A stretch of 64,000 nt of DNA, taken from assembly GCF_029255545.1 (NCBI RefSeq), contig NZ_JANLJJ010000017.1:8488-72487 (forward strand), given 5' to 3'. This DNA is from Ferrovibrio sp. GTDB lineage: Bacteria > Pseudomonadota > Alphaproteobacteria > Ferrovibrionales > Ferrovibrionaceae. The translations under genes and the position numbers were made by a program. The notes under the pieces are model-generated. The model did not search any database and was not told the DNA's origin. It worked only from the letters and a program-made list of their open reading frames with translations. Shown one piece after another: positions 1 to 64,000 of this stretch (the stretch's first letter is position 1; the number at the start of each line of letters is the position of its first letter).

Positions 1-240
1 GAGCTGAACGAGGCTTTCGCCGTGCAGGTGCTGTATTGCCGCGACAAGCTGGGCATCCCGGATGAGCGGCTGAACGTGAGTGGCGGCGCGATTTCCATCG
101 GCCATCCCTATGGCATGTCGGGTGCGCGCATGACCGGCCATGCCCTGATCGAGGGCAAGCGCCGTGGCGCGAAATACGTGGTGGTGACCATGTGCATTGG
201 CGGCGGCCAGGGCGGTGCTGGTCTCTTTGAAGTGGCCTGA
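1..240 (+). CDS. Acetyl-CoA C-acyltransferase (thiolase), C-terminal part; truncated by window start
   Basis: Frame open from base 1: [23 protein letters not shown] and MCIGGGQG thiolase C-terminal motifs. Confidence 0.95.
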
Positions 241-241
241 C

Positions 242-673
242 CTAACGCAGCGCGTGGCGGGTGAGGATCAGGTCCGCCACCCCGCCGCGCGTGTAACGAA
301 CAATACCGAATTGGCCATAGCGCTCCGCCAGCGCCATGGCCTTTTCCGTTTCCAGGTCCAGCACGGCGAAACCCGGCTCCGGCCGCCAGCCGTGGCGATC
401 CGGTACGCCGATATGCGGCAATGCGGCCAGTCCGCGCGACGCCAGGTCGCGGCCAAGGCGCTGATGCGCCGCCATGTTGCGTGTCACCGGCACGCATTTG
501 CTGCGTGGGTTCCAGGCATTCAGGCAGGTCAGTGATGTGGCATCCTGCCGGCGCAGAAACGCATCGGCCTGCGGGCTGGGTTCGTCCAGCCGCAGGCCGA
601 TCAGGCTGTTATCGGGCAGGGTCACCGCATAGGTGGTGGCGCGGTAACTCCGCAGGGTGGTCGTGCTGATCAC
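242..673 (-). CDS. DUF3293 family protein
   Basis: YRATTY...LNAWNPRS...W..EPGF...A..YGQ pattern; GTG start overlaps the stop of the upstream gene. Confidence 0.75.
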   Translation of the reverse strand: MISTTTLRSYRATTYAVTLPDNSLIGLRLDEPSPQADAFLRRQDATSLTCLNAWNPRSKCVPVTRNMAAHQRLGRDLASRGLAALPHIGVPDRHGWRPEPGFAVLDLETEKAMALAERYGQFGIVRYTRGGVADLILTRHALR

Positions 674-1356
674 GGCCTTTCGGCGGCCGACAATGCCTGG
701 CGCAGGGCGCTGGTGCCCGGATTGCTCACGGCATTGTCGTAGAGGATGTTGCGCGGATGCGCCTCGCGTCCGTAATAGGCGGTGTTGCGGCTGTGCCGGG
801 CGGTGATCACCGCGCCTTCGATGGCGACGCCGGCGGCCAGCCCTTTGCTGCGCGAGTAGGACAGGATGTCGGCGCCCAGATGCGTGGTGGTGGCGGCTTC
901 CACGCCCATGCCGAGCGGACCGGCCGCCACGGTGGCATCGGCGCCGAGCTTGAACTCGTTGCGCAGGATGGCATCCACCGCCTTGTCGTTCATCAGCAGC
1001 AGCATGACCTCCGAGGCCTCGCCACCGATCTGCAGGCCGATCGAGCCGGCGCCCATCGTATAGATCGCCGGCTCGCTCCAGCCCGTGCCCGTGCGGGCCA
1101 TCAGCAGACCAGAGCCGCCCTCGCCGCCGATGATGAAGCTGGCCTTCAGCAGCTGTGGCACGACGAAGACGCCCCTGGCCTGGGCCAGGCGGCGGCGCAT
1201 GTCGGTGAACTGGTTGTCGCCGGCGAAACGGTCGACGGTGATGCGGGCGGCATCGATCAGGTTCTGGTCTTCGGCGGCCTGGGCCGTCCAGGGCGAGGCC
1301 AGCAGCAGGCCGGCGCTAAAGCCGGCGGTCGTCAACAAATGGCGGCGGGTCAACAT
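670..1356 (-). CDS. SYLF/Ysc84-domain lipid-binding protein with Tat-like signal
   Basis: MLTRRHLL signal; GGEGGSG, GAGSIGLQIGGE and YSRSKGL..GV..EGAVI SYLF motifs; start moved to ATG 1356. Confidence 0.85.
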   Translation of the reverse strand: MLTRRHLLTTAGFSAGLLLASPWTAQAAEDQNLIDAARITVDRFAGDNQFTDMRRRLAQARGVFVVPQLLKASFIIGGEGGSGLLMARTGTGWSEPAIYTMGAGSIGLQIGGEASEVMLLLMNDKAVDAILRNEFKLGADATVAAGPLGMGVEAATTTHLGADILSYSRSKGLAAGVAIEGAVITARHSRNTAYYGREAHPRNILYDNAVSNPGTSALRQALSAAERP

Positions 1357-1504
1357 GGGGATGTCCCTTTCCGGGTTGGCAAAGCCATGATCGCAATATA
1401 TTGCTTCGGCCACGGCATTGCACCCCGACTCCTGGGGGCGGCCGTGGGTTGTTGGGACCACACCCCATCCCTAGACTGTGGCGGCATTGTGGAGTGGAGG
1501 CGGC

Positions 1505-1783
1505 ATGTCGAAGGCGAAGGATGCGGCGGAAAACGCCCCTGAGACCATTCCGGCCGATATCGCGGGTCTGAGCTTCGAGGCGGCCCTGAAGGCCCTGGAC
1601 GAGATCGTGGCCAAGCTGGAAAGCGGCCGGGTCGATCTTGAGGAATCGATCGCCCTGTATGGCCGTGGCGCCCTGCTGAAGCGCCATTGCGAGGCCAAGC
1701 TGAAGGCCGCCGAAGAAAAGATCGAGAAAATCGTGGTCGGCGCCGATGGCCAGCCCGGCAGCCAGCCCTTCAAGGCCGATTAA
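1505..1783 (+). CDS. xseB: Exodeoxyribonuclease VII small subunit
   Basis: LSFEAAL..LDEIV.KLESG.V.LEESI..Y.RG..L...C...L; position upstream of ispA-dxs. Confidence 0.95.
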   Translation: MSKAKDAAENAPETIPADIAGLSFEAALKALDEIVAKLESGRVDLEESIALYGRGALLKRHCEAKLKAAEEKIEKIVVGADGQPGSQPFKAD

Positions 1784-1784
1784 G

Positions 1785-2702
1785 ATGAATGATTCGCCGT
1801 CGCCCGTGCTTGCGGCGGCCATGCGGGATGTGGCGGCGGCTGTCGAGGCCGGACTCGACCACCTGCTGCCCCAGCCCGCTGGCCCGACCGCCCGGCTGGA
1901 TGACGCCATGCGCTATGCCACGCTGGGCGGCGGCAAGCGGCTGCGCGCCCTGCTGGTAGTGGCCGGCGGCGACCTGTTCGGCGCGCCGCGCGCGGGCAGC
2001 CTGCGCGTGGCGGCGGCCATCGAGATGCTGCACGCCTATTCGCTGATCCATGACGACCTGCCCTGCATGGACGATGACGACCTGCGCCGGGGCAAGCCGA
2101 CGCTGCACCGGGCCTTCGACGAGGCGGCGGCGGTACTGGCCGGCGACGGGCTGCAGGCCCTGGCTTTTGAGGTGCTGGCCGATCCGGCCACCCATGCCGA
2201 GGCGGCGGTGCGGGCTGAGCTTGTGCTGGGGCTGGCCCGGGCGGCCGGTCCGCGCGGCATGGTCGGCGGCCAGGCCATCGACCTGGCGGCCGAGACCCGC
2301 ACGGCGGCCGGCCAGCCGCTGGATTACGCCGAGATCGCCCATCTGCAGGCGCTCAAAACCGGGGCGCTGATCGCCTTTGCCGCTGAATCGGGGGCGATCC
2401 TGGGGCGGGCATCCGTGGCAGACCGGGCGGTTCTGCGCGATTATGCCGCCGATCTGGGGCTCGCCTTCCAGATCGCGGACGATATCTTGGACCATGAGGG
2501 CTCGGCCGCCGAACTGGGCAAGGCGGTGGGCAAGGATGCCGGGGCCGGGAAGGCGACTTTTGTGGGCCTGCTGGGCCTGGAGGGCGCAAAAACCAAGGCC
2601 CGGACGTTAACCAGTTCGGCCCAGGGCCGTCTGGACCGTTTTGGCCTGGCCGCCAAGGTTTTACAGGAGCTGGCGGAGTTTGTTATAACCCGCCGCTCGT
2701 GA
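1785..2702 (+). CDS. ispA: Farnesyl-diphosphate synthase / polyprenyl synthetase
   Basis: [24 protein letters not shown] (FARM), FQIADDILD (SARM), GKD..AGKATF. Confidence 0.95.
2660..2689 (+). promoter_or_regulatory. Candidate internal sigma70 promoter for dxs inside the ispA 3' end
   Basis: TTTACA(2660-65)-N18-TATAAC(2684-89), extended -10 TG; locally AT-rich codons (TTA, TTT, GTT, ATA) unusual for this genome. Confidence 0.5.
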
Positions 2703-2718
2703 CACGATCGGATCAGCA

Positions 2719-4635
2719 ATGATCAGTAACCGCACACCCCTGCTGGATAAGGTGCGGACGCCGGCCGACATCCGGCAGTTCGACATCGACCAGCTCAAGC
2801 AGCTCGCCGACGAGGTGCGCCGCGAGATGATCGACGCCGTCTCGGTGACCGGCGGTCATCTCGGCGCGGGCCTCGGCGTGGTCGAGCTGACGGTTGCCGT
2901 GCATCATGTCTTCGCCACGCCCGACGACAAGCTGATCTGGGATGTCGGCCACCAGGCCTATCCGCACAAGATCCTCACCGGGCGGCGCGACCGCATCCGC
3001 ACCCTGCGCCAGGGCGGCGGCCTGTCCGGCTTCACGCGCCGCTCCGAGAGCGAATACGATCCCTTCGGCGCCGCGCATTCCTCGACCTCGATTTCCGCCG
3101 GCCTCGGCATGGCGGTGGCGCGCGACCTGAAGCATGGCAAGAACAACGTCATCTGCGTGATCGGCGACGGCGCGATGTCGGCCGGGATGGCCTATGAGGC
3201 GATGAACAATGCCGGCTCGATGGATTCGCGCCTGATCGTGATCCTGAACGACAACGACATGTCGATTGCGCCGCCGGTCGGCGCGATGAGCGCCTATCTG
3301 TCGCGCCTGCTCTCCTCGCGCTCCTACATGGGCCTGCGCCAGCTGGCCAAGCAGCTCGGCCACAAGATCCTGCCCAAGGGCCTGGCCACGGCGGCCGAGA
3401 AGGCCGAGGAATATGCGCGCGGCATGGTCACCGGCGGCACGCTGTTCGAGGAACTGGGCTTCTATTATGTCGGGCCGGTCGACGGCCATAATCTCGAGCA
3501 TCTCGTGCCGGTGCTGAAGAATATCCGCGACAACGACGAGAGCGGCCCGGTGCTGATCCATGCCGTGACGCAGAAGGGCAAGGGTTATGGTCCGGCCGAG
3601 GCGGCCGACGACAAGTATCACGGCGTGTCGAAATTCGATGTCGTCACCGGCGCCCAGGCCAAGCCCAAGGCCGGCCCGCCCAGCTATACCAGGGTGTTTG
3701 CCCAGAGCCTGATCGCGGAAGCCGAACGCGACGACAAGATCGTGGCGATCACCGCCGCGATGCCGTCGGGCACCGGGCTCGACCTGTTCGCCCAGCGCTT
3801 CCCCGACCGCTGCTTCGATGTCGGCATCGCCGAGCAGCATGCGGTGACGTTTGCCGCCGGTCTGGCCTGCGAGGGCTTCAAGCCCTTCACGGCGATCTAT
3901 TCCACCTTCCTGCAGCGCGCCTTTGACCAGGTGGTGCATGACGTGGCGATCCAGAAGCTGCCGGTGCGTTTCGCCATCGACCGCGCCGGGCTGGTCGGCG
4001 CCGACGGCGCGACCCATGCCGGCAGTTTCGACATCGCCTATCTCGGCTGCCTGCCCGACATGGTGCTGATGGCGGCATCCGACGAGGCCGAGCTGATGCA
4101 TATGGTGGCCACGGCCGCCGCGCTGGACGACCGGCCCTCGGCCTTCCGCTATCCGCGTGGCGAGGGGCTTGGCCTCACGCTGCCTGGCCGGGGCTCGATC
4201 CTGCCGCTGGGCAAGGGCCGCGTGCTGCGCGAGGGCAGCTCGATTGCCATCCTGTCTTTCGGCGCGCGTTTGGCCGAGGCGCTGAAGGCCGCCGACGACC
4301 TGGCCGCGCGCGGCCTGACCGCCACCGTGGCGGATGCGCGCTTCTGCAAACCGCTGGATACCGATCTGGTGCGCCAGCTGGCGCGGCACCACGAGGTGCT
4401 GATCACCATCGAGGAAGGTTCGGTAGGGGGCTTCGGCAGTCATGTGCTGCAGTTCCTGAGCCATGATGGCCTGCTTGATCACGGCCTGAAGATCCGGCCG
4501 ATGGTGCTGCCGGACATCTTCATCGATCACGATGCGCCGGCGAAGCAGTATGATCTGGCGGGGCTGAATGCGCCGCAGATCGTCGCCATGGCGCTGTCAG
4601 CGCTTGGTCGCTCCGACCTTTCCGTCCGCGCATAA
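2719..4635 (+). CDS. dxs: 1-deoxy-D-xylulose-5-phosphate synthase
   Basis: [32 protein letters not shown]...[27 protein letters not shown]. Confidence 0.98.
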
Positions 4636-4647
4636 AGCAGGCCCGTC

Positions 4648-6006
4648 ATGATCCTCAGGGAAGCGCGGGCCACGCTCGTGCTGGCGCTGCCGATTGCCGG
4701 CACCCAGCTTGCCCAGATGGCGATCCACACCACCGATGTCTGGCTGCTGTCGCATTACAGCGAACAGGCATTGGGCGCCGCCGCTTTGGGCGTGGCGATC
4801 TTCAGCTTCCTGTGGATCATCGGCCTGGGCATGGCCACCGCCACGCCGGCGCTGGCGGCCCAGGCCCGTGGTTACGATCCCAACGATCGTGACGGCGTGC
4901 GCCAGGCCGTGCATGACGGCCTGATCTCCACCGGGCTTTATGGTCTGATCTGCACCTTGCTGATGATCGTCATCGAGCCGTTCCTGGTGCTGATCGGCCA
5001 GCCGCCGGAACTGGTTGCGCTGGCCGTGCCGTTCATGCAGGCAATCAGCGGCATGTTCATCACATCGCTGTGGTTTATGGTGCTGCGCGGCTTTGTCTCG
5101 GTGCTGGAGCGTCCGCGCGTTGCCCTGGTGCTCACGGTCATTGCCCTGCTGCTGAATGCCGCGGTGAATTATGTGCTGATCTTCGGTTTCTGGATCGTGC
5201 CATCGCTTGGCGTGGTCGGCGCCGGCCTGGGCTCCAGCATCGTCAACCTGGCCATCCTGCTTGGCATTGTCTGGTACATCGCGCGCGATCCGCAGTTCGC
5301 CTCCTATCAGCTGTCGCGCGGCTGGTGGCGCACCACGCCGCGCCGCATGACCGCCTTCCTGCGCGTGGCGCTGCCGATCTCGCTGGCGCTGGGCGCCGAG
5401 ATCGGGCTGTTCTCGGCCGCCGCCCTGCTGATGGGCCGGCTGGGCGCGACAGACGTGGCCGCGCACCAGATCGCCCTGCAATGGGCGGCGATTGCCTTCA
5501 TGGTGCCGATGGGGCTGGGCCAGGCGGCCACGGTGCGCGTCGGCCTCGCCGCTGGCGCGCGCGATGCCGCCGGCGTGGCGCATGCCGGCTGGATCGCGAT
5601 TGCCATGGGCATGTCCTTCATGCTGTGCACCGCGCTGATCTTCGGTTTCGCCGGCGCGACGCTGATCGGCGTGTTCGTGGCCGACCGCAATTCGGAGGTC
5701 TTCCTGCTCGCCACCACCTATCTGGGCATGGCGGCTTTGTTCCAGCTGGTCGATGGCGCCCAGGGAGTTGCCAACGGCGCCCTGCGTGGCCTGAAGGATA
5801 CCGCAACCCCGATGGTGATGACGCTGGTGGGCTACTGGCTGATCGGTTTTCCCATTGCCATCTGGTTCGGCTTCTACACGCCGCTGCGCGGCATCGGCGT
5901 GTGGATCGGCCTGGTGGTCGGGCTGGCCGTGGTGGCCGCCCTGCTGCTCTGGCGTTTTGCCCGGCAGAGCCATAGGCTGCGCCGCATGCAGGAGCGCGCG
6001 GCATGA
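4648..6006 (+). CDS. MATE family efflux transporter (NorM-like)
   Basis: About 12 hydrophobic segments; AAHQIALQ...FMVPMGLGQAATVRVG; LFQLVDG.Q....GALRG.KD. Confidence 0.92.
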   Translation: MILREARATLVLALPIAGTQLAQMAIHTTDVWLLSHYSEQALGAAALGVAIFSFLWIIGLGMATATPALAAQARGYDPNDRDGVRQAVHDGLISTGLYGLICTLLMIVIEPFLVLIGQPPELVALAVPFMQAISGMFITSLWFMVLRGFVSVLERPRVALVLTVIALLLNAAVNYVLIFGFWIVPSLGVVGAGLGSSIVNLAILLGIVWYIARDPQFASYQLSRGWWRTTPRRMTAFLRVALPISLALGAEIGLFSAAALLMGRLGATDVAAHQIALQWAAIAFMVPMGLGQAATVRVGLAAGARDAAGVAHAGWIAIAMGMSFMLCTALIFGFAGATLIGVFVADRNSEVFLLATTYLGMAALFQLVDGAQGVANGALRGLKDTATPMVMTLVGYWLIGFPIAIWFGFYTPLRGIGVWIGLVVGLAVVAALLLWRFARQSHRLRRMQERAA

Positions 6007-6767
6007 AGGCCCCCAAGCTGCGTCTGGACCAGGCGCTGGTCGAGCGCGGCCTGGCGGAAAGCCGGGCCAAGGCGCAGGCCGCCATCATGGCTGGCCTGGT
6101 CTTCTCGGGCGAGAAGCGGCTGGACAAGCCGGGCCTGTCGATTGCCAGCGACCTGCCGCTGGAACTGCGCGGCAAGCCGCATCCCTGGGTCAGCCGCGGC
6201 GGCGTGAAACTGGCGCATGCCATCCAGCATTTCTCCCTGAGCCCGCAGGATCGCATCTGCATCGATGTCGGCGCCTCCACCGGCGGCTTCACCGACGTGC
6301 TGCTGCAGCACGGCGCGGCCAGGGTCTATGCCGTCGATGTAGGCGAGGGGCAACTCGACTGGCGCCTGCGCAACGACCCGCGCGTGGTGGTGCTGGAGAA
6401 AACCAACGCACGGCATCTGGATGCCACGCGGATCCCCGATCCGATTGATGTCGTGGTCTGCGACGCCAGCTTCATCGGGCTGCAGACCGTGCTGCCGGCG
6501 GCTTTGTCGCTGGCCAGGCCGGGGGCCTGGGCGGTGGCGCTGATCAAGCCGCAATTCGAGGTCGGGCGCGAGCGGGTTGGCAAGGGCGGCGTGGTGCGCG
6601 ACCCGGCTTTGCACGAGGAAGTTTGTGCCCGCATCCATGACTGGTGGGCCGGATTGCCGGGCTGGCGGGTGATCGGCATCGAGCCGAGCCCGATCCTGGG
6701 CCCCGAAGGCAACCGCGAGTTCCTGATCGCAGCCGAAAAAGAGATTGGCGGGAAAGTTGATGCGTGA
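6003..6767 (+). CDS. tlyA: TlyA family rRNA (cytidine-2'-O)-methyltransferase
   Basis: N-terminal S4-like RLDQALVERGL; WVSRGG.KL, DVGASTGGFTD, LIKPQFE, G..GNREFL. Confidence 0.95.
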   Translation: MKAPKLRLDQALVERGLAESRAKAQAAIMAGLVFSGEKRLDKPGLSIASDLPLELRGKPHPWVSRGGVKLAHAIQHFSLSPQDRICIDVGASTGGFTDVLLQHGAARVYAVDVGEGQLDWRLRNDPRVVVLEKTNARHLDATRIPDPIDVVVCDASFIGLQTVLPAALSLARPGAWAVALIKPQFEVGRERVGKGGVVRDPALHEEVCARIHDWWAGLPGWRVIGIEPSPILGPEGNREFLIAAEKEIGGKVDA

Positions 6768-8046
6768 CGTGGACGGCGTGATCGAGCGGATGGGCGGGCA
6801 GGGCCATGGCGTGCTGACCCATGACGGCATCCGGTATTACGTGCCTTTCACCGTGCCGGGCGACCGCGTGGCCGCCAAGGTGGGCGAGGAACGTGGCGAC
6901 GGTTTCGCCGCGCATGTCAGCGTGCTGGAAGCGGAAGGGCCCGACCGCGTCGAGCCGCCCTGCCGGCATTTCCAGGCCTGCGGCGGCTGCGCCCTGCAGC
7001 ACTGGGCCGAGGCGCCTTATAACGCATGGAAACGCGACAAGCTGGCTGCCGCGCTGACGCGGCGGGATTTCGTCGACCCGGCGGTGGACAACCTGGTCAC
7101 CGTGCCGGCGCAGTCACGCCGGCGCGCCGAGTTCATCGTCCGCCGCGTGAAGGACAAGGTGCTGCTCGGCTTCCATGAAGCCGCCAGCCGCAAGATCGTC
7201 GACCTGGAAGACTGCACCGTGCTGCGGCCGGCTTTGCTGGCGCCGCTGCCGGCCTTGCGCGCCGCCTTGATCGAGGTGCTGGGCGATGGCTGGGCCATCG
7301 ACCTGAAACTCACCGATACCGAGACCGGGCTGGATGCACTGATCACCGGCAAGCTGAAGATGCGGGTGCAAGAGCGGATCGCACTCAGCAAGGCCGCCAA
7401 GGCCATCGGCCTGGCGCGGTTGAGCTGGCGCTTCGATCCACGCGGCGACGCCGAACTGCTCTACCAGGGCGAGGCGCCGCCAAGGGTGCGGTTCGGCGAA
7501 CATGGCGTGATCCTGCCGCCGGGCGGGTTCCTGCAGGCGACGGTGGAAGCCGAGCAGGCGATGGCGGATTTCGCGCTGGAGGCTTTGAAAGACGCCAGGC
7601 GCGTCGCCGATCTCTTCTCGGGCTGCGGCGCTTTTGCGCTGCGCCTGGCCGGGGCCGGCAAGACCGTGCTGGCCGCCGATGCCGACCGGCCGGCGATTGC
7701 GGCCCTGCAGGCGGCGGTCAAAACCGCCGGGCTGGCCGGGCGGCTCAATGCCCAGGCGCGCGACCTGGAGCGCCAGCCGCTGACCCGGGCGGAGCTGAAG
7801 AAACTCGATGCCGTGCTGCTCGATCCGCCGCGCGCAGGCGCCAAGGCCCAGGTGCAGCAGCTGGCCGAAGCAGCCGGGGCCGGCGCGGCGCCGCCGCTGG
7901 TGGTGATGGCGGCCTGCGACCCCTCCAGTTTCGCCCGCGACGCCCGCACGCTCGCCGATGCCGGCTGGCGGCTGGAGAGGGCCGTGCCGATCGACCAGTT
8001 CCGCTGGTCGCCGCATCTGGAAATCATCAGCCTTTTCAGGCGTTAA
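6760..8046 (+). CDS. 23S rRNA (uracil-5)-methyltransferase, RlmD/TrmA family
   Basis: TRAM-like N-terminus, CRHFQACGGC Fe-S motif, GGFLQA, DLFSGCGAF, LLDPPRAG, DQF.WSPHLE. Confidence 0.9.
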   Translation: MRDVDGVIERMGGQGHGVLTHDGIRYYVPFTVPGDRVAAKVGEERGDGFAAHVSVLEAEGPDRVEPPCRHFQACGGCALQHWAEAPYNAWKRDKLAAALTRRDFVDPAVDNLVTVPAQSRRRAEFIVRRVKDKVLLGFHEAASRKIVDLEDCTVLRPALLAPLPALRAALIEVLGDGWAIDLKLTDTETGLDALITGKLKMRVQERIALSKAAKAIGLARLSWRFDPRGDAELLYQGEAPPRVRFGEHGVILPPGGFLQATVEAEQAMADFALEALKDARRVADLFSGCGAFALRLAGAGKTVLAADADRPAIAALQAAVKTAGLAGRLNAQARDLERQPLTRAELKKLDAVLLDPPRAGAKAQVQQLAEAAGAGAAPPLVVMAACDPSSFARDARTLADAGWRLERAVPIDQFRWSPHLEIISLFRR

Positions 8047-8065
8047 ACAGGAACAGGGGCAGGGG

Positions 8066-8094
8066 TTGCAAAGCGGCCGGGGACCGGCTATATC
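8066..8094 (+). promoter_or_regulatory. sigma70 promoter of tRNA-Gln
   Basis: TTGCAA(8066-71)-N17-TATATC(8089-94), 17 nt upstream of the mature tRNA. Confidence 0.65.
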
Positions 8095-8111
8095 CCGCAC
8101 CCGATCCCTGC

Positions 8112-8185
8112 TGGGGGATCGTCTAACGGTAGGACCCCAGACTCTGACTCTGGTTGTCTAGGTTCGAATCCTAGTCCCCCAGCCA
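8112..8185 (+). tRNA. tRNA-Gln (anticodon CTG), 74 nt, encoded CCA
   Basis: Acceptor stem TGGGGGA/TCCCCCA+G+CCA; anticodon arm CCAGA-CTCTGAC-TCTGG; T-arm CTAGG-TTCGAAT-CCTAG. Confidence 0.97.
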
Positions 8186-8186
8186 A
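8166..8186 (+). repeat. attL core: 21-bp direct repeat (tRNA 3' end)
   Basis: GAATCCTAGTCCCCCAGCCAA, identical to 17301-17321. Confidence 0.95.
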
Positions 8187-8202
8187 AACTTTCTTAAATA
8201 TT

Positions 8203-8214
8203 TCAAATACTTAT
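8203..8214 (+). repeat. 12-bp inverted repeat inside attL (candidate integrase-binding site)
   Basis: TCAAATACTTAT is the exact reverse complement of ATAAGTATTTGA at 17260-17271. Confidence 0.6.
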
Positions 8215-8279
8215 GAAATCTGCCGACAAGGCAGGGCGATTTTCGCCGTGTCCGCTCTGACAGTCCACAGGAGCGAGGC

Positions 8280-9965
8280 ATGAGCAATAGGTTTCTGCGC
8301 GTTGTTGGCGGCCGATATGACTTCCGGCGCCGCATCCCTCCGGCACTTGTTTCTCGGTTTGGCGGTCAGCAAGAGTTGATCCGCAGCATCGGCAGCGTAC
8401 CGCACGCCGAAGCATTGGAGCGCGCCCGCCGTCTCGCGGTGGCAACAGATCGGTTATTTCGGATGGTTCGGCAGCAAGTCGAGTTGACACAGCAGCAGAT
8501 CGAGGAACTCGCTCGTGAATATTATGCGACGACACTGAGGGACTTCGAAAAGGCCAAGAAGCGGTACTCGGAAAAGGGCGCAGTGCAAGCTGAGCGAAGG
8601 GTTGAAGGCGCGAAAGAGCAGCTTCGTATGGGCTTCCTCGGTAACGCTGCACCGGACGCAATCGAGTTATTGCAGTCACGCGGTTTGGAGGTGGATGAGC
8701 AGAGTGATGGCTTCAAGCGTCTGTGTGAGTATATTTTGCGCGCATATGTGGAAGTTGCCCGCGTTCACAAGGCACGTTTCAGCGGTGATCATGGCGTGGT
8801 CGAGGCTGATTCTCTGTTCAAAGGGGCCGAGGCCGACGCTCGTAAGCCTGTGCCGAAATTCTCCGCCGGGTTCGATCTCTTTGTAGCCGAGAAGCTACAC
8901 ATGGATCAGTGGGGTCCAGATCAACAGCGAGATAACCGCAATACCAAAGCTATGTTTATTGAGTGGTGCGGCGATAAGCGGGTGGATCGTTACCACAGGA
9001 CTGAAATTGCCGAATTCGCCACGATGCTTCAGGCGTTGCCGCGCTTGCGAGGTAAGGTGCCTGCATTTAGTGGAAAGACACTTGCCGAGTTGGTTGCCAT
9101 GACCAAGGCGGATGGGAATATCGAGTGTTTGGCGCCGAAGTCTGTGAAGAAGCACGTCAGCAATATAAGCACCTTCTTCAAATGGCTCGAAAATAAAGGC
9201 TATGTTGATAAAAACCCGGCTAGAGGGGTGTATTCTTATAAGGACGACAGGCTGCCGTCAGAAGAACGCCCTGCTTGGTCGGTAGAGCAGCTTATTCGCC
9301 TTTTTTCTTCGCCGCTTTACCGGGGGGCAAAATCAGAGTGGATGCGATCAACGCCCGGAGATTTTATCAAAAGAGACGCGAGGTACTGGTTGCCGATTCT
9401 TGGCGCCTTCCATCCTGTTCGGCTCGAAGAAATGTCGCAGCTCAGAATTGCTGATATCAAGAGTGAAGAAGGTGTTTGGTTTATCGATATCACCCCCGGC
9501 GGCGCTGATCCGATTGCCGGCTTGCCCGAAAAGAAATTGAAGTCACCCGCCGCGCGGCGAAGGGTTCCGCTTCACTCCCTCGTTCTTGAGATCGGCTTTC
9601 TGAACTACCTAGAGTCAGCACGGCAGAGGGGCAAAGGGCTCGTGTTCTACGATCTTTCTGTTGGAGGGGTGGCAGACCGCTTCGGGTATGCCTTCTCGAA
9701 ATGGTTTTCTCGGTATACTCGGGCGCTGAACGTGGCGATCAATAAGCCCGATGAAAAAGGGGTAGATTTCCATAGCCTGCGGCACAACGCGGTATCGGCA
9801 ATGAAGTGGGCTGGCGTCCATACCGATGTCATGGACGAGTTGGAAGGACATGCCGGCGAAGGTGAGCGCAAGCGTTATGGTAAGCGGTCGCCCCTTACGG
9901 TGTTAAAGCCGGCCATCGATGCTATCCGATACGAAGGCATCACTGCCGATCTATTCCGGCTCTGA
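8280..9965 (+). CDS. Tyrosine recombinase/integrase with DUF6538-like N-terminus
   Basis: N-terminal YDFRRRIP; catalytic R (VRLEEM), K (LKSPAARRRVPLH), HxxR (FHSLRH), GH and Y (RKRYG). Confidence 0.93.
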   Translation: MSNRFLRVVGGRYDFRRRIPPALVSRFGGQQELIRSIGSVPHAEALERARRLAVATDRLFRMVRQQVELTQQQIEELAREYYATTLRDFEKAKKRYSEKGAVQAERRVEGAKEQLRMGFLGNAAPDAIELLQSRGLEVDEQSDGFKRLCEYILRAYVEVARVHKARFSGDHGVVEADSLFKGAEADARKPVPKFSAGFDLFVAEKLHMDQWGPDQQRDNRNTKAMFIEWCGDKRVDRYHRTEIAEFATMLQALPRLRGKVPAFSGKTLAELVAMTKADGNIECLAPKSVKKHVSNISTFFKWLENKGYVDKNPARGVYSYKDDRLPSEERPAWSVEQLIRLFSSPLYRGAKSEWMRSTPGDFIKRDARYWLPILGAFHPVRLEEMSQLRIADIKSEEGVWFIDITPGGADPIAGLPEKKLKSPAARRRVPLHSLVLEIGFLNYLESARQRGKGLVFYDLSVGGVADRFGYAFSKWFSRYTRALNVAINKPDEKGVDFHSLRHNAVSAMKWAGVHTDVMDELEGHAGEGERKRYGKRSPLTVLKPAIDAIRYEGITADLFRL

Positions 9966-9970
9966 CCGCC

Positions 9971-10387
9971 ATGCTGATCGCCGCTTTCGTGATCCTTGCC
10001 GTCCTTGGTTTCTTTGGGTGGGGTGCGGCACTGGCCCGGTTCCTGATCGGCGCCGTCACCTTGCCGGCCGTCCTGCTGTGGCGACTCATCCGACTGGCAG
10101 TCGGCGGGGCGGTGCTGGTCTTGCTGGTCAGTGCCTCTCCCGGCATCGCTGGTGATCTCAGGCTTGAGCGTCAGCCCGGCACGCCGGGCAATATCCGGGT
10201 ATACGAGGATGGCATCCTGAGAGGGGTGGCCCGGCCCGAGCAGGGCGGCAGCTACAGGTTTGACCGCCAGCCCGACCGGCTGATCCTGCCCGGCTCGATC
10301 TACGATCCGAAGTCCTCGAACTACCGGCGGGAGGCATGGCCGAAGGGCGATCCTCGGACCCCGGCACTGCCGAAATACGGTCGGTAG
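9971..10387 (+). CDS. Hypothetical membrane-anchored protein
   Basis: 138 aa, starts 5 nt after the integrase stop; hydrophobic N-terminal ~55 aa then a small beta-rich domain. Confidence 0.6.
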   Translation: MLIAAFVILAVLGFFGWGAALARFLIGAVTLPAVLLWRLIRLAVGGAVLVLLVSASPGIAGDLRLERQPGTPGNIRVYEDGILRGVARPEQGGSYRFDRQPDRLILPGSIYDPKSSNYRREAWPKGDPRTPALPKYGR

Positions 10388-10401
10388 ATTCAAAAACGCC
10401 A

Positions 10402-11460
10402 TTAGAAGCCCGTAGAGTCGTTTCTGCCTCCGGCAGCTACACCCCCTGCGGACGGGTCGCCGCAGGCGCTGGGCGAGTCAGAAATCGGCAGCGGCAGGCC
10501 CATCTTTAAGCAGATATACCCCTCCATCACCCGGCGGATCGCGTCCTGGCCCGACCAACGCGGGTTTCGCTGCTGGACCACCCAGATCAGAACCGGGGCA
10601 TCGGCTTCCAACTGACGCGCCCAATCGGCACCGGAAGCCTCGAGCGCCTTGACGATGTCGGCCGGCAGGTAGCGACCAAGCTCGCGGGCTAGGTCACGGA
10701 CATCGCTGCTGGCGAGCAGTTCGATGGGGAACTGGCCGGGGATTCCTGTCGCCTCGGCGTCTGCGAAATGGTGCTGGAGGTACGCGATGAAGCCGGCAAG
10801 GCCAGTGTAGCCGCGCGGGGCGTCAGTGATGGCGTGCAGGTAGACGGGCTTCTCAGGTTCGTCGCGGCGGCCCCGCCGCCAAAGCTCCCACGGCCCGCAA
10901 TCTTCACGCCGGCAGAGGAAGTCATGGACGGCCTTCATTGCCTTGCTGCGCCTCGGGAGATGGGCGGCAATATGCAGATGACGGTGCGGCAGCGTAGCTG
11001 CCAGTCCGACAAACGAGAGAGTGTCGCCGCCGGCCCGGCGGATCGCCTGATTGAGCTTGTCGAGGAACTGTCGAGGGGTTTCCCCGGAGGCTAAGTTGAT
11101 GCTCATGGCCGTATTCGGCTGCTTGCCGCCAAGGGCGGCTGACAGGCCAAACAGGCCCAGCTTTGTTGCGTCGTCGAAGTTTGAAAAACGCTTTTTCGGC
11201 TTCCAATCTTCAACGTAGAGCTTTGCATATCCCAACAGAACCGAAGTGTTCTCAATCTGCTTTGCGTTGTTATCGTTAGCAGAGAGAAGGGGCTTCTTAC
11301 GTCTATCCGAGGAGACTGTGGGGAGGGTGTTAGTGGTCTGATTTTCGAGTTCTAGCAGCATCTTGGAACGCTGCCGGCGGGAAGCTTGAACGTTCGGATG
11401 CAAGTTCGGAGCCTCCTCAGAGGGCACCGATTTGCGACGGGCAAGGGCGTCTGTTATCAT
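10402..11460 (-). CDS. Hypothetical protein, candidate HUH (Y1) rolling-circle Rep/relaxase
   Basis: 352 aa, GGAG RBS; ordered motifs AMSINL (I-like), PHRHLHIAAH (HUH, II) and FIAYLQHH (Tyr, III). Confidence 0.55.
   Translation of the reverse strand: MITDALARRKSVPSEEAPNLHPNVQASRRQRSKMLLELENQTTNTLPTVSSDRRKKPLLSANDNNAKQIENTSVLLGYAKLYVEDWKPKKRFSNFDDATKLGLFGLSAALGGKQPNTAMSINLASGETPRQFLDKLNQAIRRAGGDTLSFVGLAATLPHRHLHIAAHLPRRSKAMKAVHDFLCRREDCGPWELWRRGRRDEPEKPVYLHAITDAPRGYTGLAGFIAYLQHHFADAEATGIPGQFPIELLASSDVRDLARELGRYLPADIVKALEASGADWARQLEADAPVLIWVVQQRNPRWSGQDAIRRVMEGYICLKMGLPLPISDSPSACGDPSAGGVAAGGRNDSTGF
11432..11460 (+). promoter_or_regulatory. sigma70 promoter antisense to the candidate rep, overlapping its start codon
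   Basis: TTGCGA(11432-37)-N17-TATCAT(11455-60) with extended -10 TG at 11452-53. Confidence 0.6.
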
Positions 11461-11466
11461 CTACTC

Positions 11467-11528
11467 GCTCCATGCCCCGGTATGTCGGATCAATGCGATT
11501 GCAGTCGCACCGATTGCCGGGGCTTTTT
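11467..11528 (+). ncRNA. Predicted ~60-nt counter-transcribed RNA (ctRNA-like)
   Basis: Promoter immediately upstream; imperfect hairpin GCCCCGG(11474-80)...CCGGGGC(11517-23) with internal TCGG/CCGA and TGCGA/TCGCA pairs; TTTTT at 11524-28; complementary to the rep RBS. Confidence 0.5.
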
Positions 11529-11663
11529 CATTCTGAGGCCATGACGCCACAAGGGCGCTTTTGGACTCGTCGATTTTCAGGGAGCAGCACAGTCGCTCGG
11601 CCGCTTGGCGGTAATCATACGGCTGATCCAGGATTGAGTCAAAAACGCCCCCTCAAACGCCGA

Positions 11664-11688
11664 ACGGCGGCCCGTTGGGAGCCGCCGT
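11664..11688 (-). terminator. GC-rich hairpin downstream of the 52-aa gene (terminator or attenuator)
   Basis: ACGGCGGC/GCCGCCGT 8-bp stem, 9-nt loop; no adjacent U-tract. Confidence 0.35.
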
Positions 11689-11714
11689 CCTGCCGTCTTG
11701 GACTTGGTATTCGC

Positions 11715-11873
11715 TTAGTCAGCCTTCACCTCGACAGACAGTGCAATGTGCTTGTCGGTGAGCGGGTAGCTGTCGGTGCGGATCATCTCAGCGATGGCCT
11801 CCCGAATGTCAGCCTCGCTCATGCCCATGCCGTCGAAACGGGTGTCGGTGATGGAAATCTGTACTTGAGTCAT
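11715..11873 (-). CDS. Small hypothetical protein, 52 aa (below the ORF-track cutoff)
   Basis: AGGAGG RBS; MTQVQISITDTRFDGMGMSEADIREAIAEMIRTDSYPLTDKHIALSVEVKAD*; upstream TTGATT-N16-TATAAG (11930-11903). Confidence 0.7.
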   Translation of the reverse strand: MTQVQISITDTRFDGMGMSEADIREAIAEMIRTDSYPLTDKHIALSVEVKAD

Positions 11874-12000
11874 TGTTGGCCTCCTGTGTTGTCAGGCGAA
11901 CACTTATACTCAGATTCTTTAAAAAATCAATTATATCAATGTCTTATAGGTCATCGCTTATCATGCTGCTGGCCTATTGAGTGTGTTCATAAGCGGGCAC

Positions 12001-13209
12001 CTATGGCGGGTTTGATTGGTCGGAAGGATCGGCGGTATCGCTTGTCGTCTCTTCCGGCGTGTCGTCGTCCCCATATGTGTGCTTCATCGCTTCGATGCCG
12101 TCCTCTGCGCGCTTCTGCTCTGCGGCTATCGCGTTATCTAGCTCGACGATAAAGCGTTCAGCAAAGCCACGGACCTTAGCTCTCGGATCAGTCAACCAAG
12201 CTTCCATCCGCTGCCGGCGATCTTGATATACTTCCACGAAACCGAATTCGCCCGAGACAACGCCACTGCTCTCAATTGCAATTCGAATCTCGGTAAGAAT
12301 CTCATCCTCTTCAGGAATAGCCTCAACTAAGTCACGACAAACATCATCCATCCGAGCGTCGCCTTCATACTCACGGAGAACTTTAACGACAAACTTGAGG
12401 TCGCTAACTTCCCCTCCGGCAATGATCCGCTTTGAGTATTCAGACAGCGCGTCCGGGAATTCTGGGAAAGCGTTGTGTAGTAGGCGCGCGGAATATTCCT
12501 TCTGGTGCCACCCGGACCCGCGATGGATTAGTCGTGCAGCTTCCGCTACCAAATCAAAGTGTGGGGCGAAAGCATCCTTTAGATTGTGAAATTCATAGGG
12601 AACCGGCTCAAAATTCTCTGGCGCAATGTCCTTTTTATCCGATAGTTCAATACGGTCTGAAAACAGTTTTAGAACGATTTCTGGGTACCTTTCAGTTAGT
12701 CCCGCAAGTACCCACTCCTCGTGGATATCGACTTTTGAGCTGTAGATCAGAGTCGAGGCCATTCTCTCGGCAACTGTCTCAGAAAGGTGAGGGAGTATCC
12801 AATTCCGCTTTCTATACCAGACGGCATTGACCCATTTTCCGCTGTGAATATCGATGAAGAAATCCAAGCATGGAATGAAGACGTTGGCTTCCAAGTATGA
12901 AACGAAATCAGCACTTGCTTCGAAAGCAATTCCAAAAACTAGAACTGCTAGCATTTCATCTTTGTTATCAAGCGCAGCATCGGTGTAAATCTTTAAGTGG
13001 CCTGTGTCGATTGGGCTTGATGATTGCTCGTAAATTGCAAGTTGCCACAGGAATTTTCTCTCGCTCAGCCATTTCTCGACTAGCGCTCCAGCTTCACTTT
13101 TTAATTTTGACGATTTTAAACCAATCAGAAAATCTGGGATTGTTCGATCTGTCTTATCTGCACTCTGAACTCTTGTGAGAAAATCGAGTGCAACAGCAGG
13201 GGCTACCAC
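12001..13209 (-). pseudogene. Helical-repeat protein fragment (402 aa) resembling the C-terminus of large ATPase-type island proteins; possibly the 3' half of a disrupted gene
   Basis: AT-rich; GTG start without a clear RBS; in frame with the upstream ORF across one TGA; C-terminal SGEFGFVEVY...WLTD...FAERFI...AEQKRAE. Confidence 0.45.
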
Positions 13210-13230
13210 GGTCTTAATCGAGGATACTAC

Positions 13231-13797
13231 TCATGGCTGGTAGCTGGGACCGATCACAACTAGTCCACTTCCGTGCCTAAATGCACCAGCAACGATCTTG
13301 CGCTGGCCATATTTTACCTTCTGAGTAGCCCAAAGGACGGGGGCTATGTGAGGCCCTCGGATTGCAACATTAAATTCCGCTGCCGTTGGCATTGGCTCAG
13401 CGACGGAATTGTCAGGCTCAAGATCAGACCCAACATTCGGTTCTATAGTCAGATCAGTTAGTGGCCAGGTCGAATAGACAAGTTCTCGCAGCTCGTCTTC
13501 GTTGTTCTGAATTGAGAAGTTTAGTGGAAAAAGCAAGGTTCCACCCGCAGCGACCCAGCGCTGCAGCTTTGATGCTTTTGCTTGATAGTCCCGAGCCTCT
13601 TTTGTGTTTTTCAGCGGCACAATCTTATTGCTGTTGGAAAGCGATGCCATCACCTTGCGCGCGGCTTGCCCGTCAGGATGATCATTGATGGAGTTCCAGA
13701 TAATCCAGTCAAACTGCGCGAGGTCGGTGTGATCCAGTAGTGGGTACGATTGGCGCCGCGTTTCTCCGGCAAGCAACACATTGGCTTCTTTGGTCAT
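13231..13797 (-). CDS. Hypothetical protein, 188 aa (AT-rich cargo)
   Basis: Open frame with ATG; LQRWVAAGGTLL and HGSGLVVIGP resemble a glutamine-amidotransferase-like alpha/beta fold (weak). Confidence 0.55.
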   Translation of the reverse strand: MTKEANVLLAGETRRQSYPLLDHTDLAQFDWIIWNSINDHPDGQAARKVMASLSNSNKIVPLKNTKEARDYQAKASKLQRWVAAGGTLLFPLNFSIQNNEDELRELVYSTWPLTDLTIEPNVGSDLEPDNSVAEPMPTAAEFNVAIRGPHIAPVLWATQKVKYGQRKIVAGAFRHGSGLVVIGPSYQP

Positions 13798-14012
13798 TGA
13801 TCACCTTTTTGCCGTGCGTGTTCTTTGTTTAATAAAAGTGTGCCTTCCTCCAAGACTGAGATGGCACTCCAGTTCTGTTGAGTTGACAATGTTGACAAGT
13901 TTTTGGGGCCTCGCGAAATATTGATGGGCCTCGATTTCATCTAGACCTTCGTTTTTTTATTGCGTCGCATTTCGGATGTGCGAATCAATCTTGCTTCATG
14001 CTAAGCGACCGC

Positions 14013-14240
14013 TTAGCCCTTGGTCAGCAGCCCGTCTATGTAGAGCTTGACGTTGATGAGCATGGCATCGCGGGTCGGGCCGGCGATGATCCCATTGCTA
14101 GGCGATAGTTGAACCAGCCTCATAAGGGCGGGGTCGTTAGATGCCACATTGGCTGACCACTCATGGCTCATAAGTGGCGGGTTAAGCCATGTGATCTCAA
14201 ACCCTCGGTCGTGCTTGGTTTCAGTGTTCAGGCTGGCCAT
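14013..14240 (-). CDS. Small hypothetical protein, 75 aa
   Basis: GGGAGG RBS before ATG 14240 (MASLNTETKHDRGFEITWLNPP...); palindrome GCTAAGCG-AC-CGCTTAGC (14000-17) spans the stop. Confidence 0.6.
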   Translation of the reverse strand: MASLNTETKHDRGFEITWLNPPLMSHEWSANVASNDPALMRLVQLSPSNGIIAGPTRDAMLINVKLYIDGLLTKG

Positions 14241-14379
14241 AGCTGCCTCCCTTTGATTGCCGGCAATCCTAAGACGGCAACCGCGCGTCGCCCGACTGAA
14301 AATGGCGAAGAAAACCTCTTGGCAGCAGGCCGGGAGGCTGTTACATTTCATCGCAACGGACGTAGCGAAGGAATGTAAT

Positions 14380-15051
14380 ATGACCAAGTTCGTGGCGTAC
14401 TACCGAGTTTCGACCGACCGGCAGGGCCGGAGCGGGCTGGGTTTGGAGGCGCAGCGGGAAGCGGTCAGGCAGTACCTCGCTGACCGGGGCTGGCCTCCCA
14501 TCGCTGAGTTCACCGAGGTCGAGAGCGGCCGTAAAAGCAGCCGCCCCAAGCTGACCGAGGCGTTGGCGGCCTGCCGGCTGCACAAGGCCAAGCTGGTAAT
14601 TGCCAAGCTGGACCGCCTGACCCGTAACGTGGGGTTCCTCGTCAGCCTCCGGGACAGTGGGGTGGATTTCATCGCCTGCGACATGCCGGACGCCAATAAG
14701 CTGACAATCAATATCATTGCGGCCGTGGCAGAGGATGAAGCGGAGAGGATCAGCGCCCGTACCAAGGCCGCTCTCGCTGCCAAGGTGGCCCGTGACGGGC
14801 AGTGGGACCGGAAGGCCAAGCATCACCTAGTCCCCGGTGCGGGCCAGCAGCAGGCGACGGCAGCATTACAGGAGAGGGCGAAGGCGAGGGCGGCCGATTA
14901 TGCTCAAGAGATCGCCCGACTGCGGGCCACGGGCCTGTCGTCCCTGAGGGCCATTGCCGAAGCCCTGAATGAACAAGGCATCCCGACCACTCGGGGCGGC
15001 AGATGGCAAGCTGTGCAGGTGAAGCGGGTTCTGGACCGAGTGGCAGCCTGA
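14380..15051 (+). CDS. Serine recombinase (resolvase/invertase family)
   Basis: YYRVSTDRQ..SGLGLEAQ (catalytic Ser), ESG, RPKL..AL, LVIAKLDRLTRN; C-terminal LRAIAEALNEQGIPT.RGG.W. Confidence 0.93.
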   Translation: MTKFVAYYRVSTDRQGRSGLGLEAQREAVRQYLADRGWPPIAEFTEVESGRKSSRPKLTEALAACRLHKAKLVIAKLDRLTRNVGFLVSLRDSGVDFIACDMPDANKLTINIIAAVAEDEAERISARTKAALAAKVARDGQWDRKAKHHLVPGAGQQQATAALQERAKARAADYAQEIARLRATGLSSLRAIAEALNEQGIPTTRGGRWQAVQVKRVLDRVAA

Positions 15052-15073
15052 CCCCCGGCTATTCCTAAAATCG

Positions 15074-15102
15074 AAGGGCCGCCTGCTAGGGCGGCCCTTT
15101 TT
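15074..15102. terminator. Intrinsic terminator between convergent genes
   Basis: AAGGGCCGCC/GGCGGCCCTT stem followed by a T run. Confidence 0.75.
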
Positions 15103-15104
15103 CG

Positions 15105-15944
15105 TTATGCGGCTATCTTGCTCGATATGAGGTCCGGCTGTTCCCGGCACTTGTCGAGGATCATGGCTTTGACCTTTTCTGCATCCTTCCGGGGCAAGCC
15201 TGCCTTGATACCGATCCGCAAGGCGAGTGCACGAAGGCCGGCCATCCCTTGCGCGGTATGGATTTTATCAAGGTTACCCCTCGCTACTCCCAACTGCCGA
15301 GCGACGGCCTCGGCGACAATGGCGCTCTTTGCGGCCTCGCGCTGTGTCGCGGCCTCACTGACAGCCGCCCCCAGTTTGTCTGAGGTCGGGGTAGAGGTGT
15401 CCGTCTTTTCCTCTTCGGTCGCATCGCCGTCATCAAACGCGGCAGAGTGATCCGCCTCGACCGACTGCCTCATCTCGGCCGCTTCCTCGTCCGTCATCAC
15501 CCGAATGTGCATGGTCGAGAGCTTCTCAGGCTCGTTGGCCTGCCCCGGAATCAACCCAATCGCTACCATCCGATCTTCAAGATCGGCTACCGCTGCGGTG
15601 AGGTCGCGGAGGCTTTTGGGGGCCAGGCCGCCAGCGGCAGCGATGCGGGACGCTTCGTCCATCAGGTTGATAAAGGTGGCAGCCCGGAAATTCAGGATAA
15701 GGCGCTGCCGTTCTTCCTCGTTCTCGGTCGCCATCAGCTTGGCGAACAGGCGGTCGCTTTCCGCGCGCACCGCCCGGACGCTGGTTCCGGGTTTCAGGTC
15801 ATGCTTGATACCCCGTGCCTTTAGAACGCGGGACACGGCCGCCCGAGTGACGCCGCAGCGGGCGGCGATCTCTGACATCGTCACAGTCCCGGCTTCCACC
15901 CCAGCAATATCTTCGGGGGTGAGGTCAACCCGTCCGCAAAGCAT
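15105..15944 (-). CDS. HTH-containing hypothetical protein, 279 aa
   Basis: TMSEIAARCGVTRAAVSRVLK helix-turn-helix; TGATG overlap with the upstream gene. Confidence 0.7.
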   Translation of the reverse strand: MLCGRVDLTPEDIAGVEAGTVTMSEIAARCGVTRAAVSRVLKARGIKHDLKPGTSVRAVRAESDRLFAKLMATENEEERQRLILNFRAATFINLMDEASRIAAAGGLAPKSLRDLTAAVADLEDRMVAIGLIPGQANEPEKLSTMHIRVMTDEEAAEMRQSVEADHSAAFDDGDATEEEKTDTSTPTSDKLGAAVSEAATQREAAKSAIVAEAVARQLGVARGNLDKIHTAQGMAGLRALALRIGIKAGLPRKDAEKVKAMILDKCREQPDLISSKIAA

Positions 15945-16177
15945 CAGACATTCGCCGCCTTGCGCTGGTCGAGGCCGGCGCGGATACGCGCAGCACCACG
16001 AAGCAGGGAACGCTGCTGCTCGGCTGCGGCTTCGGCGAGGATGGCTTTTCGAGCGTCCGTATGTTCCTGCCGGAGCTGCATGAGACGCTTGTAGTCGGCT
16101 TCGTTGAAATCGACATTCTCATCGCCATCAACCAGACGGATATAGCGTTCTTCGAGTTCCTGACGTTCGGTAGACAT
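15944..16177 (-). CDS. Hypothetical protein, 77 aa
   Basis: TGATG overlaps at both ends; charged helical sequence. Confidence 0.7.
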   Translation of the reverse strand: MSTERQELEERYIRLVDGDENVDFNEADYKRLMQLRQEHTDARKAILAEAAAEQQRSLLRGAARIRAGLDQRKAANV

Positions 16178-16368
16178 CAAGCCTTGGTCCTTTTCATCGT
16201 CTGGGAGAAGCGCAATTCGTGGTAAACAAGGTCGGTTATGGAGATCAAGAACGCTGCGCGTTCGTCATTGGTCATATCTCCGAGCCGGTCGATGTTGCCC
16301 TTAACGTGTTCCGCGAGCGCAACGTGCTCTGGTGACATGGCGAGAGTAGTCACTGTCCGCTCATCCAT
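16177..16368 (-). CDS. Hypothetical protein, 63 aa
   Basis: TGATG overlaps at both ends. Confidence 0.7.
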   Translation of the reverse strand: MDERTVTTLAMSPEHVALAEHVKGNIDRLGDMTNDERAAFLISITDLVYHELRFSQTMKRTKA

Positions 16369-17051
16369 CACGCCACCGCCTTGATATGGCCGGCGATTGC
16401 ATCGATCTGGCCGAGAATGGCGGCAGTGGCGGCCCGTAATTCGATGATCTCGGCCATGACGCTGGGGGCGATGGCCGGCCTGTGGTCCGGGGTGCTGGCA
16501 GCAGCAGCCTCGGCCGCGATGGCAGAAATCTTTGCCGCCTGGGCGCGGATGCTGGCCCGCTTCGCCTCGATAGCTGCCTCGATATCGGCAAGATCAGACA
16601 GCTTGGCCTTGATCTCGCTGGCGTCGAAGGCGATCAGCCCGAGATTCTGTGAGAGAAAGTTCGCGTGGTCGATCTCCCGACAGCTTGTATCGAAGGCGAG
16701 CGAGGCTGCTAGGTCGGCGCCGTAGACACGGGCTTGAGCGGCAATCTCGAATGAAGCCGCTCCCTTCTTTGCCAGCTTCCGTAGATCGTCGGTGTAGGTA
16801 TCGCCGACAGCCTGCGCGTCGGAAAGCGTGGTCAGAACCTCGACGCGGCATGAGATTGCCTGCTGAACGACAGCGACAAGGCGCTTGGCGGCTTCTGCGG
16901 CAGTGAGCCGTTCCGCATCGCTATCGATGCCGGAGAATACGCCGACCATGTTGGAAGGAGCCGGAGCGAGAGCGATGCCAGCACAGAACGGCACGTCAAG
17001 ATGATGCTGTCTGATCTGGTTATGGACTGCCCGCGAAGCGACGTAGATCAT
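16368..17051 (-). CDS. Hypothetical Ala-rich coiled-coil protein, 227 aa
   Basis: First gene of the coupled operon; heptad-like C-terminal half. Confidence 0.7.
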   Translation of the reverse strand: MIYVASRAVHNQIRQHHLDVPFCAGIALAPAPSNMVGVFSGIDSDAERLTAAEAAKRLVAVVQQAISCRVEVLTTLSDAQAVGDTYTDDLRKLAKKGAASFEIAAQARVYGADLAASLAFDTSCREIDHANFLSQNLGLIAFDASEIKAKLSDLADIEAAIEAKRASIRAQAAKISAIAAEAAAASTPDHRPAIAPSVMAEIIELRAATAAILGQIDAIAGHIKAVA

Positions 17052-17081
17052 GGAAAGTGCCTGCCTTGATGAAATTAGCTA

Positions 17082-17117
17082 TTGACAAATGAAACGTTAT
17101 AACATGACACTTGTCAA
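17082..17117 (-). promoter_or_regulatory. 36-bp imperfect palindrome (operator-like) overlapping a candidate promoter of the four-gene operon
   Basis: TTGACAA-N7-GTTATAAC-N7-TTGTCAA; minus strand TTGACA(17117-12)-N17-TTTCAT(17094-89). Confidence 0.5.
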
Positions 17118-17300
17118 GTTTGGCTGTATTTGGCCAAATTTCCGCCCGTAGGAACGCTGAAATTGCTCAATTGAGCAATGCTATTGACGAAATGCCGGTC
17201 AAGGACTCATCATCAGCGGCAGTCCACAAGGGCGGTACACACGGAGAAATTGCCGCTTAATAAGTATTTGATCTTATTTATGAAATAGAGTTTTTGCTGG

Positions 17301-17321
17301 GAATCCTAGTCCCCCAGCCAA
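17301..17321 (+). repeat. attR core: duplicated tRNA-Gln 3' end
   Basis: Identical 21-mer to 8166-8186. Confidence 0.95.
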
Positions 17322-17432
17322 TCTTCTCTCTGACAAATTGGTTTTTTCCGCTGTCAGTTCTCACGTTTGTTGAGACTCAACAAACTATTGCGAGAAAAGC
17401 GATAACCTTAAACGAGGTCCGGCGCCGATCGC

Positions 17433-18131
17433 TCAGCGCGACGCCGCTTCCAGCCCTCTGTTCAGAAACCTGGGGAATAGGATGTTGTTCTCCAGGTGGA
17501 TATGGTCGACCAGATCGTCGATCAACTTGCGCAGCCCTGCGTATAATGCGTGCCAGCTCCGGCATGCATCGGCAGGGGGCATGCACCCCGCAGTGAGGGT
17601 TTCCAACTGGCGCAACATGGCGCCATGGCTCTCGTGATCGAGCATCATCATCTCAATCGTGCTCCCGATCAGCGGACCTTCACCCTCCTTGATCAGGGCA
17701 AACACGATATGCTCTTCCTTGCACATATGCATCTCCAGCTCCAGGCGCATCGTCTGAAGCAGCCTTGAGAGCCCTGCCGGCAGGGCCTGGTGTCCACCGT
17801 GGACCGCTTCAATCTTCAGCGCCAGATCGATCAGCCCGGGCAACTCCCGCCGGTGCGTTTCGTGATAGCGCTCGGTGATGTGATCGATCAGGTCCCGCGT
17901 CATGGTCGGCATCTGGCGCGACGCAGGCTGTGCTATTGCGGCGAGTTCCGTCTCGATCTGCGGCAGTATCAGATTTGAATGCCGCGCGGCCTCTGACAGC
18001 GTGAGATCGCCCCTGCAGCAGAAATCGATCCGGTGCGATCGGAGAACGGCTGCGGCAGAGGGAAACGAACGTACAATTTCGGCCAGAGTCCTGGACGAAA
18101 ACGATGCCGGGCCAGGTAAGAAATCCTGCAT
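17433..18131 (-). CDS. ric: Iron-sulfur cluster repair di-iron protein (Ric/YtfE/ScdA)
   Basis: IDFCCRG N-terminal domain; HITERYHETHR, HMCKEE.I.F, DHESHG and HIHLENNILFP hemerythrin ligands. Confidence 0.93.
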   Translation of the reverse strand: MQDFLPGPASFSSRTLAEIVRSFPSAAAVLRSHRIDFCCRGDLTLSEAARHSNLILPQIETELAAIAQPASRQMPTMTRDLIDHITERYHETHRRELPGLIDLALKIEAVHGGHQALPAGLSRLLQTMRLELEMHMCKEEHIVFALIKEGEGPLIGSTIEMMMLDHESHGAMLRQLETLTAGCMPPADACRSWHALYAGLRKLIDDLVDHIHLENNILFPRFLNRGLEAASR

Positions 18132-18217
18132 GGTCACCCTCGCTGGACAATTCTGCGGCCCGTCAGCGGCCTGCCCATGATGATGCCGCGAGAATATGCG
18201 GGACGGTCATGCCATCT

Positions 18218-18231
18218 TTGCGCCAGAGCAA
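18218..18231. promoter_or_regulatory. NnrR/FNR-type box between ric and the Crp/Fnr gene
   Basis: (T)TTGCGCCAGAGCAA(A), TTG-N8-CAA. Confidence 0.65.
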
Positions 18232-18322
18232 ATCAGACGGATTGTTGTGTTCCGGTTTCCGGAGCATTGCTGTTAACCTGCACATGCAAATATCAGGCAT
18301 CATACAAGCGAAAGTCCTTCGC

Positions 18323-19033
18323 ATGCCTCTGACCGGGATAGACTTACTGGAATTTCCCCTTTTCCATGGCGTCGACGCGGAAGCCGTGGCGAGGCTGACG
18401 CGTGACTGCGTCGTGCGGACCTGCCAGAAGGGCGCCATCCTGGCCCAGCAGGATGCCGATGCGGAGCATGTTCATCTTGTCCTGGCCGGACGCGTATTGC
18501 TGCTGGCCGAATGCGAGGATGCCGACAGCACGGTGATCGCCGCTTTCGAGACGGGCGACGTTCTTGTGGCCGCTGCCGCCATCCTGCAGATGCCGTATCT
18601 GGTCACCGCCAGGGCCGCTGCATCCTCTCGGATCCTGGCTATTCCCGCCGAACGCTTCCGCCAGGCGCTGCAGACGGAACATGCCCTTGCGCTTGCCGTT
18701 CTTGCCATCCAGGCGGAGCACTGGCGCCTCCTGGTCGATCACGTTCGAGGCCTGAAGCTGCACAGCGGCGTGGAGCGGCTGGCGCGCTTCCTGGTGCAGA
18801 GCAGCCCAGTCGAGCACGGAACCGCGACATTCAAGCTGGAGCATGATCGCAAGACCATTGCCGCGCTGCTCGGCATAAGTCCGGAATTCGTCTCGCGCGG
18901 CCTGCAGCAATTGCGCCAGCATGGCGTGCGCGCCAGTGGCAGCGTGATTCACATCGACGACGTCGACCGGATCAGCCGCCTCTATCGTCCCATCCAGCGC
19001 GCGGACAGCCCTGAAAGGCTGGATCAGCCATAG
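18323..19033 (+). CDS. Crp/Fnr-family regulator (FtrB/NarR-like subtype, tentative)
   Basis: cNMP-like domain, GLKLHSGVERLARFL, C-terminal HTH IAALLGISPEFVSRGL; start uncertain. Confidence 0.85.
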   Translation: MPLTGIDLLEFPLFHGVDAEAVARLTRDCVVRTCQKGAILAQQDADAEHVHLVLAGRVLLLAECEDADSTVIAAFETGDVLVAAAAILQMPYLVTARAAASSRILAIPAERFRQALQTEHALALAVLAIQAEHWRLLVDHVRGLKLHSGVERLARFLVQSSPVEHGTATFKLEHDRKTIAALLGISPEFVSRGLQQLRQHGVRASGSVIHIDDVDRISRLYRPIQRADSPERLDQP

Positions 19034-19968
19034 GCCGTGCAGCTTTCGCACACTGTGCCGCGCACGTCGCGGGCCAGGTGGGCGCGCCGCAGGGCCTGGA
19101 ATTTCGGCGAATTCCACGCAGCCTCGAAACTCTCCTCCATCAGGTCGCCCATATGGAAGCGGCCATCGTGATCGAAACAGCATGCCGAGAGCTTGCCATC
19201 CCAGGTGACATGCCCCTCGGTGAAGATCGACCAGCAGGGCAGCGGATCGCGCATCGCCGCGGCGCGCCCACGGTTGCCGGCCACCGACGACCAGCCGCGC
19301 CCGGTTTCTTCATCACTGACCAGATCGGCCTGGCTGTAGAGCGGCAAGGCGTAGACCTCGTCGACATAGGGCCGGATTTCGTCCAGCGCGGCGTGCATGC
19401 GTGCCCGCTGTTCGCCGTCGTATTCGATATACGAGGCATAGAGGCCGCAGGCATAACCACCAGCCTCGCGCACGCGATGCGCGCCGATGATATGCTCCTT
19501 CATCTTGTCGAAATAGCTGCCCTTGACCCGGGTAACGCTGATGAACTGCTCGACATCGGCATAGTTGTAGGAGAATTTCAGCGAATCTAGCCCAGCCTTC
19601 ATGCAGGCTTCCACGCGCGCCGGCGTCGCCAGCGATCCGTTCGTGGTGAGGAAGACATAAGGATAGCCGCATTCCTGCTTGGCGAAGGCAATCGCCTCGT
19701 GCAGCCACGGGATCATGAAGGATTCGCCCAGATAGAACAGACCGATTTCCTCAACGCCAGCGGCGCGCATTTCGTGCAGCAGCCGCTCGAAGGTGCCGCG
19801 ATCCATGTCGCGCTGGTCGCGCAGCCGCATGCCACGGGCGCAAAAGGCGCAGTTGAAATTGCAGCGCGCCGTCAGCTCGATCTTGACCGAGCGGGGAACC
19901 GGCGCATAGGCCGCGGCGCGGGCAGGTTCGATATGCGTAATGGCGTCGATACGTTCTGTGATTGTCAT
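19024..19968 (-). CDS. Radical SAM protein with SPASM/twitch domain
   Basis: CNFNCAFC; TTNG; C-terminal PCW...DG..SACC.D...GDL...WNS...VCESC. Confidence 0.9.
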   Translation of the reverse strand: MTITERIDAITHIEPARAAAYAPVPRSVKIELTARCNFNCAFCARGMRLRDQRDMDRGTFERLLHEMRAAGVEEIGLFYLGESFMIPWLHEAIAFAKQECGYPYVFLTTNGSLATPARVEACMKAGLDSLKFSYNYADVEQFISVTRVKGSYFDKMKEHIIGAHRVREAGGYACGLYASYIEYDGEQRARMHAALDEIRPYVDEVYALPLYSQADLVSDEETGRGWSSVAGNRGRAAAMRDPLPCWSIFTEGHVTWDGKLSACCFDHDGRFHMGDLMEESFEAAWNSPKFQALRRAHLARDVRGTVCESCTAYG

Positions 19969-19998
19969 AGCGAGATTCTCTCGGCTGGTTGCGGGGGC

Positions 19999-21003
19999 TC
20001 AGGTTGAAATCGTCACGGTCTGACCTTCGGCAGTGATCAAATGGGCGCGACCGGCGCCCTGGCGGCGCAGGACTCCGCCAATCGCTTCGGGAGCCATGAG
20101 GGTAAAGGCGGTGGACAGCGCATCGGCTGCCATCGCGGTTGGCATGACCACCGAGACGCTGCGATAGCGCTGGGGCGAGTATCCGCTTTGCGGATTGAAG
20201 ATGTGATGGAAACGGCCTGCCGCATCGAAACGGAAACCATAACCGCCGGACGTGGCGAGCGCCGCGTCCGCCAGCGGAACGATCAGCTCGTCCCGGCCTG
20301 GCTCCAACGGATCGGCGATCATGGCCCGCCATGGTCGGCCATCGGGATGATGTCCCAGCGCACGACTTTCGCCCATATCCACCAAAGTATGCGCGATGCC
20401 GTGCCGGTGCAGTTGCTTGACCACCCGGTCGGTGACATAGCCTTGCGCGATGCCGTTCAGGCTGATCGCCATGCCGGGTCGCCGGAAGGCGATACGATCC
20501 CGGCTGACCAGCAGATGGTCCAGCCCAACAGCCTGCAATGCGGCGGCAATATCGGTAGCGGGCGGACCGCCTTGCGCGGCCTGCGGCTGGGCGAAGTGGC
20601 GGCTGTACAGCGCCCAGAGCGGCTGGATGGTTGGATCGAAGGCGCCATCGGTGAGCGCGGCATACTGCCGGCTGGCCTGCAGCAGATCGACCAGTTCGGG
20701 TGCGGGCGCAACCAGGCTGCCCTGGCGGTTCAACAGGCTGAGCGCGGAATCCGGCCGGTAGAGGCTGAGCACTGATTCCAGCCGGCGCATATCCTGCAAC
20801 ACCAGTCGCAGGGCCTGTTCGGCCACCGCGATATCATGGTGGTGAATCCGGATGCTGGCATTGGCGCCAAGCGCAATCCCCTGCCATTCGACCAGCCCGG
20901 CTTCCGCCCTTGCCGGTCCGGCCAGCGGCAGCAGGCCCAGACCCGCAGCCGCGGCCGAGATGCCAAGGAAACGCCGGCGGGTGAGGTTGCGATCAGTGGG
21001 CAT
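19999..21003 (-). CDS. nosX: FAD:protein FMN transferase (ApbE family)
   Basis: Tat signal LTRRRFLG; DGAFDPTI, LNGIAQGYVTD, ALATSG.YG, HHIFNP, ADALSTA; in the nos operon. Confidence 0.92.
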   Translation of the reverse strand: MPTDRNLTRRRFLGISAAAAGLGLLPLAGPARAEAGLVEWQGIALGANASIRIHHHDIAVAEQALRLVLQDMRRLESVLSLYRPDSALSLLNRQGSLVAPAPELVDLLQASRQYAALTDGAFDPTIQPLWALYSRHFAQPQAAQGGPPATDIAAALQAVGLDHLLVSRDRIAFRRPGMAISLNGIAQGYVTDRVVKQLHRHGIAHTLVDMGESRALGHHPDGRPWRAMIADPLEPGRDELIVPLADAALATSGGYGFRFDAAGRFHHIFNPQSGYSPQRYRSVSVVMPTAMAADALSTAFTLMAPEAIGGVLRRQGAGRAHLITAEGQTVTIST

Positions 21004-21568
21004 GGCCGGCCCGTCCCTCGGCGACCCGCTGCGGGGTGCCGGCACCATCCATATGGCTGCTGTCGCTGTCGCCACCGAGAATGTAGTCGCGCGGCACGTC
21101 GGCAAACCCGACGATGCGGCCGCCATGCTCGGCCACGAAACGCTCGGCTGCGGCGCGGTCGCCAAAAGGCACGGCCTCGTCGGCTCCCATGCCGCTGCGC
21201 ATCCGGCTGCCGATCACGAAGCTGGCCTGGCGCGCCTCGATCCAGTTCTCGATGCCCGGATTGTCCCAGCTTGCCGCCCGCGCCATGTCGGAGACGTAGA
21301 TGGCGCTGATAGTCTTCGCCTCCTCCGGCAGCATGGTATAGGCGAGGGTATCGCGCGCCGACGAGAACCAGACCGGCTCGGGCCAGCCGGCCAGCAGGAT
21401 ATGCCCCTTCGGACCGGGATGCTCCAGCACGTTCATGCCGCAGTAATTGCCGATGGCTTCGGCGGTCAGGGTGCGCGGCGGCGGCAGGTCCGATGTCCTG
21501 GCGTCATCCCTGCAGCCGGCCAGCAATGCGGCGGTCATGATGACAATGGTGCAGGCGAGGCGGTTCAT
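20993..21568 (-). CDS. nosL: Copper chaperone lipoprotein NosL
   Basis: Lipobox LAGC; YCGM....H.GPKG, FSSARD, MGA.E.VPF. Confidence 0.93.
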   Translation of the reverse strand: MNRLACTIVIMTAALLAGCRDDARTSDLPPPRTLTAEAIGNYCGMNVLEHPGPKGHILLAGWPEPVWFSSARDTLAYTMLPEEAKTISAIYVSDMARAASWDNPGIENWIEARQASFVIGSRMRSGMGADEAVPFGDRAAAERFVAEHGGRIVGFADVPRDYILGGDSDSSHMDGAGTPQRVAEGRAGHAH

Positions 21569-22395
21569 AATTCCCTCCGCGAGAAGATGGTGGTGGCGGC
21601 GGCCAGCGGCAGGAGAATCCAGACTGCCAGCATGCCCAGCAGTACAGGCGGCTGCAGGGTCTGGACTTCGGCGATGCCGGCCATGCCGGACAGGCTGCTG
21701 ACACCGGCCGAGCCGGCCAGGTTGAACATCCGGTAGGTGTCGGTGGGATTGAGCAGCAGCAGGACATTCAGCATGTCGGCCGACAGGGTGCGGCCCTGAT
21801 CGACCACCAGGAAGCCGAGGATCGCCATGTCGTAGAGCAGCACCAGCAGCAGCCAGATGCCGATGGCAATACCGCCCGCCGTGCCGCGATCCTGCACATG
21901 GGCACTGACCAGATAGCCGATGGCGACGAATACCGCGCCCAGCAGGATGGAAGATCCGATCAGTTGGGCAAAGGCCATCCAGCTGTCGGCCCCGATCGGC
22001 GTACCGGTGAGCGCCAGGGCCGCTGCCGTCGCGCCATAACCGAGAATGGTGGCAAAGGCCAGGATGGCGAGGTGGCCGCAGAATTTGCCCAGCAGCACTT
22101 GCCAGCGCGCCACCGGATAGCTGAGCAGCAGCAGCATGGTGCCGCGGTCGACTTCGCCGACGATGGCATCATATGAGATCAGCAGGGCAATCAGCGGCAG
22201 CAGGAAGATCGACAGGCTGGACAGGCTGACAATCACCACATCCAGCGCGCGCACGCCGACATTGCCGGTCGGCGCGCTGCCGAGGAAGCTCAGGGTCAGC
22301 GACAGGGCCAGCAGCAGCAGCGTAGTGGCCAAAACCCAGCGGTTGCGCAGGCCTTCCTGGATTTCCTTGATCGCAATGATGCACAGGCTTTTCAT
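21565..22395 (-). CDS. nosY: ABC transporter permease NosY
   Basis: KEIQEGLRNRW, YDAIVGEVDRGTMLLLLSYP, LLNPTD.YR. Confidence 0.93.
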   Translation of the reverse strand: MKSLCIIAIKEIQEGLRNRWVLATTLLLLALSLTLSFLGSAPTGNVGVRALDVVIVSLSSLSIFLLPLIALLISYDAIVGEVDRGTMLLLLSYPVARWQVLLGKFCGHLAILAFATILGYGATAAALALTGTPIGADSWMAFAQLIGSSILLGAVFVAIGYLVSAHVQDRGTAGGIAIGIWLLLVLLYDMAILGFLVVDQGRTLSADMLNVLLLLNPTDTYRMFNLAGSAGVSSLSGMAGIAEVQTLQPPVLLGMLAVWILLPLAAATTIFSRREL

Positions 22396-23312
22396 CGGGC
22401 ATCCCCTTGGCTGCGCAGGAAATGAGCGTAAAGCTCATCCAGCGTGGGCGGCACCACCTCTATATCCTCAAGCGCGTGATCGGCATGGATCGCCTGCCGC
22501 AGCAGGTCCATCTTCTGCTCGGGCAGGGCATCGAGTTCGATGACATGGCCATTGACCGGGTGCCAGGTGCCGGCACTCTCGAGCCAGCCGGGCATCTGCG
22601 CCGGGCGGCCGCCGGTCAGGTGCAGCCGGATCCGCGTCGGCAGCCGGGCGATACGGCGCAACGCATCGAGCGATCCGTTGGCCACCATCAGGCCGCGGTT
22701 CATGATGACAACCCGGTCGGTACGCTCTTCCAGTTCGGTCAGCGCATGCGACGACAGAACCACGGTGGCGCCGCGATCGCGCAGCTCCTGCACGATCTCG
22801 TAGAAACTCTGGCGCAGGGCCGGATCGAGGCCGGTGGTGGGTTCATCAAGCAGCAGCAAAGCCGGCGCGCCGATCAGCGCCTGGGCCAGCCCGAGACGCT
22901 GGCGCATGCCCTTGGAATAGGTGCCGACCCGCCGGCCGGCGGCAGCGGCCAGACCGACGCGGTCCAGCAACGCCATGGCCTGGGCCGGCGCTTCGCCTTT
23001 CAGGCGGGCGTAGAAGGCCAGCAATTCGCGGCCGGTGAGGGCTGCGTTGAACGACACATTTTCGGGCAGGTAACCCAGGCGGCGGCGGGCGGCGAATTCG
23101 CCGGCGGCCGGATGCTCACCCAGTATCTTCACCATGCCTTCGCTGGGATGGATCAGGCCCAGCATCAGCTTGATCAACGTGGTCTTGCCAGCACCGTTAT
23201 GGCCGACCAGGGCCACGGTTTCACCCGCCGGCAGGGAGAAAGAAACGCTGCGCACCGCCTCAATGCGACCGTAGCGCTTGCTGACATTGTCGATTTCAAC
23301 GGTGTTGTTCAT
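22392..23312 (-). CDS. nosF: ABC transporter ATPase NosF
   Basis: GHNGAGKTT, YSKGMRQR, LLLDEPTTGLDP. Confidence 0.93.
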   Translation of the reverse strand: MNNTVEIDNVSKRYGRIEAVRSVSFSLPAGETVALVGHNGAGKTTLIKLMLGLIHPSEGMVKILGEHPAAGEFAARRRLGYLPENVSFNAALTGRELLAFYARLKGEAPAQAMALLDRVGLAAAAGRRVGTYSKGMRQRLGLAQALIGAPALLLLDEPTTGLDPALRQSFYEIVQELRDRGATVVLSSHALTELEERTDRVVIMNRGLMVANGSLDALRRIARLPTRIRLHLTGGRPAQMPGWLESAGTWHPVNGHVIELDALPEQKMDLLRQAIHADHALEDIEVVPPTLDELYAHFLRSQGDAR

Positions 23313-24694
23313 TCTGTTATCCGATCTGCCCTGGCGGCCTGCGCCGGCGGCGTCATCAGCGGTGCGCTGTCAACCACGCCGCCCGGCAGCAGGGCAGGAA
23401 ACTGCGCCTGGGCCCAGCGGATCACCTGCACGGCCGGGCTGTTGACCAGCAGCTTGGCCTGCGGCGCCGTCCACAGTACCTTGTCGACCAGGTCGTTCGG
23501 GCGATAGGCGGCATCGCCGATGCCGTCGCCGTTCAGGTCAAAGGCAGGATTGTCGCTCCAGTAGTTGCCGCGCCCGCCCTTCGACCAGTCGAGATAACGG
23601 GTGCCGACATACTTCACCTGGTTGCGGTTGCGGATGAAGGCATTGCCGCTCATCTCGTTGCCTTCCGAACCGGCGGTGAAATGGATGCCGATCTCGCAGC
23701 CTTCGAAACGGTTGTCGCGGAACCGGTTCTGGTTGGCGTTGTAGATGAAGACGCATTTCTCCGGTCCAAGCCGCATGCCGGCGATGCTGCCCGAGGCCAG
23801 TTCGCTGGCCGGCACGCCATGCTCGCCACCCTGGCTGCGGCTTCCGGCACCCAGCCAGCGCTCGGCCGGCTGGAGGCGGCCATAGACGGCATTGCCTGTG
23901 ATGCGCGAACCGTTGGCGTAGTTGAACAGGAAGCCATGATCGCGGTCACCGTTGGAGACGTTGCTCTCCACGACCAGACGGTGCGAATACATCACGGCGA
24001 AACCAACCGCGTTGCCGGTCGAGACGTTGCCGCTGATCTCGCTGTCGTTGGTATACATGTAGTGGATGGCGAAACGCAGATCGCGGAAGTGGTTGCCGCT
24101 GAACCGGTTGCGCTTGCTCGCCGCAACAAAAATGCCGTCACGCCCGAAGCTGATAGCGTTATCCAGCACCTGTGCGCCAGGCGCATTCCAGACCGAGATG
24201 CCGTTGCCGGCTTCGTTCCGCCGGCCTTCGCTGATGCCGGTGATGAGATTGCCACGTGCTACGGAATCTTCTGCGCCATGCAGATAGATGCCGTACAGGT
24301 TGCCTTCGACCCGGTTGCCCTCCACCACCGCGCCGGTGGCGGTCTTGGCAACAAAAACCCCTGAATCGAGCGTTTCGAGATTGGTTCCCGAGCCGCGTAT
24401 CGTAAGGCCACGCACCACGGCGCCGGGTGCCAGAACCGTGATGGTGCTGCCCTGGCCCCGGCCGGTCACGGTGGCTCCCGGCTCGCCCTGCAGGGTCAGG
24501 CGGCGGTCGATCCGTACCGGCCCGCGATAGTCGCCGGCCGGCAGGATCACCACATCGCCTTCCGCCGCCCGCTCGAGCACCGCCTGCAAGGCCGTACCCG
24601 GCGGCACGCGCAGTTCGGTCGCCCGGACGGACAGGACGGAGCCGGCGGCGAAGGTCGCCGCCAGCCCCATGCCTATGACGGAAAACACCCGCAT
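23309..24694 (-). CDS. nosD: N2O reductase maturation protein NosD
   Basis: Beta-helix repeats; RDLRFAIHYMY, EKCVFIYNAN, GNYWSD; GAGG RBS before ATG 24694. Confidence 0.93.
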   Translation of the reverse strand: MRVFSVIGMGLAATFAAGSVLSVRATELRVPPGTALQAVLERAAEGDVVILPAGDYRGPVRIDRRLTLQGEPGATVTGRGQGSTITVLAPGAVVRGLTIRGSGTNLETLDSGVFVAKTATGAVVEGNRVEGNLYGIYLHGAEDSVARGNLITGISEGRRNEAGNGISVWNAPGAQVLDNAISFGRDGIFVAASKRNRFSGNHFRDLRFAIHYMYTNDSEISGNVSTGNAVGFAVMYSHRLVVESNVSNGDRDHGFLFNYANGSRITGNAVYGRLQPAERWLGAGSRSQGGEHGVPASELASGSIAGMRLGPEKCVFIYNANQNRFRDNRFEGCEIGIHFTAGSEGNEMSGNAFIRNRNQVKYVGTRYLDWSKGGRGNYWSDNPAFDLNGDGIGDAAYRPNDLVDKVLWTAPQAKLLVNSPAVQVIRWAQAQFPALLPGGVVDSAPLMTPPAQAARADRITE

Positions 24695-24701
24695 CCCGTC
24701 C

Positions 24702-26648
24702 TCAGGCGTTCCGCGGTTCCACCAGCATCCGGCCCTGCATTTCCATGTGCATGGCATGGCAGAACCAGCTGCAATAGTACCAGTAGACGCCCGCCCGGTC
24801 GGCCGTGAAGGTGACCGAGGAGGTCTGCTGCGGACCGATCTCGAAGTTGATGCCATAGTTGTTCAGGCAGAAGCCGTGGGTGAGGTCTTCCACGTCGTCG
24901 ATATTGGTGATGTAGATGGTAACCTCATCGCCCTGCTTGACAGTGAACTTCTCCAGGCCGAAAGCCGGCGCCGCCGAGGTCATGTAGACGCGCACCTTGT
25001 TGCCCGCCCGTATTACCTTGGAATCCGTCTCCAGCTCGACGCCATCGGCCTTGGCCTGCTTCACCGCATCGGCGAAGAACGGGTCGTCGCGCTTCCAGAC
25101 ATGCAGGGGGTTGATCTTTGAGCGGTGCACGATGGTGGCGTCATGCGGCTCGGCAAAGCTCGGGCTGTCATGCACCAGCACCATCCTGTCGCCGGAGATG
25201 TCGATCAGCTGATCGTTCTCGGGCTTCAGCGGACCAACATTGAGATAACGGTCCTTCGAGAACTTGTTCAGCGAGATCAGCCATTTGCCATCGGCATCCT
25301 TGGTCTGGCCCATGGAGGTGTGGTTGTGGCCCGGCTGGTAATGCACATCCAGCTTCTGGATCACCGGGTTGACCTTCTCGCCCTTGAAGGCCCGCTTGGC
25401 CGCGTCGATGTTCCATTTCACGATCTGGCTGTCGAGGAACAGCGTGGTATAGGCATTGCCCTTGCCGTCATAGGCGGTATGGAGCGGGCCGAGACCCAGT
25501 TCCGGTTCAGCCACCACCACTTCGCGCGGCTTGATCTTGTCGTCGAACAGGTCGGGCAGCCTGCGGGCATCGAACACCGTGACGGTCGGCGACAGCTTGC
25601 CGTTGGCGACGAAATGAATGCCGTCCGGCGCCGTGTTGATGCCATGCGGGCTGTTGCCTACCGGGATATAACGCGTATACGGAGAGCCCTTGCGACCATC
25701 CAGCACTGGCACGCCACCGATCATCTTGGCCTTGCCCTGTTTCACGGCATCCTCGATACGCTTGATATCGAAGACGACGACCCAGTCCTGCTCGTTGGCC
25801 ATGGTCTCGGCGAGCGTGACGCCCTCTTCCGAGTTGTAGCAGGTTGACCAGGCATATTTGCCCTGGTAGTCGGCATCCACGTTGTCGAGGTTGCCGCTGA
25901 CCTGAATCTGCCAGGCGATCTTCATGGTCTCGCCGTCGATGGCGGTGAACGACGAGACATATTTCGTCGGGTCGTCCAGCACCTTGCCGTCATTGGGCAC
26001 GGGCACGCGGTCTTCGCCATTGCAGAAGACATAGCCGGTCTTGGGGTATTTCTGCACGCGCAGGCCATGCACCGTGGCCTGGTTCGGGATCTGCACGATC
26101 TTGTCGCATTTCATGATGTCGAGCCGGATGCGGCAGATCCGGGTGTTCGACTTGTCGTTGGCGTAGAGATAACGCCCGTCATAAGTGCCGTTCGTGAAAG
26201 AGGGGTGCGGATGGTGCAGGTCACCATTCATATAGGTGCCGCCGCGGGTCTTGAGGAATTCCCTGCTTTCCGGCGTCAGGCCCTCAGTCAGGATCTTGAG
26301 GCTTTCATTCGTCTGGCCCCAACCCGTGGCGCTGTCGCGGTTGAATACCGGCACGCGCATCAGCTCGCGCATCGACGGCAGGCCGACGATGCGGACCTCG
26401 CCGGTCTGACCGCTGGAGAAGAAGACATAATATTCGTCCAGTTCGCCGGGCTTGACTTCATACTTGCCGCCCGTGGTCGGCCTGCCGGCCTGGCGCGGCT
26501 GCGCCTCGGCCGAACTGACCGTCCCATCACGGCCCGTCACCAGCCCGCCTGCCAGGCCGGTGGCGCCGGCCGCGGCCACGGCGGCCGTCGTGCCGAGCAC
26601 ATGGCGCCTGCTCAAGCCCTTCCTGTTGTTGTCGTCTTCCTTGGTCAT
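24702..26648 (-). CDS. nosZ: Nitrous-oxide reductase, clade I (Tat-exported)
   Basis: SRRHVLG Tat motif; CuZ His motifs [21 protein letters not shown]; CuA HGF...[12 protein letters not shown]. Confidence 0.98.
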
Positions 26649-26670
26649 GATGGTCTCCTTCGCGTTGAAT

Positions 26671-29013
26671 TTAATTTGCGGGAACAGCCGGTTCGGCCGG
26701 CTTGCGGTTACGATCGGCATAGGCGGCTTTCGGCCCGCCGGCTTTCGTCAGGGGCGCGGCCAGCGCGTCGTAGCGTTCGCGCTTCAGTCGGATCTGGATC
26801 ATGTGCGGGCAGCGGTGATCGTCGTGATACAGCTCCTGGCAATGCATGCAGTAGATGCATTCATTGACGTTGATGTGGCCTTCGGGATGGATCGACTGCA
26901 CCGGGCATTCCTTGGCGCAGCGCTGGCAGGGCGAGCCACATTCCGGCCAGCGTTTCAGCCATTCGAACATGCGGATGCGGCCGGGAATGGCCAGAGCCGC
27001 GCCCAGCGGGCAGAGGTAGCGGCAGAAAAACCGCTCGATGAACAGCCCGGCCGAGAGCAGCGTCAGGGCATAGATGACGAACGGCCAGTCGCGGCTGAAT
27101 TTCAGGATGATCGAGGTCTTGAACGGCTCGACCTCGGCGAATACCTCAGCCAGCGCCACTGAATAGAAGGACAGGCCGAACAGGCCGAGGAAGATGATAT
27201 ATTTGATCGGCCAGAGCCTCTCATGCAGGGCCCAGGGTACCTTGATTTGTGGCACCTTCAGCCACTGCGCCAGATTGTTCAGCAACTCCTGCAACGCGCC
27301 AAACGGGCAGAGCCAGCCGCAGAATGGGCCGCGGCCCCAGAATAGCAGGGCGGCGGCAATCGCAGCCCAGAGGATGAAGATCAGCGGTGCGGCCAGGAAG
27401 AATTCCCAGTTGAAGCCCGTGATCAACGCATTGGTGAAGGTGACGATATTCACCACCGAAAGCTGGGCATTGGCATACCAGCCGAGCCAGACCAGCGTGA
27501 ACAGCAGGAAGCTGCGCCGGATCCAGGCATACATCCGCGGCCGCCGTACCAGGGTGTCCTGGAAGAAGAAAATCGCGGTGAGGACCAGCAGGCCGGTCAC
27601 GGTGACGCCGATCTCGAAGACATTGGCCCACCAGATACGCTGCCACAGCGGCTGGTCGAGTGATCCGTCGAGTGAATCCGGCGCGCCGGCCAGCTGCGTG
27701 GTGGTGGCTGGGGCGGCGGTGGCCGGTGTGGCTGCAGTCGGCGCGCTTGCCGCGATCGGCCGCAGGTATTTCTCCGGCAGGCTGTAGTCCAGGTCAAAGG
27801 TAATGAATGCCTTGTCGCGCGCTCCGACATTGCGTTGAACCAGCAACTGCAACTGCCAGGGCTGGGTCAGGTCGAGGCGGAAATCATCGGGCATGACGAA
27901 CAGTGCGATCTCGCGAAGCTCGGGCGAACCGGCCGCCTCCAGCGCGCCCAGCCGCGTATGGTTGCGATCGCGGAAACGTGTGCTGCCGCCATCCTGCAGC
28001 AATTCGATGCGGTCGAAGATGCCACCGCGCACATAACCCGATCCCTTGAAGGAATAGGCGCCGTCCCCGGCCACCACGATGGCCTGCTGGCCCGGCTTCA
28101 GGCGCTCGCGCAGGCGGGCATAGACCTCCTCGCTCAGCAGGCTGCGGCCGATGGCCGGCACCGAGACGGGCGCGACGAACATTTCGATGAAGCTGTCGTC
28201 GGCCTGGCCGGTTTCCGCGTTGCGCGATGCTTCGGCATTGCCGGCGCGAGCAAAAGCCTGATTCACATCGCCGATGCTCAGGCTTAAGCGCCGGACCGAG
28301 CCATCACCCACCAGATCATCCCAGCCGAGGATTTCGTTGCGCTCTGGATCAACCTCCCGGACCTGGACCGGCGTCGCCGCCAAGGTTCCTGGCGCCACGC
28401 CGCCAAGCCGGCTGCTGCGGACCAGGCGCACCGCCGAGCGGATCACGCTATCGGCCATGACCAGAACGGTGACCGTGGCACCGCTGACGATATCGACCTG
28501 CGGCGGCCGTTCGGCGCCCCTGGCGATGGCGCCGATGTTACGGCCGATAAGGCTGTTCATCGTCGCCACGACCTTGGCCTCGGGAATGCCGATCAGCACG
28601 ATCGGCTCCTTGTGATCGACCAGGCGGATACCGGTTATGGTCCCCTTCGGATCGATACCGGTCAGCATGTGGATCGGCTTGCCGGAATACCCCACCGCAT
28701 TGGTGAAGTCGGCATTGAGGTAGACATAGCCGAGCAGCGTGTCGCCCTGGTAGGCCGGCACGATGGGCGGAGCGCCCAGTGCCGGACCGAAGCGATCCGC
28801 TCCGGGAACCAGTTCGGACGGCTGAGCTTTGGGCAGGAATTCCGCCAGCCGCGAGTCCGCCATGGCTGGCATGGCGCCCAGCAGAAAGATGACCAGCGCG
28901 GCGATGCGCCACGTCAGAGAATAAATGCGCCCAAGCCGCAGTTTTTCCCTCCCCCGCTGGAGGGCGGAGAATTCAGATTGTTCCCAAGCTAAAAACGGGG
29001 GGGAGAGACGCAT
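26671..29013 (-). CDS. nosR: NosR FMN/Fe-S membrane protein
   Basis: FMN-attachment DIVSGATVT; [19 protein letters not shown], CxxxCxxCxxxCP and CxxCxxC motifs; start uncertain. Confidence 0.95.
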
Positions 29014-29143
29014 GTTCCCTTTCGGTGGCCGGCTGCGGGGAGGTCGAGAACGGCCTTGCGTCTAGGCTATAAAAATCGAGGCCCTGGTATTCGTTGTGCT
29101 ATGTCAAATATTTCTCCGTCTTCAGAGAAATCCCCCGTCTTTC

Positions 29144-29157
29144 TTGACTAATGTCAA
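29144..29157. promoter_or_regulatory. FNR/DNR-type box between nosR and the rubrerythrin-like gene
   Basis: TCTTGAC-TAAT-GTCAAGA perfect inverted repeat (TTGAC-N4-GTCAA). Confidence 0.8.
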
Positions 29158-29221
29158 GATTTGACCAGCCCCGCAGAAGCGGGGAGACTCCTGTGGCATC
29201 ACGACAGCCAGGAGATGCGGG

Positions 29222-30103
29222 ATGACCCATCTGACATCGGAACCGCCCGCCCCCGTCCGGTCGCTCGACGAGCTTCTGGCGATTGCTTATGCGCTGGAGC
29301 ATGAGGCCGCCGAGCACTACACCGCTTTTGCCACGCAGGCGCGGCGGGAAAACCTGCCGGATCTTGCCGATCTGTTCGAGAAGCTGGCTGCGGAAGAACG
29401 ACATCACGAGCATTATGTGCAGGCATGGGCGCAGCAGCATTCGGGCAAGGCACCAGATATCGCCGCGATCCGCTGGGACTTGCCAGAAACCTTCGATCTG
29501 GCCGGCGGCACCGAGCTGGCGTCGTCGCGGCTGGCCACCGCCTATCGCATCCTCGCGGTCGCGGTGCAGAACGAGGATCGGGCTTTTGCGCTGTGGAGTT
29601 ATATCGCGGCTCATGCGGATGCCGGCGCCATCCGCGAGGCGGCGGAAACGATGGCACGCCAGGAATTGCAGCATGCCTGGGACCTGCGCCGCGCCCGCCG
29701 CCAGGCCTATCATGCCGAGGGGCTGGACAAGACGCCGCGGGCCGGCGCCAAAACACTGGCTGGCCTCGGCCGGGTCGAGCTTCGGCTGGCGCGGCACCTT
29801 GAACAGGCGACGGCCGGAGCACAAGGTGGAACGGCGCAGGAGTTGCAGCGGCTGGCGCTGGAATCGCGCCAAATGGCAGCGCAGTCGGACGGCACTTATC
29901 TGGCCGAGGATGAGGCCAGCAGTGAGGAAGACATCCTGACCATGGCCGAGCGCCTGGCCGAGGATTATCTCGACATCGGCGATCATTCCGCCAATGAGGC
30001 CGAGATCGCGCAAGCGCAGGCTTTGGCCGCGCGCGCGGTGATGCGGCTGGCTCAGCTCCGCGCCTTGGGCAATGCGCTGCCAGGCGGCAGAAGCGCTGCC
30101 TGA
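29222..30103 (+). CDS. Rubrerythrin/ferritin-like di-iron protein
   Basis: ALEHEAAEHY, LAAEERHH, AVQNEDRAF..W and QELQHA (ExxH) ligand patterns; extra helical C-terminal region. Confidence 0.75.
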   Translation: MTHLTSEPPAPVRSLDELLAIAYALEHEAAEHYTAFATQARRENLPDLADLFEKLAAEERHHEHYVQAWAQQHSGKAPDIAAIRWDLPETFDLAGGTELASSRLATAYRILAVAVQNEDRAFALWSYIAAHADAGAIREAAETMARQELQHAWDLRRARRQAYHAEGLDKTPRAGAKTLAGLGRVELRLARHLEQATAGAQGGTAQELQRLALESRQMAAQSDGTYLAEDEASSEEDILTMAERLAEDYLDIGDHSANEAEIAQAQALAARAVMRLAQLRALGNALPGGRSAA

Positions 30104-31179
30104 CCACTCCTCCTGTGCCGGCGGGAGCGCCATGCCGCGCCAGCCATGGTCAACATGAAGGCCATAATCGCCAGCACCGTGAGAATGCCGCTGACCTGTC
30201 GCAGTTCGGGCCATTCCGCAAGGCCGCCCACTGCGCGCAGCAGCATCGACAGGTGCAGCAGGGTCAGGGGCATATAGAGCCATGGCATATAGGCAACGCG
30301 CCATTGCGTCACGGCCGGCAGGATGATCAACGCGTGGCCGAATACCATCGAGATCACGAAGCCGATCAGCACCGCATGCAAGGCGAGATCATAGCCGAAG
30401 GCCATGGCCGGAGGCGGCCACAGCAGCAACGCCGCGCCGGCTAGGCCCAGCCAGACATAGCCAAGCAGCATGCAGATGGCGAAGAACCTGGTCTGGCCTT
30501 TTTGCTGTACGGTACGGCGGGCAATGTCGTGGCGGAACAGCCATAGCGTCGCCGCCAGCAGGCCGAGACCGAACAGCACGGCTCCATTGTCATCCGTCGG
30601 GCCGTTGCGGGCACCAGCGGCCAGCAGGCCGATAATCATGACGAACAACGCTTCGCTACCGGCCTTGCGTGGCAGCAGGCGGCTCATCTCCAGCCGTTCG
30701 CCTGCGATGGTGAGAATGAGGAAAGCCAGCCACCAGCCCACCAGATCGGGCATCGCGCCTCCCAGCAGCCAGAGCATATTGCCGGTCAGCCAGGCCAGGG
30801 CGCCGAACAGCATCGCGGCAGTGAACAGGGCGGGCTGCTGACGCAGGATCAGCAGGGATGCGAGTGCCAGCGCGCCGCTGGCCAGCAGATAGGCCGACGC
30901 ACCGAAAATCGACGGCAGGCCGGCAACCAGCATCAGGCTGCCCAGTCCTGCCGATATCGGGCCGAGATAAGCCCAGGGCCGGCCCAAGGCGACGGCGCGT
31001 TCCATGCTGATTAACGTGCCAAACAGGCCCGAGATCATCAGCGGGCCGTGCAACTGGGCGAAGGAGGCCCCATGGGGCAGTATCCAGCCCAGCCGCCACA
31101 GGCCGCCGCATAGCCCGATGAACAGGCTCATGCCGCCAAGCAACAGCAGAAGGATGCGGAACCACTGCGGGTTCCGCAT
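30052..31179 (-). CDS. NnrS-like polytopic membrane protein
   Basis: About 11-12 TM; HGPLM..G..GTLIS.ERA and LALHA...GF...M.FGHA; context with DUF2249 and DUF59. Confidence 0.6.
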   Translation of the reverse strand: MRNPQWFRILLLLLGGMSLFIGLCGGLWRLGWILPHGASFAQLHGPLMISGLFGTLISMERAVALGRPWAYLGPISAGLGSLMLVAGLPSIFGASAYLLASGALALASLLILRQQPALFTAAMLFGALAWLTGNMLWLLGGAMPDLVGWWLAFLILTIAGERLEMSRLLPRKAGSEALFVMIIGLLAAGARNGPTDDNGAVLFGLGLLAATLWLFRHDIARRTVQQKGQTRFFAICMLLGYVWLGLAGAALLLWPPPAMAFGYDLALHAVLIGFVISMVFGHALIILPAVTQWRVAYMPWLYMPLTLLHLSMLLRAVGGLAEWPELRQVSGILTVLAIMAFMLTMAGAAWRSRRHRRSGQAALLPPGSALPKARS

Positions 31180-31198
31180 CCCTGCCGACAGATGTCGC

Positions 31199-31444
31199 TC
31201 AAGCCGCGGCACGGCCGATCCGCACCTGCCAGACATCGGGGCCCTGCTCCTGGTAGGCCCAGTCGAACAGGCCGGGGAATTCGGCGTTGAACTGGTAGTA
31301 AAGCGGCTTGGGGTCGTGATCATTGACCAGCAGGAAAGCCTGCCCCGGAGTGAGATCGAGGAAAGTCTGGAGAATCAGCGGATGGCGCATGCGTGGCGCA
31401 ATCTCGCGGACATCGATGGTGGTGGTGACGGTATCAGCGCTCAT
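31199..31444 (-). CDS. DUF2249 protein
   Basis: IDVREI.P..RH..I...F..L..G....LVNDHDPKPLYYQF...F.W.Y...GP..W.V.I. Confidence 0.88.
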   Translation of the reverse strand: MSADTVTTTIDVREIAPRMRHPLILQTFLDLTPGQAFLLVNDHDPKPLYYQFNAEFPGLFDWAYQEQGPDVWQVRIGRAAA

Positions 31445-31454
31445 CGCGGGCTCC

Positions 31455-31778
31455 TCAATGGCGGCCGAGCAGCGCCCGGCCCTGTTTGGTGATGCGGTCC
31501 GGCCTCCATGGCGGCTCCCAGACCAGTTTTACGCCCACCATGCCGGCATCGGGAAACCGCTGCCGCAACCGGTCTTCCGCCTCGCGTACGATCATGGCGC
31601 CCAGCGGGCAGGCCCGCGTGGTGAGCGTGATCGCGACGTCGATGGCATCCGCCGTCCGCATCGCATGATAGACCAGCCCGAGGTCGACGATGCTCAGCCC
31701 CACCTCCGGATCGATCACGGCCTGGAGCGTATCGAGGACATCGGTATCGAGTGCGGCTGGAATAGCAGGGGGTGTCAT
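31455..31778 (-). CDS. Metal-sulfur cluster assembly factor (DUF59/SufT/PaaD-like)
   Basis: L..VIDPEVGLSIVDLGLVY, TLTTRACP, VWEPPW. Confidence 0.88.
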   Translation of the reverse strand: MTPPAIPAALDTDVLDTLQAVIDPEVGLSIVDLGLVYHAMRTADAIDVAITLTTRACPLGAMIVREAEDRLRQRFPDAGMVGVKLVWEPPWRPDRITKQGRALLGRH

Positions 31779-31830
31779 GGGCAACCTCGTATGGACAGGG
31801 CCTATATGCGCCGCAGGGCGAGGTTCTTCT

Positions 31831-31844
31831 TTGTGCTGCCGCAA
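31831..31844. promoter_or_regulatory. NnrR-type box
   Basis: TTGTGCTGCCGCAA = TTGCG-N4-CACAA on the minus strand. Confidence 0.7.
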
Positions 31845-31877
31845 ATTCCGGTACCGCAGTTCCACCAGGCGGCCAAC

Positions 31878-31891
31878 TTGCGCTGCGACAA
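31878..31891. promoter_or_regulatory. Second NnrR/FNR-type box in the same divergent spacer
   Basis: TTGCGCTGCGACAA, TTG-N8-CAA. Confidence 0.55.
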
Positions 31892-31924
31892 AGACGCGCA
31901 GCTGATTTTTCTTACCATGGCGGC

Positions 31925-32134
31925 ATGGCAATTGAACTTGATGATATCGTGGACGATGTCCTGCACCGCAGGCCTGCGATCATCCGCGTCTTTCTCGATC
32001 ACAGGATGCGCTGCGTCGGTTGTCCGATCGCCTGCTTCCACAGCATCGACGAGGCCTGCCGGGCCCACAGCATCGCGCCTGAAACTTTTCTGTCCGCCCT
32101 GCGGCTGGCTGCGGGCGGTCAGGATTCGGACTGA
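31925..32134 (+). CDS. DUF1858 small Cys-rich protein
   Basis: VDDVL...P....VFL...M.CVGCPIA.F.SI.EAC..H. Confidence 0.8.
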   Translation: MAIELDDIVDDVLHRRPAIIRVFLDHRMRCVGCPIACFHSIDEACRAHSIAPETFLSALRLAAGGQDSD

Positions 32135-32820
32135 CCCTCCGCCAGCAGGAACAGCCGGTGCGCATCTGTCAGGATGATCTGCTGCCGCCCGCCCTGCACC
32201 AGGCCGCGATTTTCCCAGGCGCTGAGGATGCGGCTGACGGTGTGCAGGGTGGTGCCGGTCATCTCTGCCACATCCTGGCGGGAGATCGGAAAGTCGATCT
32301 CGATACCCCGTTCGGTCTTGCGGCCGGACTGGCGGGCCAGACGCAGCAGGGCATGGGCAACGCGGCGCTCGACCTCCTCGGTCGACATTTCCACGACCCG
32401 GGCCTGCACATCCTGCAGTCTATTGCCTAGCGCCTGCATCGTGCCGGCGGCAAGAGCCGGGTATTTCGCCACCAGCGGCGGCCAGGCTAAGGATGGCCAG
32501 GCCAGCGCCAGACTCTCGACGATGGCCGTGGCCGTGGCCGGATAGGTGTCGCGCCCGATCGCCATCGCAATGCCGAAGATATCGCCGGTAACGATATAGC
32601 GGACCACCACCTGCTGTCCGTCCGGGGTCAGCCGCCCGACACGGAGATGGCCGTTCAGCAGCAGGAAGAAATACTCCGCCTTGCCATCCTGCTCGAAGAC
32701 ATTGCTGCCCTTCGGATAGCGGCGCGACACGGCGCCATCCAGGATATCCCTGATCTGATCGCGCGACAGATCGCGGAACAGGGGCAGTTCGGCAACAATC
32801 GATGGATCAATGGCGGTCAT
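32119..32820 (-). CDS. nnrR: NO-responsive Crp/Fnr regulator NnrR
   Basis: VRYIVTGDIFGIAMAIGR..YPATA, TEEVERRVAHALLRL, FPISRQDVAEMTGTTLHTVSRILSAWE. Confidence 0.88.
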   Translation of the reverse strand: MTAIDPSIVAELPLFRDLSRDQIRDILDGAVSRRYPKGSNVFEQDGKAEYFFLLLNGHLRVGRLTPDGQQVVVRYIVTGDIFGIAMAIGRDTYPATATAIVESLALAWPSLAWPPLVAKYPALAAGTMQALGNRLQDVQARVVEMSTEEVERRVAHALLRLARQSGRKTERGIEIDFPISRQDVAEMTGTTLHTVSRILSAWENRGLVQGGRQQIILTDAHRLFLLAEGQSES

Positions 32821-32914
32821 TCGGCCGGCCCTTCCGAAGAACGGATTAGAGCAGGATACCAAGTGAGCGGCCGGCTTTCCAGTCAGGCCACAACCGCTGG
32901 ATTCTCGTTTCTGT

Positions 32915-32928
32915 TTGCGGCGGCACAA
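32915..32928. promoter_or_regulatory. NnrR-type box between nnrR and pseudoazurin
   Basis: (T)TTGCG-GCGG-CACAA(A). Confidence 0.75.
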
Positions 32929-33002
32929 ATAATCCGGATACGCCCGGCGCTATCTACCTGCGCGAAAGGCGGTGCCATATCCGGCGTCGCCATACATGGA
33001 GA

Positions 33003-33455
33003 ATGGTAATGCGCGCATCTTTGTTTTTCAGCGCCGCCCTGGCGGCTTATGCGGTTTCCGGTGCGGTCATGGCCGCAGAGGTTGAAGTGAAAATGCTCGA
33101 CAAGGGTGCCGCAGGCGTCATGGTCTTTGAGCCGGCCCTGGTCAAGGTCGCGCCAGGCGATACGGTGAAATTTGTGCCGGTCAGCAAGGGCCACAATGTC
33201 GAGGCCATTGCCGGAATGCTGCCTGAGGGCGTGACGCCGTTCACCGGCAAGGTCAATGAGGCCATCACGGTGAAATTCGACAAGCCTGGCATCTATGGCT
33301 TTAAATGCAAACCGCATTACAGCATGGGCATGGTCGGCATGGTGGCGGTCGGCGTGCCGGTCAACCAAGATCAGGCCAAGGCCATGAAACATCCCGGCAA
33401 GGCTGGTCAGGTGTTTGCCACGCTGTTCGCCAACCCCATGCTTGCCAGCAAGTGA
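33003..33455 (+). CDS. paz: Pseudoazurin
   Basis: Signal peptide; MVFEP, GHNVE, FKCKPHYSMGMVG type-1 Cu ligands. Confidence 0.95.
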   Translation: MVMRASLFFSAALAAYAVSGAVMAAEVEVKMLDKGAAGVMVFEPALVKVAPGDTVKFVPVSKGHNVEAIAGMLPEGVTPFTGKVNEAITVKFDKPGIYGFKCKPHYSMGMVGMVAVGVPVNQDQAKAMKHPGKAGQVFATLFANPMLASK

Positions 33456-33463
33456 TTGCCAGG

Positions 33464-33491
33464 TGGGCTGGCCGGCGTTCCGGCCAGCCCA
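33464..33491 (+). terminator. Hairpin after pseudoazurin
   Basis: Perfect 12-bp stem TGGGCTGGCCGG/CCGGCCAGCCCA, 4-nt loop; no U-tract. Confidence 0.55.
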
Positions 33492-33694
33492 TGCGGCCCA
33501 GCGGCATTTGCCGCCCTGTTCCGTCGCCGCTGCGGCCCCATTTCCACCGCGATTGAATGCCGAGAGGAACGCCAGTATTTCGTGCGCCACAGCAGAAATG
33601 CGGTAACTCGGATCACGACTGCCGAGGTGTAGGGCTGGCCGTGACATCAATGAGGCTCCGCGCCCATTCACGTCCCTCGTATGCAACGATCTGC

Positions 33695-34558
33695 CTAGCA
33701 CAGAGGCCGTCGTGACCAGATGATCTCGCCCCGGAAATCGGCAAGCGTCGGCAATGTAAAGGCCTGACCTGCCTGCCAGCCGATTACATGAGGTTGCAAG
33801 CCCCAGCCCTCAAGCAGGCGCTGCACCATCGCGGTGTCGCCATAGCGACGCATGTGCTGCGGTTCGTATTCAGTCTGGATCAGGATATTCGGACTTGCCG
33901 CAATGATGTCGGCTGCGCCGCGCAGGACATTGGCTTCATATCCCTCAACATCGATCTTCATGTAATCAATCCGCGGAATGCCGTGCTGCCGACAGTAATC
34001 GTCCAGTGTCACCATGGGAACCAAAATGCCATGCTCCTCGCCTGTTGCTATATGCGTCTCGCCTGGATTTGCGGCATTGAAGGCAATCCGTGCCTTACCG
34101 GACTCCGCGCCAACTGCCAGGTTTTCGATGACGATGCGCGGATCGGACAGGTAGGTCGCATTGTGCTGAAGGTAGCGAAACGTCGCCGGATGTGCCTCGA
34201 AGCCGATGACGCGTCCTGCATGGCTGGCGTGTCGGACGGCAGATAACGTATAGAGGCCGATATTGGCTCCGATGTCGAAAATGACAGGTTCGGGTGGCAG
34301 CGCATGTTTCCAGAAACGGGTGATATTCAAGTCGCGCTCGCCGAATGTGGCGGCGATGAACGATGAAATATTGTTGGGCGGCGAGAGGAAGCGCTGACCG
34401 TTACAGGCGGTGAACGTCACGTCGCCCGCTGCACTGGCCTGCTCGCGCCAGGTAAAGGTCATGGCCCGGGCGGCGAAGCGCAGCGGCGCTTCGCGATAGG
34501 CCGGATAACTGCGAATCCACAGCAGGCGGTCGACGAAGGTGCGGGGATTCCAGCGCAT
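33695..34558 (-). CDS. FkbM family methyltransferase
   Basis: FDIGANIGLY, GFEAHP, IDYMKIDVEGYE..VLRGA. Confidence 0.9.
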   Translation of the reverse strand: MRWNPRTFVDRLLWIRSYPAYREAPLRFAARAMTFTWREQASAAGDVTFTACNGQRFLSPPNNISSFIAATFGERDLNITRFWKHALPPEPVIFDIGANIGLYTLSAVRHASHAGRVIGFEAHPATFRYLQHNATYLSDPRIVIENLAVGAESGKARIAFNAANPGETHIATGEEHGILVPMVTLDDYCRQHGIPRIDYMKIDVEGYEANVLRGAADIIAASPNILIQTEYEPQHMRRYGDTAMVQRLLEGWGLQPHVIGWQAGQAFTLPTLADFRGEIIWSRRPLC

Positions 34559-34766
34559 GGTCGCTTGTCTCCTGTTCTGGCGGCAGCCCCCTAAACCTCT
34601 CTAGGGCCGCGGCAGATTTCAACCCGACGGCGGCTGATGGCCTGTGATCAAGCTGGGGCGCAATGTTGCCGGGGCGGGACCACCGGTTGGTCACTGGCCT
34701 CGCCAGCCTGCAGTCTGCTGTAATGCGTTTTCCGGCCGCCATGGGCGGCGTGTTTGCAGGCCAGGC

Positions 34767-36050
34767 ATGCGTATCCTCCATCTCAGCACTTTTGACGCGG
34801 ATACTGGCGCGGCGCGAGGCTCGTTGTGGCTGCATCATGCGCTACGGCGGCGGGGTGTCGATTCGATCATGCTGGCTGGGCGCAAGAAGCGTACCGATAA
34901 TGCGGTGCGGCTTTTGCCAGGCATGATTGCTCAGCTTGCGGCCAGACTGCGCATGCGGTTTGACGGCCTGCCGCTACGACGCTACCACAAGACCGACGAC
35001 TCCTTCTGGACCATCGGCTGGCTGCCCAGCCGGCTGGCGCAGATGGCCGCCGATTTCGCCCCCGACATCGTGCATCTGCATTGGGTCGGCGCTGGTTTCC
35101 TGCCGATACAGGCGCTGGCGCAGTTTGCCTTTCCCGTGGTCTGGACGCTGCGTGACATGTGGCCGATGACCGGCGGCTGCCATTATACCGCAGGCTGCGA
35201 GAAGTATCGCGATGTCTGTGGTGCCTGCCCGCAGCTGCGATCCGCCGATGACAACGACCTCAGCCGCGCGATCTGGCACAGCAAGCAACGGCACTGGCGC
35301 AATCTTGATCTTCATCTGGTGCCGATCAGCCGCTGGCTGGGCGATTGCGTGCGCGCCAGTCCACTGACGCGCCAGTATCCGTTGGAGGTGATCCCGAACG
35401 GCCTTGATACCGGCCTGTTCACGCCAGTCGGCAAGGCGGCCGGCCGTGCCGCGTGGCAGTTGCCGGTAGGCCGGCCGATCGCGGTGTATGGCGCCGTGAA
35501 CGCCACGACGGATATCCGCAAGGGCTTCGCCGAGTTGCGGGCGGCCCTGGAAATTCTGGGCCGCGATACGGCGGTTGAGCGCCCGATGCTGGTGGTCTTC
35601 GGCGACCTGCAGCCGGGTGACATCCCCGATTGCGGGGTCGAAATCCGTTACGTCGGCTATATTCGCGACAATATTCGGTTGTCGCAGCTTTATGCCGCGG
35701 CCGATGTGGCGGTGATGCCGTCGCTGCAGGAAGCCTTCGGCAAGACCCTGATCGAAGCGATGGCCTGCGGCACGCCGGTGGTGGCCTTCGGCGGCGGCGG
35801 ACCTGACGACATCATCGATCATCGCATCGATGGATATCTGGCGCGGCATGGCGATCCGACCGATCTGGCAAACGGCATCGCCTGGAGCCTGACGGCCGTG
35901 GCGGCCGGCACCGATCTGGGCCGCCTTGCCAGAGCGAAAGTGGAAGCTGCTTTCGACATCGATGTGGTGGCCGCGCGCTATCATGCGCTGTATGAGAGAA
36001 TCCTGCGGGAACGGCGGTCTGACGCCGACAGTCTTGTGGCGGCGCAGTAG
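34767..36050 (+). CDS. GT4 glycosyltransferase (WcaC-like)
   Basis: DIVHLHW, VWTLRDMW.MTGGCHY, KGF, EAFGKTLIEAMACGTP. Confidence 0.9.
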   Translation: MRILHLSTFDADTGAARGSLWLHHALRRRGVDSIMLAGRKKRTDNAVRLLPGMIAQLAARLRMRFDGLPLRRYHKTDDSFWTIGWLPSRLAQMAADFAPDIVHLHWVGAGFLPIQALAQFAFPVVWTLRDMWPMTGGCHYTAGCEKYRDVCGACPQLRSADDNDLSRAIWHSKQRHWRNLDLHLVPISRWLGDCVRASPLTRQYPLEVIPNGLDTGLFTPVGKAAGRAAWQLPVGRPIAVYGAVNATTDIRKGFAELRAALEILGRDTAVERPMLVVFGDLQPGDIPDCGVEIRYVGYIRDNIRLSQLYAAADVAVMPSLQEAFGKTLIEAMACGTPVVAFGGGGPDDIIDHRIDGYLARHGDPTDLANGIAWSLTAVAAGTDLGRLARAKVEAAFDIDVVAARYHALYERILRERRSDADSLVAAQ

Positions 36051-36097
36051 ACCTGTTGCACGCATTGGAACAGGCTGGGCGGGTCAGGCCAGGCGGA

Positions 36098-37627
36098 TCA
36101 AGCCGGGGCGCGGCGGCGGATCGCCAAGCCGGCCAGCGTGCGCATGTCACGCAGCGAATGCCGGCTCTGCGGCAACAGGACAAAGCAGGCAAGGCTGACG
36201 GTCGCCGCCGCCAGTGCCAAGAGGGCCAGTGCGGCAAGCGGTCGCTCATCCATCGGCGTCCAGAAGTTGCTGTGGCGCAGCCCCCAGATTGTGGCCGCCA
36301 CAGCCAGCGCCGCAAGCAACGATGGTAGCATGCTGACATAGAGATCGCGTGCGGTGACCGGGCCGCGGCGTCCAATTACCCAGAACTGGCAGGGCAGGCG
36401 GATGAACAGTCCGCTCAGCGCGAAGCCGGTGGCGACTCCGGCCGCGCCGAAAGGCAGGCCGCCAACCACGCCGACGGCGGTCATCGCCGAACAGATGGTC
36501 CCCCAGCGCAGCATTTCCGCCGTACGGTTCTGTGTCATCAACAGCCAGCCGAAGGTCTGCAGGATCGGCTGGTAGAGGGTGGCAAGGCCGAGCCAGGCCA
36601 TGATTGGCGCTGCCGCCGCCCATTGCGGTCCAAACAGCAAATGCACCACCAGGTCTGGCGCTGCGATTAGAACGGCCGCTGCCGGCATGGTCGCCATGTT
36701 GAGTTTCTCGACCACACGAAGATAGGCGCGACGATAGCGCTCCGGCTGATCGGCCAGGCGGCTCAGGGTCGGCATTGCCACCGAGAAGAGCGGAAAGTTG
36801 AGGCTGGTGACCGGCACCAGCAGCACCTTGTAGGCGCGGTCGTAATATCCAAGCTGCGTGGCGCCCCAGTACCAGCCGATCAGGATCTGGTCGAGGTTGC
36901 GGACCAGCAGATTGGCAAGATTGGACCCGGTGACATTGCTGCCGAAGCCGAGCAGATCGCGCACCTGCCGCAGCGGTGCTGGATGACCGGGACGCCAACC
37001 GCAGAACAGCCAGCTGCCGGCAGATAAACAGGCTGCCCAGACCAGCCGCTGGATCACCAGGGCCCAGTAGTCCGCACCCGCCAGGGCGGCGATCACGGCG
37101 GCGGCCATGGCAAGGATTTCGGCACCCATCTGGATGCCAGCCAGCAGGGAAAACCGCATCTGCCGCCGCAGCAGGGCCAGGTGCTGCGTGGAGAAACCGC
37201 TGACCAGAAAACCGATGCCAAAGGCAAGCGTGATATTCAGCAGGGCCGGCTCACCATAGAACCAGGCCAGTGCCGGCGCCAGCGGTATCATCAGCAGGGT
37301 TGTTATTGCACCCAGCGCCACATTGATCCAGAACAGCGCGCTGACTTCGGCATGGCTGATCAACGGGCGCTGCACAGTCGCTGCCGACAGGCCAAGATCC
37401 TTGAACATTTCCAGGAAAGTCAGCAGCACGGCCACCATGGCGACGAGGCCGAAGGCCTCGGGCAACAGCAGGCGGGCAAGAATGACCGTGGTCGCAAACT
37501 GGACGGCCATCTTTGCCAGCTGCGCAAGCATCGTCACCATGCCGCCTCGCACCGAACGGCCGGTCAGGTCGCGGGCAAGGTGCTCGGTGCGAAAATGTGA
37601 CTCTGGGTTCGACTTTGGCTTCGGCAT
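36098..37627 (-). CDS. wzx: Wzx flippase (WzxC-like)
   Basis: LARLL.PE.FGLVAM, DLGLSAATVQR, LIGWYWG...LGYYDRAY; 12-14 TM. Confidence 0.88.
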   Translation of the reverse strand: MPKPKSNPESHFRTEHLARDLTGRSVRGGMVTMLAQLAKMAVQFATTVILARLLLPEAFGLVAMVAVLLTFLEMFKDLGLSAATVQRPLISHAEVSALFWINVALGAITTLLMIPLAPALAWFYGEPALLNITLAFGIGFLVSGFSTQHLALLRRQMRFSLLAGIQMGAEILAMAAAVIAALAGADYWALVIQRLVWAACLSAGSWLFCGWRPGHPAPLRQVRDLLGFGSNVTGSNLANLLVRNLDQILIGWYWGATQLGYYDRAYKVLLVPVTSLNFPLFSVAMPTLSRLADQPERYRRAYLRVVEKLNMATMPAAAVLIAAPDLVVHLLFGPQWAAAAPIMAWLGLATLYQPILQTFGWLLMTQNRTAEMLRWGTICSAMTAVGVVGGLPFGAAGVATGFALSGLFIRLPCQFWVIGRRGPVTARDLYVSMLPSLLAALAVAATIWGLRHSNFWTPMDERPLAALALLALAAATVSLACFVLLPQSRHSLRDMRTLAGLAIRRRAPA

Positions 37628-37636
37628 GCGTCGCGG

Positions 37637-39094
37637 TCACGCCACGGCGCTGGCGCGCGAAGGATGGGATGCCATTATGCGTTCGGCGGTGTCGCTGCCG
37701 TTGCCAAGGAGGGCGCTGATCTGCTGCTCAGGCAGACCGCTAGCCAGCAGCTGTTCAGCCAGGGATGCCTTCAGCCGCTCAAGCCCGGCTGCGTCGGATG
37801 CTTCGCAACGCGCTACCAGGGCATTCTGCGTATTCGAGGCGCGTAGCAGCCACCAGCCACCACTGGTGCGAACGCGGACGCCGTCGATATCATTCACATC
37901 GGCTCCGGCCGCCTGCAGGCGGCCGCGAACTTCGTCGACGACGGAGAATTTACGGGTGTCATCGCAGTCGATGCGCAATTCGGGCGTGGTGCTGCTTTTC
38001 GGCAGCCGGTCATGCAGATCAGCCAGGCTCCGATTGCCGCGGGCAACGAGGTTGAGCAGCCGGATTGCGGCATACAGGGCATCGTCGAAGCCAAAATAGC
38101 GATCAGCAAAGAAGATGTGGCCACTCATTTCACCGGCCAGTGCCGCGCCGGTTTCCCGCATTTTTGCCTTGATCAGCGAATGACCTGTCCGCCACATCAC
38201 CGGCTTCCCGCCCAATCTCTCGACAATATCGAACAGGGACTGGCTGGTCTTGACATCCGCAATGATCGTCGCGCCAGGCTGCCGACGCAGAATGTCCTCT
38301 GACCACAGCATCATCAACTGGTCGCCCCACAAGATGCTACCACGATTGTCGATTACGCCGAGGCGATCACCATCGCCGTCAAAGGCAATGCCGAGATCGC
38401 AGTTCCTGGTCAGCACGGTATGCCGCAGGTGATCGAGGGTCTCCGGCAGCGTCGGGTCGGGATGGTGCGCGGGGAAGGTTCCGTCGAGTTCACCGTTGAG
38501 AACGATATGGCGGCCCGGCAGATTGCGCACCATTCGTTCGATAACGGGGCAGGCCGCGCCGTTGCCGGGGTCCCACGCGACCGACAATGGCCGCGCCAGT
38601 TCCGCATCGCGCAGCAGGCGCATGGTGTAAGCTCCCAGAACCGAGCGGCGCAGCGTGCGGCCGTTGCCCGAGGAATAAGCATCGTCACGGATGATGCGGC
38701 CAAGCTCAAGGATGTCAGCGCCATGCATGGTGCGGCCCTGCAGCACCAGTTTGAAGCCGTTGTAGTCAGCCGGATTGTGGGAGCCGGTCACCATGGCGGC
38801 AGCATCGGCGGAAAGATGGTGCTCGGCGAAATACAGCATGGGGGTGGGGCCGACACCGATACGATACACATCGATTCCGGTCGCCTTCAGTCCGCGCACG
38901 AAAGCCCTGGCCAGTTGGGGCGAGCTGAGCCGGCCGTCGCGGCCAAGCGCACAACTGCGCCCGCCGGCACGCCGGATCATGGTGCCGAAAGCGCGGCCGA
39001 GGGCGGCGGCGTCTGCGATATGCAGGCTTTGTCCGACAATCCCGCGGATGTCGTATTCACGCAGAATGCTTTTGTCCAGATGACGATCCGGCAT
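37637..39094 (-). CDS. manB: Phosphomannomutase/phosphoglucomutase
   Basis: YDIRGIVG, VTGSHNP, FDGDGDR, GEMSGH, LRASNT. Confidence 0.93.
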   Translation of the reverse strand: MPDRHLDKSILREYDIRGIVGQSLHIADAAALGRAFGTMIRRAGGRSCALGRDGRLSSPQLARAFVRGLKATGIDVYRIGVGPTPMLYFAEHHLSADAAAMVTGSHNPADYNGFKLVLQGRTMHGADILELGRIIRDDAYSSGNGRTLRRSVLGAYTMRLLRDAELARPLSVAWDPGNGAACPVIERMVRNLPGRHIVLNGELDGTFPAHHPDPTLPETLDHLRHTVLTRNCDLGIAFDGDGDRLGVIDNRGSILWGDQLMMLWSEDILRRQPGATIIADVKTSQSLFDIVERLGGKPVMWRTGHSLIKAKMRETGAALAGEMSGHIFFADRYFGFDDALYAAIRLLNLVARGNRSLADLHDRLPKSSTTPELRIDCDDTRKFSVVDEVRGRLQAAGADVNDIDGVRVRTSGGWWLLRASNTQNALVARCEASDAAGLERLKASLAEQLLASGLPEQQISALLGNGSDTAERIMASHPSRASAVA

Positions 39095-39565
39095 CGACGT
39101 TCTCCTGATCCGATGACAGCAGGTTGGTGGCAATGTCGTAGCCGCTGTCTTATCCGCTGGCGGGTTCGTGCAGTGTGGTCATGCCGTGGCCATTCAGCCG
39201 CGGTGCTGGTGCAACGGCTGGATGTGCTGTGACTAATTTGTGGCCAGGTCACAATCGGGTCGCCGTACCCTTGAAGGATCGGGCGGCTGGCTTTTAATAT
39301 TCCGGCACCGCAATCGAATGCATGCCCTGTGGTGGACATGCATATGCAGGCTTGGTCGGAAACGGTTCCGTACAGGCAAGCCTGTGCAGGTCTGCGGATA
39401 ATTTTCATATATGAACGCCTGCATGAACGGCGCGTCGCAACGGGGGAAACCGGAGAAGACTGGCAACGCTGCGCCCGCGTGCGGGCGCAGGAAACCGAGT
39501 GTGGACCTATCGATGTTTCGCGATGGTGTGCTGAGAGTTTGAACACCAGGCGGAAAGGCGGAGTG

Positions 39566-40036
39566 ATGAACAGGGTCCTGATGTGGTTTCCGTGTGGTGT
39601 CGGCCTCGCTGCGCTTTCCGCGTGCAGCGGTATTGCTGCGTTGCAGCCCGGCCCAGGAAACTCTCCCCCCCCGTCATCCGTTGAAGCCCCGAAGAAGCAG
39701 CCACGGCGCAGCAATCCGGGCGTGGTTGCCACGGTGTCCTTGCCGCAGCGGGCCGATGCCGCGAACGGTCAGTATACGCAGTTACATTTAATGGGCCTGG
39801 ATGGCGAACAGTTGCGCAATCGGCTGGGGCGGCCCAGCGAGGAATGGGAGCATGGGCCTGGCAAGCTATGGCGCTATCGGTATGCCGGAAATTGCATCCT
39901 CGATGTGCGGCTTTACCCTGATGTACAAACCCAGACTTTTCGCAGCCTGAACTATGAGGTGACTGGAGATGACGGTTCTGACAACGGAAAGCACCGATGT
40001 GCGACAGAGCTACAGTCATGGGCCAATCGAAAATGA
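39566..40036 (+). CDS. Putative lipoprotein
   Basis: GGAG RBS; lipobox LSAC; Pro-rich linker; LG.P......G...WRY...C.LDV.LY domain. Confidence 0.7.
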   Translation: MNRVLMWFPCGVGLAALSACSGIAALQPGPGNSPPPSSVEAPKKQPRRSNPGVVATVSLPQRADAANGQYTQLHLMGLDGEQLRNRLGRPSEEWEHGPGKLWRYRYAGNCILDVRLYPDVQTQTFRSLNYEVTGDDGSDNGKHRCATELQSWANRK

Positions 40037-40061
40037 GCTGCGCGGTTCCCATGCAGTTGAA

Positions 40062-40799
40062 GTGACCGCCCGTCCCATCAGGATTGTGTTCATCGATGAT
40101 GATGATGATTACCGAGAGGCGATGAGCGGCGAATTGGCCGATCATGGTTTCGATGTAGTCGATCTCGCCGAGGGCGATGCAATGTTCGAGTATTTTTCGA
40201 ATGGTGGCAGTGCCGACGTGGTGGTGCTGGACTGGCGGCTGCCCGGCGCCTCGGGCCTCGACCTGCTGGGGCAGTCGCGCCGGCGCGGCATTCATGTGCC
40301 GATGATCGTGCTGACCGGCATGCTGTCGACAACCTACGAGAATGCCGCGCTCGATAACGGCGCGGTTGATTTCGTGAACAAGTCACGGGGCGCAGCGGTT
40401 CTGGCCAAGCGGATCGGCCTGATCGTTGCCGCGGGCAAGAAGCTGCCGGAGCATCGCCGCGAAGAGGTAATCGTCTGCGGCGACTTGCTGCTACGCCCGC
40501 AAATCAGCCGGGCGATGTGGAGAGACATTGACGTTAATCTCACGGTGGTTGAGTTCAATATCGTGCACCTCCTGGTCCGGCGCCTGAATGAATATGTCAC
40601 CTACCGCGCAATATATGACTGCGTGCATCATGCGGGGTTCATAGCCGGAACGGGCGAGGACGGCTATCGCACCAATGTCCGCTCGTCGATCAAGCGTATC
40701 CGCAACAAATTCCGGGCGATCGATGCAAAATTCAGCCAGATCGAGAATTTCCTTGCCTTCGGATACCGCTGGCGCGCGCTTGTCGACGGGCAGGGCTGA
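40062..40799 (+). CDS. OmpR-family response regulator (ChvI-like)
   Basis: IDDDD, VVLDW.LPG, FVNK receiver; winged helix LTVVEF...IKRIRNKF...FGYRW; start uncertain. Confidence 0.88.
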   Translation: MTARPIRIVFIDDDDDYREAMSGELADHGFDVVDLAEGDAMFEYFSNGGSADVVVLDWRLPGASGLDLLGQSRRRGIHVPMIVLTGMLSTTYENAALDNGAVDFVNKSRGAAVLAKRIGLIVAAGKKLPEHRREEVIVCGDLLLRPQISRAMWRDIDVNLTVVEFNIVHLLVRRLNEYVTYRAIYDCVHHAGFIAGTGEDGYRTNVRSSIKRIRNKFRAIDAKFSQIENFLAFGYRWRALVDGQG

Positions 40800-42321
40800 C
40801 ATTCTGCATGCACTGCGGCGCCTTGCGGCATCGCTCACCCTAAAGATGATCGGCCTGGTGGTGGTGTTTGTTGCATTGCCAGTGGTTCTGTATGGCCAGT
40901 TCGAGAGCGCCGACAACCAGCGCCGTGATCTCGTGGTGCGGGGCATCCAACAGCGCAGCTGGCTGATTGCCCAGGCGCTGACGCCGGTCCTCGATCAACC
41001 GTCCGGCCCTCCGCACAAATCTCTCAATCATGAATTGCAGCGATTCAAGGATAGCCGAACGCTGTTGAAACTGATGTTCCGGCCGGCCGGCGTGCCGCCC
41101 GGCGGAAGTTTCTATTACATTGCCTCGGCGCCCGAATCGAAGCCCGAGTTGGTGGGTACTGAACTCGCAAGCCTGGCGGAGCACGGCGTTTTGCAGCAGC
41201 TCTCTGAGAGTTGTGCCTGGGATGCTCCGATCGATATCCGCTACCGGCAGCCGAATGGCCACGAGGAAATCATGACATCGGTCGTACCGATCCAGTCGCG
41301 CTGGGGTTGCTGGGTCCTGTTGTCGGCGCATCCGACTTCCGAATTTCTCAATATCTCAATTGGCCGGTCCTACTGGCAGACCCGGGAAATTCAGGTGGCA
41401 GCCGCCATCTATTTCGTATTTGCGCTGCTGGCAATCCTGGTAACGGTAAGCGTCTGGCGCAGCCTGCATCATTTCCGGCATGTCGCCCGCGAGATCCGCG
41501 AGGGCCGCGGCTGGGAACGCACATTTGCGGCCCGCAACGTCGTGCCGGAACTGACCAGCGTCGCTGCCGATTTCGATCATTTTGTCTGGGACCTGCGGAA
41601 AATCGCCCACGACATGCGCCAGGCCTCGGAGGACAACGCCCATTCACTGAAAGGGCCGATCTGCACCATCCAGGCGTCGCTTGAACCCATCAAGCGGGTG
41701 GTGCCGACAGGCAATGTCCGCGCCACCCGAGCCGTCAGTCTGGTCGAATCCTCCCTGCGACGGCTGCATTCCCTGGTCAATGCGACCCAGCGCATTGATT
41801 ACAACACGGCGAACCTGATCGATGCGCCACGGATTCGTGTGAATCTGTCGGAGATCGTCGCCGATATCGTTCTGCGTTACCGCGAGGTCCTGGCCGAGCA
41901 TAATGTCCGCCTTGTCAGGGTTCTGGAGGAAGGAGCTTGTGTCCTGGCCGGGCGGGGCGTCATAGACACGATATTTGAGAATATCCTCGACAATGCCATC
42001 GGCTTCGCCCCGGAGCGGTCCACTGTATCGGTTTATGTTTTTCGTCAGAACAGCAGCATCATGCTGCATGTCGACGATGAGGGGCCTGGGATAGATCATG
42101 AGCAGATAGGGCTGGTTTTTGATCGCTATTTCTCTTCGCGCGCTGGATCGCCCAATCAGACCGGACGCCGCAGCACGCCGGGCGGAAGTCCTGGCAGTCA
42201 TGCCGGACTTGGCCTGTGGATCGTACATCGCAATGTCGAGGCTCTAGGCGGAACGGTATCTGCCCATAACCGCCTCAGGGGCGGATTGAGCATCCGCATC
42301 GAACTTCCGGCAGCGGCCTGA
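40780..42321 (+). CDS. Membrane sensor histidine kinase (ChvG-like)
   Basis: Two TMs, HAMP-like region, H-box NAHSLKGP, N-box ENILDNA, DDEGPG, GLGLWIV; start uncertain (TTG 40780 or ATG 40846). Confidence 0.88.
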   Translation: MSTGRADILHALRRLAASLTLKMIGLVVVFVALPVVLYGQFESADNQRRDLVVRGIQQRSWLIAQALTPVLDQPSGPPHKSLNHELQRFKDSRTLLKLMFRPAGVPPGGSFYYIASAPESKPELVGTELASLAEHGVLQQLSESCAWDAPIDIRYRQPNGHEEIMTSVVPIQSRWGCWVLLSAHPTSEFLNISIGRSYWQTREIQVAAAIYFVFALLAILVTVSVWRSLHHFRHVAREIREGRGWERTFAARNVVPELTSVAADFDHFVWDLRKIAHDMRQASEDNAHSLKGPICTIQASLEPIKRVVPTGNVRATRAVSLVESSLRRLHSLVNATQRIDYNTANLIDAPRIRVNLSEIVADIVLRYREVLAEHNVRLVRVLEEGACVLAGRGVIDTIFENILDNAIGFAPERSTVSVYVFRQNSSIMLHVDDEGPGIDHEQIGLVFDRYFSSRAGSPNQTGRRSTPGGSPGSHAGLGLWIVHRNVEALGGTVSAHNRLRGGLSIRIELPAAA

Positions 42322-42438
42322 GCCTACCGGAAGTTCGATGCGGTATCCCCGCAGCCACAGCTTGATCACTGGCTCGACCCAGCCGGCCTGCGCATAGTCG
42401 CTAGGCAAAAATTCACGATAGCCAGAACGGAGTCCGCG

Positions 42439-43902
42439 ATGAATGCAGTGGTCGAAAGCAGCAGTGTTCTCGAGCAGCGCGCATTCCAGATCCATCCCGT
42501 CATCCTGGCTGGCGGATCGGGCACGCGGTTGTGGCCGTTGTCCCGTACGGCATATCCAAAGCAGTTGCTGCCGCTGGTGACAGAGCGCAGCTTGCTGCAA
42601 CAGACGGTAGAGCGGAATCAGGCCACCTTGGGTTTCGCCGCGCCGGTTCTGGTCTGCGGTGATGAGCATCGTTTTCTAGTTGATGACCAGATGGCCGCAA
42701 TCGGCGTAGAGCCGCAGCAGATCATTCTGGAACCTGTCGGGCGCAACACGGCCCCCGCGCTGGCCGTGGCGGCGCTTCTTCTGAGCGACCGTGATCAGGA
42801 TGCCCTGATGTTGGTGCAGCCGGCCGATCACGCAATTGGCGATCTGGCCAGCCTGCAGGCTGCCGTTCGCGCCGGATTGCCGGCTGCCGAGGAGGGGCGT
42901 CTGGTCACCTTCGGCATCACGCCGGACAGGCCGGAACCAGGTTACGGCTATATCAAGGGCGGCCCGCTGCTGGAGGGCTCCGATCATGTACGGATCGTCG
43001 ACCGGTTCATTGAGAAGCCAGATCGCAACACTGCGAAAGCGTATGTCGACAGTGGCGCCTATTTCTGGAACAGCGGCATTTTTCTGATGCGTGCCAACCG
43101 TTATCTTGAGGAATTGCGCCGTCTGCATCCCGCTGTACTGGAGGCCTGCGAGCAAGCCGTACTGGGCGGCCAATCCGATCTTGGGTTCTATCGGTTGGAT
43201 GCCGAAGCGTTCAGGGCGGCGGCCTCTCTATCGATCGACCACGCAGTTATGGAGCGTGCCGATCGTGCGGCAGTAGTGCCGGTCAGCATGGCGTGGAGTG
43301 ACCTTGGCTCGTGGCAGGCCTTGCGCAGCGTGCTGCCCGACGACGGTGCCGGGAATATTCTCAGTGGCGACGTGATCGCGCGAGATGTCAGAAACTGCTA
43401 CCTGCGCAGCGAGGACAAGCTTCTGGCGGTGATTGGCCTGGAGGACGTTGTAGTGGTGTCGACCGATGACGCTGTCCTGGTGGCACGGGCAGATCGGGTC
43501 GACGAGGTGTCGCAGGTGGTCGAACAGCTGCGGCTGCGCAATCGGCCGGAGCCATTGTCGCACCGCACCTGCTACCGGCCATGGGGTTCCTACGCCTCGA
43601 TCGATATGGGCGACCGCTTCCAAGTCAAACGTATTACGGTGAAGCCGGGCGCTCGATTAAGCCTGCAGAAGCATTTCCATCGTGCCGAGCACTGGGTGGT
43701 AGTGCGCGGGACGGCATTGGTGGAGCGCGATGGCGAGAGCATGTTGCTGCGCGAGAATGAATCGATCTACATCCCCATCGGCGCCGCCCACCGGCTGGAG
43801 AATCCCGGCAAGCTGCCACTGCACCTGATCGAGGTGCAGTCCGGCGCCTATCTGGGCGAGGATGACATCGTTCGGCTGGCCGATAACTATGGCCGGTGCT
43901 GA
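42439..43902 (+). CDS. manC: Mannose-1-phosphate guanylyltransferase / mannose-6-phosphate isomerase
   Basis: LAGGSGTRLWPLSR..YPKQ, EPVGRNTAPA, RPWG.Y, SLQKHFHRAEHW, GEDDIVR. Confidence 0.96.
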   Translation: MNAVVESSSVLEQRAFQIHPVILAGGSGTRLWPLSRTAYPKQLLPLVTERSLLQQTVERNQATLGFAAPVLVCGDEHRFLVDDQMAAIGVEPQQIILEPVGRNTAPALAVAALLLSDRDQDALMLVQPADHAIGDLASLQAAVRAGLPAAEEGRLVTFGITPDRPEPGYGYIKGGPLLEGSDHVRIVDRFIEKPDRNTAKAYVDSGAYFWNSGIFLMRANRYLEELRRLHPAVLEACEQAVLGGQSDLGFYRLDAEAFRAAASLSIDHAVMERADRAAVVPVSMAWSDLGSWQALRSVLPDDGAGNILSGDVIARDVRNCYLRSEDKLLAVIGLEDVVVVSTDDAVLVARADRVDEVSQVVEQLRLRNRPEPLSHRTCYRPWGSYASIDMGDRFQVKRITVKPGARLSLQKHFHRAEHWVVVRGTALVERDGESMLLRENESIYIPIGAAHRLENPGKLPLHLIEVQSGAYLGEDDIVRLADNYGRC

Positions 43903-43903
43903 G

Positions 43904-44902
43904 ATGCCGGAGAACGTTCTGGTTACCGGTGGTGCCGGTTATATCGGCAGCCATGTGTGTCAGGCGGTGTCGGCTGCCGGGCTGCAGCCCGTCGTTTACG
44001 ACAACATGTCGTCGGGCCATGGCTGGGCCGTGCAATGGGGCCCGCTGGAAGGCGGCGATCTGGTTGATGCCGGTCGGCTGGACGAGGTGATGCGCAAATA
44101 CCGCCCCGTCGCGGTCATTCACTTGGCCGGACTGATTGTGTCCAGCGATTCGGTGCGCGACCCCGAGCCGTATTATGCCAGCAATGTCGCCGGCAGCCTG
44201 ACCCTGCTGGAGGCGATGCGGCGGAACGGCATCGAACGGATGGTTTTTTCCTCCAGTGCCGCCGTGTATGGCGAACCTGATGTCACGCCGATCCCCGAGC
44301 AGCATCCGCGGCGGCCACTCAATCCTTACGGAACGAGTAAGCTGGTGATCGAGACCGCGTTGCAGGATTATGCCCGTGCCTATGGCCTGCATTCGGTTTC
44401 GCTGCGGTATTTCAATGCCGCAGGCGCCGACCCAGCCGGCGAGATCGGCGAGGCGCATCCGATCGAAAGCCATCTGATCCCGCTGGTGCTCGATGCCGCT
44501 GCGGGATTGCGGCCGGCGATTGCCATCTACGGCACGGACTATCCCACCCGGGATGGCACCTGTGTCCGCGACTATATTCATGTCACCGATCTGGCCGATG
44601 CGCATGTCCTGGCGCTTCGGTATCTGGATCGTGCGGTGGGGGCCCATGCCTTCAATCTGGGCAGCGGCAGTGGCGCCTCGGTGCGCGAGGTTATTCGAAC
44701 TGCAGAGGGTATTGTCGGAAGAATAATTCCACTAAACATTGCGTCGCGGCGACCAGGCGATCCTGCGGCCTTGCTAGCCGATCCCGGGCGCGCCCTTCAG
44801 CTGCTCGGCTGGCAGCCGCGGCTGTCCGATCTCGACACGATGATTTCCACGGCCTGGCTCTGGCACCAGAAAATACTGCATCGTCGCAAGGCCATGATAT
44901 AA
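43904..44902 (+). CDS. galE: UDP-glucose 4-epimerase
   Basis: GGAGYIGSH, FSSSAAVYG, PYGTSK, LRYFNAAGA, DGTCVRDYIHV. Confidence 0.93.
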   Translation: MPENVLVTGGAGYIGSHVCQAVSAAGLQPVVYDNMSSGHGWAVQWGPLEGGDLVDAGRLDEVMRKYRPVAVIHLAGLIVSSDSVRDPEPYYASNVAGSLTLLEAMRRNGIERMVFSSSAAVYGEPDVTPIPEQHPRRPLNPYGTSKLVIETALQDYARAYGLHSVSLRYFNAAGADPAGEIGEAHPIESHLIPLVLDAAAGLRPAIAIYGTDYPTRDGTCVRDYIHVTDLADAHVLALRYLDRAVGAHAFNLGSGSGASVREVIRTAEGIVGRIIPLNIASRRPGDPAALLADPGRALQLLGWQPRLSDLDTMISTAWLWHQKILHRRKAMI

Positions 44903-44931
44903 AAAGCGACCAGTTACCAGGGTGGAGTCCC

Positions 44932-46272
44932 ATGCGGCCTTGCGGTGTTTCCTCCGCCAATCGTCTTTTGCATGCGATGGCATTCGGTTTTGTGGCTTCA
45001 GGGCTGACTCTGCCCGGGGCCAGTATTGCACAGACGACACCTCAAGCGACACCTCAGGCGGCCTCGCAGTCAGCGGCGCCCAAGGCTCCGCTGCCCGATG
45101 AGGTGCCGCGCGGCGCCACGGTCATGGACCGGCCACGGCCCGATTACGATGCCGCCGGCATCCGGCTGGGCGGTTTCCTGCTGTATCCCGGCCTCGCGGT
45201 GCAGGAGAGCTACAATTCCAACATCTATGCCACGCAGAACAACCGGCAGGACGATTTCATCACGACGATCACGCCGAGTCTGGACCTGCGCTCGAACTGG
45301 AACAACCATGCTCTGCGCCTGCATGCGGATACCACGCTGGCGCGCTATGCCGACCACCAGTCGGAGAACCACACGGATTACACGCTGCTGACAGATGGCC
45401 GCGTTGATGTGCTGCAGGATCTGCGGATCTTTGGCGGCGCCGGACTCGCACGGCGGCATGAAGCGCGCTCATCGCCGGACAATCAGGGCGGCACCGAACC
45501 GACGGAATATACGGTCTATTCGGCAAATGCCGCCATCGAGAAAGTGTTCAACCGCATGTCTGTCCGCCTGGATGGCAAGGGCGAACGCTATGCCTTCAGC
45601 GACGTGCAGAATTCCAGCGGCAGCACAGTCGACCAGAGCGGCCGCGACCGCAATCAGGGAGAACTGTCGCTGCGCACAGGCTATGAACTGGCGCCGCTAC
45701 GCGTGGTCTACCTGCAGGGATCGGTCAATACCCGCGATTACGACAATGGCAGCGATGCCAGTGGCTATGCCAGAAGTTCGGACGGCTACGCGCTGGTCGT
45801 CGGCACCGAATACGATCTGACCGGCGTCACATCGCTCGATATCTTTGCCGGCTACCGCCAGCAGGATTACGATGATGCCCGGCTGAAAAGCATGGCGGGA
45901 TGGACCGCAGGTGCCACGTTCACCTGGAACGTGACGCGGCTGACCACCGTGACGGCCGGCCTGACCCGCGATATCGAGGAAACGACTCTGGCCGGCGCTT
46001 CCGGTTATTTTGCCACGCGGACCGAGTTGCGCATCGATCATGAACTCCTGCGTAATCTGCTGCTGAACGCCAGGGTAGGGTACGAACAGGACGACTTTGA
46101 AGGCATCGGTCGCGAAGACGACTACATCAGCGCCGGCCTTGGCACGAAATACCTGATCAGCCGGAATTTCGCGTTGTCGGGTGGTTACGGCTATCGTCAG
46201 CGCGATTCCTCCGCCACGAACAGCGATTTTTCAGAAAATGTGGTTTTTCTGCGGCTGAGCACATATCTCTGA
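44932..46272 (+). CDS. Outer-membrane beta-barrel protein of EPS export (BBP2-like)
   Basis: Signal peptide, amphipathic beta strands, terminal aromatic LRLSTYL; directly upstream of wza. Confidence 0.8.
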   Translation: MRPCGVSSANRLLHAMAFGFVASGLTLPGASIAQTTPQATPQAASQSAAPKAPLPDEVPRGATVMDRPRPDYDAAGIRLGGFLLYPGLAVQESYNSNIYATQNNRQDDFITTITPSLDLRSNWNNHALRLHADTTLARYADHQSENHTDYTLLTDGRVDVLQDLRIFGGAGLARRHEARSSPDNQGGTEPTEYTVYSANAAIEKVFNRMSVRLDGKGERYAFSDVQNSSGSTVDQSGRDRNQGELSLRTGYELAPLRVVYLQGSVNTRDYDNGSDASGYARSSDGYALVVGTEYDLTGVTSLDIFAGYRQQDYDDARLKSMAGWTAGATFTWNVTRLTTVTAGLTRDIEETTLAGASGYFATRTELRIDHELLRNLLLNARVGYEQDDFEGIGREDDYISAGLGTKYLISRNFALSGGYGYRQRDSSATNSDFSENVVFLRLSTYL

Positions 46273-46391
46273 TCGGGGCGATTGCCCCTCTTTGATCACA
46301 GCCGGTTCAGGCGCTTTGTTGGTAGAAGCAGATGGTTTTCCGGATGCCGCATGGGCATCCGGAGTTCCTGCTATCAACGGGGCGGCCGGCC

Positions 46392-47006
46392 ATGCCAAGC
46401 TTCTTCGGACACCATCGTCCTCTCCGGCGTCTTCTCCGGTGCAGTCTGTTTCTTGTTGTTCTGCCCATCGTGGCCTGCGGCCCGGTGACAGCGCAACAAG
46501 CGGGCCACACCGACGCCGTGACTGCGGAAGCCCTATCGGCCAATGCCGGCTATCGCCTAGGCTCGGGCGATCGTGTGCGGATCACCGTTTACGGCCAGCC
46601 CGAACTGACCGGTGAATACGCCGTTGACGGCAGCGGTGCACTCTCCTTTCCGTTGATCGGCCAGGTCAGGGCGGGCGGGCGGAGCGCAGGCGAGCTGGAA
46701 AAGACGCTGGTTGACCGGCTGCAGCCCAATTACCTGAAAAATCCGAGCGTCAGCGTCGAGATACTGACCTATCGCCCATTCTATATCGTCGGTGAGGTTC
46801 GCACGCCAGGCAGCTATCCGTATGTTTCGGGGATGACCGTGCTGAATGCCGTGGCTCTGGCGGGCGGTTTCACCTATCGCGCCCGGGAGGGCGATTTCTA
46901 CGTCATGCGCCAAACGGCGGAAGGTGGAAAGGGCCGGCTGCAGGCCATGCCCGATACACCGGTTCTGCCGGGTGACGTGATCACCGTGCGGGAGCGGTAT
47001 TTCTGA
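46392..47006 (+). CDS. wza: Polysaccharide export OPX protein (short Wza)
   Basis: Lipobox IVAC; YRLGSGD.VRITVYG, G.LSFPLIG, YLKNPSV, GMTVLNAVALAGGF. Confidence 0.9.
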   Translation: MPSFFGHHRPLRRLLRCSLFLVVLPIVACGPVTAQQAGHTDAVTAEALSANAGYRLGSGDRVRITVYGQPELTGEYAVDGSGALSFPLIGQVRAGGRSAGELEKTLVDRLQPNYLKNPSVSVEILTYRPFYIVGEVRTPGSYPYVSGMTVLNAVALAGGFTYRAREGDFYVMRQTAEGGKGRLQAMPDTPVLPGDVITVRERYF

Positions 47007-49300
47007 TGCATCTGCCGGATCGCCTGATTGCCCGATCGCCGCAGCCGCCAGTTCAGCCATCGCAATTGGCACCGCAGTTGATGCCGCCCTTATATTCAGC
47101 CGCACCTCCGGCGCAGACAGGAATACTTGACCTTATGTTGCAGCTGTGGCGGCAAAAGGTACTAATCCTGTCGATCGGGTTGTTATGCGCCGGCATTGCC
47201 GTGCTGGTCGCGCGTGCCATGCCGGTCTATTACATCGCCGAAGCAAGAGTGTTGGTTGGTATGCCGCTGCTGCGGGTGATGAATATCGAAGCCGTGATGG
47301 CCGATATCAGCCCTGATGCCGAGCGAATCCAGAATGAAGGCTATATCGTCCAGTCGCGCGCCCTGGCGGAGCAGGTGATTGGCCAGCTTGGTCTGGATGA
47401 CGATCCGGAATTCAATCCGCTACTGCAGTCCAAGCCGCTCTGGCGGCGCCTGCTCGATCCTGCGCGCTATCTGCCGGATGCGTGGCTGCCGGATTCCACC
47501 GCCGAGTCCGAGGATGCGGCGGCGTGGGCGCGGTTCGAAACGGATTCTGTGATCGATACCCTGCTGTCGCGCCTGGATGTGTCGACCCTGGGGCGTTCGC
47601 ATGTGCTGTCGATCCAGGCGAAGGCGCAGGACCCATCGCGCGCCGCGTCCATCGCCAATGCCTTCGCTGATGCGTATCTGGCCCGGCAACGACTGGAGAA
47701 GGTAAAAGCCAACGACGAAGCCGAACAATTCCTGACGGACCGGATCGCCATGCTGCGCCAGCAGGTGGAGAAAGCGGATCAGGCCGTGGAGGATTACCGC
47801 CGACAGAATGGGCTTTACAAGGGCGCAAACGTTGGCGTCACCACCCAACAACTAACCGAGCTTAATACGCAGTTGATCGTGGCGCAGACCGCCAAGGCCG
47901 AAGCGGAAGCGCGCCTCAATGAGGCGCAGAGCCTGAAAAAGACCGGCATAGCCGGAGAGAGTGTTCCAGAGGTGCTCAATTCCCCGGTCATCCAGTCGTT
48001 CAAACAGCAGCAGGTCGAAGCCGAACGGCGCCTGGCCGACCTGTCCAGCAATTTCGGTCCGCAGCATCCGCGCATTCTCAGTGCGCGGGCCGAAATCGCC
48101 GGAATTCGCGGCAGATTGCGGCAGGAGATGGATCACATCATAGACGGCCTGCGCCATGAGGCCAGGACGGCAGATGCACGTTACCAGGCGCTGCGGCAGA
48201 ATTTCGATCGCCTGCAATCCCGGCAGGCCGGGGTGAATGAAAAGTCGATCAAACTGGAATCGCTGGAGCGTGAAGCGGCGGTCAACCATAACCTGCTTGA
48301 CCAGGTGATGAGCCGCGCCAAGGAAACCTTCGGCCAGGATCGCCTACAGCGGCCGAATGGCCAGCTCATATCTACCGCCGCGCCGCCTGCGGCCCCGGGC
48401 TTTCCGCCACGTATCCTGATCGTATTTCTAGGCGCGGTTGGCGGTGTCTTGATCGGCATCATGATCGCGCTGTTGCGGGATAATGCAGATCGCAGTTTTC
48501 GCCGTGGCGACCAGATTGAAGCTTACACAGGCCTGCCGGTTCTGGCCCTCATCCCAGCTCTGAAGGGCCGCATGACCGCCTTGGCGCATGTCATGCGGCA
48601 GCCGTTCTCTCCATATAGTGAAGCCTTGCGGAAGCTGTATATCGGGCTTGAGCTGTCGCAGGCGAAAACGTCACCGAAGACGATATTGTTCGCCTCTGCG
48701 GTGCCGGGAGAAGGTAAGTCAGTGCTGGTTGCTTCCTTCGGCCGGCTGCTGGCCTGCCAGGGGCGCCGAATCCTGCTGATTGACTGCGACTGGCGCAGCC
48801 CCCGCCTGCATCGCTTGCTTCAGTGCAGCAATCGTTACGGCCTGGCCGATCTGATCTGCGAAGACGACGAACAGGCCGCCACGCAGGTTTTTGGGCAGGC
48901 CATCGTCACCGATGCGTTGTCGGGCCTGGATCTGATTCCAGCCGGTCAGTTTACGGCCCAGTCGATGCGCAATCTGGGTGGCGAAAGAATGCAGCGGCTG
49001 CTGCACAGCCTTTCGGGACGTTATGATATGATCCTGCTGGACGCGGCGCCGGTGCTTGTCGGTTCCGAGGTGCTGACCCTGGCCCGTATGGTCGACAAAG
49101 TGGCGCTTTCCGTGCGCTGGGGACATACGCGTCGGGAAGCCGTTGGCGAGGCCCTGAAAAGCCTGATCGATGTGCAGGCCGATTTTGCCGGCGCCGTGCT
49201 GACCCGAGTCGATCCCAAGGGCTATCGCAAATACACCTATGGGCATCTGAACTACGAATATGAACGGCCAGTGCTGGCTCGCTCGGGCAACTGGAGTTGA
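47006..49300 (+). CDS. wzc: Polysaccharide co-polymerase / BY-kinase
   Basis: Two TMs with a coiled periplasmic region; Walker A GEGKS, IDCDWR, LLDAAP; C-terminal Tyr cluster GYRKYTYGHLNYEY. Confidence 0.9.
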   Translation: MHLPDRLIARSPQPPVQPSQLAPQLMPPLYSAAPPAQTGILDLMLQLWRQKVLILSIGLLCAGIAVLVARAMPVYYIAEARVLVGMPLLRVMNIEAVMADISPDAERIQNEGYIVQSRALAEQVIGQLGLDDDPEFNPLLQSKPLWRRLLDPARYLPDAWLPDSTAESEDAAAWARFETDSVIDTLLSRLDVSTLGRSHVLSIQAKAQDPSRAASIANAFADAYLARQRLEKVKANDEAEQFLTDRIAMLRQQVEKADQAVEDYRRQNGLYKGANVGVTTQQLTELNTQLIVAQTAKAEAEARLNEAQSLKKTGIAGESVPEVLNSPVIQSFKQQQVEAERRLADLSSNFGPQHPRILSARAEIAGIRGRLRQEMDHIIDGLRHEARTADARYQALRQNFDRLQSRQAGVNEKSIKLESLEREAAVNHNLLDQVMSRAKETFGQDRLQRPNGQLISTAAPPAAPGFPPRILIVFLGAVGGVLIGIMIALLRDNADRSFRRGDQIEAYTGLPVLALIPALKGRMTALAHVMRQPFSPYSEALRKLYIGLELSQAKTSPKTILFASAVPGEGKSVLVASFGRLLACQGRRILLIDCDWRSPRLHRLLQCSNRYGLADLICEDDEQAATQVFGQAIVTDALSGLDLIPAGQFTAQSMRNLGGERMQRLLHSLSGRYDMILLDAAPVLVGSEVLTLARMVDKVALSVRWGHTRREAVGEALKSLIDVQADFAGAVLTRVDPKGYRKYTYGHLNYEYERPVLARSGNWS

Positions 49301-51729
49301 TCTTGTCCGAGCCGGTCCTATTCGTCACCCAGCATTACGCGCCGGAGACAATCGGCTCCGCGCCCTATTGCACGGATATTGCGGAATACCTGCATGCCCA
49401 GGGGCGCGATGTCACTGTGCTAACCGGCTGGCCGCATTACCCGGACGCGGCGCGTTTCGCTGGATTTCAGCCCGGCGATCGCCAGTCGGGTCGGAAGGGG
49501 CCGGTCATCAAACGGCTGCGGCACTGGCTGCCGCGCCGGCGTTCGGTGGCGGGGCGGATTGCCAGCGAAATATTGTTCCTCCTCGGTGGCATATGGGGGC
49601 TGTTCACCGGCAGCGTGCGGCGGCATGAGGTTGTCCTATCGCTGTGCCCCTCGATATTCGCCGTTGTACTTGGGCAAATAGCCACGGCGAAGGACGGCCG
49701 TCACCTTGTCGTCATGCATGACATCCAGTCTGGCTTGGCTGGTGGGCTGGGCATGGTACGGTTCGGCTTGTTGCTGCGGATGATGCGGATTGTCGAGCGC
49801 ATTGCGCTTAACCGTGCCGATGGATTGCTGGTCCTGTCCGAGGATATGCGGACCAGGCTGCGGCATATGGGTGTGCGGACCAGTATCGAGATTCTGCCTA
49901 TCTGGGTCGATCCGACAGAGATCCACCCGCAACCGCATCGCGACCGGGCGGCGCCACTGCTGCTCTATAGCGGCAACCTTGGCCGCAAGCAGGGGCTGGA
50001 CCAGGTTGTGAGTCTGGCCGAACGACTGGCGGTTTCGCGTCCGGAGATCGGCATTCTCATCCGTGGTGCAGGTGGTGAATATGGTGCGCTGGCAGCGGCC
50101 CTGGCTGCCCGCCATGTGCCGAATGTGCGGTTGGAAGACCTGGTGCCGCGCGAACATCTGGCTGACGGGTTGGCAGAAGGCGACATTCATCTGGTGCCGC
50201 AGAATCCTAAGGGTGCCGATTTTGCAGTACCCTCTAAGATTTATAATATCATGGCGGCTGGTCGTAGTTGCGTGACAACGGCGCCGGAAGGCAGCGCAGT
50301 ATGGCGTCTGGCCGCGGAAACCGGGGCTTTTCTTTGCGTGCTGCCGCATGATCCTGCGGCCTTTGAAGCGGCCATTCTGCAACTGGCTGACAATCCCGGC
50401 ATGCGGGCGGCCATGGAAGCGAATGGCCGGCGATACATCAAGCAACATCACGACCGGGATCGGCTTCTGGCCCGGCTGGATGACCTGCTGACGATGTTGT
50501 CCCGCGATGGTGAAATCCTGCCGCGCCGGCCACGGCTACTCGTTCTGGAACCGGACAGCAATGGCCATACCCGCGAATGGCTAGGCCATATCATCGACCG
50601 GGCCACCGAGCAAACCGATCATGAGGTTTTGTGGTTGGTTCTGGCCCAGAATCTGTGCGATTCCCTACGTGGCAGGATTGCGCCACAGGCTCGTGGCCGA
50701 ATCAGGCTGGTGCCCCTGTCGACTGCAGAGGAACGAGCCTGTCTGCATCGCGGTTTGGTGATTAGTGGTTTTGCCCGCTGGTGGGTGATGCGGCGGTATC
50801 TCAAATCTACCGGCGCCACGGCGGGGCATTTCCTTGCCCTCGATCATCTTTCGCTGCCCTTTGCCCTTGGCCTCGGCGCGGTCGGCCGCCCGGTCGGCGG
50901 CATCCTGTTCCGGCCATCGGTGCATTATTCCAGTCTGGGTTTTCGCAGTCGCGGCTGGGGCGAGTTCGTGCGCGATCTGCGAAAATCCGTGCTGTATCGA
51001 CTGATGTTGCTCAACCGGACCTTGTCCGTGGTGCTGACGCTGGATCCGTTCTTTCCCGATTATGCGGCCGAATCCTATCGCGGTGGGCATAAGGTGGTCG
51101 CGCTGCCCGACCCGGCCTTTGCGCCGCCGGTGGCGGATGTCGGCTTGCATGGAATGTCGGTGCCGCCGGAGCGGAAATTGCTGCTGCTGTTCGGTGCGCT
51201 CAGCGAGCGCAAGGGAATCCTGTGCCTGCTGGAGGCACTGTGCCACGTGCCGGCTATGACGGCTGCGGGCATTGCCGTGGTGATAGCCGGCAAGGTGGCT
51301 TCGGAAATACGGCCGGTGGTGCGGCGCGCACTGGCCCGCCTGCGGAAATGCCGGCCGCAGCTCTGGCTGCATCTTGAAGATCGCTGGTTGGAGGATGTGG
51401 AGATTGCCGGTCTGGTGCGGGCGAGCGATGTGGTGCTCGCCCCCTATCAGCGCTTTGTCGGATCCAGCGGTGTATTGTTATGGGCGGCGCGAGCCGGCGT
51501 GCCGGTTCTGACGCAGGATTATGGATTGATCGCGCGTCTGGTACGGGAATATCGACTGGGCGTGGCTGTCGATGTGACCGACCCGAGGATTCTGTCCGAC
51601 GCAATCACGCGCATGGTCGCCGAGGGGCCCGGAAGCAGCTTCGATGCTACAGCCGCCGAAGCCTTTGCGGCCGCGCGCAGCCCGACTTCCTTTGCCGCGA
51701 CGATCCTGGCGACGGCAAAGGCTGCATGA
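49297..51729 (+). CDS. Two-domain glycosyltransferase fusion (WcaI-like GT4 plus a second GT4)
   Basis: N-half QHYAPE.IG...Y, YSGNLGRKQGL, FAVPSKIYNIMAAG; C-half FGALSERKG, PYQRFVGSSGVL..A. Confidence 0.85.
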   Translation: MILSEPVLFVTQHYAPETIGSAPYCTDIAEYLHAQGRDVTVLTGWPHYPDAARFAGFQPGDRQSGRKGPVIKRLRHWLPRRRSVAGRIASEILFLLGGIWGLFTGSVRRHEVVLSLCPSIFAVVLGQIATAKDGRHLVVMHDIQSGLAGGLGMVRFGLLLRMMRIVERIALNRADGLLVLSEDMRTRLRHMGVRTSIEILPIWVDPTEIHPQPHRDRAAPLLLYSGNLGRKQGLDQVVSLAERLAVSRPEIGILIRGAGGEYGALAAALAARHVPNVRLEDLVPREHLADGLAEGDIHLVPQNPKGADFAVPSKIYNIMAAGRSCVTTAPEGSAVWRLAAETGAFLCVLPHDPAAFEAAILQLADNPGMRAAMEANGRRYIKQHHDRDRLLARLDDLLTMLSRDGEILPRRPRLLVLEPDSNGHTREWLGHIIDRATEQTDHEVLWLVLAQNLCDSLRGRIAPQARGRIRLVPLSTAEERACLHRGLVISGFARWWVMRRYLKSTGATAGHFLALDHLSLPFALGLGAVGRPVGGILFRPSVHYSSLGFRSRGWGEFVRDLRKSVLYRLMLLNRTLSVVLTLDPFFPDYAAESYRGGHKVVALPDPAFAPPVADVGLHGMSVPPERKLLLLFGALSERKGILCLLEALCHVPAMTAAGIAVVIAGKVASEIRPVVRRALARLRKCRPQLWLHLEDRWLEDVEIAGLVRASDVVLAPYQRFVGSSGVLLWAARAGVPVLTQDYGLIARLVREYRLGVAVDVTDPRILSDAITRMVAEGPGSSFDATAAEAFAAARSPTSFAATILATAKAA

Positions 51730-51783
51730 TGATAGTGTTTGCGAAAACGCCTCTGTTTGGTCACGGGCGGTTGCAGCATCGTT

Positions 51784-53406
51784 ATGGCACATCCGGAACA
51801 GAAACAGCTCCGGAGCCGCAGCATGCCTCTCGAAGCCAGATCCAGTTTGAACGACCTGTCGAATGCGATGCGGCACATGGCCGATACGCCACCGCGGCGG
51901 TCAATCGAACGACATTCTCCGGGCCGGGCCTCTACATTGAGGATATCGGCGCCGCTGCATCACAGGAAACCGGTGTCGCTGGATATTGCCAGTGGCATCT
52001 TCCGACTGCTCGACGGTGCGGTCTGTCTTGCGGCGGCCCTGGCATCCCTGCTCGTGACAATGCCCGACCTGCATCTGGCGCCAGCATACTATATCGCCAT
52101 TGCGTTGCTTGGCACGATTATCATGATGAATGCCCTATCGATTGCCGGCCTTTACCGACTGGAATTGCTGCAGGGGGGCGGGTTGCCATTCGGCCGCGTG
52201 ATCATGGCCTGGAGTGCGGCTGTCGCAATCGTTGCGGCCGTCGTGGCGGTCAGCGGCGTTGGCCTAGCGAGCAGTCAGAACTGGCTGCTGCTGTGGCTCG
52301 TGACCAGCGGCTGCGTTCTGCTGGCTTTGCGGGCGATCCTGGTCGTCCGCGTCGACCAGTGGCGACAGGCCGGGCGGCTGTGCCGACGCATTGCCGTATT
52401 CGGCAGTGGCACCGCGGCGCAGGCTCTGTTGCAGCGCCTGACGGAAGGCCGACCATCGACCATGGATCATATTGTAGTCGGCGTCTATGGCGATATTGCG
52501 TCGGCGCATTCTGGACGGGCGGATGTCATGCCGAATCGGGCCATGCAGGAACGGTCCGTGCATGCCTTGTGCGGCGACTTCCAGGATCTGCTTGGCGAAA
52601 TCCGGCGCGAGCATGTCGACGCGGTGATCGTGGCGCCGGCACCAGGCGAAGGGAATCCCGGGGTCGTGGTCGATCGGTTGCGGCAGGCTGCGGCCGATAT
52701 CTACGTGCATCTGGATATTCCGGAGATGACAGGCGGACAAACCGCCTTCGAAAAGATCGGCGGCGTACCCCTGCTGCTGGCAGAGCGGCGGCCATTATGC
52801 GGCTGGCGTGGCATTGCCAAGGCTGTCGAGGATCGAGTCTTTGCTGCTTTTGCGCTTCTGCTGATAGCGCCGCTTCTGGCGTTGATTGCCATCCTGATCA
52901 AGCTCGACAGCCCTGGACCGGTACTGTTCCGTCAGAAACGCTACGGCCTGAACAATCGACTGATCGATGTTATGAAGTTTCGCACCATGCGGCACGATAT
53001 GTGCGACCAGACGGCCAGTCAGTTGACCCGACGCAACGATCCGCGGGTGACGCGGATCGGCCATTTCCTGCGGCGCACCAGCCTCGACGAGCTGCCGCAA
53101 TTCATCAATGTCCTGCTGGGCGAGATGTCGGTGGTGGGGCCGCGTCCGCATGCGACAGCCGCCAAAGCCGCAGGCCTGCTCTATCAGGACGCGGTGCCGA
53201 ATTACGACTGCCGGCACCGTATGAAGCCCGGCATCACGGGCTTGGCTCAGGTCAGCGGCTGGCGCGGCGAGACCGAAACCCTCGATCAGATCCGCAAACG
53301 GGTCGAGCATGACATCCGCTATATCGAGAATTGGTCCCTGTTCCTGGATGCGCAGATTATTCTGCGCACCATCATGGGCGGGTTTACCGGGCGCCAGGCC
53401 TTTTGA
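51784..53406 (+). CDS. wcaJ: Undecaprenyl-phosphate glucose phosphotransferase (WcaJ/GumD-like)
   Basis: N-terminal TMs; [52 protein letters not shown]; start uncertain. Confidence 0.9.
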
Positions 53407-53433
53407 ACGTTACCGGCATGGCGGAGCGCGGCG

Positions 53434-54621
53434 ATGAGGTGTCTCTGGCTGACCCAGGCCGACCCTGAGCCCAGGCACAACGGCCAGCTAATCTATTCCG
53501 GCGGGCTGATCGATGCGATCGGCGAAAGCGGGGTGCGGGTGGATATTGTCGGCGCAATGCGGCCAGGCTCGCCGCATCGGCCGTTTGACCGCCAGGCAGG
53601 ATTGCGTTGGTTTCTCGCCGAGCAGAAACCGCGTGCGCTATGGCACACGCTGCTGTCGCCCCTGCCCAATGTCGCCGACCGCAACTGGACGCCGGAGTTG
53701 CAGCGCCTGCTCGAAGGGCGGCTGGACGAGAATGGCTGGGATGTGATCGTTTTCGACAGCCTGTCGGCAGGCTGGGCACTGGCACCGGTGCTGAAACGCT
53801 ATCCGCGCCGCGGCCGACGGCCGCGCCTGGTGTATATCGCGCATAACCACGAGGAGAGCTTGCGCCAGCAAGTGGCCCGCGAACACCCAGACCCGCTGCG
53901 CCGCTGCATTCTTCTGCGTGATGCGGCCAAGGTGGCGCGTCTGGAACAGGCGATGGTTCGCGCGGCGGATGCGGTAACGGCGATCACCCCGGAAGACCGT
54001 GACCGGTTTCTGGCCGATCATCCTGGCCGCAATATCGCTGTGATCACGCCCGGATATGGCGGCGCCTATGTCGATCAGCGCTGCATCAGCGCGCGCCAGC
54101 CCCGGCGCGCCGTGATCGTTGGCAGCTTTGACTGGATCGCCAAGCGTCTCAATCTCGAACAATTCCTGGCGGCGGCCGATCCGCTATTTGCCAGTCACAA
54201 TGCCGAATTGCAGGTGATCGGCACGGCTCGCGAAGCGTTCCTCAAGCAAGTCCGACGGCGTTTCTCGGCCACGCAGTTCACCGGACCGGTTTCCGGCTTG
54301 TCGGCATTGATGCAAGAAGCGCGCATTGCGTTGGTGCCGGAGCGGCATGGCGGCGGTTTCAAGCTGAAAGTCCTGGATTATATCTTCAATCGGCTGCCGA
54401 TCCTGGCCTTGGAAGGTTCGGTTGCCGGCATGCCGCTGCGGCATGAAGACAGCATCCTGCTCTATCGCGATTATCGGGCCCTGGCGGCCGGTGTATTGCA
54501 GGTGATCGACGATTACGACCGACTGAACCATCTGCAGGAGCGCGCCTACGCGATCTGCCGCGATCAATTCGACTGGGCCAGCCGGGGCCGCCAGTTGCTG
54601 GCGGCGATTGCCGGACCATGA
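53434..54621 (+). CDS. GT4 glycosyltransferase
   Basis: HNHEE, VGSFDW..K..N, GGGFKLKVLDY...LP. Confidence 0.82.
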   Translation: MRCLWLTQADPEPRHNGQLIYSGGLIDAIGESGVRVDIVGAMRPGSPHRPFDRQAGLRWFLAEQKPRALWHTLLSPLPNVADRNWTPELQRLLEGRLDENGWDVIVFDSLSAGWALAPVLKRYPRRGRRPRLVYIAHNHEESLRQQVAREHPDPLRRCILLRDAAKVARLEQAMVRAADAVTAITPEDRDRFLADHPGRNIAVITPGYGGAYVDQRCISARQPRRAVIVGSFDWIAKRLNLEQFLAAADPLFASHNAELQVIGTAREAFLKQVRRRFSATQFTGPVSGLSALMQEARIALVPERHGGGFKLKVLDYIFNRLPILALEGSVAGMPLRHEDSILLYRDYRALAAGVLQVIDDYDRLNHLQERAYAICRDQFDWASRGRQLLAAIAGP

Positions 54622-55928
54622 TGCGGCACCCCACAGAGGATGGGCGGCTGGACCTGGTCGACATGGTCCTGCTATCGGTCTTCCTGATTGGCATCTATCT
54701 CGGGGTCGAGATTCGGATCACGCCAACGGTTCCGCTGCCCGCCGCACCGGCCGGCATTGCTGGCCTGATCCTGTTGTGGCGGCGGCGCAATGCGATCCAG
54801 CCGCTGCATCTGGCAGGCCTGTCGGGTGTGATCGTGATCTATATGGCAGCCACGCTCTCGGCCAGCGATGCGGGCTTTCTAGGCAAACGCTTCACCGGCC
54901 TTGTACAACTGATCTATTCGCTGGTGATCGGCTACGCGCTGTTCCTCACCGTGGTCGAGGCCGGTCGACGACAGTTGGCCGGTTTGTTCTTCGGTTTTTG
55001 CATCATTATCCTGGTGGGTTGCCTGCTTGAGACATATGCGGGCCTTCGCCCGGTCAGCGATGCCGTCCGCGTCATGCTCTATGATTATGGCGTCTACGAA
55101 TCCGATTTGCGCGATCAACTGCTTTACGGTCGCATCAGGCCGAAGCTCTTTACCAGCGAGCCCTCGGCGGTCACCTTCGGGTATACGTTCTTTAGTTTTT
55201 CCTGGTTCATGATATCGCAGCGCCGCAGCAAGCTGCTCATTTTCCTGCTGCTGCTCGCCGCCGGTCTGGCTGCCATGCCGGGACCGACCTTGCTGCTAGC
55301 CTTGCCGCTGGTGGTTCCCTGCTACTTGTTCGTCGACCCGAATACGCGCAACCGTGCAGGTATCCTGCTGCTTGCCGTGCTGCTGCTGCTGGTCGCCGTA
55401 ATCCTCGGCATGACAGTCTATGCCGAGCGTCTGAGCGATATCCTCGCCGGTGAGGATCCGAGTTTCTTCTACCGTGTGATTGGGCCAGCCCTGGTCGGCC
55501 TGAAGGTGCTGAAAACCTATCCCTGGGCCGGGGCCGGCCTGACAGGCGAGCCGTTCATTGCCGATCTTGTGATGACCGTATTCGTGAAATCGTCGCAGTA
55601 TTCGGCGGCCTGGCGGATCGACAAGATATCTTCGGCGCTAACCAACTATTTCTGGCTGCACTGGATCTATCTCGGCGCCATCTGGGGCGGGATCGCCATA
55701 GTGGGGCTGTCGGTCTGGCTGCGCCTGCTCGGCGTGCCGAGTTTTCTATTCTGCTGGGCGGTCTGGGCCGTACTCGGTCAGGCCTCCGGAGCCTATGTCG
55801 GCCCAAAAACCTGGACGGTATTTCTGCTGGCGGCCGGCCTATCGGTTCTTGTGCGTCGTATGGCGAACATCGCGCCAAATGCGGCTGCGCCGCAATGGGC
55901 GCCCAGCGTTTTTCCTGCCACGCGATAA
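54618..55928 (+). CDS. Wzy-like polymerase / O-antigen-ligase-like membrane protein
   Basis: About 11 TMs; R...FTSEPS and D.S..YR...G periplasmic motifs; inside a Wzx/Wzc locus. Confidence 0.65.
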   Translation: MMRHPTEDGRLDLVDMVLLSVFLIGIYLGVEIRITPTVPLPAAPAGIAGLILLWRRRNAIQPLHLAGLSGVIVIYMAATLSASDAGFLGKRFTGLVQLIYSLVIGYALFLTVVEAGRRQLAGLFFGFCIIILVGCLLETYAGLRPVSDAVRVMLYDYGVYESDLRDQLLYGRIRPKLFTSEPSAVTFGYTFFSFSWFMISQRRSKLLIFLLLLAAGLAAMPGPTLLLALPLVVPCYLFVDPNTRNRAGILLLAVLLLLVAVILGMTVYAERLSDILAGEDPSFFYRVIGPALVGLKVLKTYPWAGAGLTGEPFIADLVMTVFVKSSQYSAAWRIDKISSALTNYFWLHWIYLGAIWGGIAIVGLSVWLRLLGVPSFLFCWAVWAVLGQASGAYVGPKTWTVFLLAAGLSVLVRRMANIAPNAAAPQWAPSVFPATR

Positions 55929-55939
55929 TGAGGCGACCC

Positions 55940-57181
55940 ATGCAACGTCGTGATTTTCTCACTTCAGGGGGCGCGCTGGCAGGCGCCGGCCTGGTTGGAC
56001 CAAGCGCTCTGCAGGCTGCCGTTCCGTCGGCGGGTGCGCAATGGGTATTGTCGGCGGCGGATTTCGGCGCCAGAGGCGACGGCCAAACCGACGATACCGT
56101 CGCCTTGCAATCCGCCCTTGATGCGACATTCTCCGCTGATGGCACGCTGCTGCAGATTCCACCTGGCACCTATCGAGTGACCCGCACCCTGCGGGTTCAC
56201 TTCATCAAACCCTTGACCCGCCAAGGTGGCATCCTGGCGCCAGGCGCGCGACTGGTTTCGGCCATTACGGATGGCTCGCCAGTCGTCGAGGTCTTCAGCG
56301 AAAGCACGGTGCGTTATCTGTTGATCGATGGTCTGGGCATTGAAGGTACAGGCAGCGAAGGGGCTGGCCTCAAGCTCAATTGCGAAAGCTTCGGTCGCTA
56401 CATCTACAATTTCTGTCTGCGCGACCTGGTGGTACAGAATTGCGGCGGCGATGGCTGTGCGATGGCGGGCAATGTCTTTGAGGGCCAGGTCATCAACTGC
56501 TACTTCCGTAATAATCGCGGTAACGGCGCCAGCTTTGCCCATGGCGATCCGGGAGGGATTCTCTCTGCCATCCATGTGATGGGGTGTGTTTTCGGCCAGA
56601 ACGGCGACAACGGCGTGGCTTTGCTGCGCGGTTGCTACGACGTCGGCTTTCACGGCTGTTATTTCCTGCTGAACCAGAAATTCGGCCTGCTGGCGCGCAA
56701 TGGCTGTACGTTGCTGTCGCATTGCGGTTTCGAGAATAATCACGAGAAGGCCACTGCTTTTTCCGTCGGCGATGCCGGTATCTGGCTGCAGGGCTTTGCC
56801 ACGCTGATCGGCTGTACCGCCTATTCGATCCGACACCAGACCCGCCTGCTGCGCGGCTATATTGCGGGCCAGCTCACCATGATCGGTTGTACCGGCAGCG
56901 GCGGTGGTGACGCCGCCATGGCCGGATTGGCGCGTCTGAATGGAACCGGTACGGCCATGGCAACGCTGATTGGCTGCCGCGGCGTCGTACAGACCGATCC
57001 GGGTTTCGAGGCCTTGATGATCGGCGGACCGGGCGAAAGCGTGCGCTTCGGTTCTGACTGGAACAGCCGTTACCTACCAAGGCTGGGCGATTATTCCCTT
57101 TGGGTCGACAGCAAGGAGCGGCTGCGGATCAAGAAGGGTAAACCCGACAATGAGGAAGATGGTGCGCTGGTCGGCGCCTGA
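55940..57181 (+). CDS. Tat-exported right-handed beta-helix protein (pectate-lyase-3-like N-terminus)
   Basis: MQRRDFL Tat motif; DFGARGDG.TDDT.ALQ.ALD, IPPGTY; Cys/Asn ladder repeats. Confidence 0.8.
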   Translation: MQRRDFLTSGGALAGAGLVGPSALQAAVPSAGAQWVLSAADFGARGDGQTDDTVALQSALDATFSADGTLLQIPPGTYRVTRTLRVHFIKPLTRQGGILAPGARLVSAITDGSPVVEVFSESTVRYLLIDGLGIEGTGSEGAGLKLNCESFGRYIYNFCLRDLVVQNCGGDGCAMAGNVFEGQVINCYFRNNRGNGASFAHGDPGGILSAIHVMGCVFGQNGDNGVALLRGCYDVGFHGCYFLLNQKFGLLARNGCTLLSHCGFENNHEKATAFSVGDAGIWLQGFATLIGCTAYSIRHQTRLLRGYIAGQLTMIGCTGSGGGDAAMAGLARLNGTGTAMATLIGCRGVVQTDPGFEALMIGGPGESVRFGSDWNSRYLPRLGDYSLWVDSKERLRIKKGKPDNEEDGALVGA

Positions 57182-57192
57182 CCGGCCGCTCC

Positions 57193-58173
57193 TCAGCCAT
57201 AGGCGCGTCGCGGGCCCGAGGTCCCGGTGTGGCCGCTCAGTCCGGCATGATCAAGGTACCAACGGTAGGTCTGCCGCAGGCCGGTTTCGAGGCTGGTCGA
57301 GGCCTGCCAGCCCAGGGTTCGAAGCGCGTTGCCATCCACCACCTTGCGCGGCGTCCCATCGGGTTTGGTGATGTCAAAAGCGATCCGTCCGGAATAGCCG
57401 GTGATGTGACAGATCATGCGGGCGAGGTCGCCGATGGAAATTTCCTCGCCGGAACCAAGGTTGAGGGGCGTTTCCCCGGAATAATGCTGCATGGCGAAGA
57501 CGATGCCGTCAGCGGCATCGTCAACATGCAGGAACTCGCGCAAAGGTGTGCCGGAGCCCCAGACCGACAGGCTCACCGCTCCGGTGACACGGGCCTGATG
57601 CGCTTTGGCGATCAACGCAGGAACCACGTGGCTCTGCTGCAGGTCGAAATTGTCGCCGGGGCCATACAGGTTGGTCGGCATCAAGGAGATGAAGTCGCAG
57701 CCATATTGCCGTCGATACGCCTGGCAGAGTTTCAGCCCGGCAATCTTGGCGATGGCATACCATTCATTGGTCGGCTCGAGGGCGCCGGTCAGCAGGGCGG
57801 AAGCCGGAATCGGCTGCGGCGACAGGCGTGGATAGATGCAGGACGAGCCGAGAAACAGCAGCTTTTCCACGCCATAGCGGCGCGCGGCCTCGATCACATT
57901 CGCTTCGATCATCAGGTTATCGTACAGGAACGTAGCGGGCTGCGTGTCGTTGGCATGGATGCCGCCGACCTTGGCCGCAGCGACGAATACTGCCTCTGGG
58001 CGCACATTCTTCATCCACAGGTCGACCTGGTCGGGCGAGCGCAGATCAAGGCTGTCGCGCCCGGCGGTGAGGATTTCACAATCTTCCCGCGCCAGGCGGC
58101 GGACCAATGCCGATCCGACCAGACCGCGATGGCCGGCAACCCAAACGCGCCGGCCGGATAAGGGAAAAAGCAT
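57193..58173 (-). CDS. fcl: GDP-L-fucose synthase
   Basis: AGHRGLVGSA, AAAKVGGI.AN, LGSSCIYP, YAIAKIAG, PTNLYGP.DNF, WGSG.P.REF. Confidence 0.95.
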   Translation of the reverse strand: MLFPLSGRRVWVAGHRGLVGSALVRRLAREDCEILTAGRDSLDLRSPDQVDLWMKNVRPEAVFVAAAKVGGIHANDTQPATFLYDNLMIEANVIEAARRYGVEKLLFLGSSCIYPRLSPQPIPASALLTGALEPTNEWYAIAKIAGLKLCQAYRRQYGCDFISLMPTNLYGPGDNFDLQQSHVVPALIAKAHQARVTGAVSLSVWGSGTPLREFLHVDDAADGIVFAMQHYSGETPLNLGSGEEISIGDLARMICHITGYSGRIAFDITKPDGTPRKVVDGNALRTLGWQASTSLETGLRQTYRWYLDHAGLSGHTGTSGPRRAYG

Positions 58174-58177
58174 AGTT

Positions 58178-59251
58178 TCAGACATGGCTGTATGCATTGC
58201 GGAACTGTTCCTGGTTGAGCATGACGCGATCGGCTTCCACCATTTCTGCAACGAGCTTTTCGAAGCTCGTCTGATGCTGCCAGCCGAGTTCGCGCTGGGC
58301 CTTGGTCGGGTCGCCGAGCAGGAAGTCGACTTCGGTGGGCCGGTAATAGGTAGGGTCGACGGCCACGAGAATATCGCCGGAGCGATCGCAATAGCCTTTT
58401 TCCTTGATGCCCTTGCCATCCCAGACGATTCTGCGATCGATGTTGCGAAACGCCAATTCGACGAATTCGCGTACCGAATGTACCTCGCCGGTGGCCAGTA
58501 CATAATCATCTGGCGTATCGTGCTGCAGGATACGCCACATGCCTTCGACATAGTCGCGGGCATGGCCCCAGTCGCGCTTGGCATCGATGTTGCCAAGATA
58601 GAGGCATTTCTGCAGGCCCTGCTCGATGGCGGCGACGGCGCGGCTGATCTTGCGAGTTACGAAGGTTTCGCCGCGGATCGGGCTTTCGTGGTTGAAGAGG
58701 ATTCCGTTCGAGGCATGCATGCCATACGCCTCGCGGTAGTTAATGGTGATCCAGTAAGCATAGAGTTTCGCGGCTGCATAAGGGCTGCGCGGATAGAACG
58801 GTGTTGTCTCGCGTTGAGGAGTCTCCATCACCTTGCCAAACAATTCGGACGTGGAAGCCTGGTAGAAGCGAACGCGTTCCTTCATGCGCAGGATGCGGAT
58901 GGCTTCCAACAGGCGCAGGGTGCCGAGCGCGTCGGTGTTTGCAGTGTATTCCGGTGTCTCGAAGCTGACCTGCACATGGCTCTGTGCGGCGAGGTTATAG
59001 ATCTCGAGCGGTTGTACCTCGTCGATCAGGCGGATTAGCGACGTAGCGTCGGTCATATCGCCGTAGTGCAAAAAGTAGCGCACATCGGTTTCGTGCCGGT
59101 CGCGGTAGAGATGGTCTACGCGGCCGGTATTGATCGACGATGACCGCCGTTTGATGCCGTGCACGGTATATCCCCGGCTGAGCAGGAATTCCGCCAGATA
59201 GGCACCGTCCTGTCCGGTCGCGCCGGTGATCAAGGCTGCCTTTTCGGCCAT
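58178..59251 (-). CDS. gmd: GDP-mannose 4,6-dehydratase
   Basis: [50 protein letters not shown]. Confidence 0.97.
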
Positions 59252-59324
59252 TGCTCTATCCTTTTCCGTTTTGGGTCAGAAAGATGCCCGGCGCTCCGCC
59301 GGCAGGTGGAAATGGATTGCCGCA

Positions 59325-60536
59325 TCACAGGGTTGCCATGGCTTGCGCAACACGATCCCAGGAATAGGTCTGCAGCACATGGCGTTGACCGCTCAGGCCC
59401 ATCGCGGCAAGACGCAGCGGGTCGGCCAGTGCGTCTAGGATGGCGTCGGCCACGGCCGCGGGGCTTGCCTCGGTCACCAGGAAACCATGGCGGCCATCTT
59501 CCAGGATTTCGGGCAAACCATTGCGGTGCAGGCCGATCACCGGCGTACGCGACAGCAGGGCCTCAAGATAGACCTGCCCCCAGGGATCGTTCAGCATCGG
59601 CTGTACCAGTAGGGTCGACATCCGCAGCAGGCGCTGCAATTCGCGCCAGGGCAGATGATCGAATACCCTGATGCCCGGCAATGCCGGGATATGCGCACGA
59701 CTGCGTTTGTCGCCGACAACGGTCAGCGTCAGCTCCGGGCGCTGTTGTCGGGCCAACTGGAAAGCCTCGATCACCAGGCCACCTCCCTTGGTCATGAACA
59801 GGTGTTTGGCGATGAACAGCAGATCCGGGCGCGTGTAATCCTTGGCGCCGGCATACGGCTCGATCTGCCCCATGCCGGATCCAACCGCCGTCACCCGGTC
59901 TGGCGCCAAGCCGTAATGACTGATCATGTGTTCGCGCACATAGGCCCCAAAGGTGAAGACATGCTCGACATTCCCGAGCGCCTCGCGCTCCAGTCGGTCG
60001 AACTCCTCGATGGCGCCGGCACTATAAGCCTCGCGCTTCGGCCGATAGGGCAGCGACAATGCCCAGGTATGGTCGCAGTAGAGGTAATGCACCAATTCGC
60101 GACAGGGCTGTATCGGCAGATCCAGGGTGCCGGTATGCAGGAGATGGCGGATATGCCGCCGCCGGGCGATGGAGGCCAGTTGCTCGGCTGCGCGTTGCCG
60201 CGCGACGCGGATTCGCAGTAGGGCCTCGCCTGAGGGCGGCCGACCATAACCCTGCATCAGGTAATGCACGCCCAGCAGGGCGCGTTCGCCCCGGCTAAAG
60301 CCGGAATGAATCCCCTCAGCCGCGATGCCCAGCTTCTGTAAGCTGTGTATCACGTTATAGGGCGCGCCAGACCAGGTCCCGCGGTCGAGAGGGTCACCAA
60401 ATACGCTGCTGACGGCCAGCCGCTCGAAGCGTCGATGCCTAACTCCGGCGAGCGCGGACGTCTGCGGTTCCGGCAATTCGAAGCGGAGTGGAAATGCAGA
60501 CACGTCTGGCCTCTCGATCGCTGATTGTGAATGCAT
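59325..60536 (-). CDS. GT4 glycosyltransferase
   Basis: TKGG, DPWGQVYLEAL..TPVIG, GLPEI..DG.HG; start uncertain. Confidence 0.82.
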   Translation of the reverse strand: MHSQSAIERPDVSAFPLRFELPEPQTSALAGVRHRRFERLAVSSVFGDPLDRGTWSGAPYNVIHSLQKLGIAAEGIHSGFSRGERALLGVHYLMQGYGRPPSGEALLRIRVARQRAAEQLASIARRRHIRHLLHTGTLDLPIQPCRELVHYLYCDHTWALSLPYRPKREAYSAGAIEEFDRLEREALGNVEHVFTFGAYVREHMISHYGLAPDRVTAVGSGMGQIEPYAGAKDYTRPDLLFIAKHLFMTKGGGLVIEAFQLARQQRPELTLTVVGDKRSRAHIPALPGIRVFDHLPWRELQRLLRMSTLLVQPMLNDPWGQVYLEALLSRTPVIGLHRNGLPEILEDGRHGFLVTEASPAAVADAILDALADPLRLAAMGLSGQRHVLQTYSWDRVAQAMATL

Positions 60537-60700
60537 CGAACAGGAGCGCCGAGCCAATAGCCAGTGATCAACCTGTGACAGATGTTCCGGTGCCGTCGGC
60601 ACACTTTGATCACACCCATGTCTGGCGGACTGCCCTAGGGTTGGATTGCCGGGCAATCCTTTCATTGCCCGGGTGCCAATCTCAGGTCGTGGAGTCGTTA

Positions 60701-61903
60701 ATGCCGCCAGCTTCCGCATCCTCGCCAACGGCAATCGTATTCTTTTCGCCGGACGTCACCGATGTCAGCACAATCAAAAGGGCGCGAACCTTCCTCGATT
60801 ATGGTTATCGGCTGACAATGTTCAGCTTCCGCCGCCAGCGCTACAACCGCGGCTATCAGCCGGACTGGCCGTGCGTGATGCTGGGCCAGACAGAGGACGG
60901 GCGCTATGGCCAGCGGTTGCTGGCTTTGCTGAAAGCGCTTCCTCGCATCGCCAGATATCGCCGGCTACTGCAACAGGCAGAATTGTTTTATGCCCGCAAC
61001 GTCGATCAACTCCTGCTGGCGTTGGCGGCCCGATGGCTAGTGGGGCGGAATATCCGGATTGTTTACGAGGTCCTGGATATTCAGCCCATTCTGGTGGGCA
61101 GGCGCTGGCTGTCGCGGATTCTGCGTGGCGTGGAGCGATTCGGGCTACGCCGCATCGATCTGCTGGTGCTGTCGTCACCGGGGTTCTGGAATAACTACTT
61201 TTCCGCCTTGCAGGGTTGCCGGCAGCCATGGTTTCTCCTCGAAAACAAGCTGCCGCCCCAATTCGGTGCTCAGCCGCGTCGGTCGGCACAGTCGCCAACT
61301 GGTTTGCCATCCGGCAACTACCGTTGGACAGTCGGCTATTGCGGTCTGATCCGCGGGCAGGAAACCTTCAACCTGATCGTACGACTGGCCCAGCGTCTCA
61401 GAGGGATCGTGCTGTTCAAGTTTCACGGTCTGGTCACAACTGTCGATCGTGAGGGCTTTAACCGCGCGATCGCGCAGAATGAAAATATCGTTTACGAAGG
61501 GCCTTATGTCAGCCCGCGAAACCTTCCCGAGGTATACAGCGATCTTGATTTCGCATGGGCCATAGACTTGGAGAATACCGAGCACAATTCGCGCTGGTTG
61601 CTTCCTTGCCGGTATTACGAGGCCGGCTTTTTTGGCGTGCCCTGCCTGACGGCACGTGACTTCGAGGTCGGCCGACTGGTTGAACGGGACCAGAGCGGGT
61701 GGGGCTTCGATGCGCCCTACGAGGATGCATTGGTCGCCTTCTTCTGCAGCCTGCCGCCGGCGGCTCATGCCGAATGCCGGGCCAGACTGCTGGCCATGCC
61801 GAAAAGCAGCTTCGTGGCTGGCGAGGACGGGGTGCGCTTATGTCGAATCTTGGACCGGTCGGCCCGCTGGCAGGATGAAATAGACACAGCCTCTGCCGCA
61901 TAG
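60701..61903 (+). CDS. ExoL-like glycosyltransferase
   Basis: FFSPD..D....KR, ARNVDQL, YEVLDI, LVLSSPGF...YF, NS.WLLP.RYYE.G. Confidence 0.75.
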   Translation: MPPASASSPTAIVFFSPDVTDVSTIKRARTFLDYGYRLTMFSFRRQRYNRGYQPDWPCVMLGQTEDGRYGQRLLALLKALPRIARYRRLLQQAELFYARNVDQLLLALAARWLVGRNIRIVYEVLDIQPILVGRRWLSRILRGVERFGLRRIDLLVLSSPGFWNNYFSALQGCRQPWFLLENKLPPQFGAQPRRSAQSPTGLPSGNYRWTVGYCGLIRGQETFNLIVRLAQRLRGIVLFKFHGLVTTVDREGFNRAIAQNENIVYEGPYVSPRNLPEVYSDLDFAWAIDLENTEHNSRWLLPCRYYEAGFFGVPCLTARDFEVGRLVERDQSGWGFDAPYEDALVAFFCSLPPAAHAECRARLLAMPKSSFVAGEDGVRLCRILDRSARWQDEIDTASAA

Positions 61904-62485
61904 GCAAGTCGAAGTCAGGGGGATGGGGCAACTGTCTGCCAGTGATCGGGAGATTGACCCGGGCGAACAAGATGATTCAACCGGTTCATCACACGATAAG
62001 TCTAGTACAACCACATGAAGCTAGAATCTAAGGCCGTTTCTTAAACTGCCAATCACCCTGTACCTCAGAGGGCGAACCTGGATTTGTTGTGGTCTGGCAT
62101 GCTGCCGAGCAAGTTAAGTCCGGAAATGTTATGCAATAAATAAATGGGCCTGAACTGCTGAACCGCACAATTCGGCACCTCCCCAGTATGACAAGTAACA
62201 TCACCATATTCGTAATATTGCAAGGTTATTTCAAAATCTCTCGTGGAAAACCTCAAGATAACCTGCGAACGAATCGGAATCCGATGTTTCCGTTTCGAAA
62301 GAATTGAGTGCTGACGCCGTACGCGTGGGTGACTTCCGTGCTCTCGACCTCTTTCTCATTGGTCGGGTCAAAACACAAGCCGCGCCTGAGAGTTCATCTG
62401 CAGTTCACGCATGCGTCACCGCAGCGTCATTTGCGCTGCCTAGCGTCCCCCTCCATCGCGCTGTCCACTGCATCGGAGGGGAATC

Positions 62486-64000
62486 ATGCAGCTCCATCGT
62501 CGTAACTTCCTGATCGGCACCGGCGTCGCCGCCGGCAGCCTGGCGCTGCCGCGCTTTGCCATCGCGCAGGCGGATAACCGCCCCAGTATCACCATCGCGG
62601 TGCAGCAGATCTCCAACAGCGCCTCGCTGGAGCCGCTGCGTGAGCAGTCCAATGTCGGTGAGCGCACCTTCTCCTTCATCTATGAGGGCCTGATCCGCCG
62701 CGACCTGCTCAAGGGCATGGAACCGATTCCAGGCTTGGCCGAGAGCTGGAGCCGCATCAACGATCGCACGGTCGAATTGAAGCTGCGCAAGGGCGTGAAG
62801 TTCCACAACGGCGACGAAGTCAATGCCGACGACGTGGTCTTCACCTTCAGCCGCGAACGCATGTTCGGGCCCGATTACGACATCGGCAGCAGCAAGACGC
62901 TGTTCGCCAATGTGCTGATCCGTGACAGCATCGAGGGCAAGGCTCTGCCGCCGGAAGTGATGGCGGTGGCCAAGCGCGCCTGGCCGGCGCTGGAGAAAGT
63001 GGAAGCAGTGGACAAATACACCGTCCGTTTCGTCAACCGCACACCCGACGTCACCATGGAGGGCCGCATCGCCCGTTACGGCAGCGAGATCATCTCGCGT
63101 CGCGCCTTCGAGGAAGCCAAAACCTGGCTGGAATGGGCGCGCAAGCCGGTTTCCACCGGCCCCTACAAGGTGCGCGACTTCAAGCCCGACCAGGAACTGG
63201 TGCTGGATGCCCATGACGAATACTGGGGCGGCCGCCCGCCGGTGAAGAGCGTGCGCCTGGTCGTGGTGCCGGAAGTGGCCACCCGCATCAACGGCCTGTT
63301 CTCGGGCCAGTTCGACTATATCTGCGACATGCCGCCCGACCAGATTCCGGGCATCGAGAAGAACGCGAAATTCGAGGTGCAGGGCGGCCTTATCGCCAAC
63401 CATCGCCTGGTCGTGTTCGACAAGCATTATCCGGCGCTGAGGGATCCGCGCGTGCGTCAGGCGATGACCCATGCCATCGACCGCCAGGCCATCGTCGACA
63501 GCCTATGGGCGGGCCGCACCCGCATCCCGGCTGGCCTGCAATGGGAATTCTACGGCCCGATGTTCGTCGAGGGCTGGAGCGTGCCGGAATTCAATCCGCA
63601 GAAGGCCAAGGACCTGATCAAGGCTGCCGGCTACAAGGGTGAGGTGATCCCCTTCCGCGTGCTGAACAACTATTACACCAACCAGAATTCCACGGCGCAG
63701 GTGATGCTGGAAATGTGGCGCCAGGTCGGTCTGAACGTGCAGATCGAAATGAAGGAAAACTGGCAGCAGATTTTCGAAAACAACGGCAAGCGCGCCGTGC
63801 GTGACTGGTCGAACAGCGCGCCGTTCACCGATCCGATCTCGTCCATCGTGAACCAGCATGGTCCGCAGGGCCAGCAGCAGCAGGCCCAGGAATGGGAGAA
63901 CGACGAGATGAATCGTCTCTCCATCGCCATGGAAACCGAAAGCGACATGGTCAGGCGCAAGGCGATGTTCAAGCGCATGCTGGAAATCTGCGAACGCGAA
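62486..64000 (+). CDS. ABC transporter solute-binding protein, family 5 (Dpp/Opp-like); truncated by window end
   Basis: GGAGGG RBS; Tat-like RRNFL; PGLAESW, LRKGVKFHNG....ADDV.F, TGPYK, L.DPRVRQA..HAIDR; frame open to 64000. Confidence 0.92.
   Translation, partial: MQLHRRNFLIGTGVAAGSLALPRFAIAQADNRPSITIAVQQISNSASLEPLREQSNVGERTFSFIYEGLIRRDLLKGMEPIPGLAESWSRINDRTVELKLRKGVKFHNGDEVNADDVVFTFSRERMFGPDYDIGSSKTLFANVLIRDSIEGKALPPEVMAVAKRAWPALEKVEAVDKYTVRFVNRTPDVTMEGRIARYGSEIISRRAFEEAKTWLEWARKPVSTGPYKVRDFKPDQELVLDAHDEYWGGRPPVKSVRLVVVPEVATRINGLFSGQFDYICDMPPDQIPGIEKNAKFEVQGGLIANHRLVVFDKHYPALRDPRVRQAMTHAIDRQAIVDSLWAGRTRIPAGLQWEFYGPMFVEGWSVPEFNPQKAKDLIKAAGYKGEVIPFRVLNNYYTNQNSTAQVMLEMWRQVGLNVQIEMKENWQQIFENNGKRAVRDWSNSAPFTDPISSIVNQHGPQGQQQQAQEWENDEMNRLSIAMETESDMVRRKAMFKRMLEICERE

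Follow-up and report, generated by a model that had tools for sequence, protein, structure and literature searches.

An integrative island in a tRNA-Gln gene belongs to a rare family that joins a candidate HUH Rep to a variable cargo slot

What kind of element occupies the 3' end of a tRNA-Gln(CTG) gene in the window, the 64-kb stretch of DNA analyzed here? The original prediction named a possible satellite or integrative-plasmid family bounded by perfect 21-bp att repeats. The target site and the two ends are as follows.

8112..8185, + strand: tRNA-Gln(CTG), the integration target (ARAGORN; Rfam RF00005, 60.9 bits)
8166..8186, + strand: attL core, the 21-bp direct repeat GAATCCTAGTCCCCCAGCCAA (two exact copies, none expected)
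8187..8279, no strand: int-proximal att arm, with inverted repeat I6; homologous to the L001 and L009 arms
17052..17300, no strand: operon promoter/operator palindrome TTGACAAGTG...CATTTGTCAA and operon-side att arm
17301..17321, + strand: attR core, second copy of the 21-bp repeat

The repeat is made of the 3' end of the tRNA gene, which forms the attL core. It was found exactly twice in the whole window (8166-8186 and 17301-17321) and in none of 100 shuffles with 3 mismatches permitted, in keeping with the prediction. Between the copies lies a low-GC insert of 9,135 bp with host core genes on either side: GC is about 0.68-0.70 in the left flank and drops to 0.45-0.66 within the insert. The left flank carries TlyA-like and tRNA-U5-methyltransferase-like genes, and the right flank carries ScdA/hemerythrin, Crp-family, and radical-SAM/SPASM genes. 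The int-proximal arm contains TCAAATACTTATGAA (8203-8217) and, immediately 5' of int, the motif CAGTCCACA; the operon-side arm contains GTGTGTAC/TTGTGGAC repeats and TTAATAAGTATTTGA (17257-17271), the inverted partner of TCAAATACTTATGAA.

What put the island there? Directly next to the left arm is the integrase gene.

8280..9965, + strand: tyrosine integrase, 561 aa, with a DUF6538 N-terminal domain (Pfam and PHROGs matches)

The protein matches DUF6538 (2e-10) and phrog_1 “integrase” (2e-23), and its Phage_integrase score of 25.6 bits is slightly below the 27.1 cut-off. By inspection, R381, H498-x-x-R501, H524, and Y533 are present, all of them invariant in comparison with the sister integrase. 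The integrase is intact, as had been proposed, and this DUF6538-type enzyme placed the island in the 3' end of tRNA-Gln(CTG).

Does the insert have relatives? Metagenomic sister elements share, by tblastn, a backbone of int, orf52 (52 aa), and the rep-like gene, followed by a resolvase gene and a four-gene operon. L001 to L006 lie at the same tRNA-Gln in at least six samples. L009, oriented the other way, also occupies tRNA-Gln, with the 3' end of the tRNA at one boundary and a 16-bp partial repeat at the other, while L010 is at tRNA-Ala with a 95%-identical 21-nt repeat. In L007, the integrase gene adjoins the rep-like gene. Integrase identity to the window element is 74% for L001, 70% for L009, 49% for L007, and 29% for L010, and complete members measure 9.1-10.4 kb. 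The original prediction had staked itself on homologous elements with the same gene order, and these were found at both tRNA-Gln and tRNA-Ala. The family is known from one genome and metagenomic contigs, and the GTDB collection gave no matches. The stretch at 8166-17321 is an intact representative of a rare and undescribed family of integrative mobile islands of roughly 9-13 kb.

Could it instead be the decayed remnant of a larger prophage or of a filamentous phage? An HUH Rep with an integrase and small ORFs also outlines integrated inoviruses. However, all backbone genes are intact and in conserved order at 38-74% identity, in sisters that are about as large and have att repeats of their own. 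The ORFs lacking a family are likewise intact and conserved at 38-50% identity, unlike prophage debris; no phage structural family, Zot-like morphogenesis ATPases included, turned up; and the small operon proteins p64 and p78 are charged and soluble, not coat-like. We regard decay as extremely improbable. The ORFs without a curated family, put at about nine in the prediction, are indeed there and number ten: orf138, the rep-like gene, orf52, orf402, orf188, orf75, the 279-aa gene (generic HTH only), p78, p64, and p227.

The backbone consists of two modules, the first comprising int, orf52, a structured rep leader, and the rep-like gene. Two genes follow int.

9971..10387, + strand: orf138, predicted membrane protein with hydrophobic N-terminal segments (GC3 0.79)
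10402..11460, - strand: Rep-like protein, 352 aa, with HUH motif H161-L-H163 and candidate catalytic Y227

The first of these is the least certain gene call, present only in the window element and without a counterpart in the sisters by tblastn. For the second, the ATG at 11460 is favored, as P0002, L001, and L009 share the Met-Ile start. The Rep-like family has 19 representatives among the 1.84 billion (1.84e9) proteins searched. Its members are only 22-42% identical, and H161, H163, and Y227 are nearly invariant, with HUH first and the tyrosine 64-66 residues later. The AF2 model has a confident beta-alpha-beta-beta-alpha-beta core (pLDDT of about 90) in which HxH falls on the strand at residues 160-166 and Y227 on the helix at 220-238. 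In a BFVD fold search, the named matches were mostly parvovirus NS1 and CRESS Rep (E 2e-3 to 6e-2). Against the PDB, the best Foldseek matches, RRM domains at E 0.046, were not significant, with the AAV Rep nuclease and IS200 TnpA among the weak matches. None of 16 family members scanned matched a curated Rep, relaxase, or HUH family, the best curated match being Phage_GPA at E 0.19 in one member; PHROGs gave nothing and the PDB sequence profile nothing relevant. With HUH and Tyr motifs that are conserved and ordered as in Reps, and with a predicted fold that fits, the 352-aa protein stands as the HUH Rep candidate that it was proposed to be.

Might this protein be no nuclease at all? If it had, for example, an RRM-like fold and served in regulation or DNA binding, the island would be integrative only, with no autonomous replication. 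The RRM matches point that way, as does the lack of a sequence link to any Rep family. On the other side, the HxH pair, which lies on a beta strand and precedes hydrophobic residues, and the tyrosine on the next long helix are near-invariant in spite of the low overall identity, the gene is linked to the integrase gene in five contexts (the window, L001, L007, L009, and L010), and plasmid-style control elements lie 5' of it. Taken together, these make an integrative-only island a doubtful proposition.

What are these control elements?

11432..11528, + strand: candidate antisense RNA (ctRNA) unit (promoter scan, fold, covariation)
11614..11642, - strand: rep promoter TTGACT-17-TATGAT, then the conserved GCCGAGCGA box (promoter scan)
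11715..11873, - strand: orf52, conserved small backbone protein 5' of rep, with an AGGAGG RBS

The rep promoter is the best sigma-70 match of the island and is conserved in L001, L009, and L010. The small protein encoded by orf52 has its own terminator hairpin and is 46-50% identical to those of L001 and L009. The antisense unit comprises a promoter-like TTGCGA-17-TGtTATCAT (11432-11460), a hairpin (11474-11523), and a T-run (11524-11528). On the - strand, the same hairpin is the rep mRNA leader adjoining the RBS; it doubles as the terminator of the antisense unit. It folds at -31.8 kcal/mol (z -4.25) and covaries across four elements, with 97% paired and both sides altered in 6 pairs (0/500 shuffles). 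The predicted antisense control of rep has a conserved, covarying hairpin, a promoter-like site, and a T-run behind it, but the antisense RNA is less secure than the hairpin because an invariant G-U pair favors the sense mRNA as the structured strand and L010 has no antisense T-run.

The same region could be read differently. In an integrative mobilizable element, the HUH/Tyr protein would be mainly a relaxase, like those of MOB_T with their origin in rolling-circle Reps, nicking an oriT near its gene, with a co-resident conjugative element supplying the T4SS. A protein with HUH and Tyr chemistry but neither a helicase nor a primase domain would suit this, and the conserved noncoding GCCGAGCGA box and hairpin beside the gene could be oriT. 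Relaxases akin to rolling-circle replicases form one of the accepted MOB classes, and defense genes cluster near oriT in such islands (10.64898/2026.01.13.699239). Against it, no relaxase or Rep_trans match emerged from Pfam, NCBIfam, or PHROG, neither a coupling protein nor an accessory relaxosome gene was recognized, PLSDB plasmids hold no relatives, and RNA-level copy control suits a replicon better than a relaxase gene. We consider mobilization by this route rather unlikely.

The second module pairs a serine recombinase gene with a convergent four-gene operon whose last gene encodes an HTH protein.

14380..15051, + strand: small serine recombinase (resolvase/invertase type), 223 aa (Resolvase 2e-28)
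15073..15100, no strand: terminator hairpin with a 12-bp stem, between the convergent resolvase gene and operon
15105..15944, - strand: 279-aa HTH DNA-binding protein (generic HTH), last gene of the operon
15944..16180, - strand: p78, conserved operon gene
16177..16371, - strand: p64, operon gene
16368..17051, - strand: p227, conserved first gene of the operon

The recombinase also matches the Recombinase domain, is 38-41% identical to those of the sisters, and shows the serine motif YYRVSTDRQ in its translation; the resolvase call holds. A gene of similar size to p64 occupies the same position in all sister elements, with sequence similarity below threshold. In 4/4 members, a match to phrog_867 (best 4e-7) covers almost the entire HTH protein, and small-terminase PHROGs match weakly (E 0.008-0.08); the structure model of the protein is poor and gave no fold matches.

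Between the modules lies a segment that the original prediction did not single out.

12001..13209, - strand: cargo gene orf402, 402 aa; its family lies directly 3' of RelA_SpoT-domain genes
13231..13797, - strand: cargo gene orf188, 188 aa, upstream partner of orf402
14013..14240, - strand: orf75, small window-specific ORF with a GGAGG RBS

This central segment is a variable cargo slot, and in sister elements it holds anti-phage systems: short pAgo with REase-APAZ in L001 (1e-165/1e-168) and AbiD in L010 (4e-74). L008 has short pAgo and DISARM DrmA. Separately, a HEPN_Apea gene lies near P0009. What does the window element carry? Its own 188-aa and 402-aa pair matches no defense model. Relatives of orf402 follow RelA_SpoT genes in 4/4 independent contexts, two of these partners matching the PADLOC candidate PDC-S33. 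The orf188 product has no identified relatives and is not RelA_SpoT-like. The pair may be a defense or toxin-antitoxin-like module.

A defense slot recalls phage satellites, in which a helper phage triggers excision, replication, and packaging in helper capsids and the cargo acts against competing phages. The small size, tRNA integration, and defense slot all resemble P4-like and PICI satellites. The slot of L009 and L001 includes an HK97-gp10-like head-tail protein (Pfam 3.5e-6, above the cut-off; fainter in another search), and the phrog_867 and terminase matches of the HTH protein lean the same way. The window element, however, has no gp10-like gene, and the poor model of its HTH protein adds no match. 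Pfam, PHROGs, NCBIfam, and PADLOC returned no capsid, terminase, portal, conjugation, primase, or AlpA/HTH_17 gene, which bears out the absences first reported, and no relaxase, T4SS, or Sid/Psu/Cpm-like gene was found in the element. Four backbone proteins have no relatives in IMG/VR, and the rep-like and HTH proteins have none in GenBank phages. The satellite half of the original prediction is left without support, for want of packaging or capsid-hijack genes and of viral relatives, while a discrete, integrase-bounded element stands; we judge a phage-inducible island unlikely, though worth bearing in mind.

The best reading, which we favor by a modest degree, is an integrative, probably rolling-circle-replicating, defense-carrying island without transfer machinery of its own. 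How might it live? Int-mediated excision would yield a circle with rolling-circle replication of the plasmid type, in which the 352-aa HUH/Tyr protein nicks an origin near its own gene. The leader hairpin and an antisense RNA of about 60 nt would restrain Rep synthesis at the RNA level. The serine recombinase may resolve multimers, and the operon behind its palindromic operator may regulate or maintain the excised form. Having no transfer machinery, the island would therefore depend for its spread on a helper (phage, GTA, or conjugative element) or on passive routes.

How does it compare with known systems? P4-like and PICI satellites are likewise small islands that occupy tRNA genes or fixed sites and carry an integrase and a variable anti-phage slot, but their defining AlpA/Stl regulators, primase-helicase replicase, and capsid or packaging hijack genes are absent here, and the replication protein is HUH-like, without matches in virus collections. 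MOB_T integrative mobilizable elements and relaxase-less oriT islands are also minimal hitchers with an integrase and no mating-pore genes, and carry defense genes near the transfer origin (10.64898/2026.01.13.699239). The present element differs in having no recognized relaxase family or known oriT, and its conserved four-gene operon and resolvase fall outside those definitions. Pipolins, among other bimodular integrative elements, are flanked by direct repeats and serve as exchangeable defense-system reservoirs (PMC11551731). To that extent they are similar, but the island has no primer-independent PolB, and its replication and recombination modules differ.

In rolling-circle plasmids of the pMV158/pT181 type, an HUH Rep is limited by a small antisense RNA ending in a hairpin that overlaps the rep leader. 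The island likewise has a candidate antisense RNA over its rep leader and a small upstream ORF at the position of a Cop-type regulator; unlike them, it is chromosomally integrated, its Rep-like protein has no Rep_1, Rep_2, or Rep_trans similarity, and no origin or nick site, dso, or sso was identified. Compared with AICEs such as pSAM2, the island lacks homologues of FtsK-like Tra, Spd, Kor, Pra, and Xis, similarity to RepSA-type families was not detected, it has a serine recombinase and a defense cargo slot, and its host, judged from the flanking genes, is probably of high-GC Gram-negative type. Both are nonetheless elements of about 10 kb that a tyrosine integrase maintains within a tRNA gene, and AICEs can replicate like plasmids after excision, pSAM2 RepSA resembling rolling-circle Reps (PMC2440964). 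By analogy, AICEs would be the best functional counterpart of the life cycle proposed here.

The island is bounded by two exact copies of the 21-bp repeat GAATCCTAGTCCCCCAGCCAA. The first (8166-8186) comprises the last 20 bases of the tRNA-Gln(CTG) gene plus one more, and the second occupies 17301-17321; no further copy with up to 3 mismatches occurs in the window, and none of 100 shuffles gave a match. The tRNA gene (8112-8185) is the sole tRNA that ARAGORN finds within the window and the sole match of an Rfam scan. GC content is 0.67 to 0.70 to the left of the island but 0.45 to 0.66 inside it, with a minimum of 0.45 to 0.48 at 12.5 to 14 kb. The flanking genes are chromosomal: TlyA-like and tRNA-U5-methyltransferase-like genes on the left, and ScdA/hemerythrin, Crp-family regulator, and radical-SAM/SPASM genes on the right. 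The repeat pair, the GC drop, and these flanks show that the original prediction placed the boundaries (8166-17321) correctly. Outside the island, at 20919-22948, a 16-nt CGGCCAGCGGCAGCAG-like motif occurs in 4 copies spaced about 630 to 705 bp apart, which may reflect tandem paralogous genes or chance in GC-rich DNA.

A gene map built from ORF lists, GC by codon position, and RBS scans places the following genes in the island:

8280-9965, plus strand: tyrosine integrase gene (int)
9971-10387, plus strand: orf138, hydrophobic and specific to the window
11460-10402, minus strand: rep-like gene
11873-11715, minus strand: orf52
13209-12001, minus strand: orf402, cargo
13797-13231, minus strand: orf188, cargo
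14240-14013, minus strand: orf75
14380-15051, plus strand: serine recombinase (resolvase) gene
17051-15105, minus strand: translationally coupled operon of p227, p64, p78, and HTH279

The source record gives shorter products for three of these: 333 aa for the rep-like gene (10402-11460; P0001), 253 aa for orf402 (12001-13209; P0023), and 257 aa for HTH279 (15105-15944; P0020). The longer starts are favored for the rep-like protein (352 aa) and orf402 (402 aa) because their N termini are conserved in homologs.

When all ORFs were scanned with Pfam, PHROGs, NCBIfam, and PADLOC, informative matches were confined to the integrase, the resolvase, and a generic HTH. The integrase matches DUF6538, phrog_1 (2e-23), and Pfam Phage_integrase (25.6 bits, slightly under the 27.1 cutoff), and its R381, H498, R501, H524, and Y533 (R...H-x-x-R...H/W...Y) are present and conserved. 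The small serine recombinase is a member of PF00239 (2e-28, above the cutoff) with the active-site serine motif YYRVSTDRQ. The same scans of the window element found no capsid, portal, terminase, primase, helicase, AlpA, relaxase, or T4SS proteins. Thus, the earlier reading of an intact tyrosine integrase and a resolvase, with no capsid, conjugation, primase, or AlpA gene, is borne out. The att arms of the window element and of two sister elements on metagenomic contigs, L001 and L009, have in common an inverted pair, TCAAATACTTATGAA / TTAATAAGTATTTGA, located 17 to 30 bp from each core, as well as repeated (T/G)GTGGAC motifs in both arms. Judged by their sequence, these repeats would be as expected of Int arm and core sites. 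We are confident that the element has real machinery for integration and excision. Between the operon and attR, the DNA includes an AT-rich stretch (GC 0.47, 17000-17499).

Does the island have relatives? A word-indexed set of 5.8 billion proteins contains only one other 90%-identity cluster of the rep-like protein, P0002, found on contigs from at least six samples (L001 to L006). There it adjoins a 559-aa integrase 74% identical to that of the window, and these elements share the window's site, tRNA-Gln(CTG) beside the same methyltransferase gene. The order of their genes is int, rep-like, orf52, cargo, resolvase, a 149-aa membrane ORF, a 271-aa HTH protein, and products of 68, 57, and 229 aa, and the backbone proteins are 39 to 47% identical to the window's. 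L009, also metagenomic, is a complete 10.4-kb copy whose limits are the 3' end of the tRNA gene and a partial repeat of 16 bp. L010, located at tRNA-Ala(CGC), spans 9.9 kb and is bounded by a 21-nt repeat with 95% identity. Besides the operon and the resolvase, it carries an integrase of 29% identity and a rep-like gene that is shorter (hhalign E of 1.3e-4) and encodes an HHRHLHL motif. L007 carries a 49%-identical integrase directly upstream of a 30%-identical rep-like gene. Homologous elements with conserved gene order, whose absence would have spoken against the original prediction, do exist (L001 to L006, L009, and L010). We can say with confidence that the element family is real. GTDB representative genomes contain no relatives by an integrase-pair scan or an HTH-protein alignment scan, and members in isolate genomes were not found; the family is rare and so far comes almost only from metagenomes.

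The L009 element (231-10727), a close relative of L001, lies at the same tRNA-Gln in the opposite orientation, its operon adjoining the tRNA and its int distal. Its int-side and operon-side arms, compared with window positions 8112-17321 and with L001, are homologous to those of the window right up to the core, but the asymmetric center of the core is inverted with respect to the arms. In both attP versions the core center is still surrounded by an imperfect inverted repeat, TTG(G)C...GCCAA. Just past the distal repeat is a second long integrase-like ORF (564 aa; L009:10993-12687), which suggests tandem islands at this tRNA-Gln.

What does the rep-like gene encode? When 1.84 billion representatives were searched exhaustively with HMMER, only 19 proteins matched a two-sequence rep-like profile. 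Sixteen of them, 22 to 42% identical to the window protein, make up the family alignment A2, which is too divergent for a pattern-based locus search. Nearly invariant in it are G152, H161, H163, F181, Y227, and A258. The histidines belong to an HUH motif, P-H-x-H161-u-H163-u-u, on a predicted strand (residues 160 to 166). Y227 (Y-L-x-H-H), the predicted catalytic tyrosine, falls on a helix (220 to 238), 64 to 66 residues C-terminal to the motif, and A2 has no conserved tyrosine N-terminal to it. AlphaFold2, run on A2, gives a confident core (pLDDT of about 90, residues 80 to 270) with the order helix, strand 117-122, helix, strands 150-156 and 160-166, helix, strand 206-210, and long helix 220-238. 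This modeled topology, together with the order of the motifs (HUH, then a tyrosine about 65 residues on), is that of a Rep-type HUH nuclease and not the order seen in relaxases. A Foldseek search of the PDB with the model gave nothing significant, the best matches being RRM domains (E of 0.046); the adeno-associated virus (AAV) Rep nuclease 1uut has an E of 0.11 and the IS200 TnpA 2ec2 one of 0.34. Named matches in a BFVD fold search were mostly parvovirus NS1 and CRESS-DNA-virus Rep proteins (E of 2e-3 to 6e-2). For the predicted fold, then, these searches lend the HUH reading limited support. Among curated Rep and relaxase families, PHROGs and NCBIfam gave nothing, a PDB sequence profile gave nothing relevant, and Pfam matched a single one of the 16 members (Phage_GPA, E of 0.19). 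The protein has no helicase domain. A new, very divergent family of HUH-type initiators is credible but unproven, and rolling-circle replication of the element is a reasoned inference.

The region upstream of rep is elaborate. The best sigma-70-like site of the whole island, TTGACT-17-TATGAT (11642-11614, minus strand), is directed into rep and is conserved in L001 and L009. Downstream of it are a GCCGAGCGA box, kept in all four elements, and a long hairpin (11474-11523) that ends 2 nt ahead of the rep RBS. Across the four elements 97% of hairpin cells are paired, with 6 pairs altered on both sides; none of 500 shuffles reaches the observed values, and sliding the partners collapses the pairing. 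On the plus strand, a promoter-like TTGCGA-17-TGtTATCAT precedes the hairpin, its -10 box being the reverse complement of the conserved ATGATA start, and TTTTT follows the hairpin directly. The predicted product is an antisense RNA of about 60 nt, with a stem of -31.8 kcal/mol (z of -4.25) and a 5' tail that base-pairs with the rep RBS. L010 lacks the T-run that the window, L001, and L009 have, and one invariant sense-strand G-U pair becomes a C-A mismatch in the antisense RNA. For these two reasons the antisense RNA, though probable, is less secure than a structured leader on the rep mRNA, which is the securest inference for the region. The antisense control proposed for the Rep-like ORF is nevertheless supported by the conserved promoter, the covarying hairpin, the antisense promoter-like site, and the T-run. 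Could the hairpin instead be a DNA cruciform origin? Both it and the GCCGAGCGA box are candidate nick sites, but the G-U pair favors a role at the RNA level. Such plasmid-style control upstream of rep supports the module being a replicon.

Another conserved part of the backbone is the resolvase-operon module, which all members possess and in which resolvase and operon are, in every case, transcribed toward each other. A terminator with a 12-bp stem separates the two in the window. A palindrome, TTGACAA(G/A)TG...CATTTGTCAA, overlaps the putative operon promoter in the window (17060-17130) and in L009, and such a sequence suggests that a dimeric DNA-binding protein represses the operon. HTH279, the last gene product of the operon, has an N-terminal HTH followed by long helices. 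Nearly the whole protein aligns with phrog_867 ("DNA binding domain") in four of four members (best, 4e-7), and its matches to small-terminase PHROGs are weak (E of at least 0.008). Because its AlphaFold2 model is poor (pLDDT of 65) and the fold search uninformative, we do not claim a TerS-like role. The scans with Pfam, PHROGs, NCBIfam, and PADLOC matched nothing to p227, p78, or p64, and GTDB representative genomes, plasmids, phages, and IMG/VR hold no relatives of the operon. Our guess is that the module regulates or maintains the excised form and resolves multimers.

No two elements have the same DNA between orf52/rep and the resolvase, and this segment is the cargo slot. A search around it for res-like repeats gave none that convinced. 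The sister elements carry the following in the slot:

L001: short pAgo (1.8e-168) and a REase-APAZ partner (8.5e-165), then LysR, cupin, and an IS
L010: AbiD (4e-74; Pfam Abi_2, 2.5e-55)
L009: four ORFs, one of them HK97-gp10-like (Pfam 3.5e-6, above the cutoff)

We read the L001 pair as SPARDA-like. Farther afield, the distant rep-like gene of L008 adjoins a short pAgo (3e-204), after which come DISARM DrmA (1.5e-257) and an MZB gene, and another distant rep-like gene has a HEPN_Apea gene nearby. The short pAgo systems at L001:6587-9384 and L008:4993-11870 look complete. A lone gene for an HK97-gp10-like head-tail protein lies beside the resolvase in L009 (4405-5040) and L001 (3370-3948) and has no counterpart in the window. 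It may act as a decoy in phage interference, or it may hint at a link to phages.

The window's own slot holds orf188 and orf402, of low GC content (0.45 to 0.53). Neither was matched by any model in Pfam, PHROGs, NCBIfam, or PADLOC, and the PADLOC defense models did not match orf75 either. Relatives of orf402 (233 to 701 aa, 27 to 36% identical) lie directly downstream of a gene with a RelA_SpoT domain, sometimes overlapping it, in four of four independent contexts (L011:6084-9106, L014:5413-8449, L015:2626-5621, and L016:123-3291), one of which adjoins a Fic gene. Two of the RelA_SpoT partners match the PADLOC candidate system PDC-S33. The RelA_SpoT gene and the orf402 relative look like an undescribed two-gene module. 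Is orf188 then RelA_SpoT-like? This was rejected on comparison. From position and association only, we infer that orf188 and orf402 are a candidate two-gene defense or toxin-antitoxin-like module with a swapped partner.

What kind of mobile element is this? The original prediction proposed a possible new satellite or integrative-plasmid family in need of a helper, and the window element does have an integrase and site-specific integration, as P4-like, PICI, cfPICI, PLE, and PICMI satellites do. Further satellite hallmarks, an AlpA- or Stl-type regulator and a primase-helicase replicase (pri-rep or alpha), were looked for in it as HTH_17, primase, and helicase and were not found; the distant relative L008 has an HTH_17 upstream of its rep-like gene. 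Pfam and PHROGs detect no genes in the element for capsid-size control, packaging, or structural hijacking (Sid/Psu/Delta, Cpm/Ppi, TerS, or a capsid module). IMG/VR holds no relatives of rep-like, int, HTH279, or p227, and GenBank phages (tblastn) none of rep-like or HTH279, absences from virus collections that are weak evidence. With no hijack or packaging genes and no matches in these two collections, satellite status is not supported. Conjugative mobilization, as an ICE or IME, is equally unproven: by Pfam or NCBIfam there are no relaxases of known MOB class, coupling proteins, or mating-pore genes, and PLSDB (tblastn) has no relatives of rep-like or HTH279. Two further candidates were rejected. 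An integrated inovirus is contradicted by the lack of a Zot/pI ATPase or coat gene (PHROGs, Pfam), by small ORFs that are charged and soluble, and by a backbone that is intact and conserved; the last point also disposes of a decayed prophage.

How most genomic islands move is not known. A small, integrase-bounded island carrying defense genes is of a familiar kind, already well known; the backbone is unfamiliar, with a Rep-like family that has no curated model and an operon without relatives in the collections searched. Because this compact backbone lacks AlpA, primase, relaxase, and capsid genes, current detection tools would miss it, and the family represents a blind spot. Well-known defense systems nonetheless occupy its fixed slot, AbiD in one sister element and short pAgo/REase-APAZ in another, and pAgo and DISARM lie beside a more distant rep-like gene. 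The leads it offers are 3-fold. (i) A new HUH-type initiator family would come with a defined control region for locating the origin. (ii) The role of the conserved four-gene operon and resolvase could explain how islands are maintained or transferred. (iii) The orf188-orf402 pair is a positional candidate for a new defense pair linked to toxSAS-like systems. A far bolder proposal, which we consider improbable, makes the island the founder of a new class of hitchhiking elements that depend on helpers in high-GC proteobacteria. The class would be defined by a hitherto unrecognized HUH Rep family controlled by antisense RNA, together with a resolvase and a four-gene module. The orf188-orf402 cassette would be a new antiphage system, in which the 402-aa module, whose usual partners are toxSAS-like RelA_SpoT effectors, works with a novel effector.

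Among known systems, the AICEs invite comparison. An AICE comprises int (with or without xis), rep, and an FtsK-like tra and lies in a tRNA gene of an actinomycete, whereas the window element has no FtsK-like or Xis match, its rep-like protein is not RepSA-like by sequence, and AICE markers beyond the integrase are absent. In function, the pSAM2-type AICE is still the closest analogue: it is tRNA integrated, about 10 kb long, and replication competent after excision (PMC2440964), and a tRNA-integrated int is common to both.
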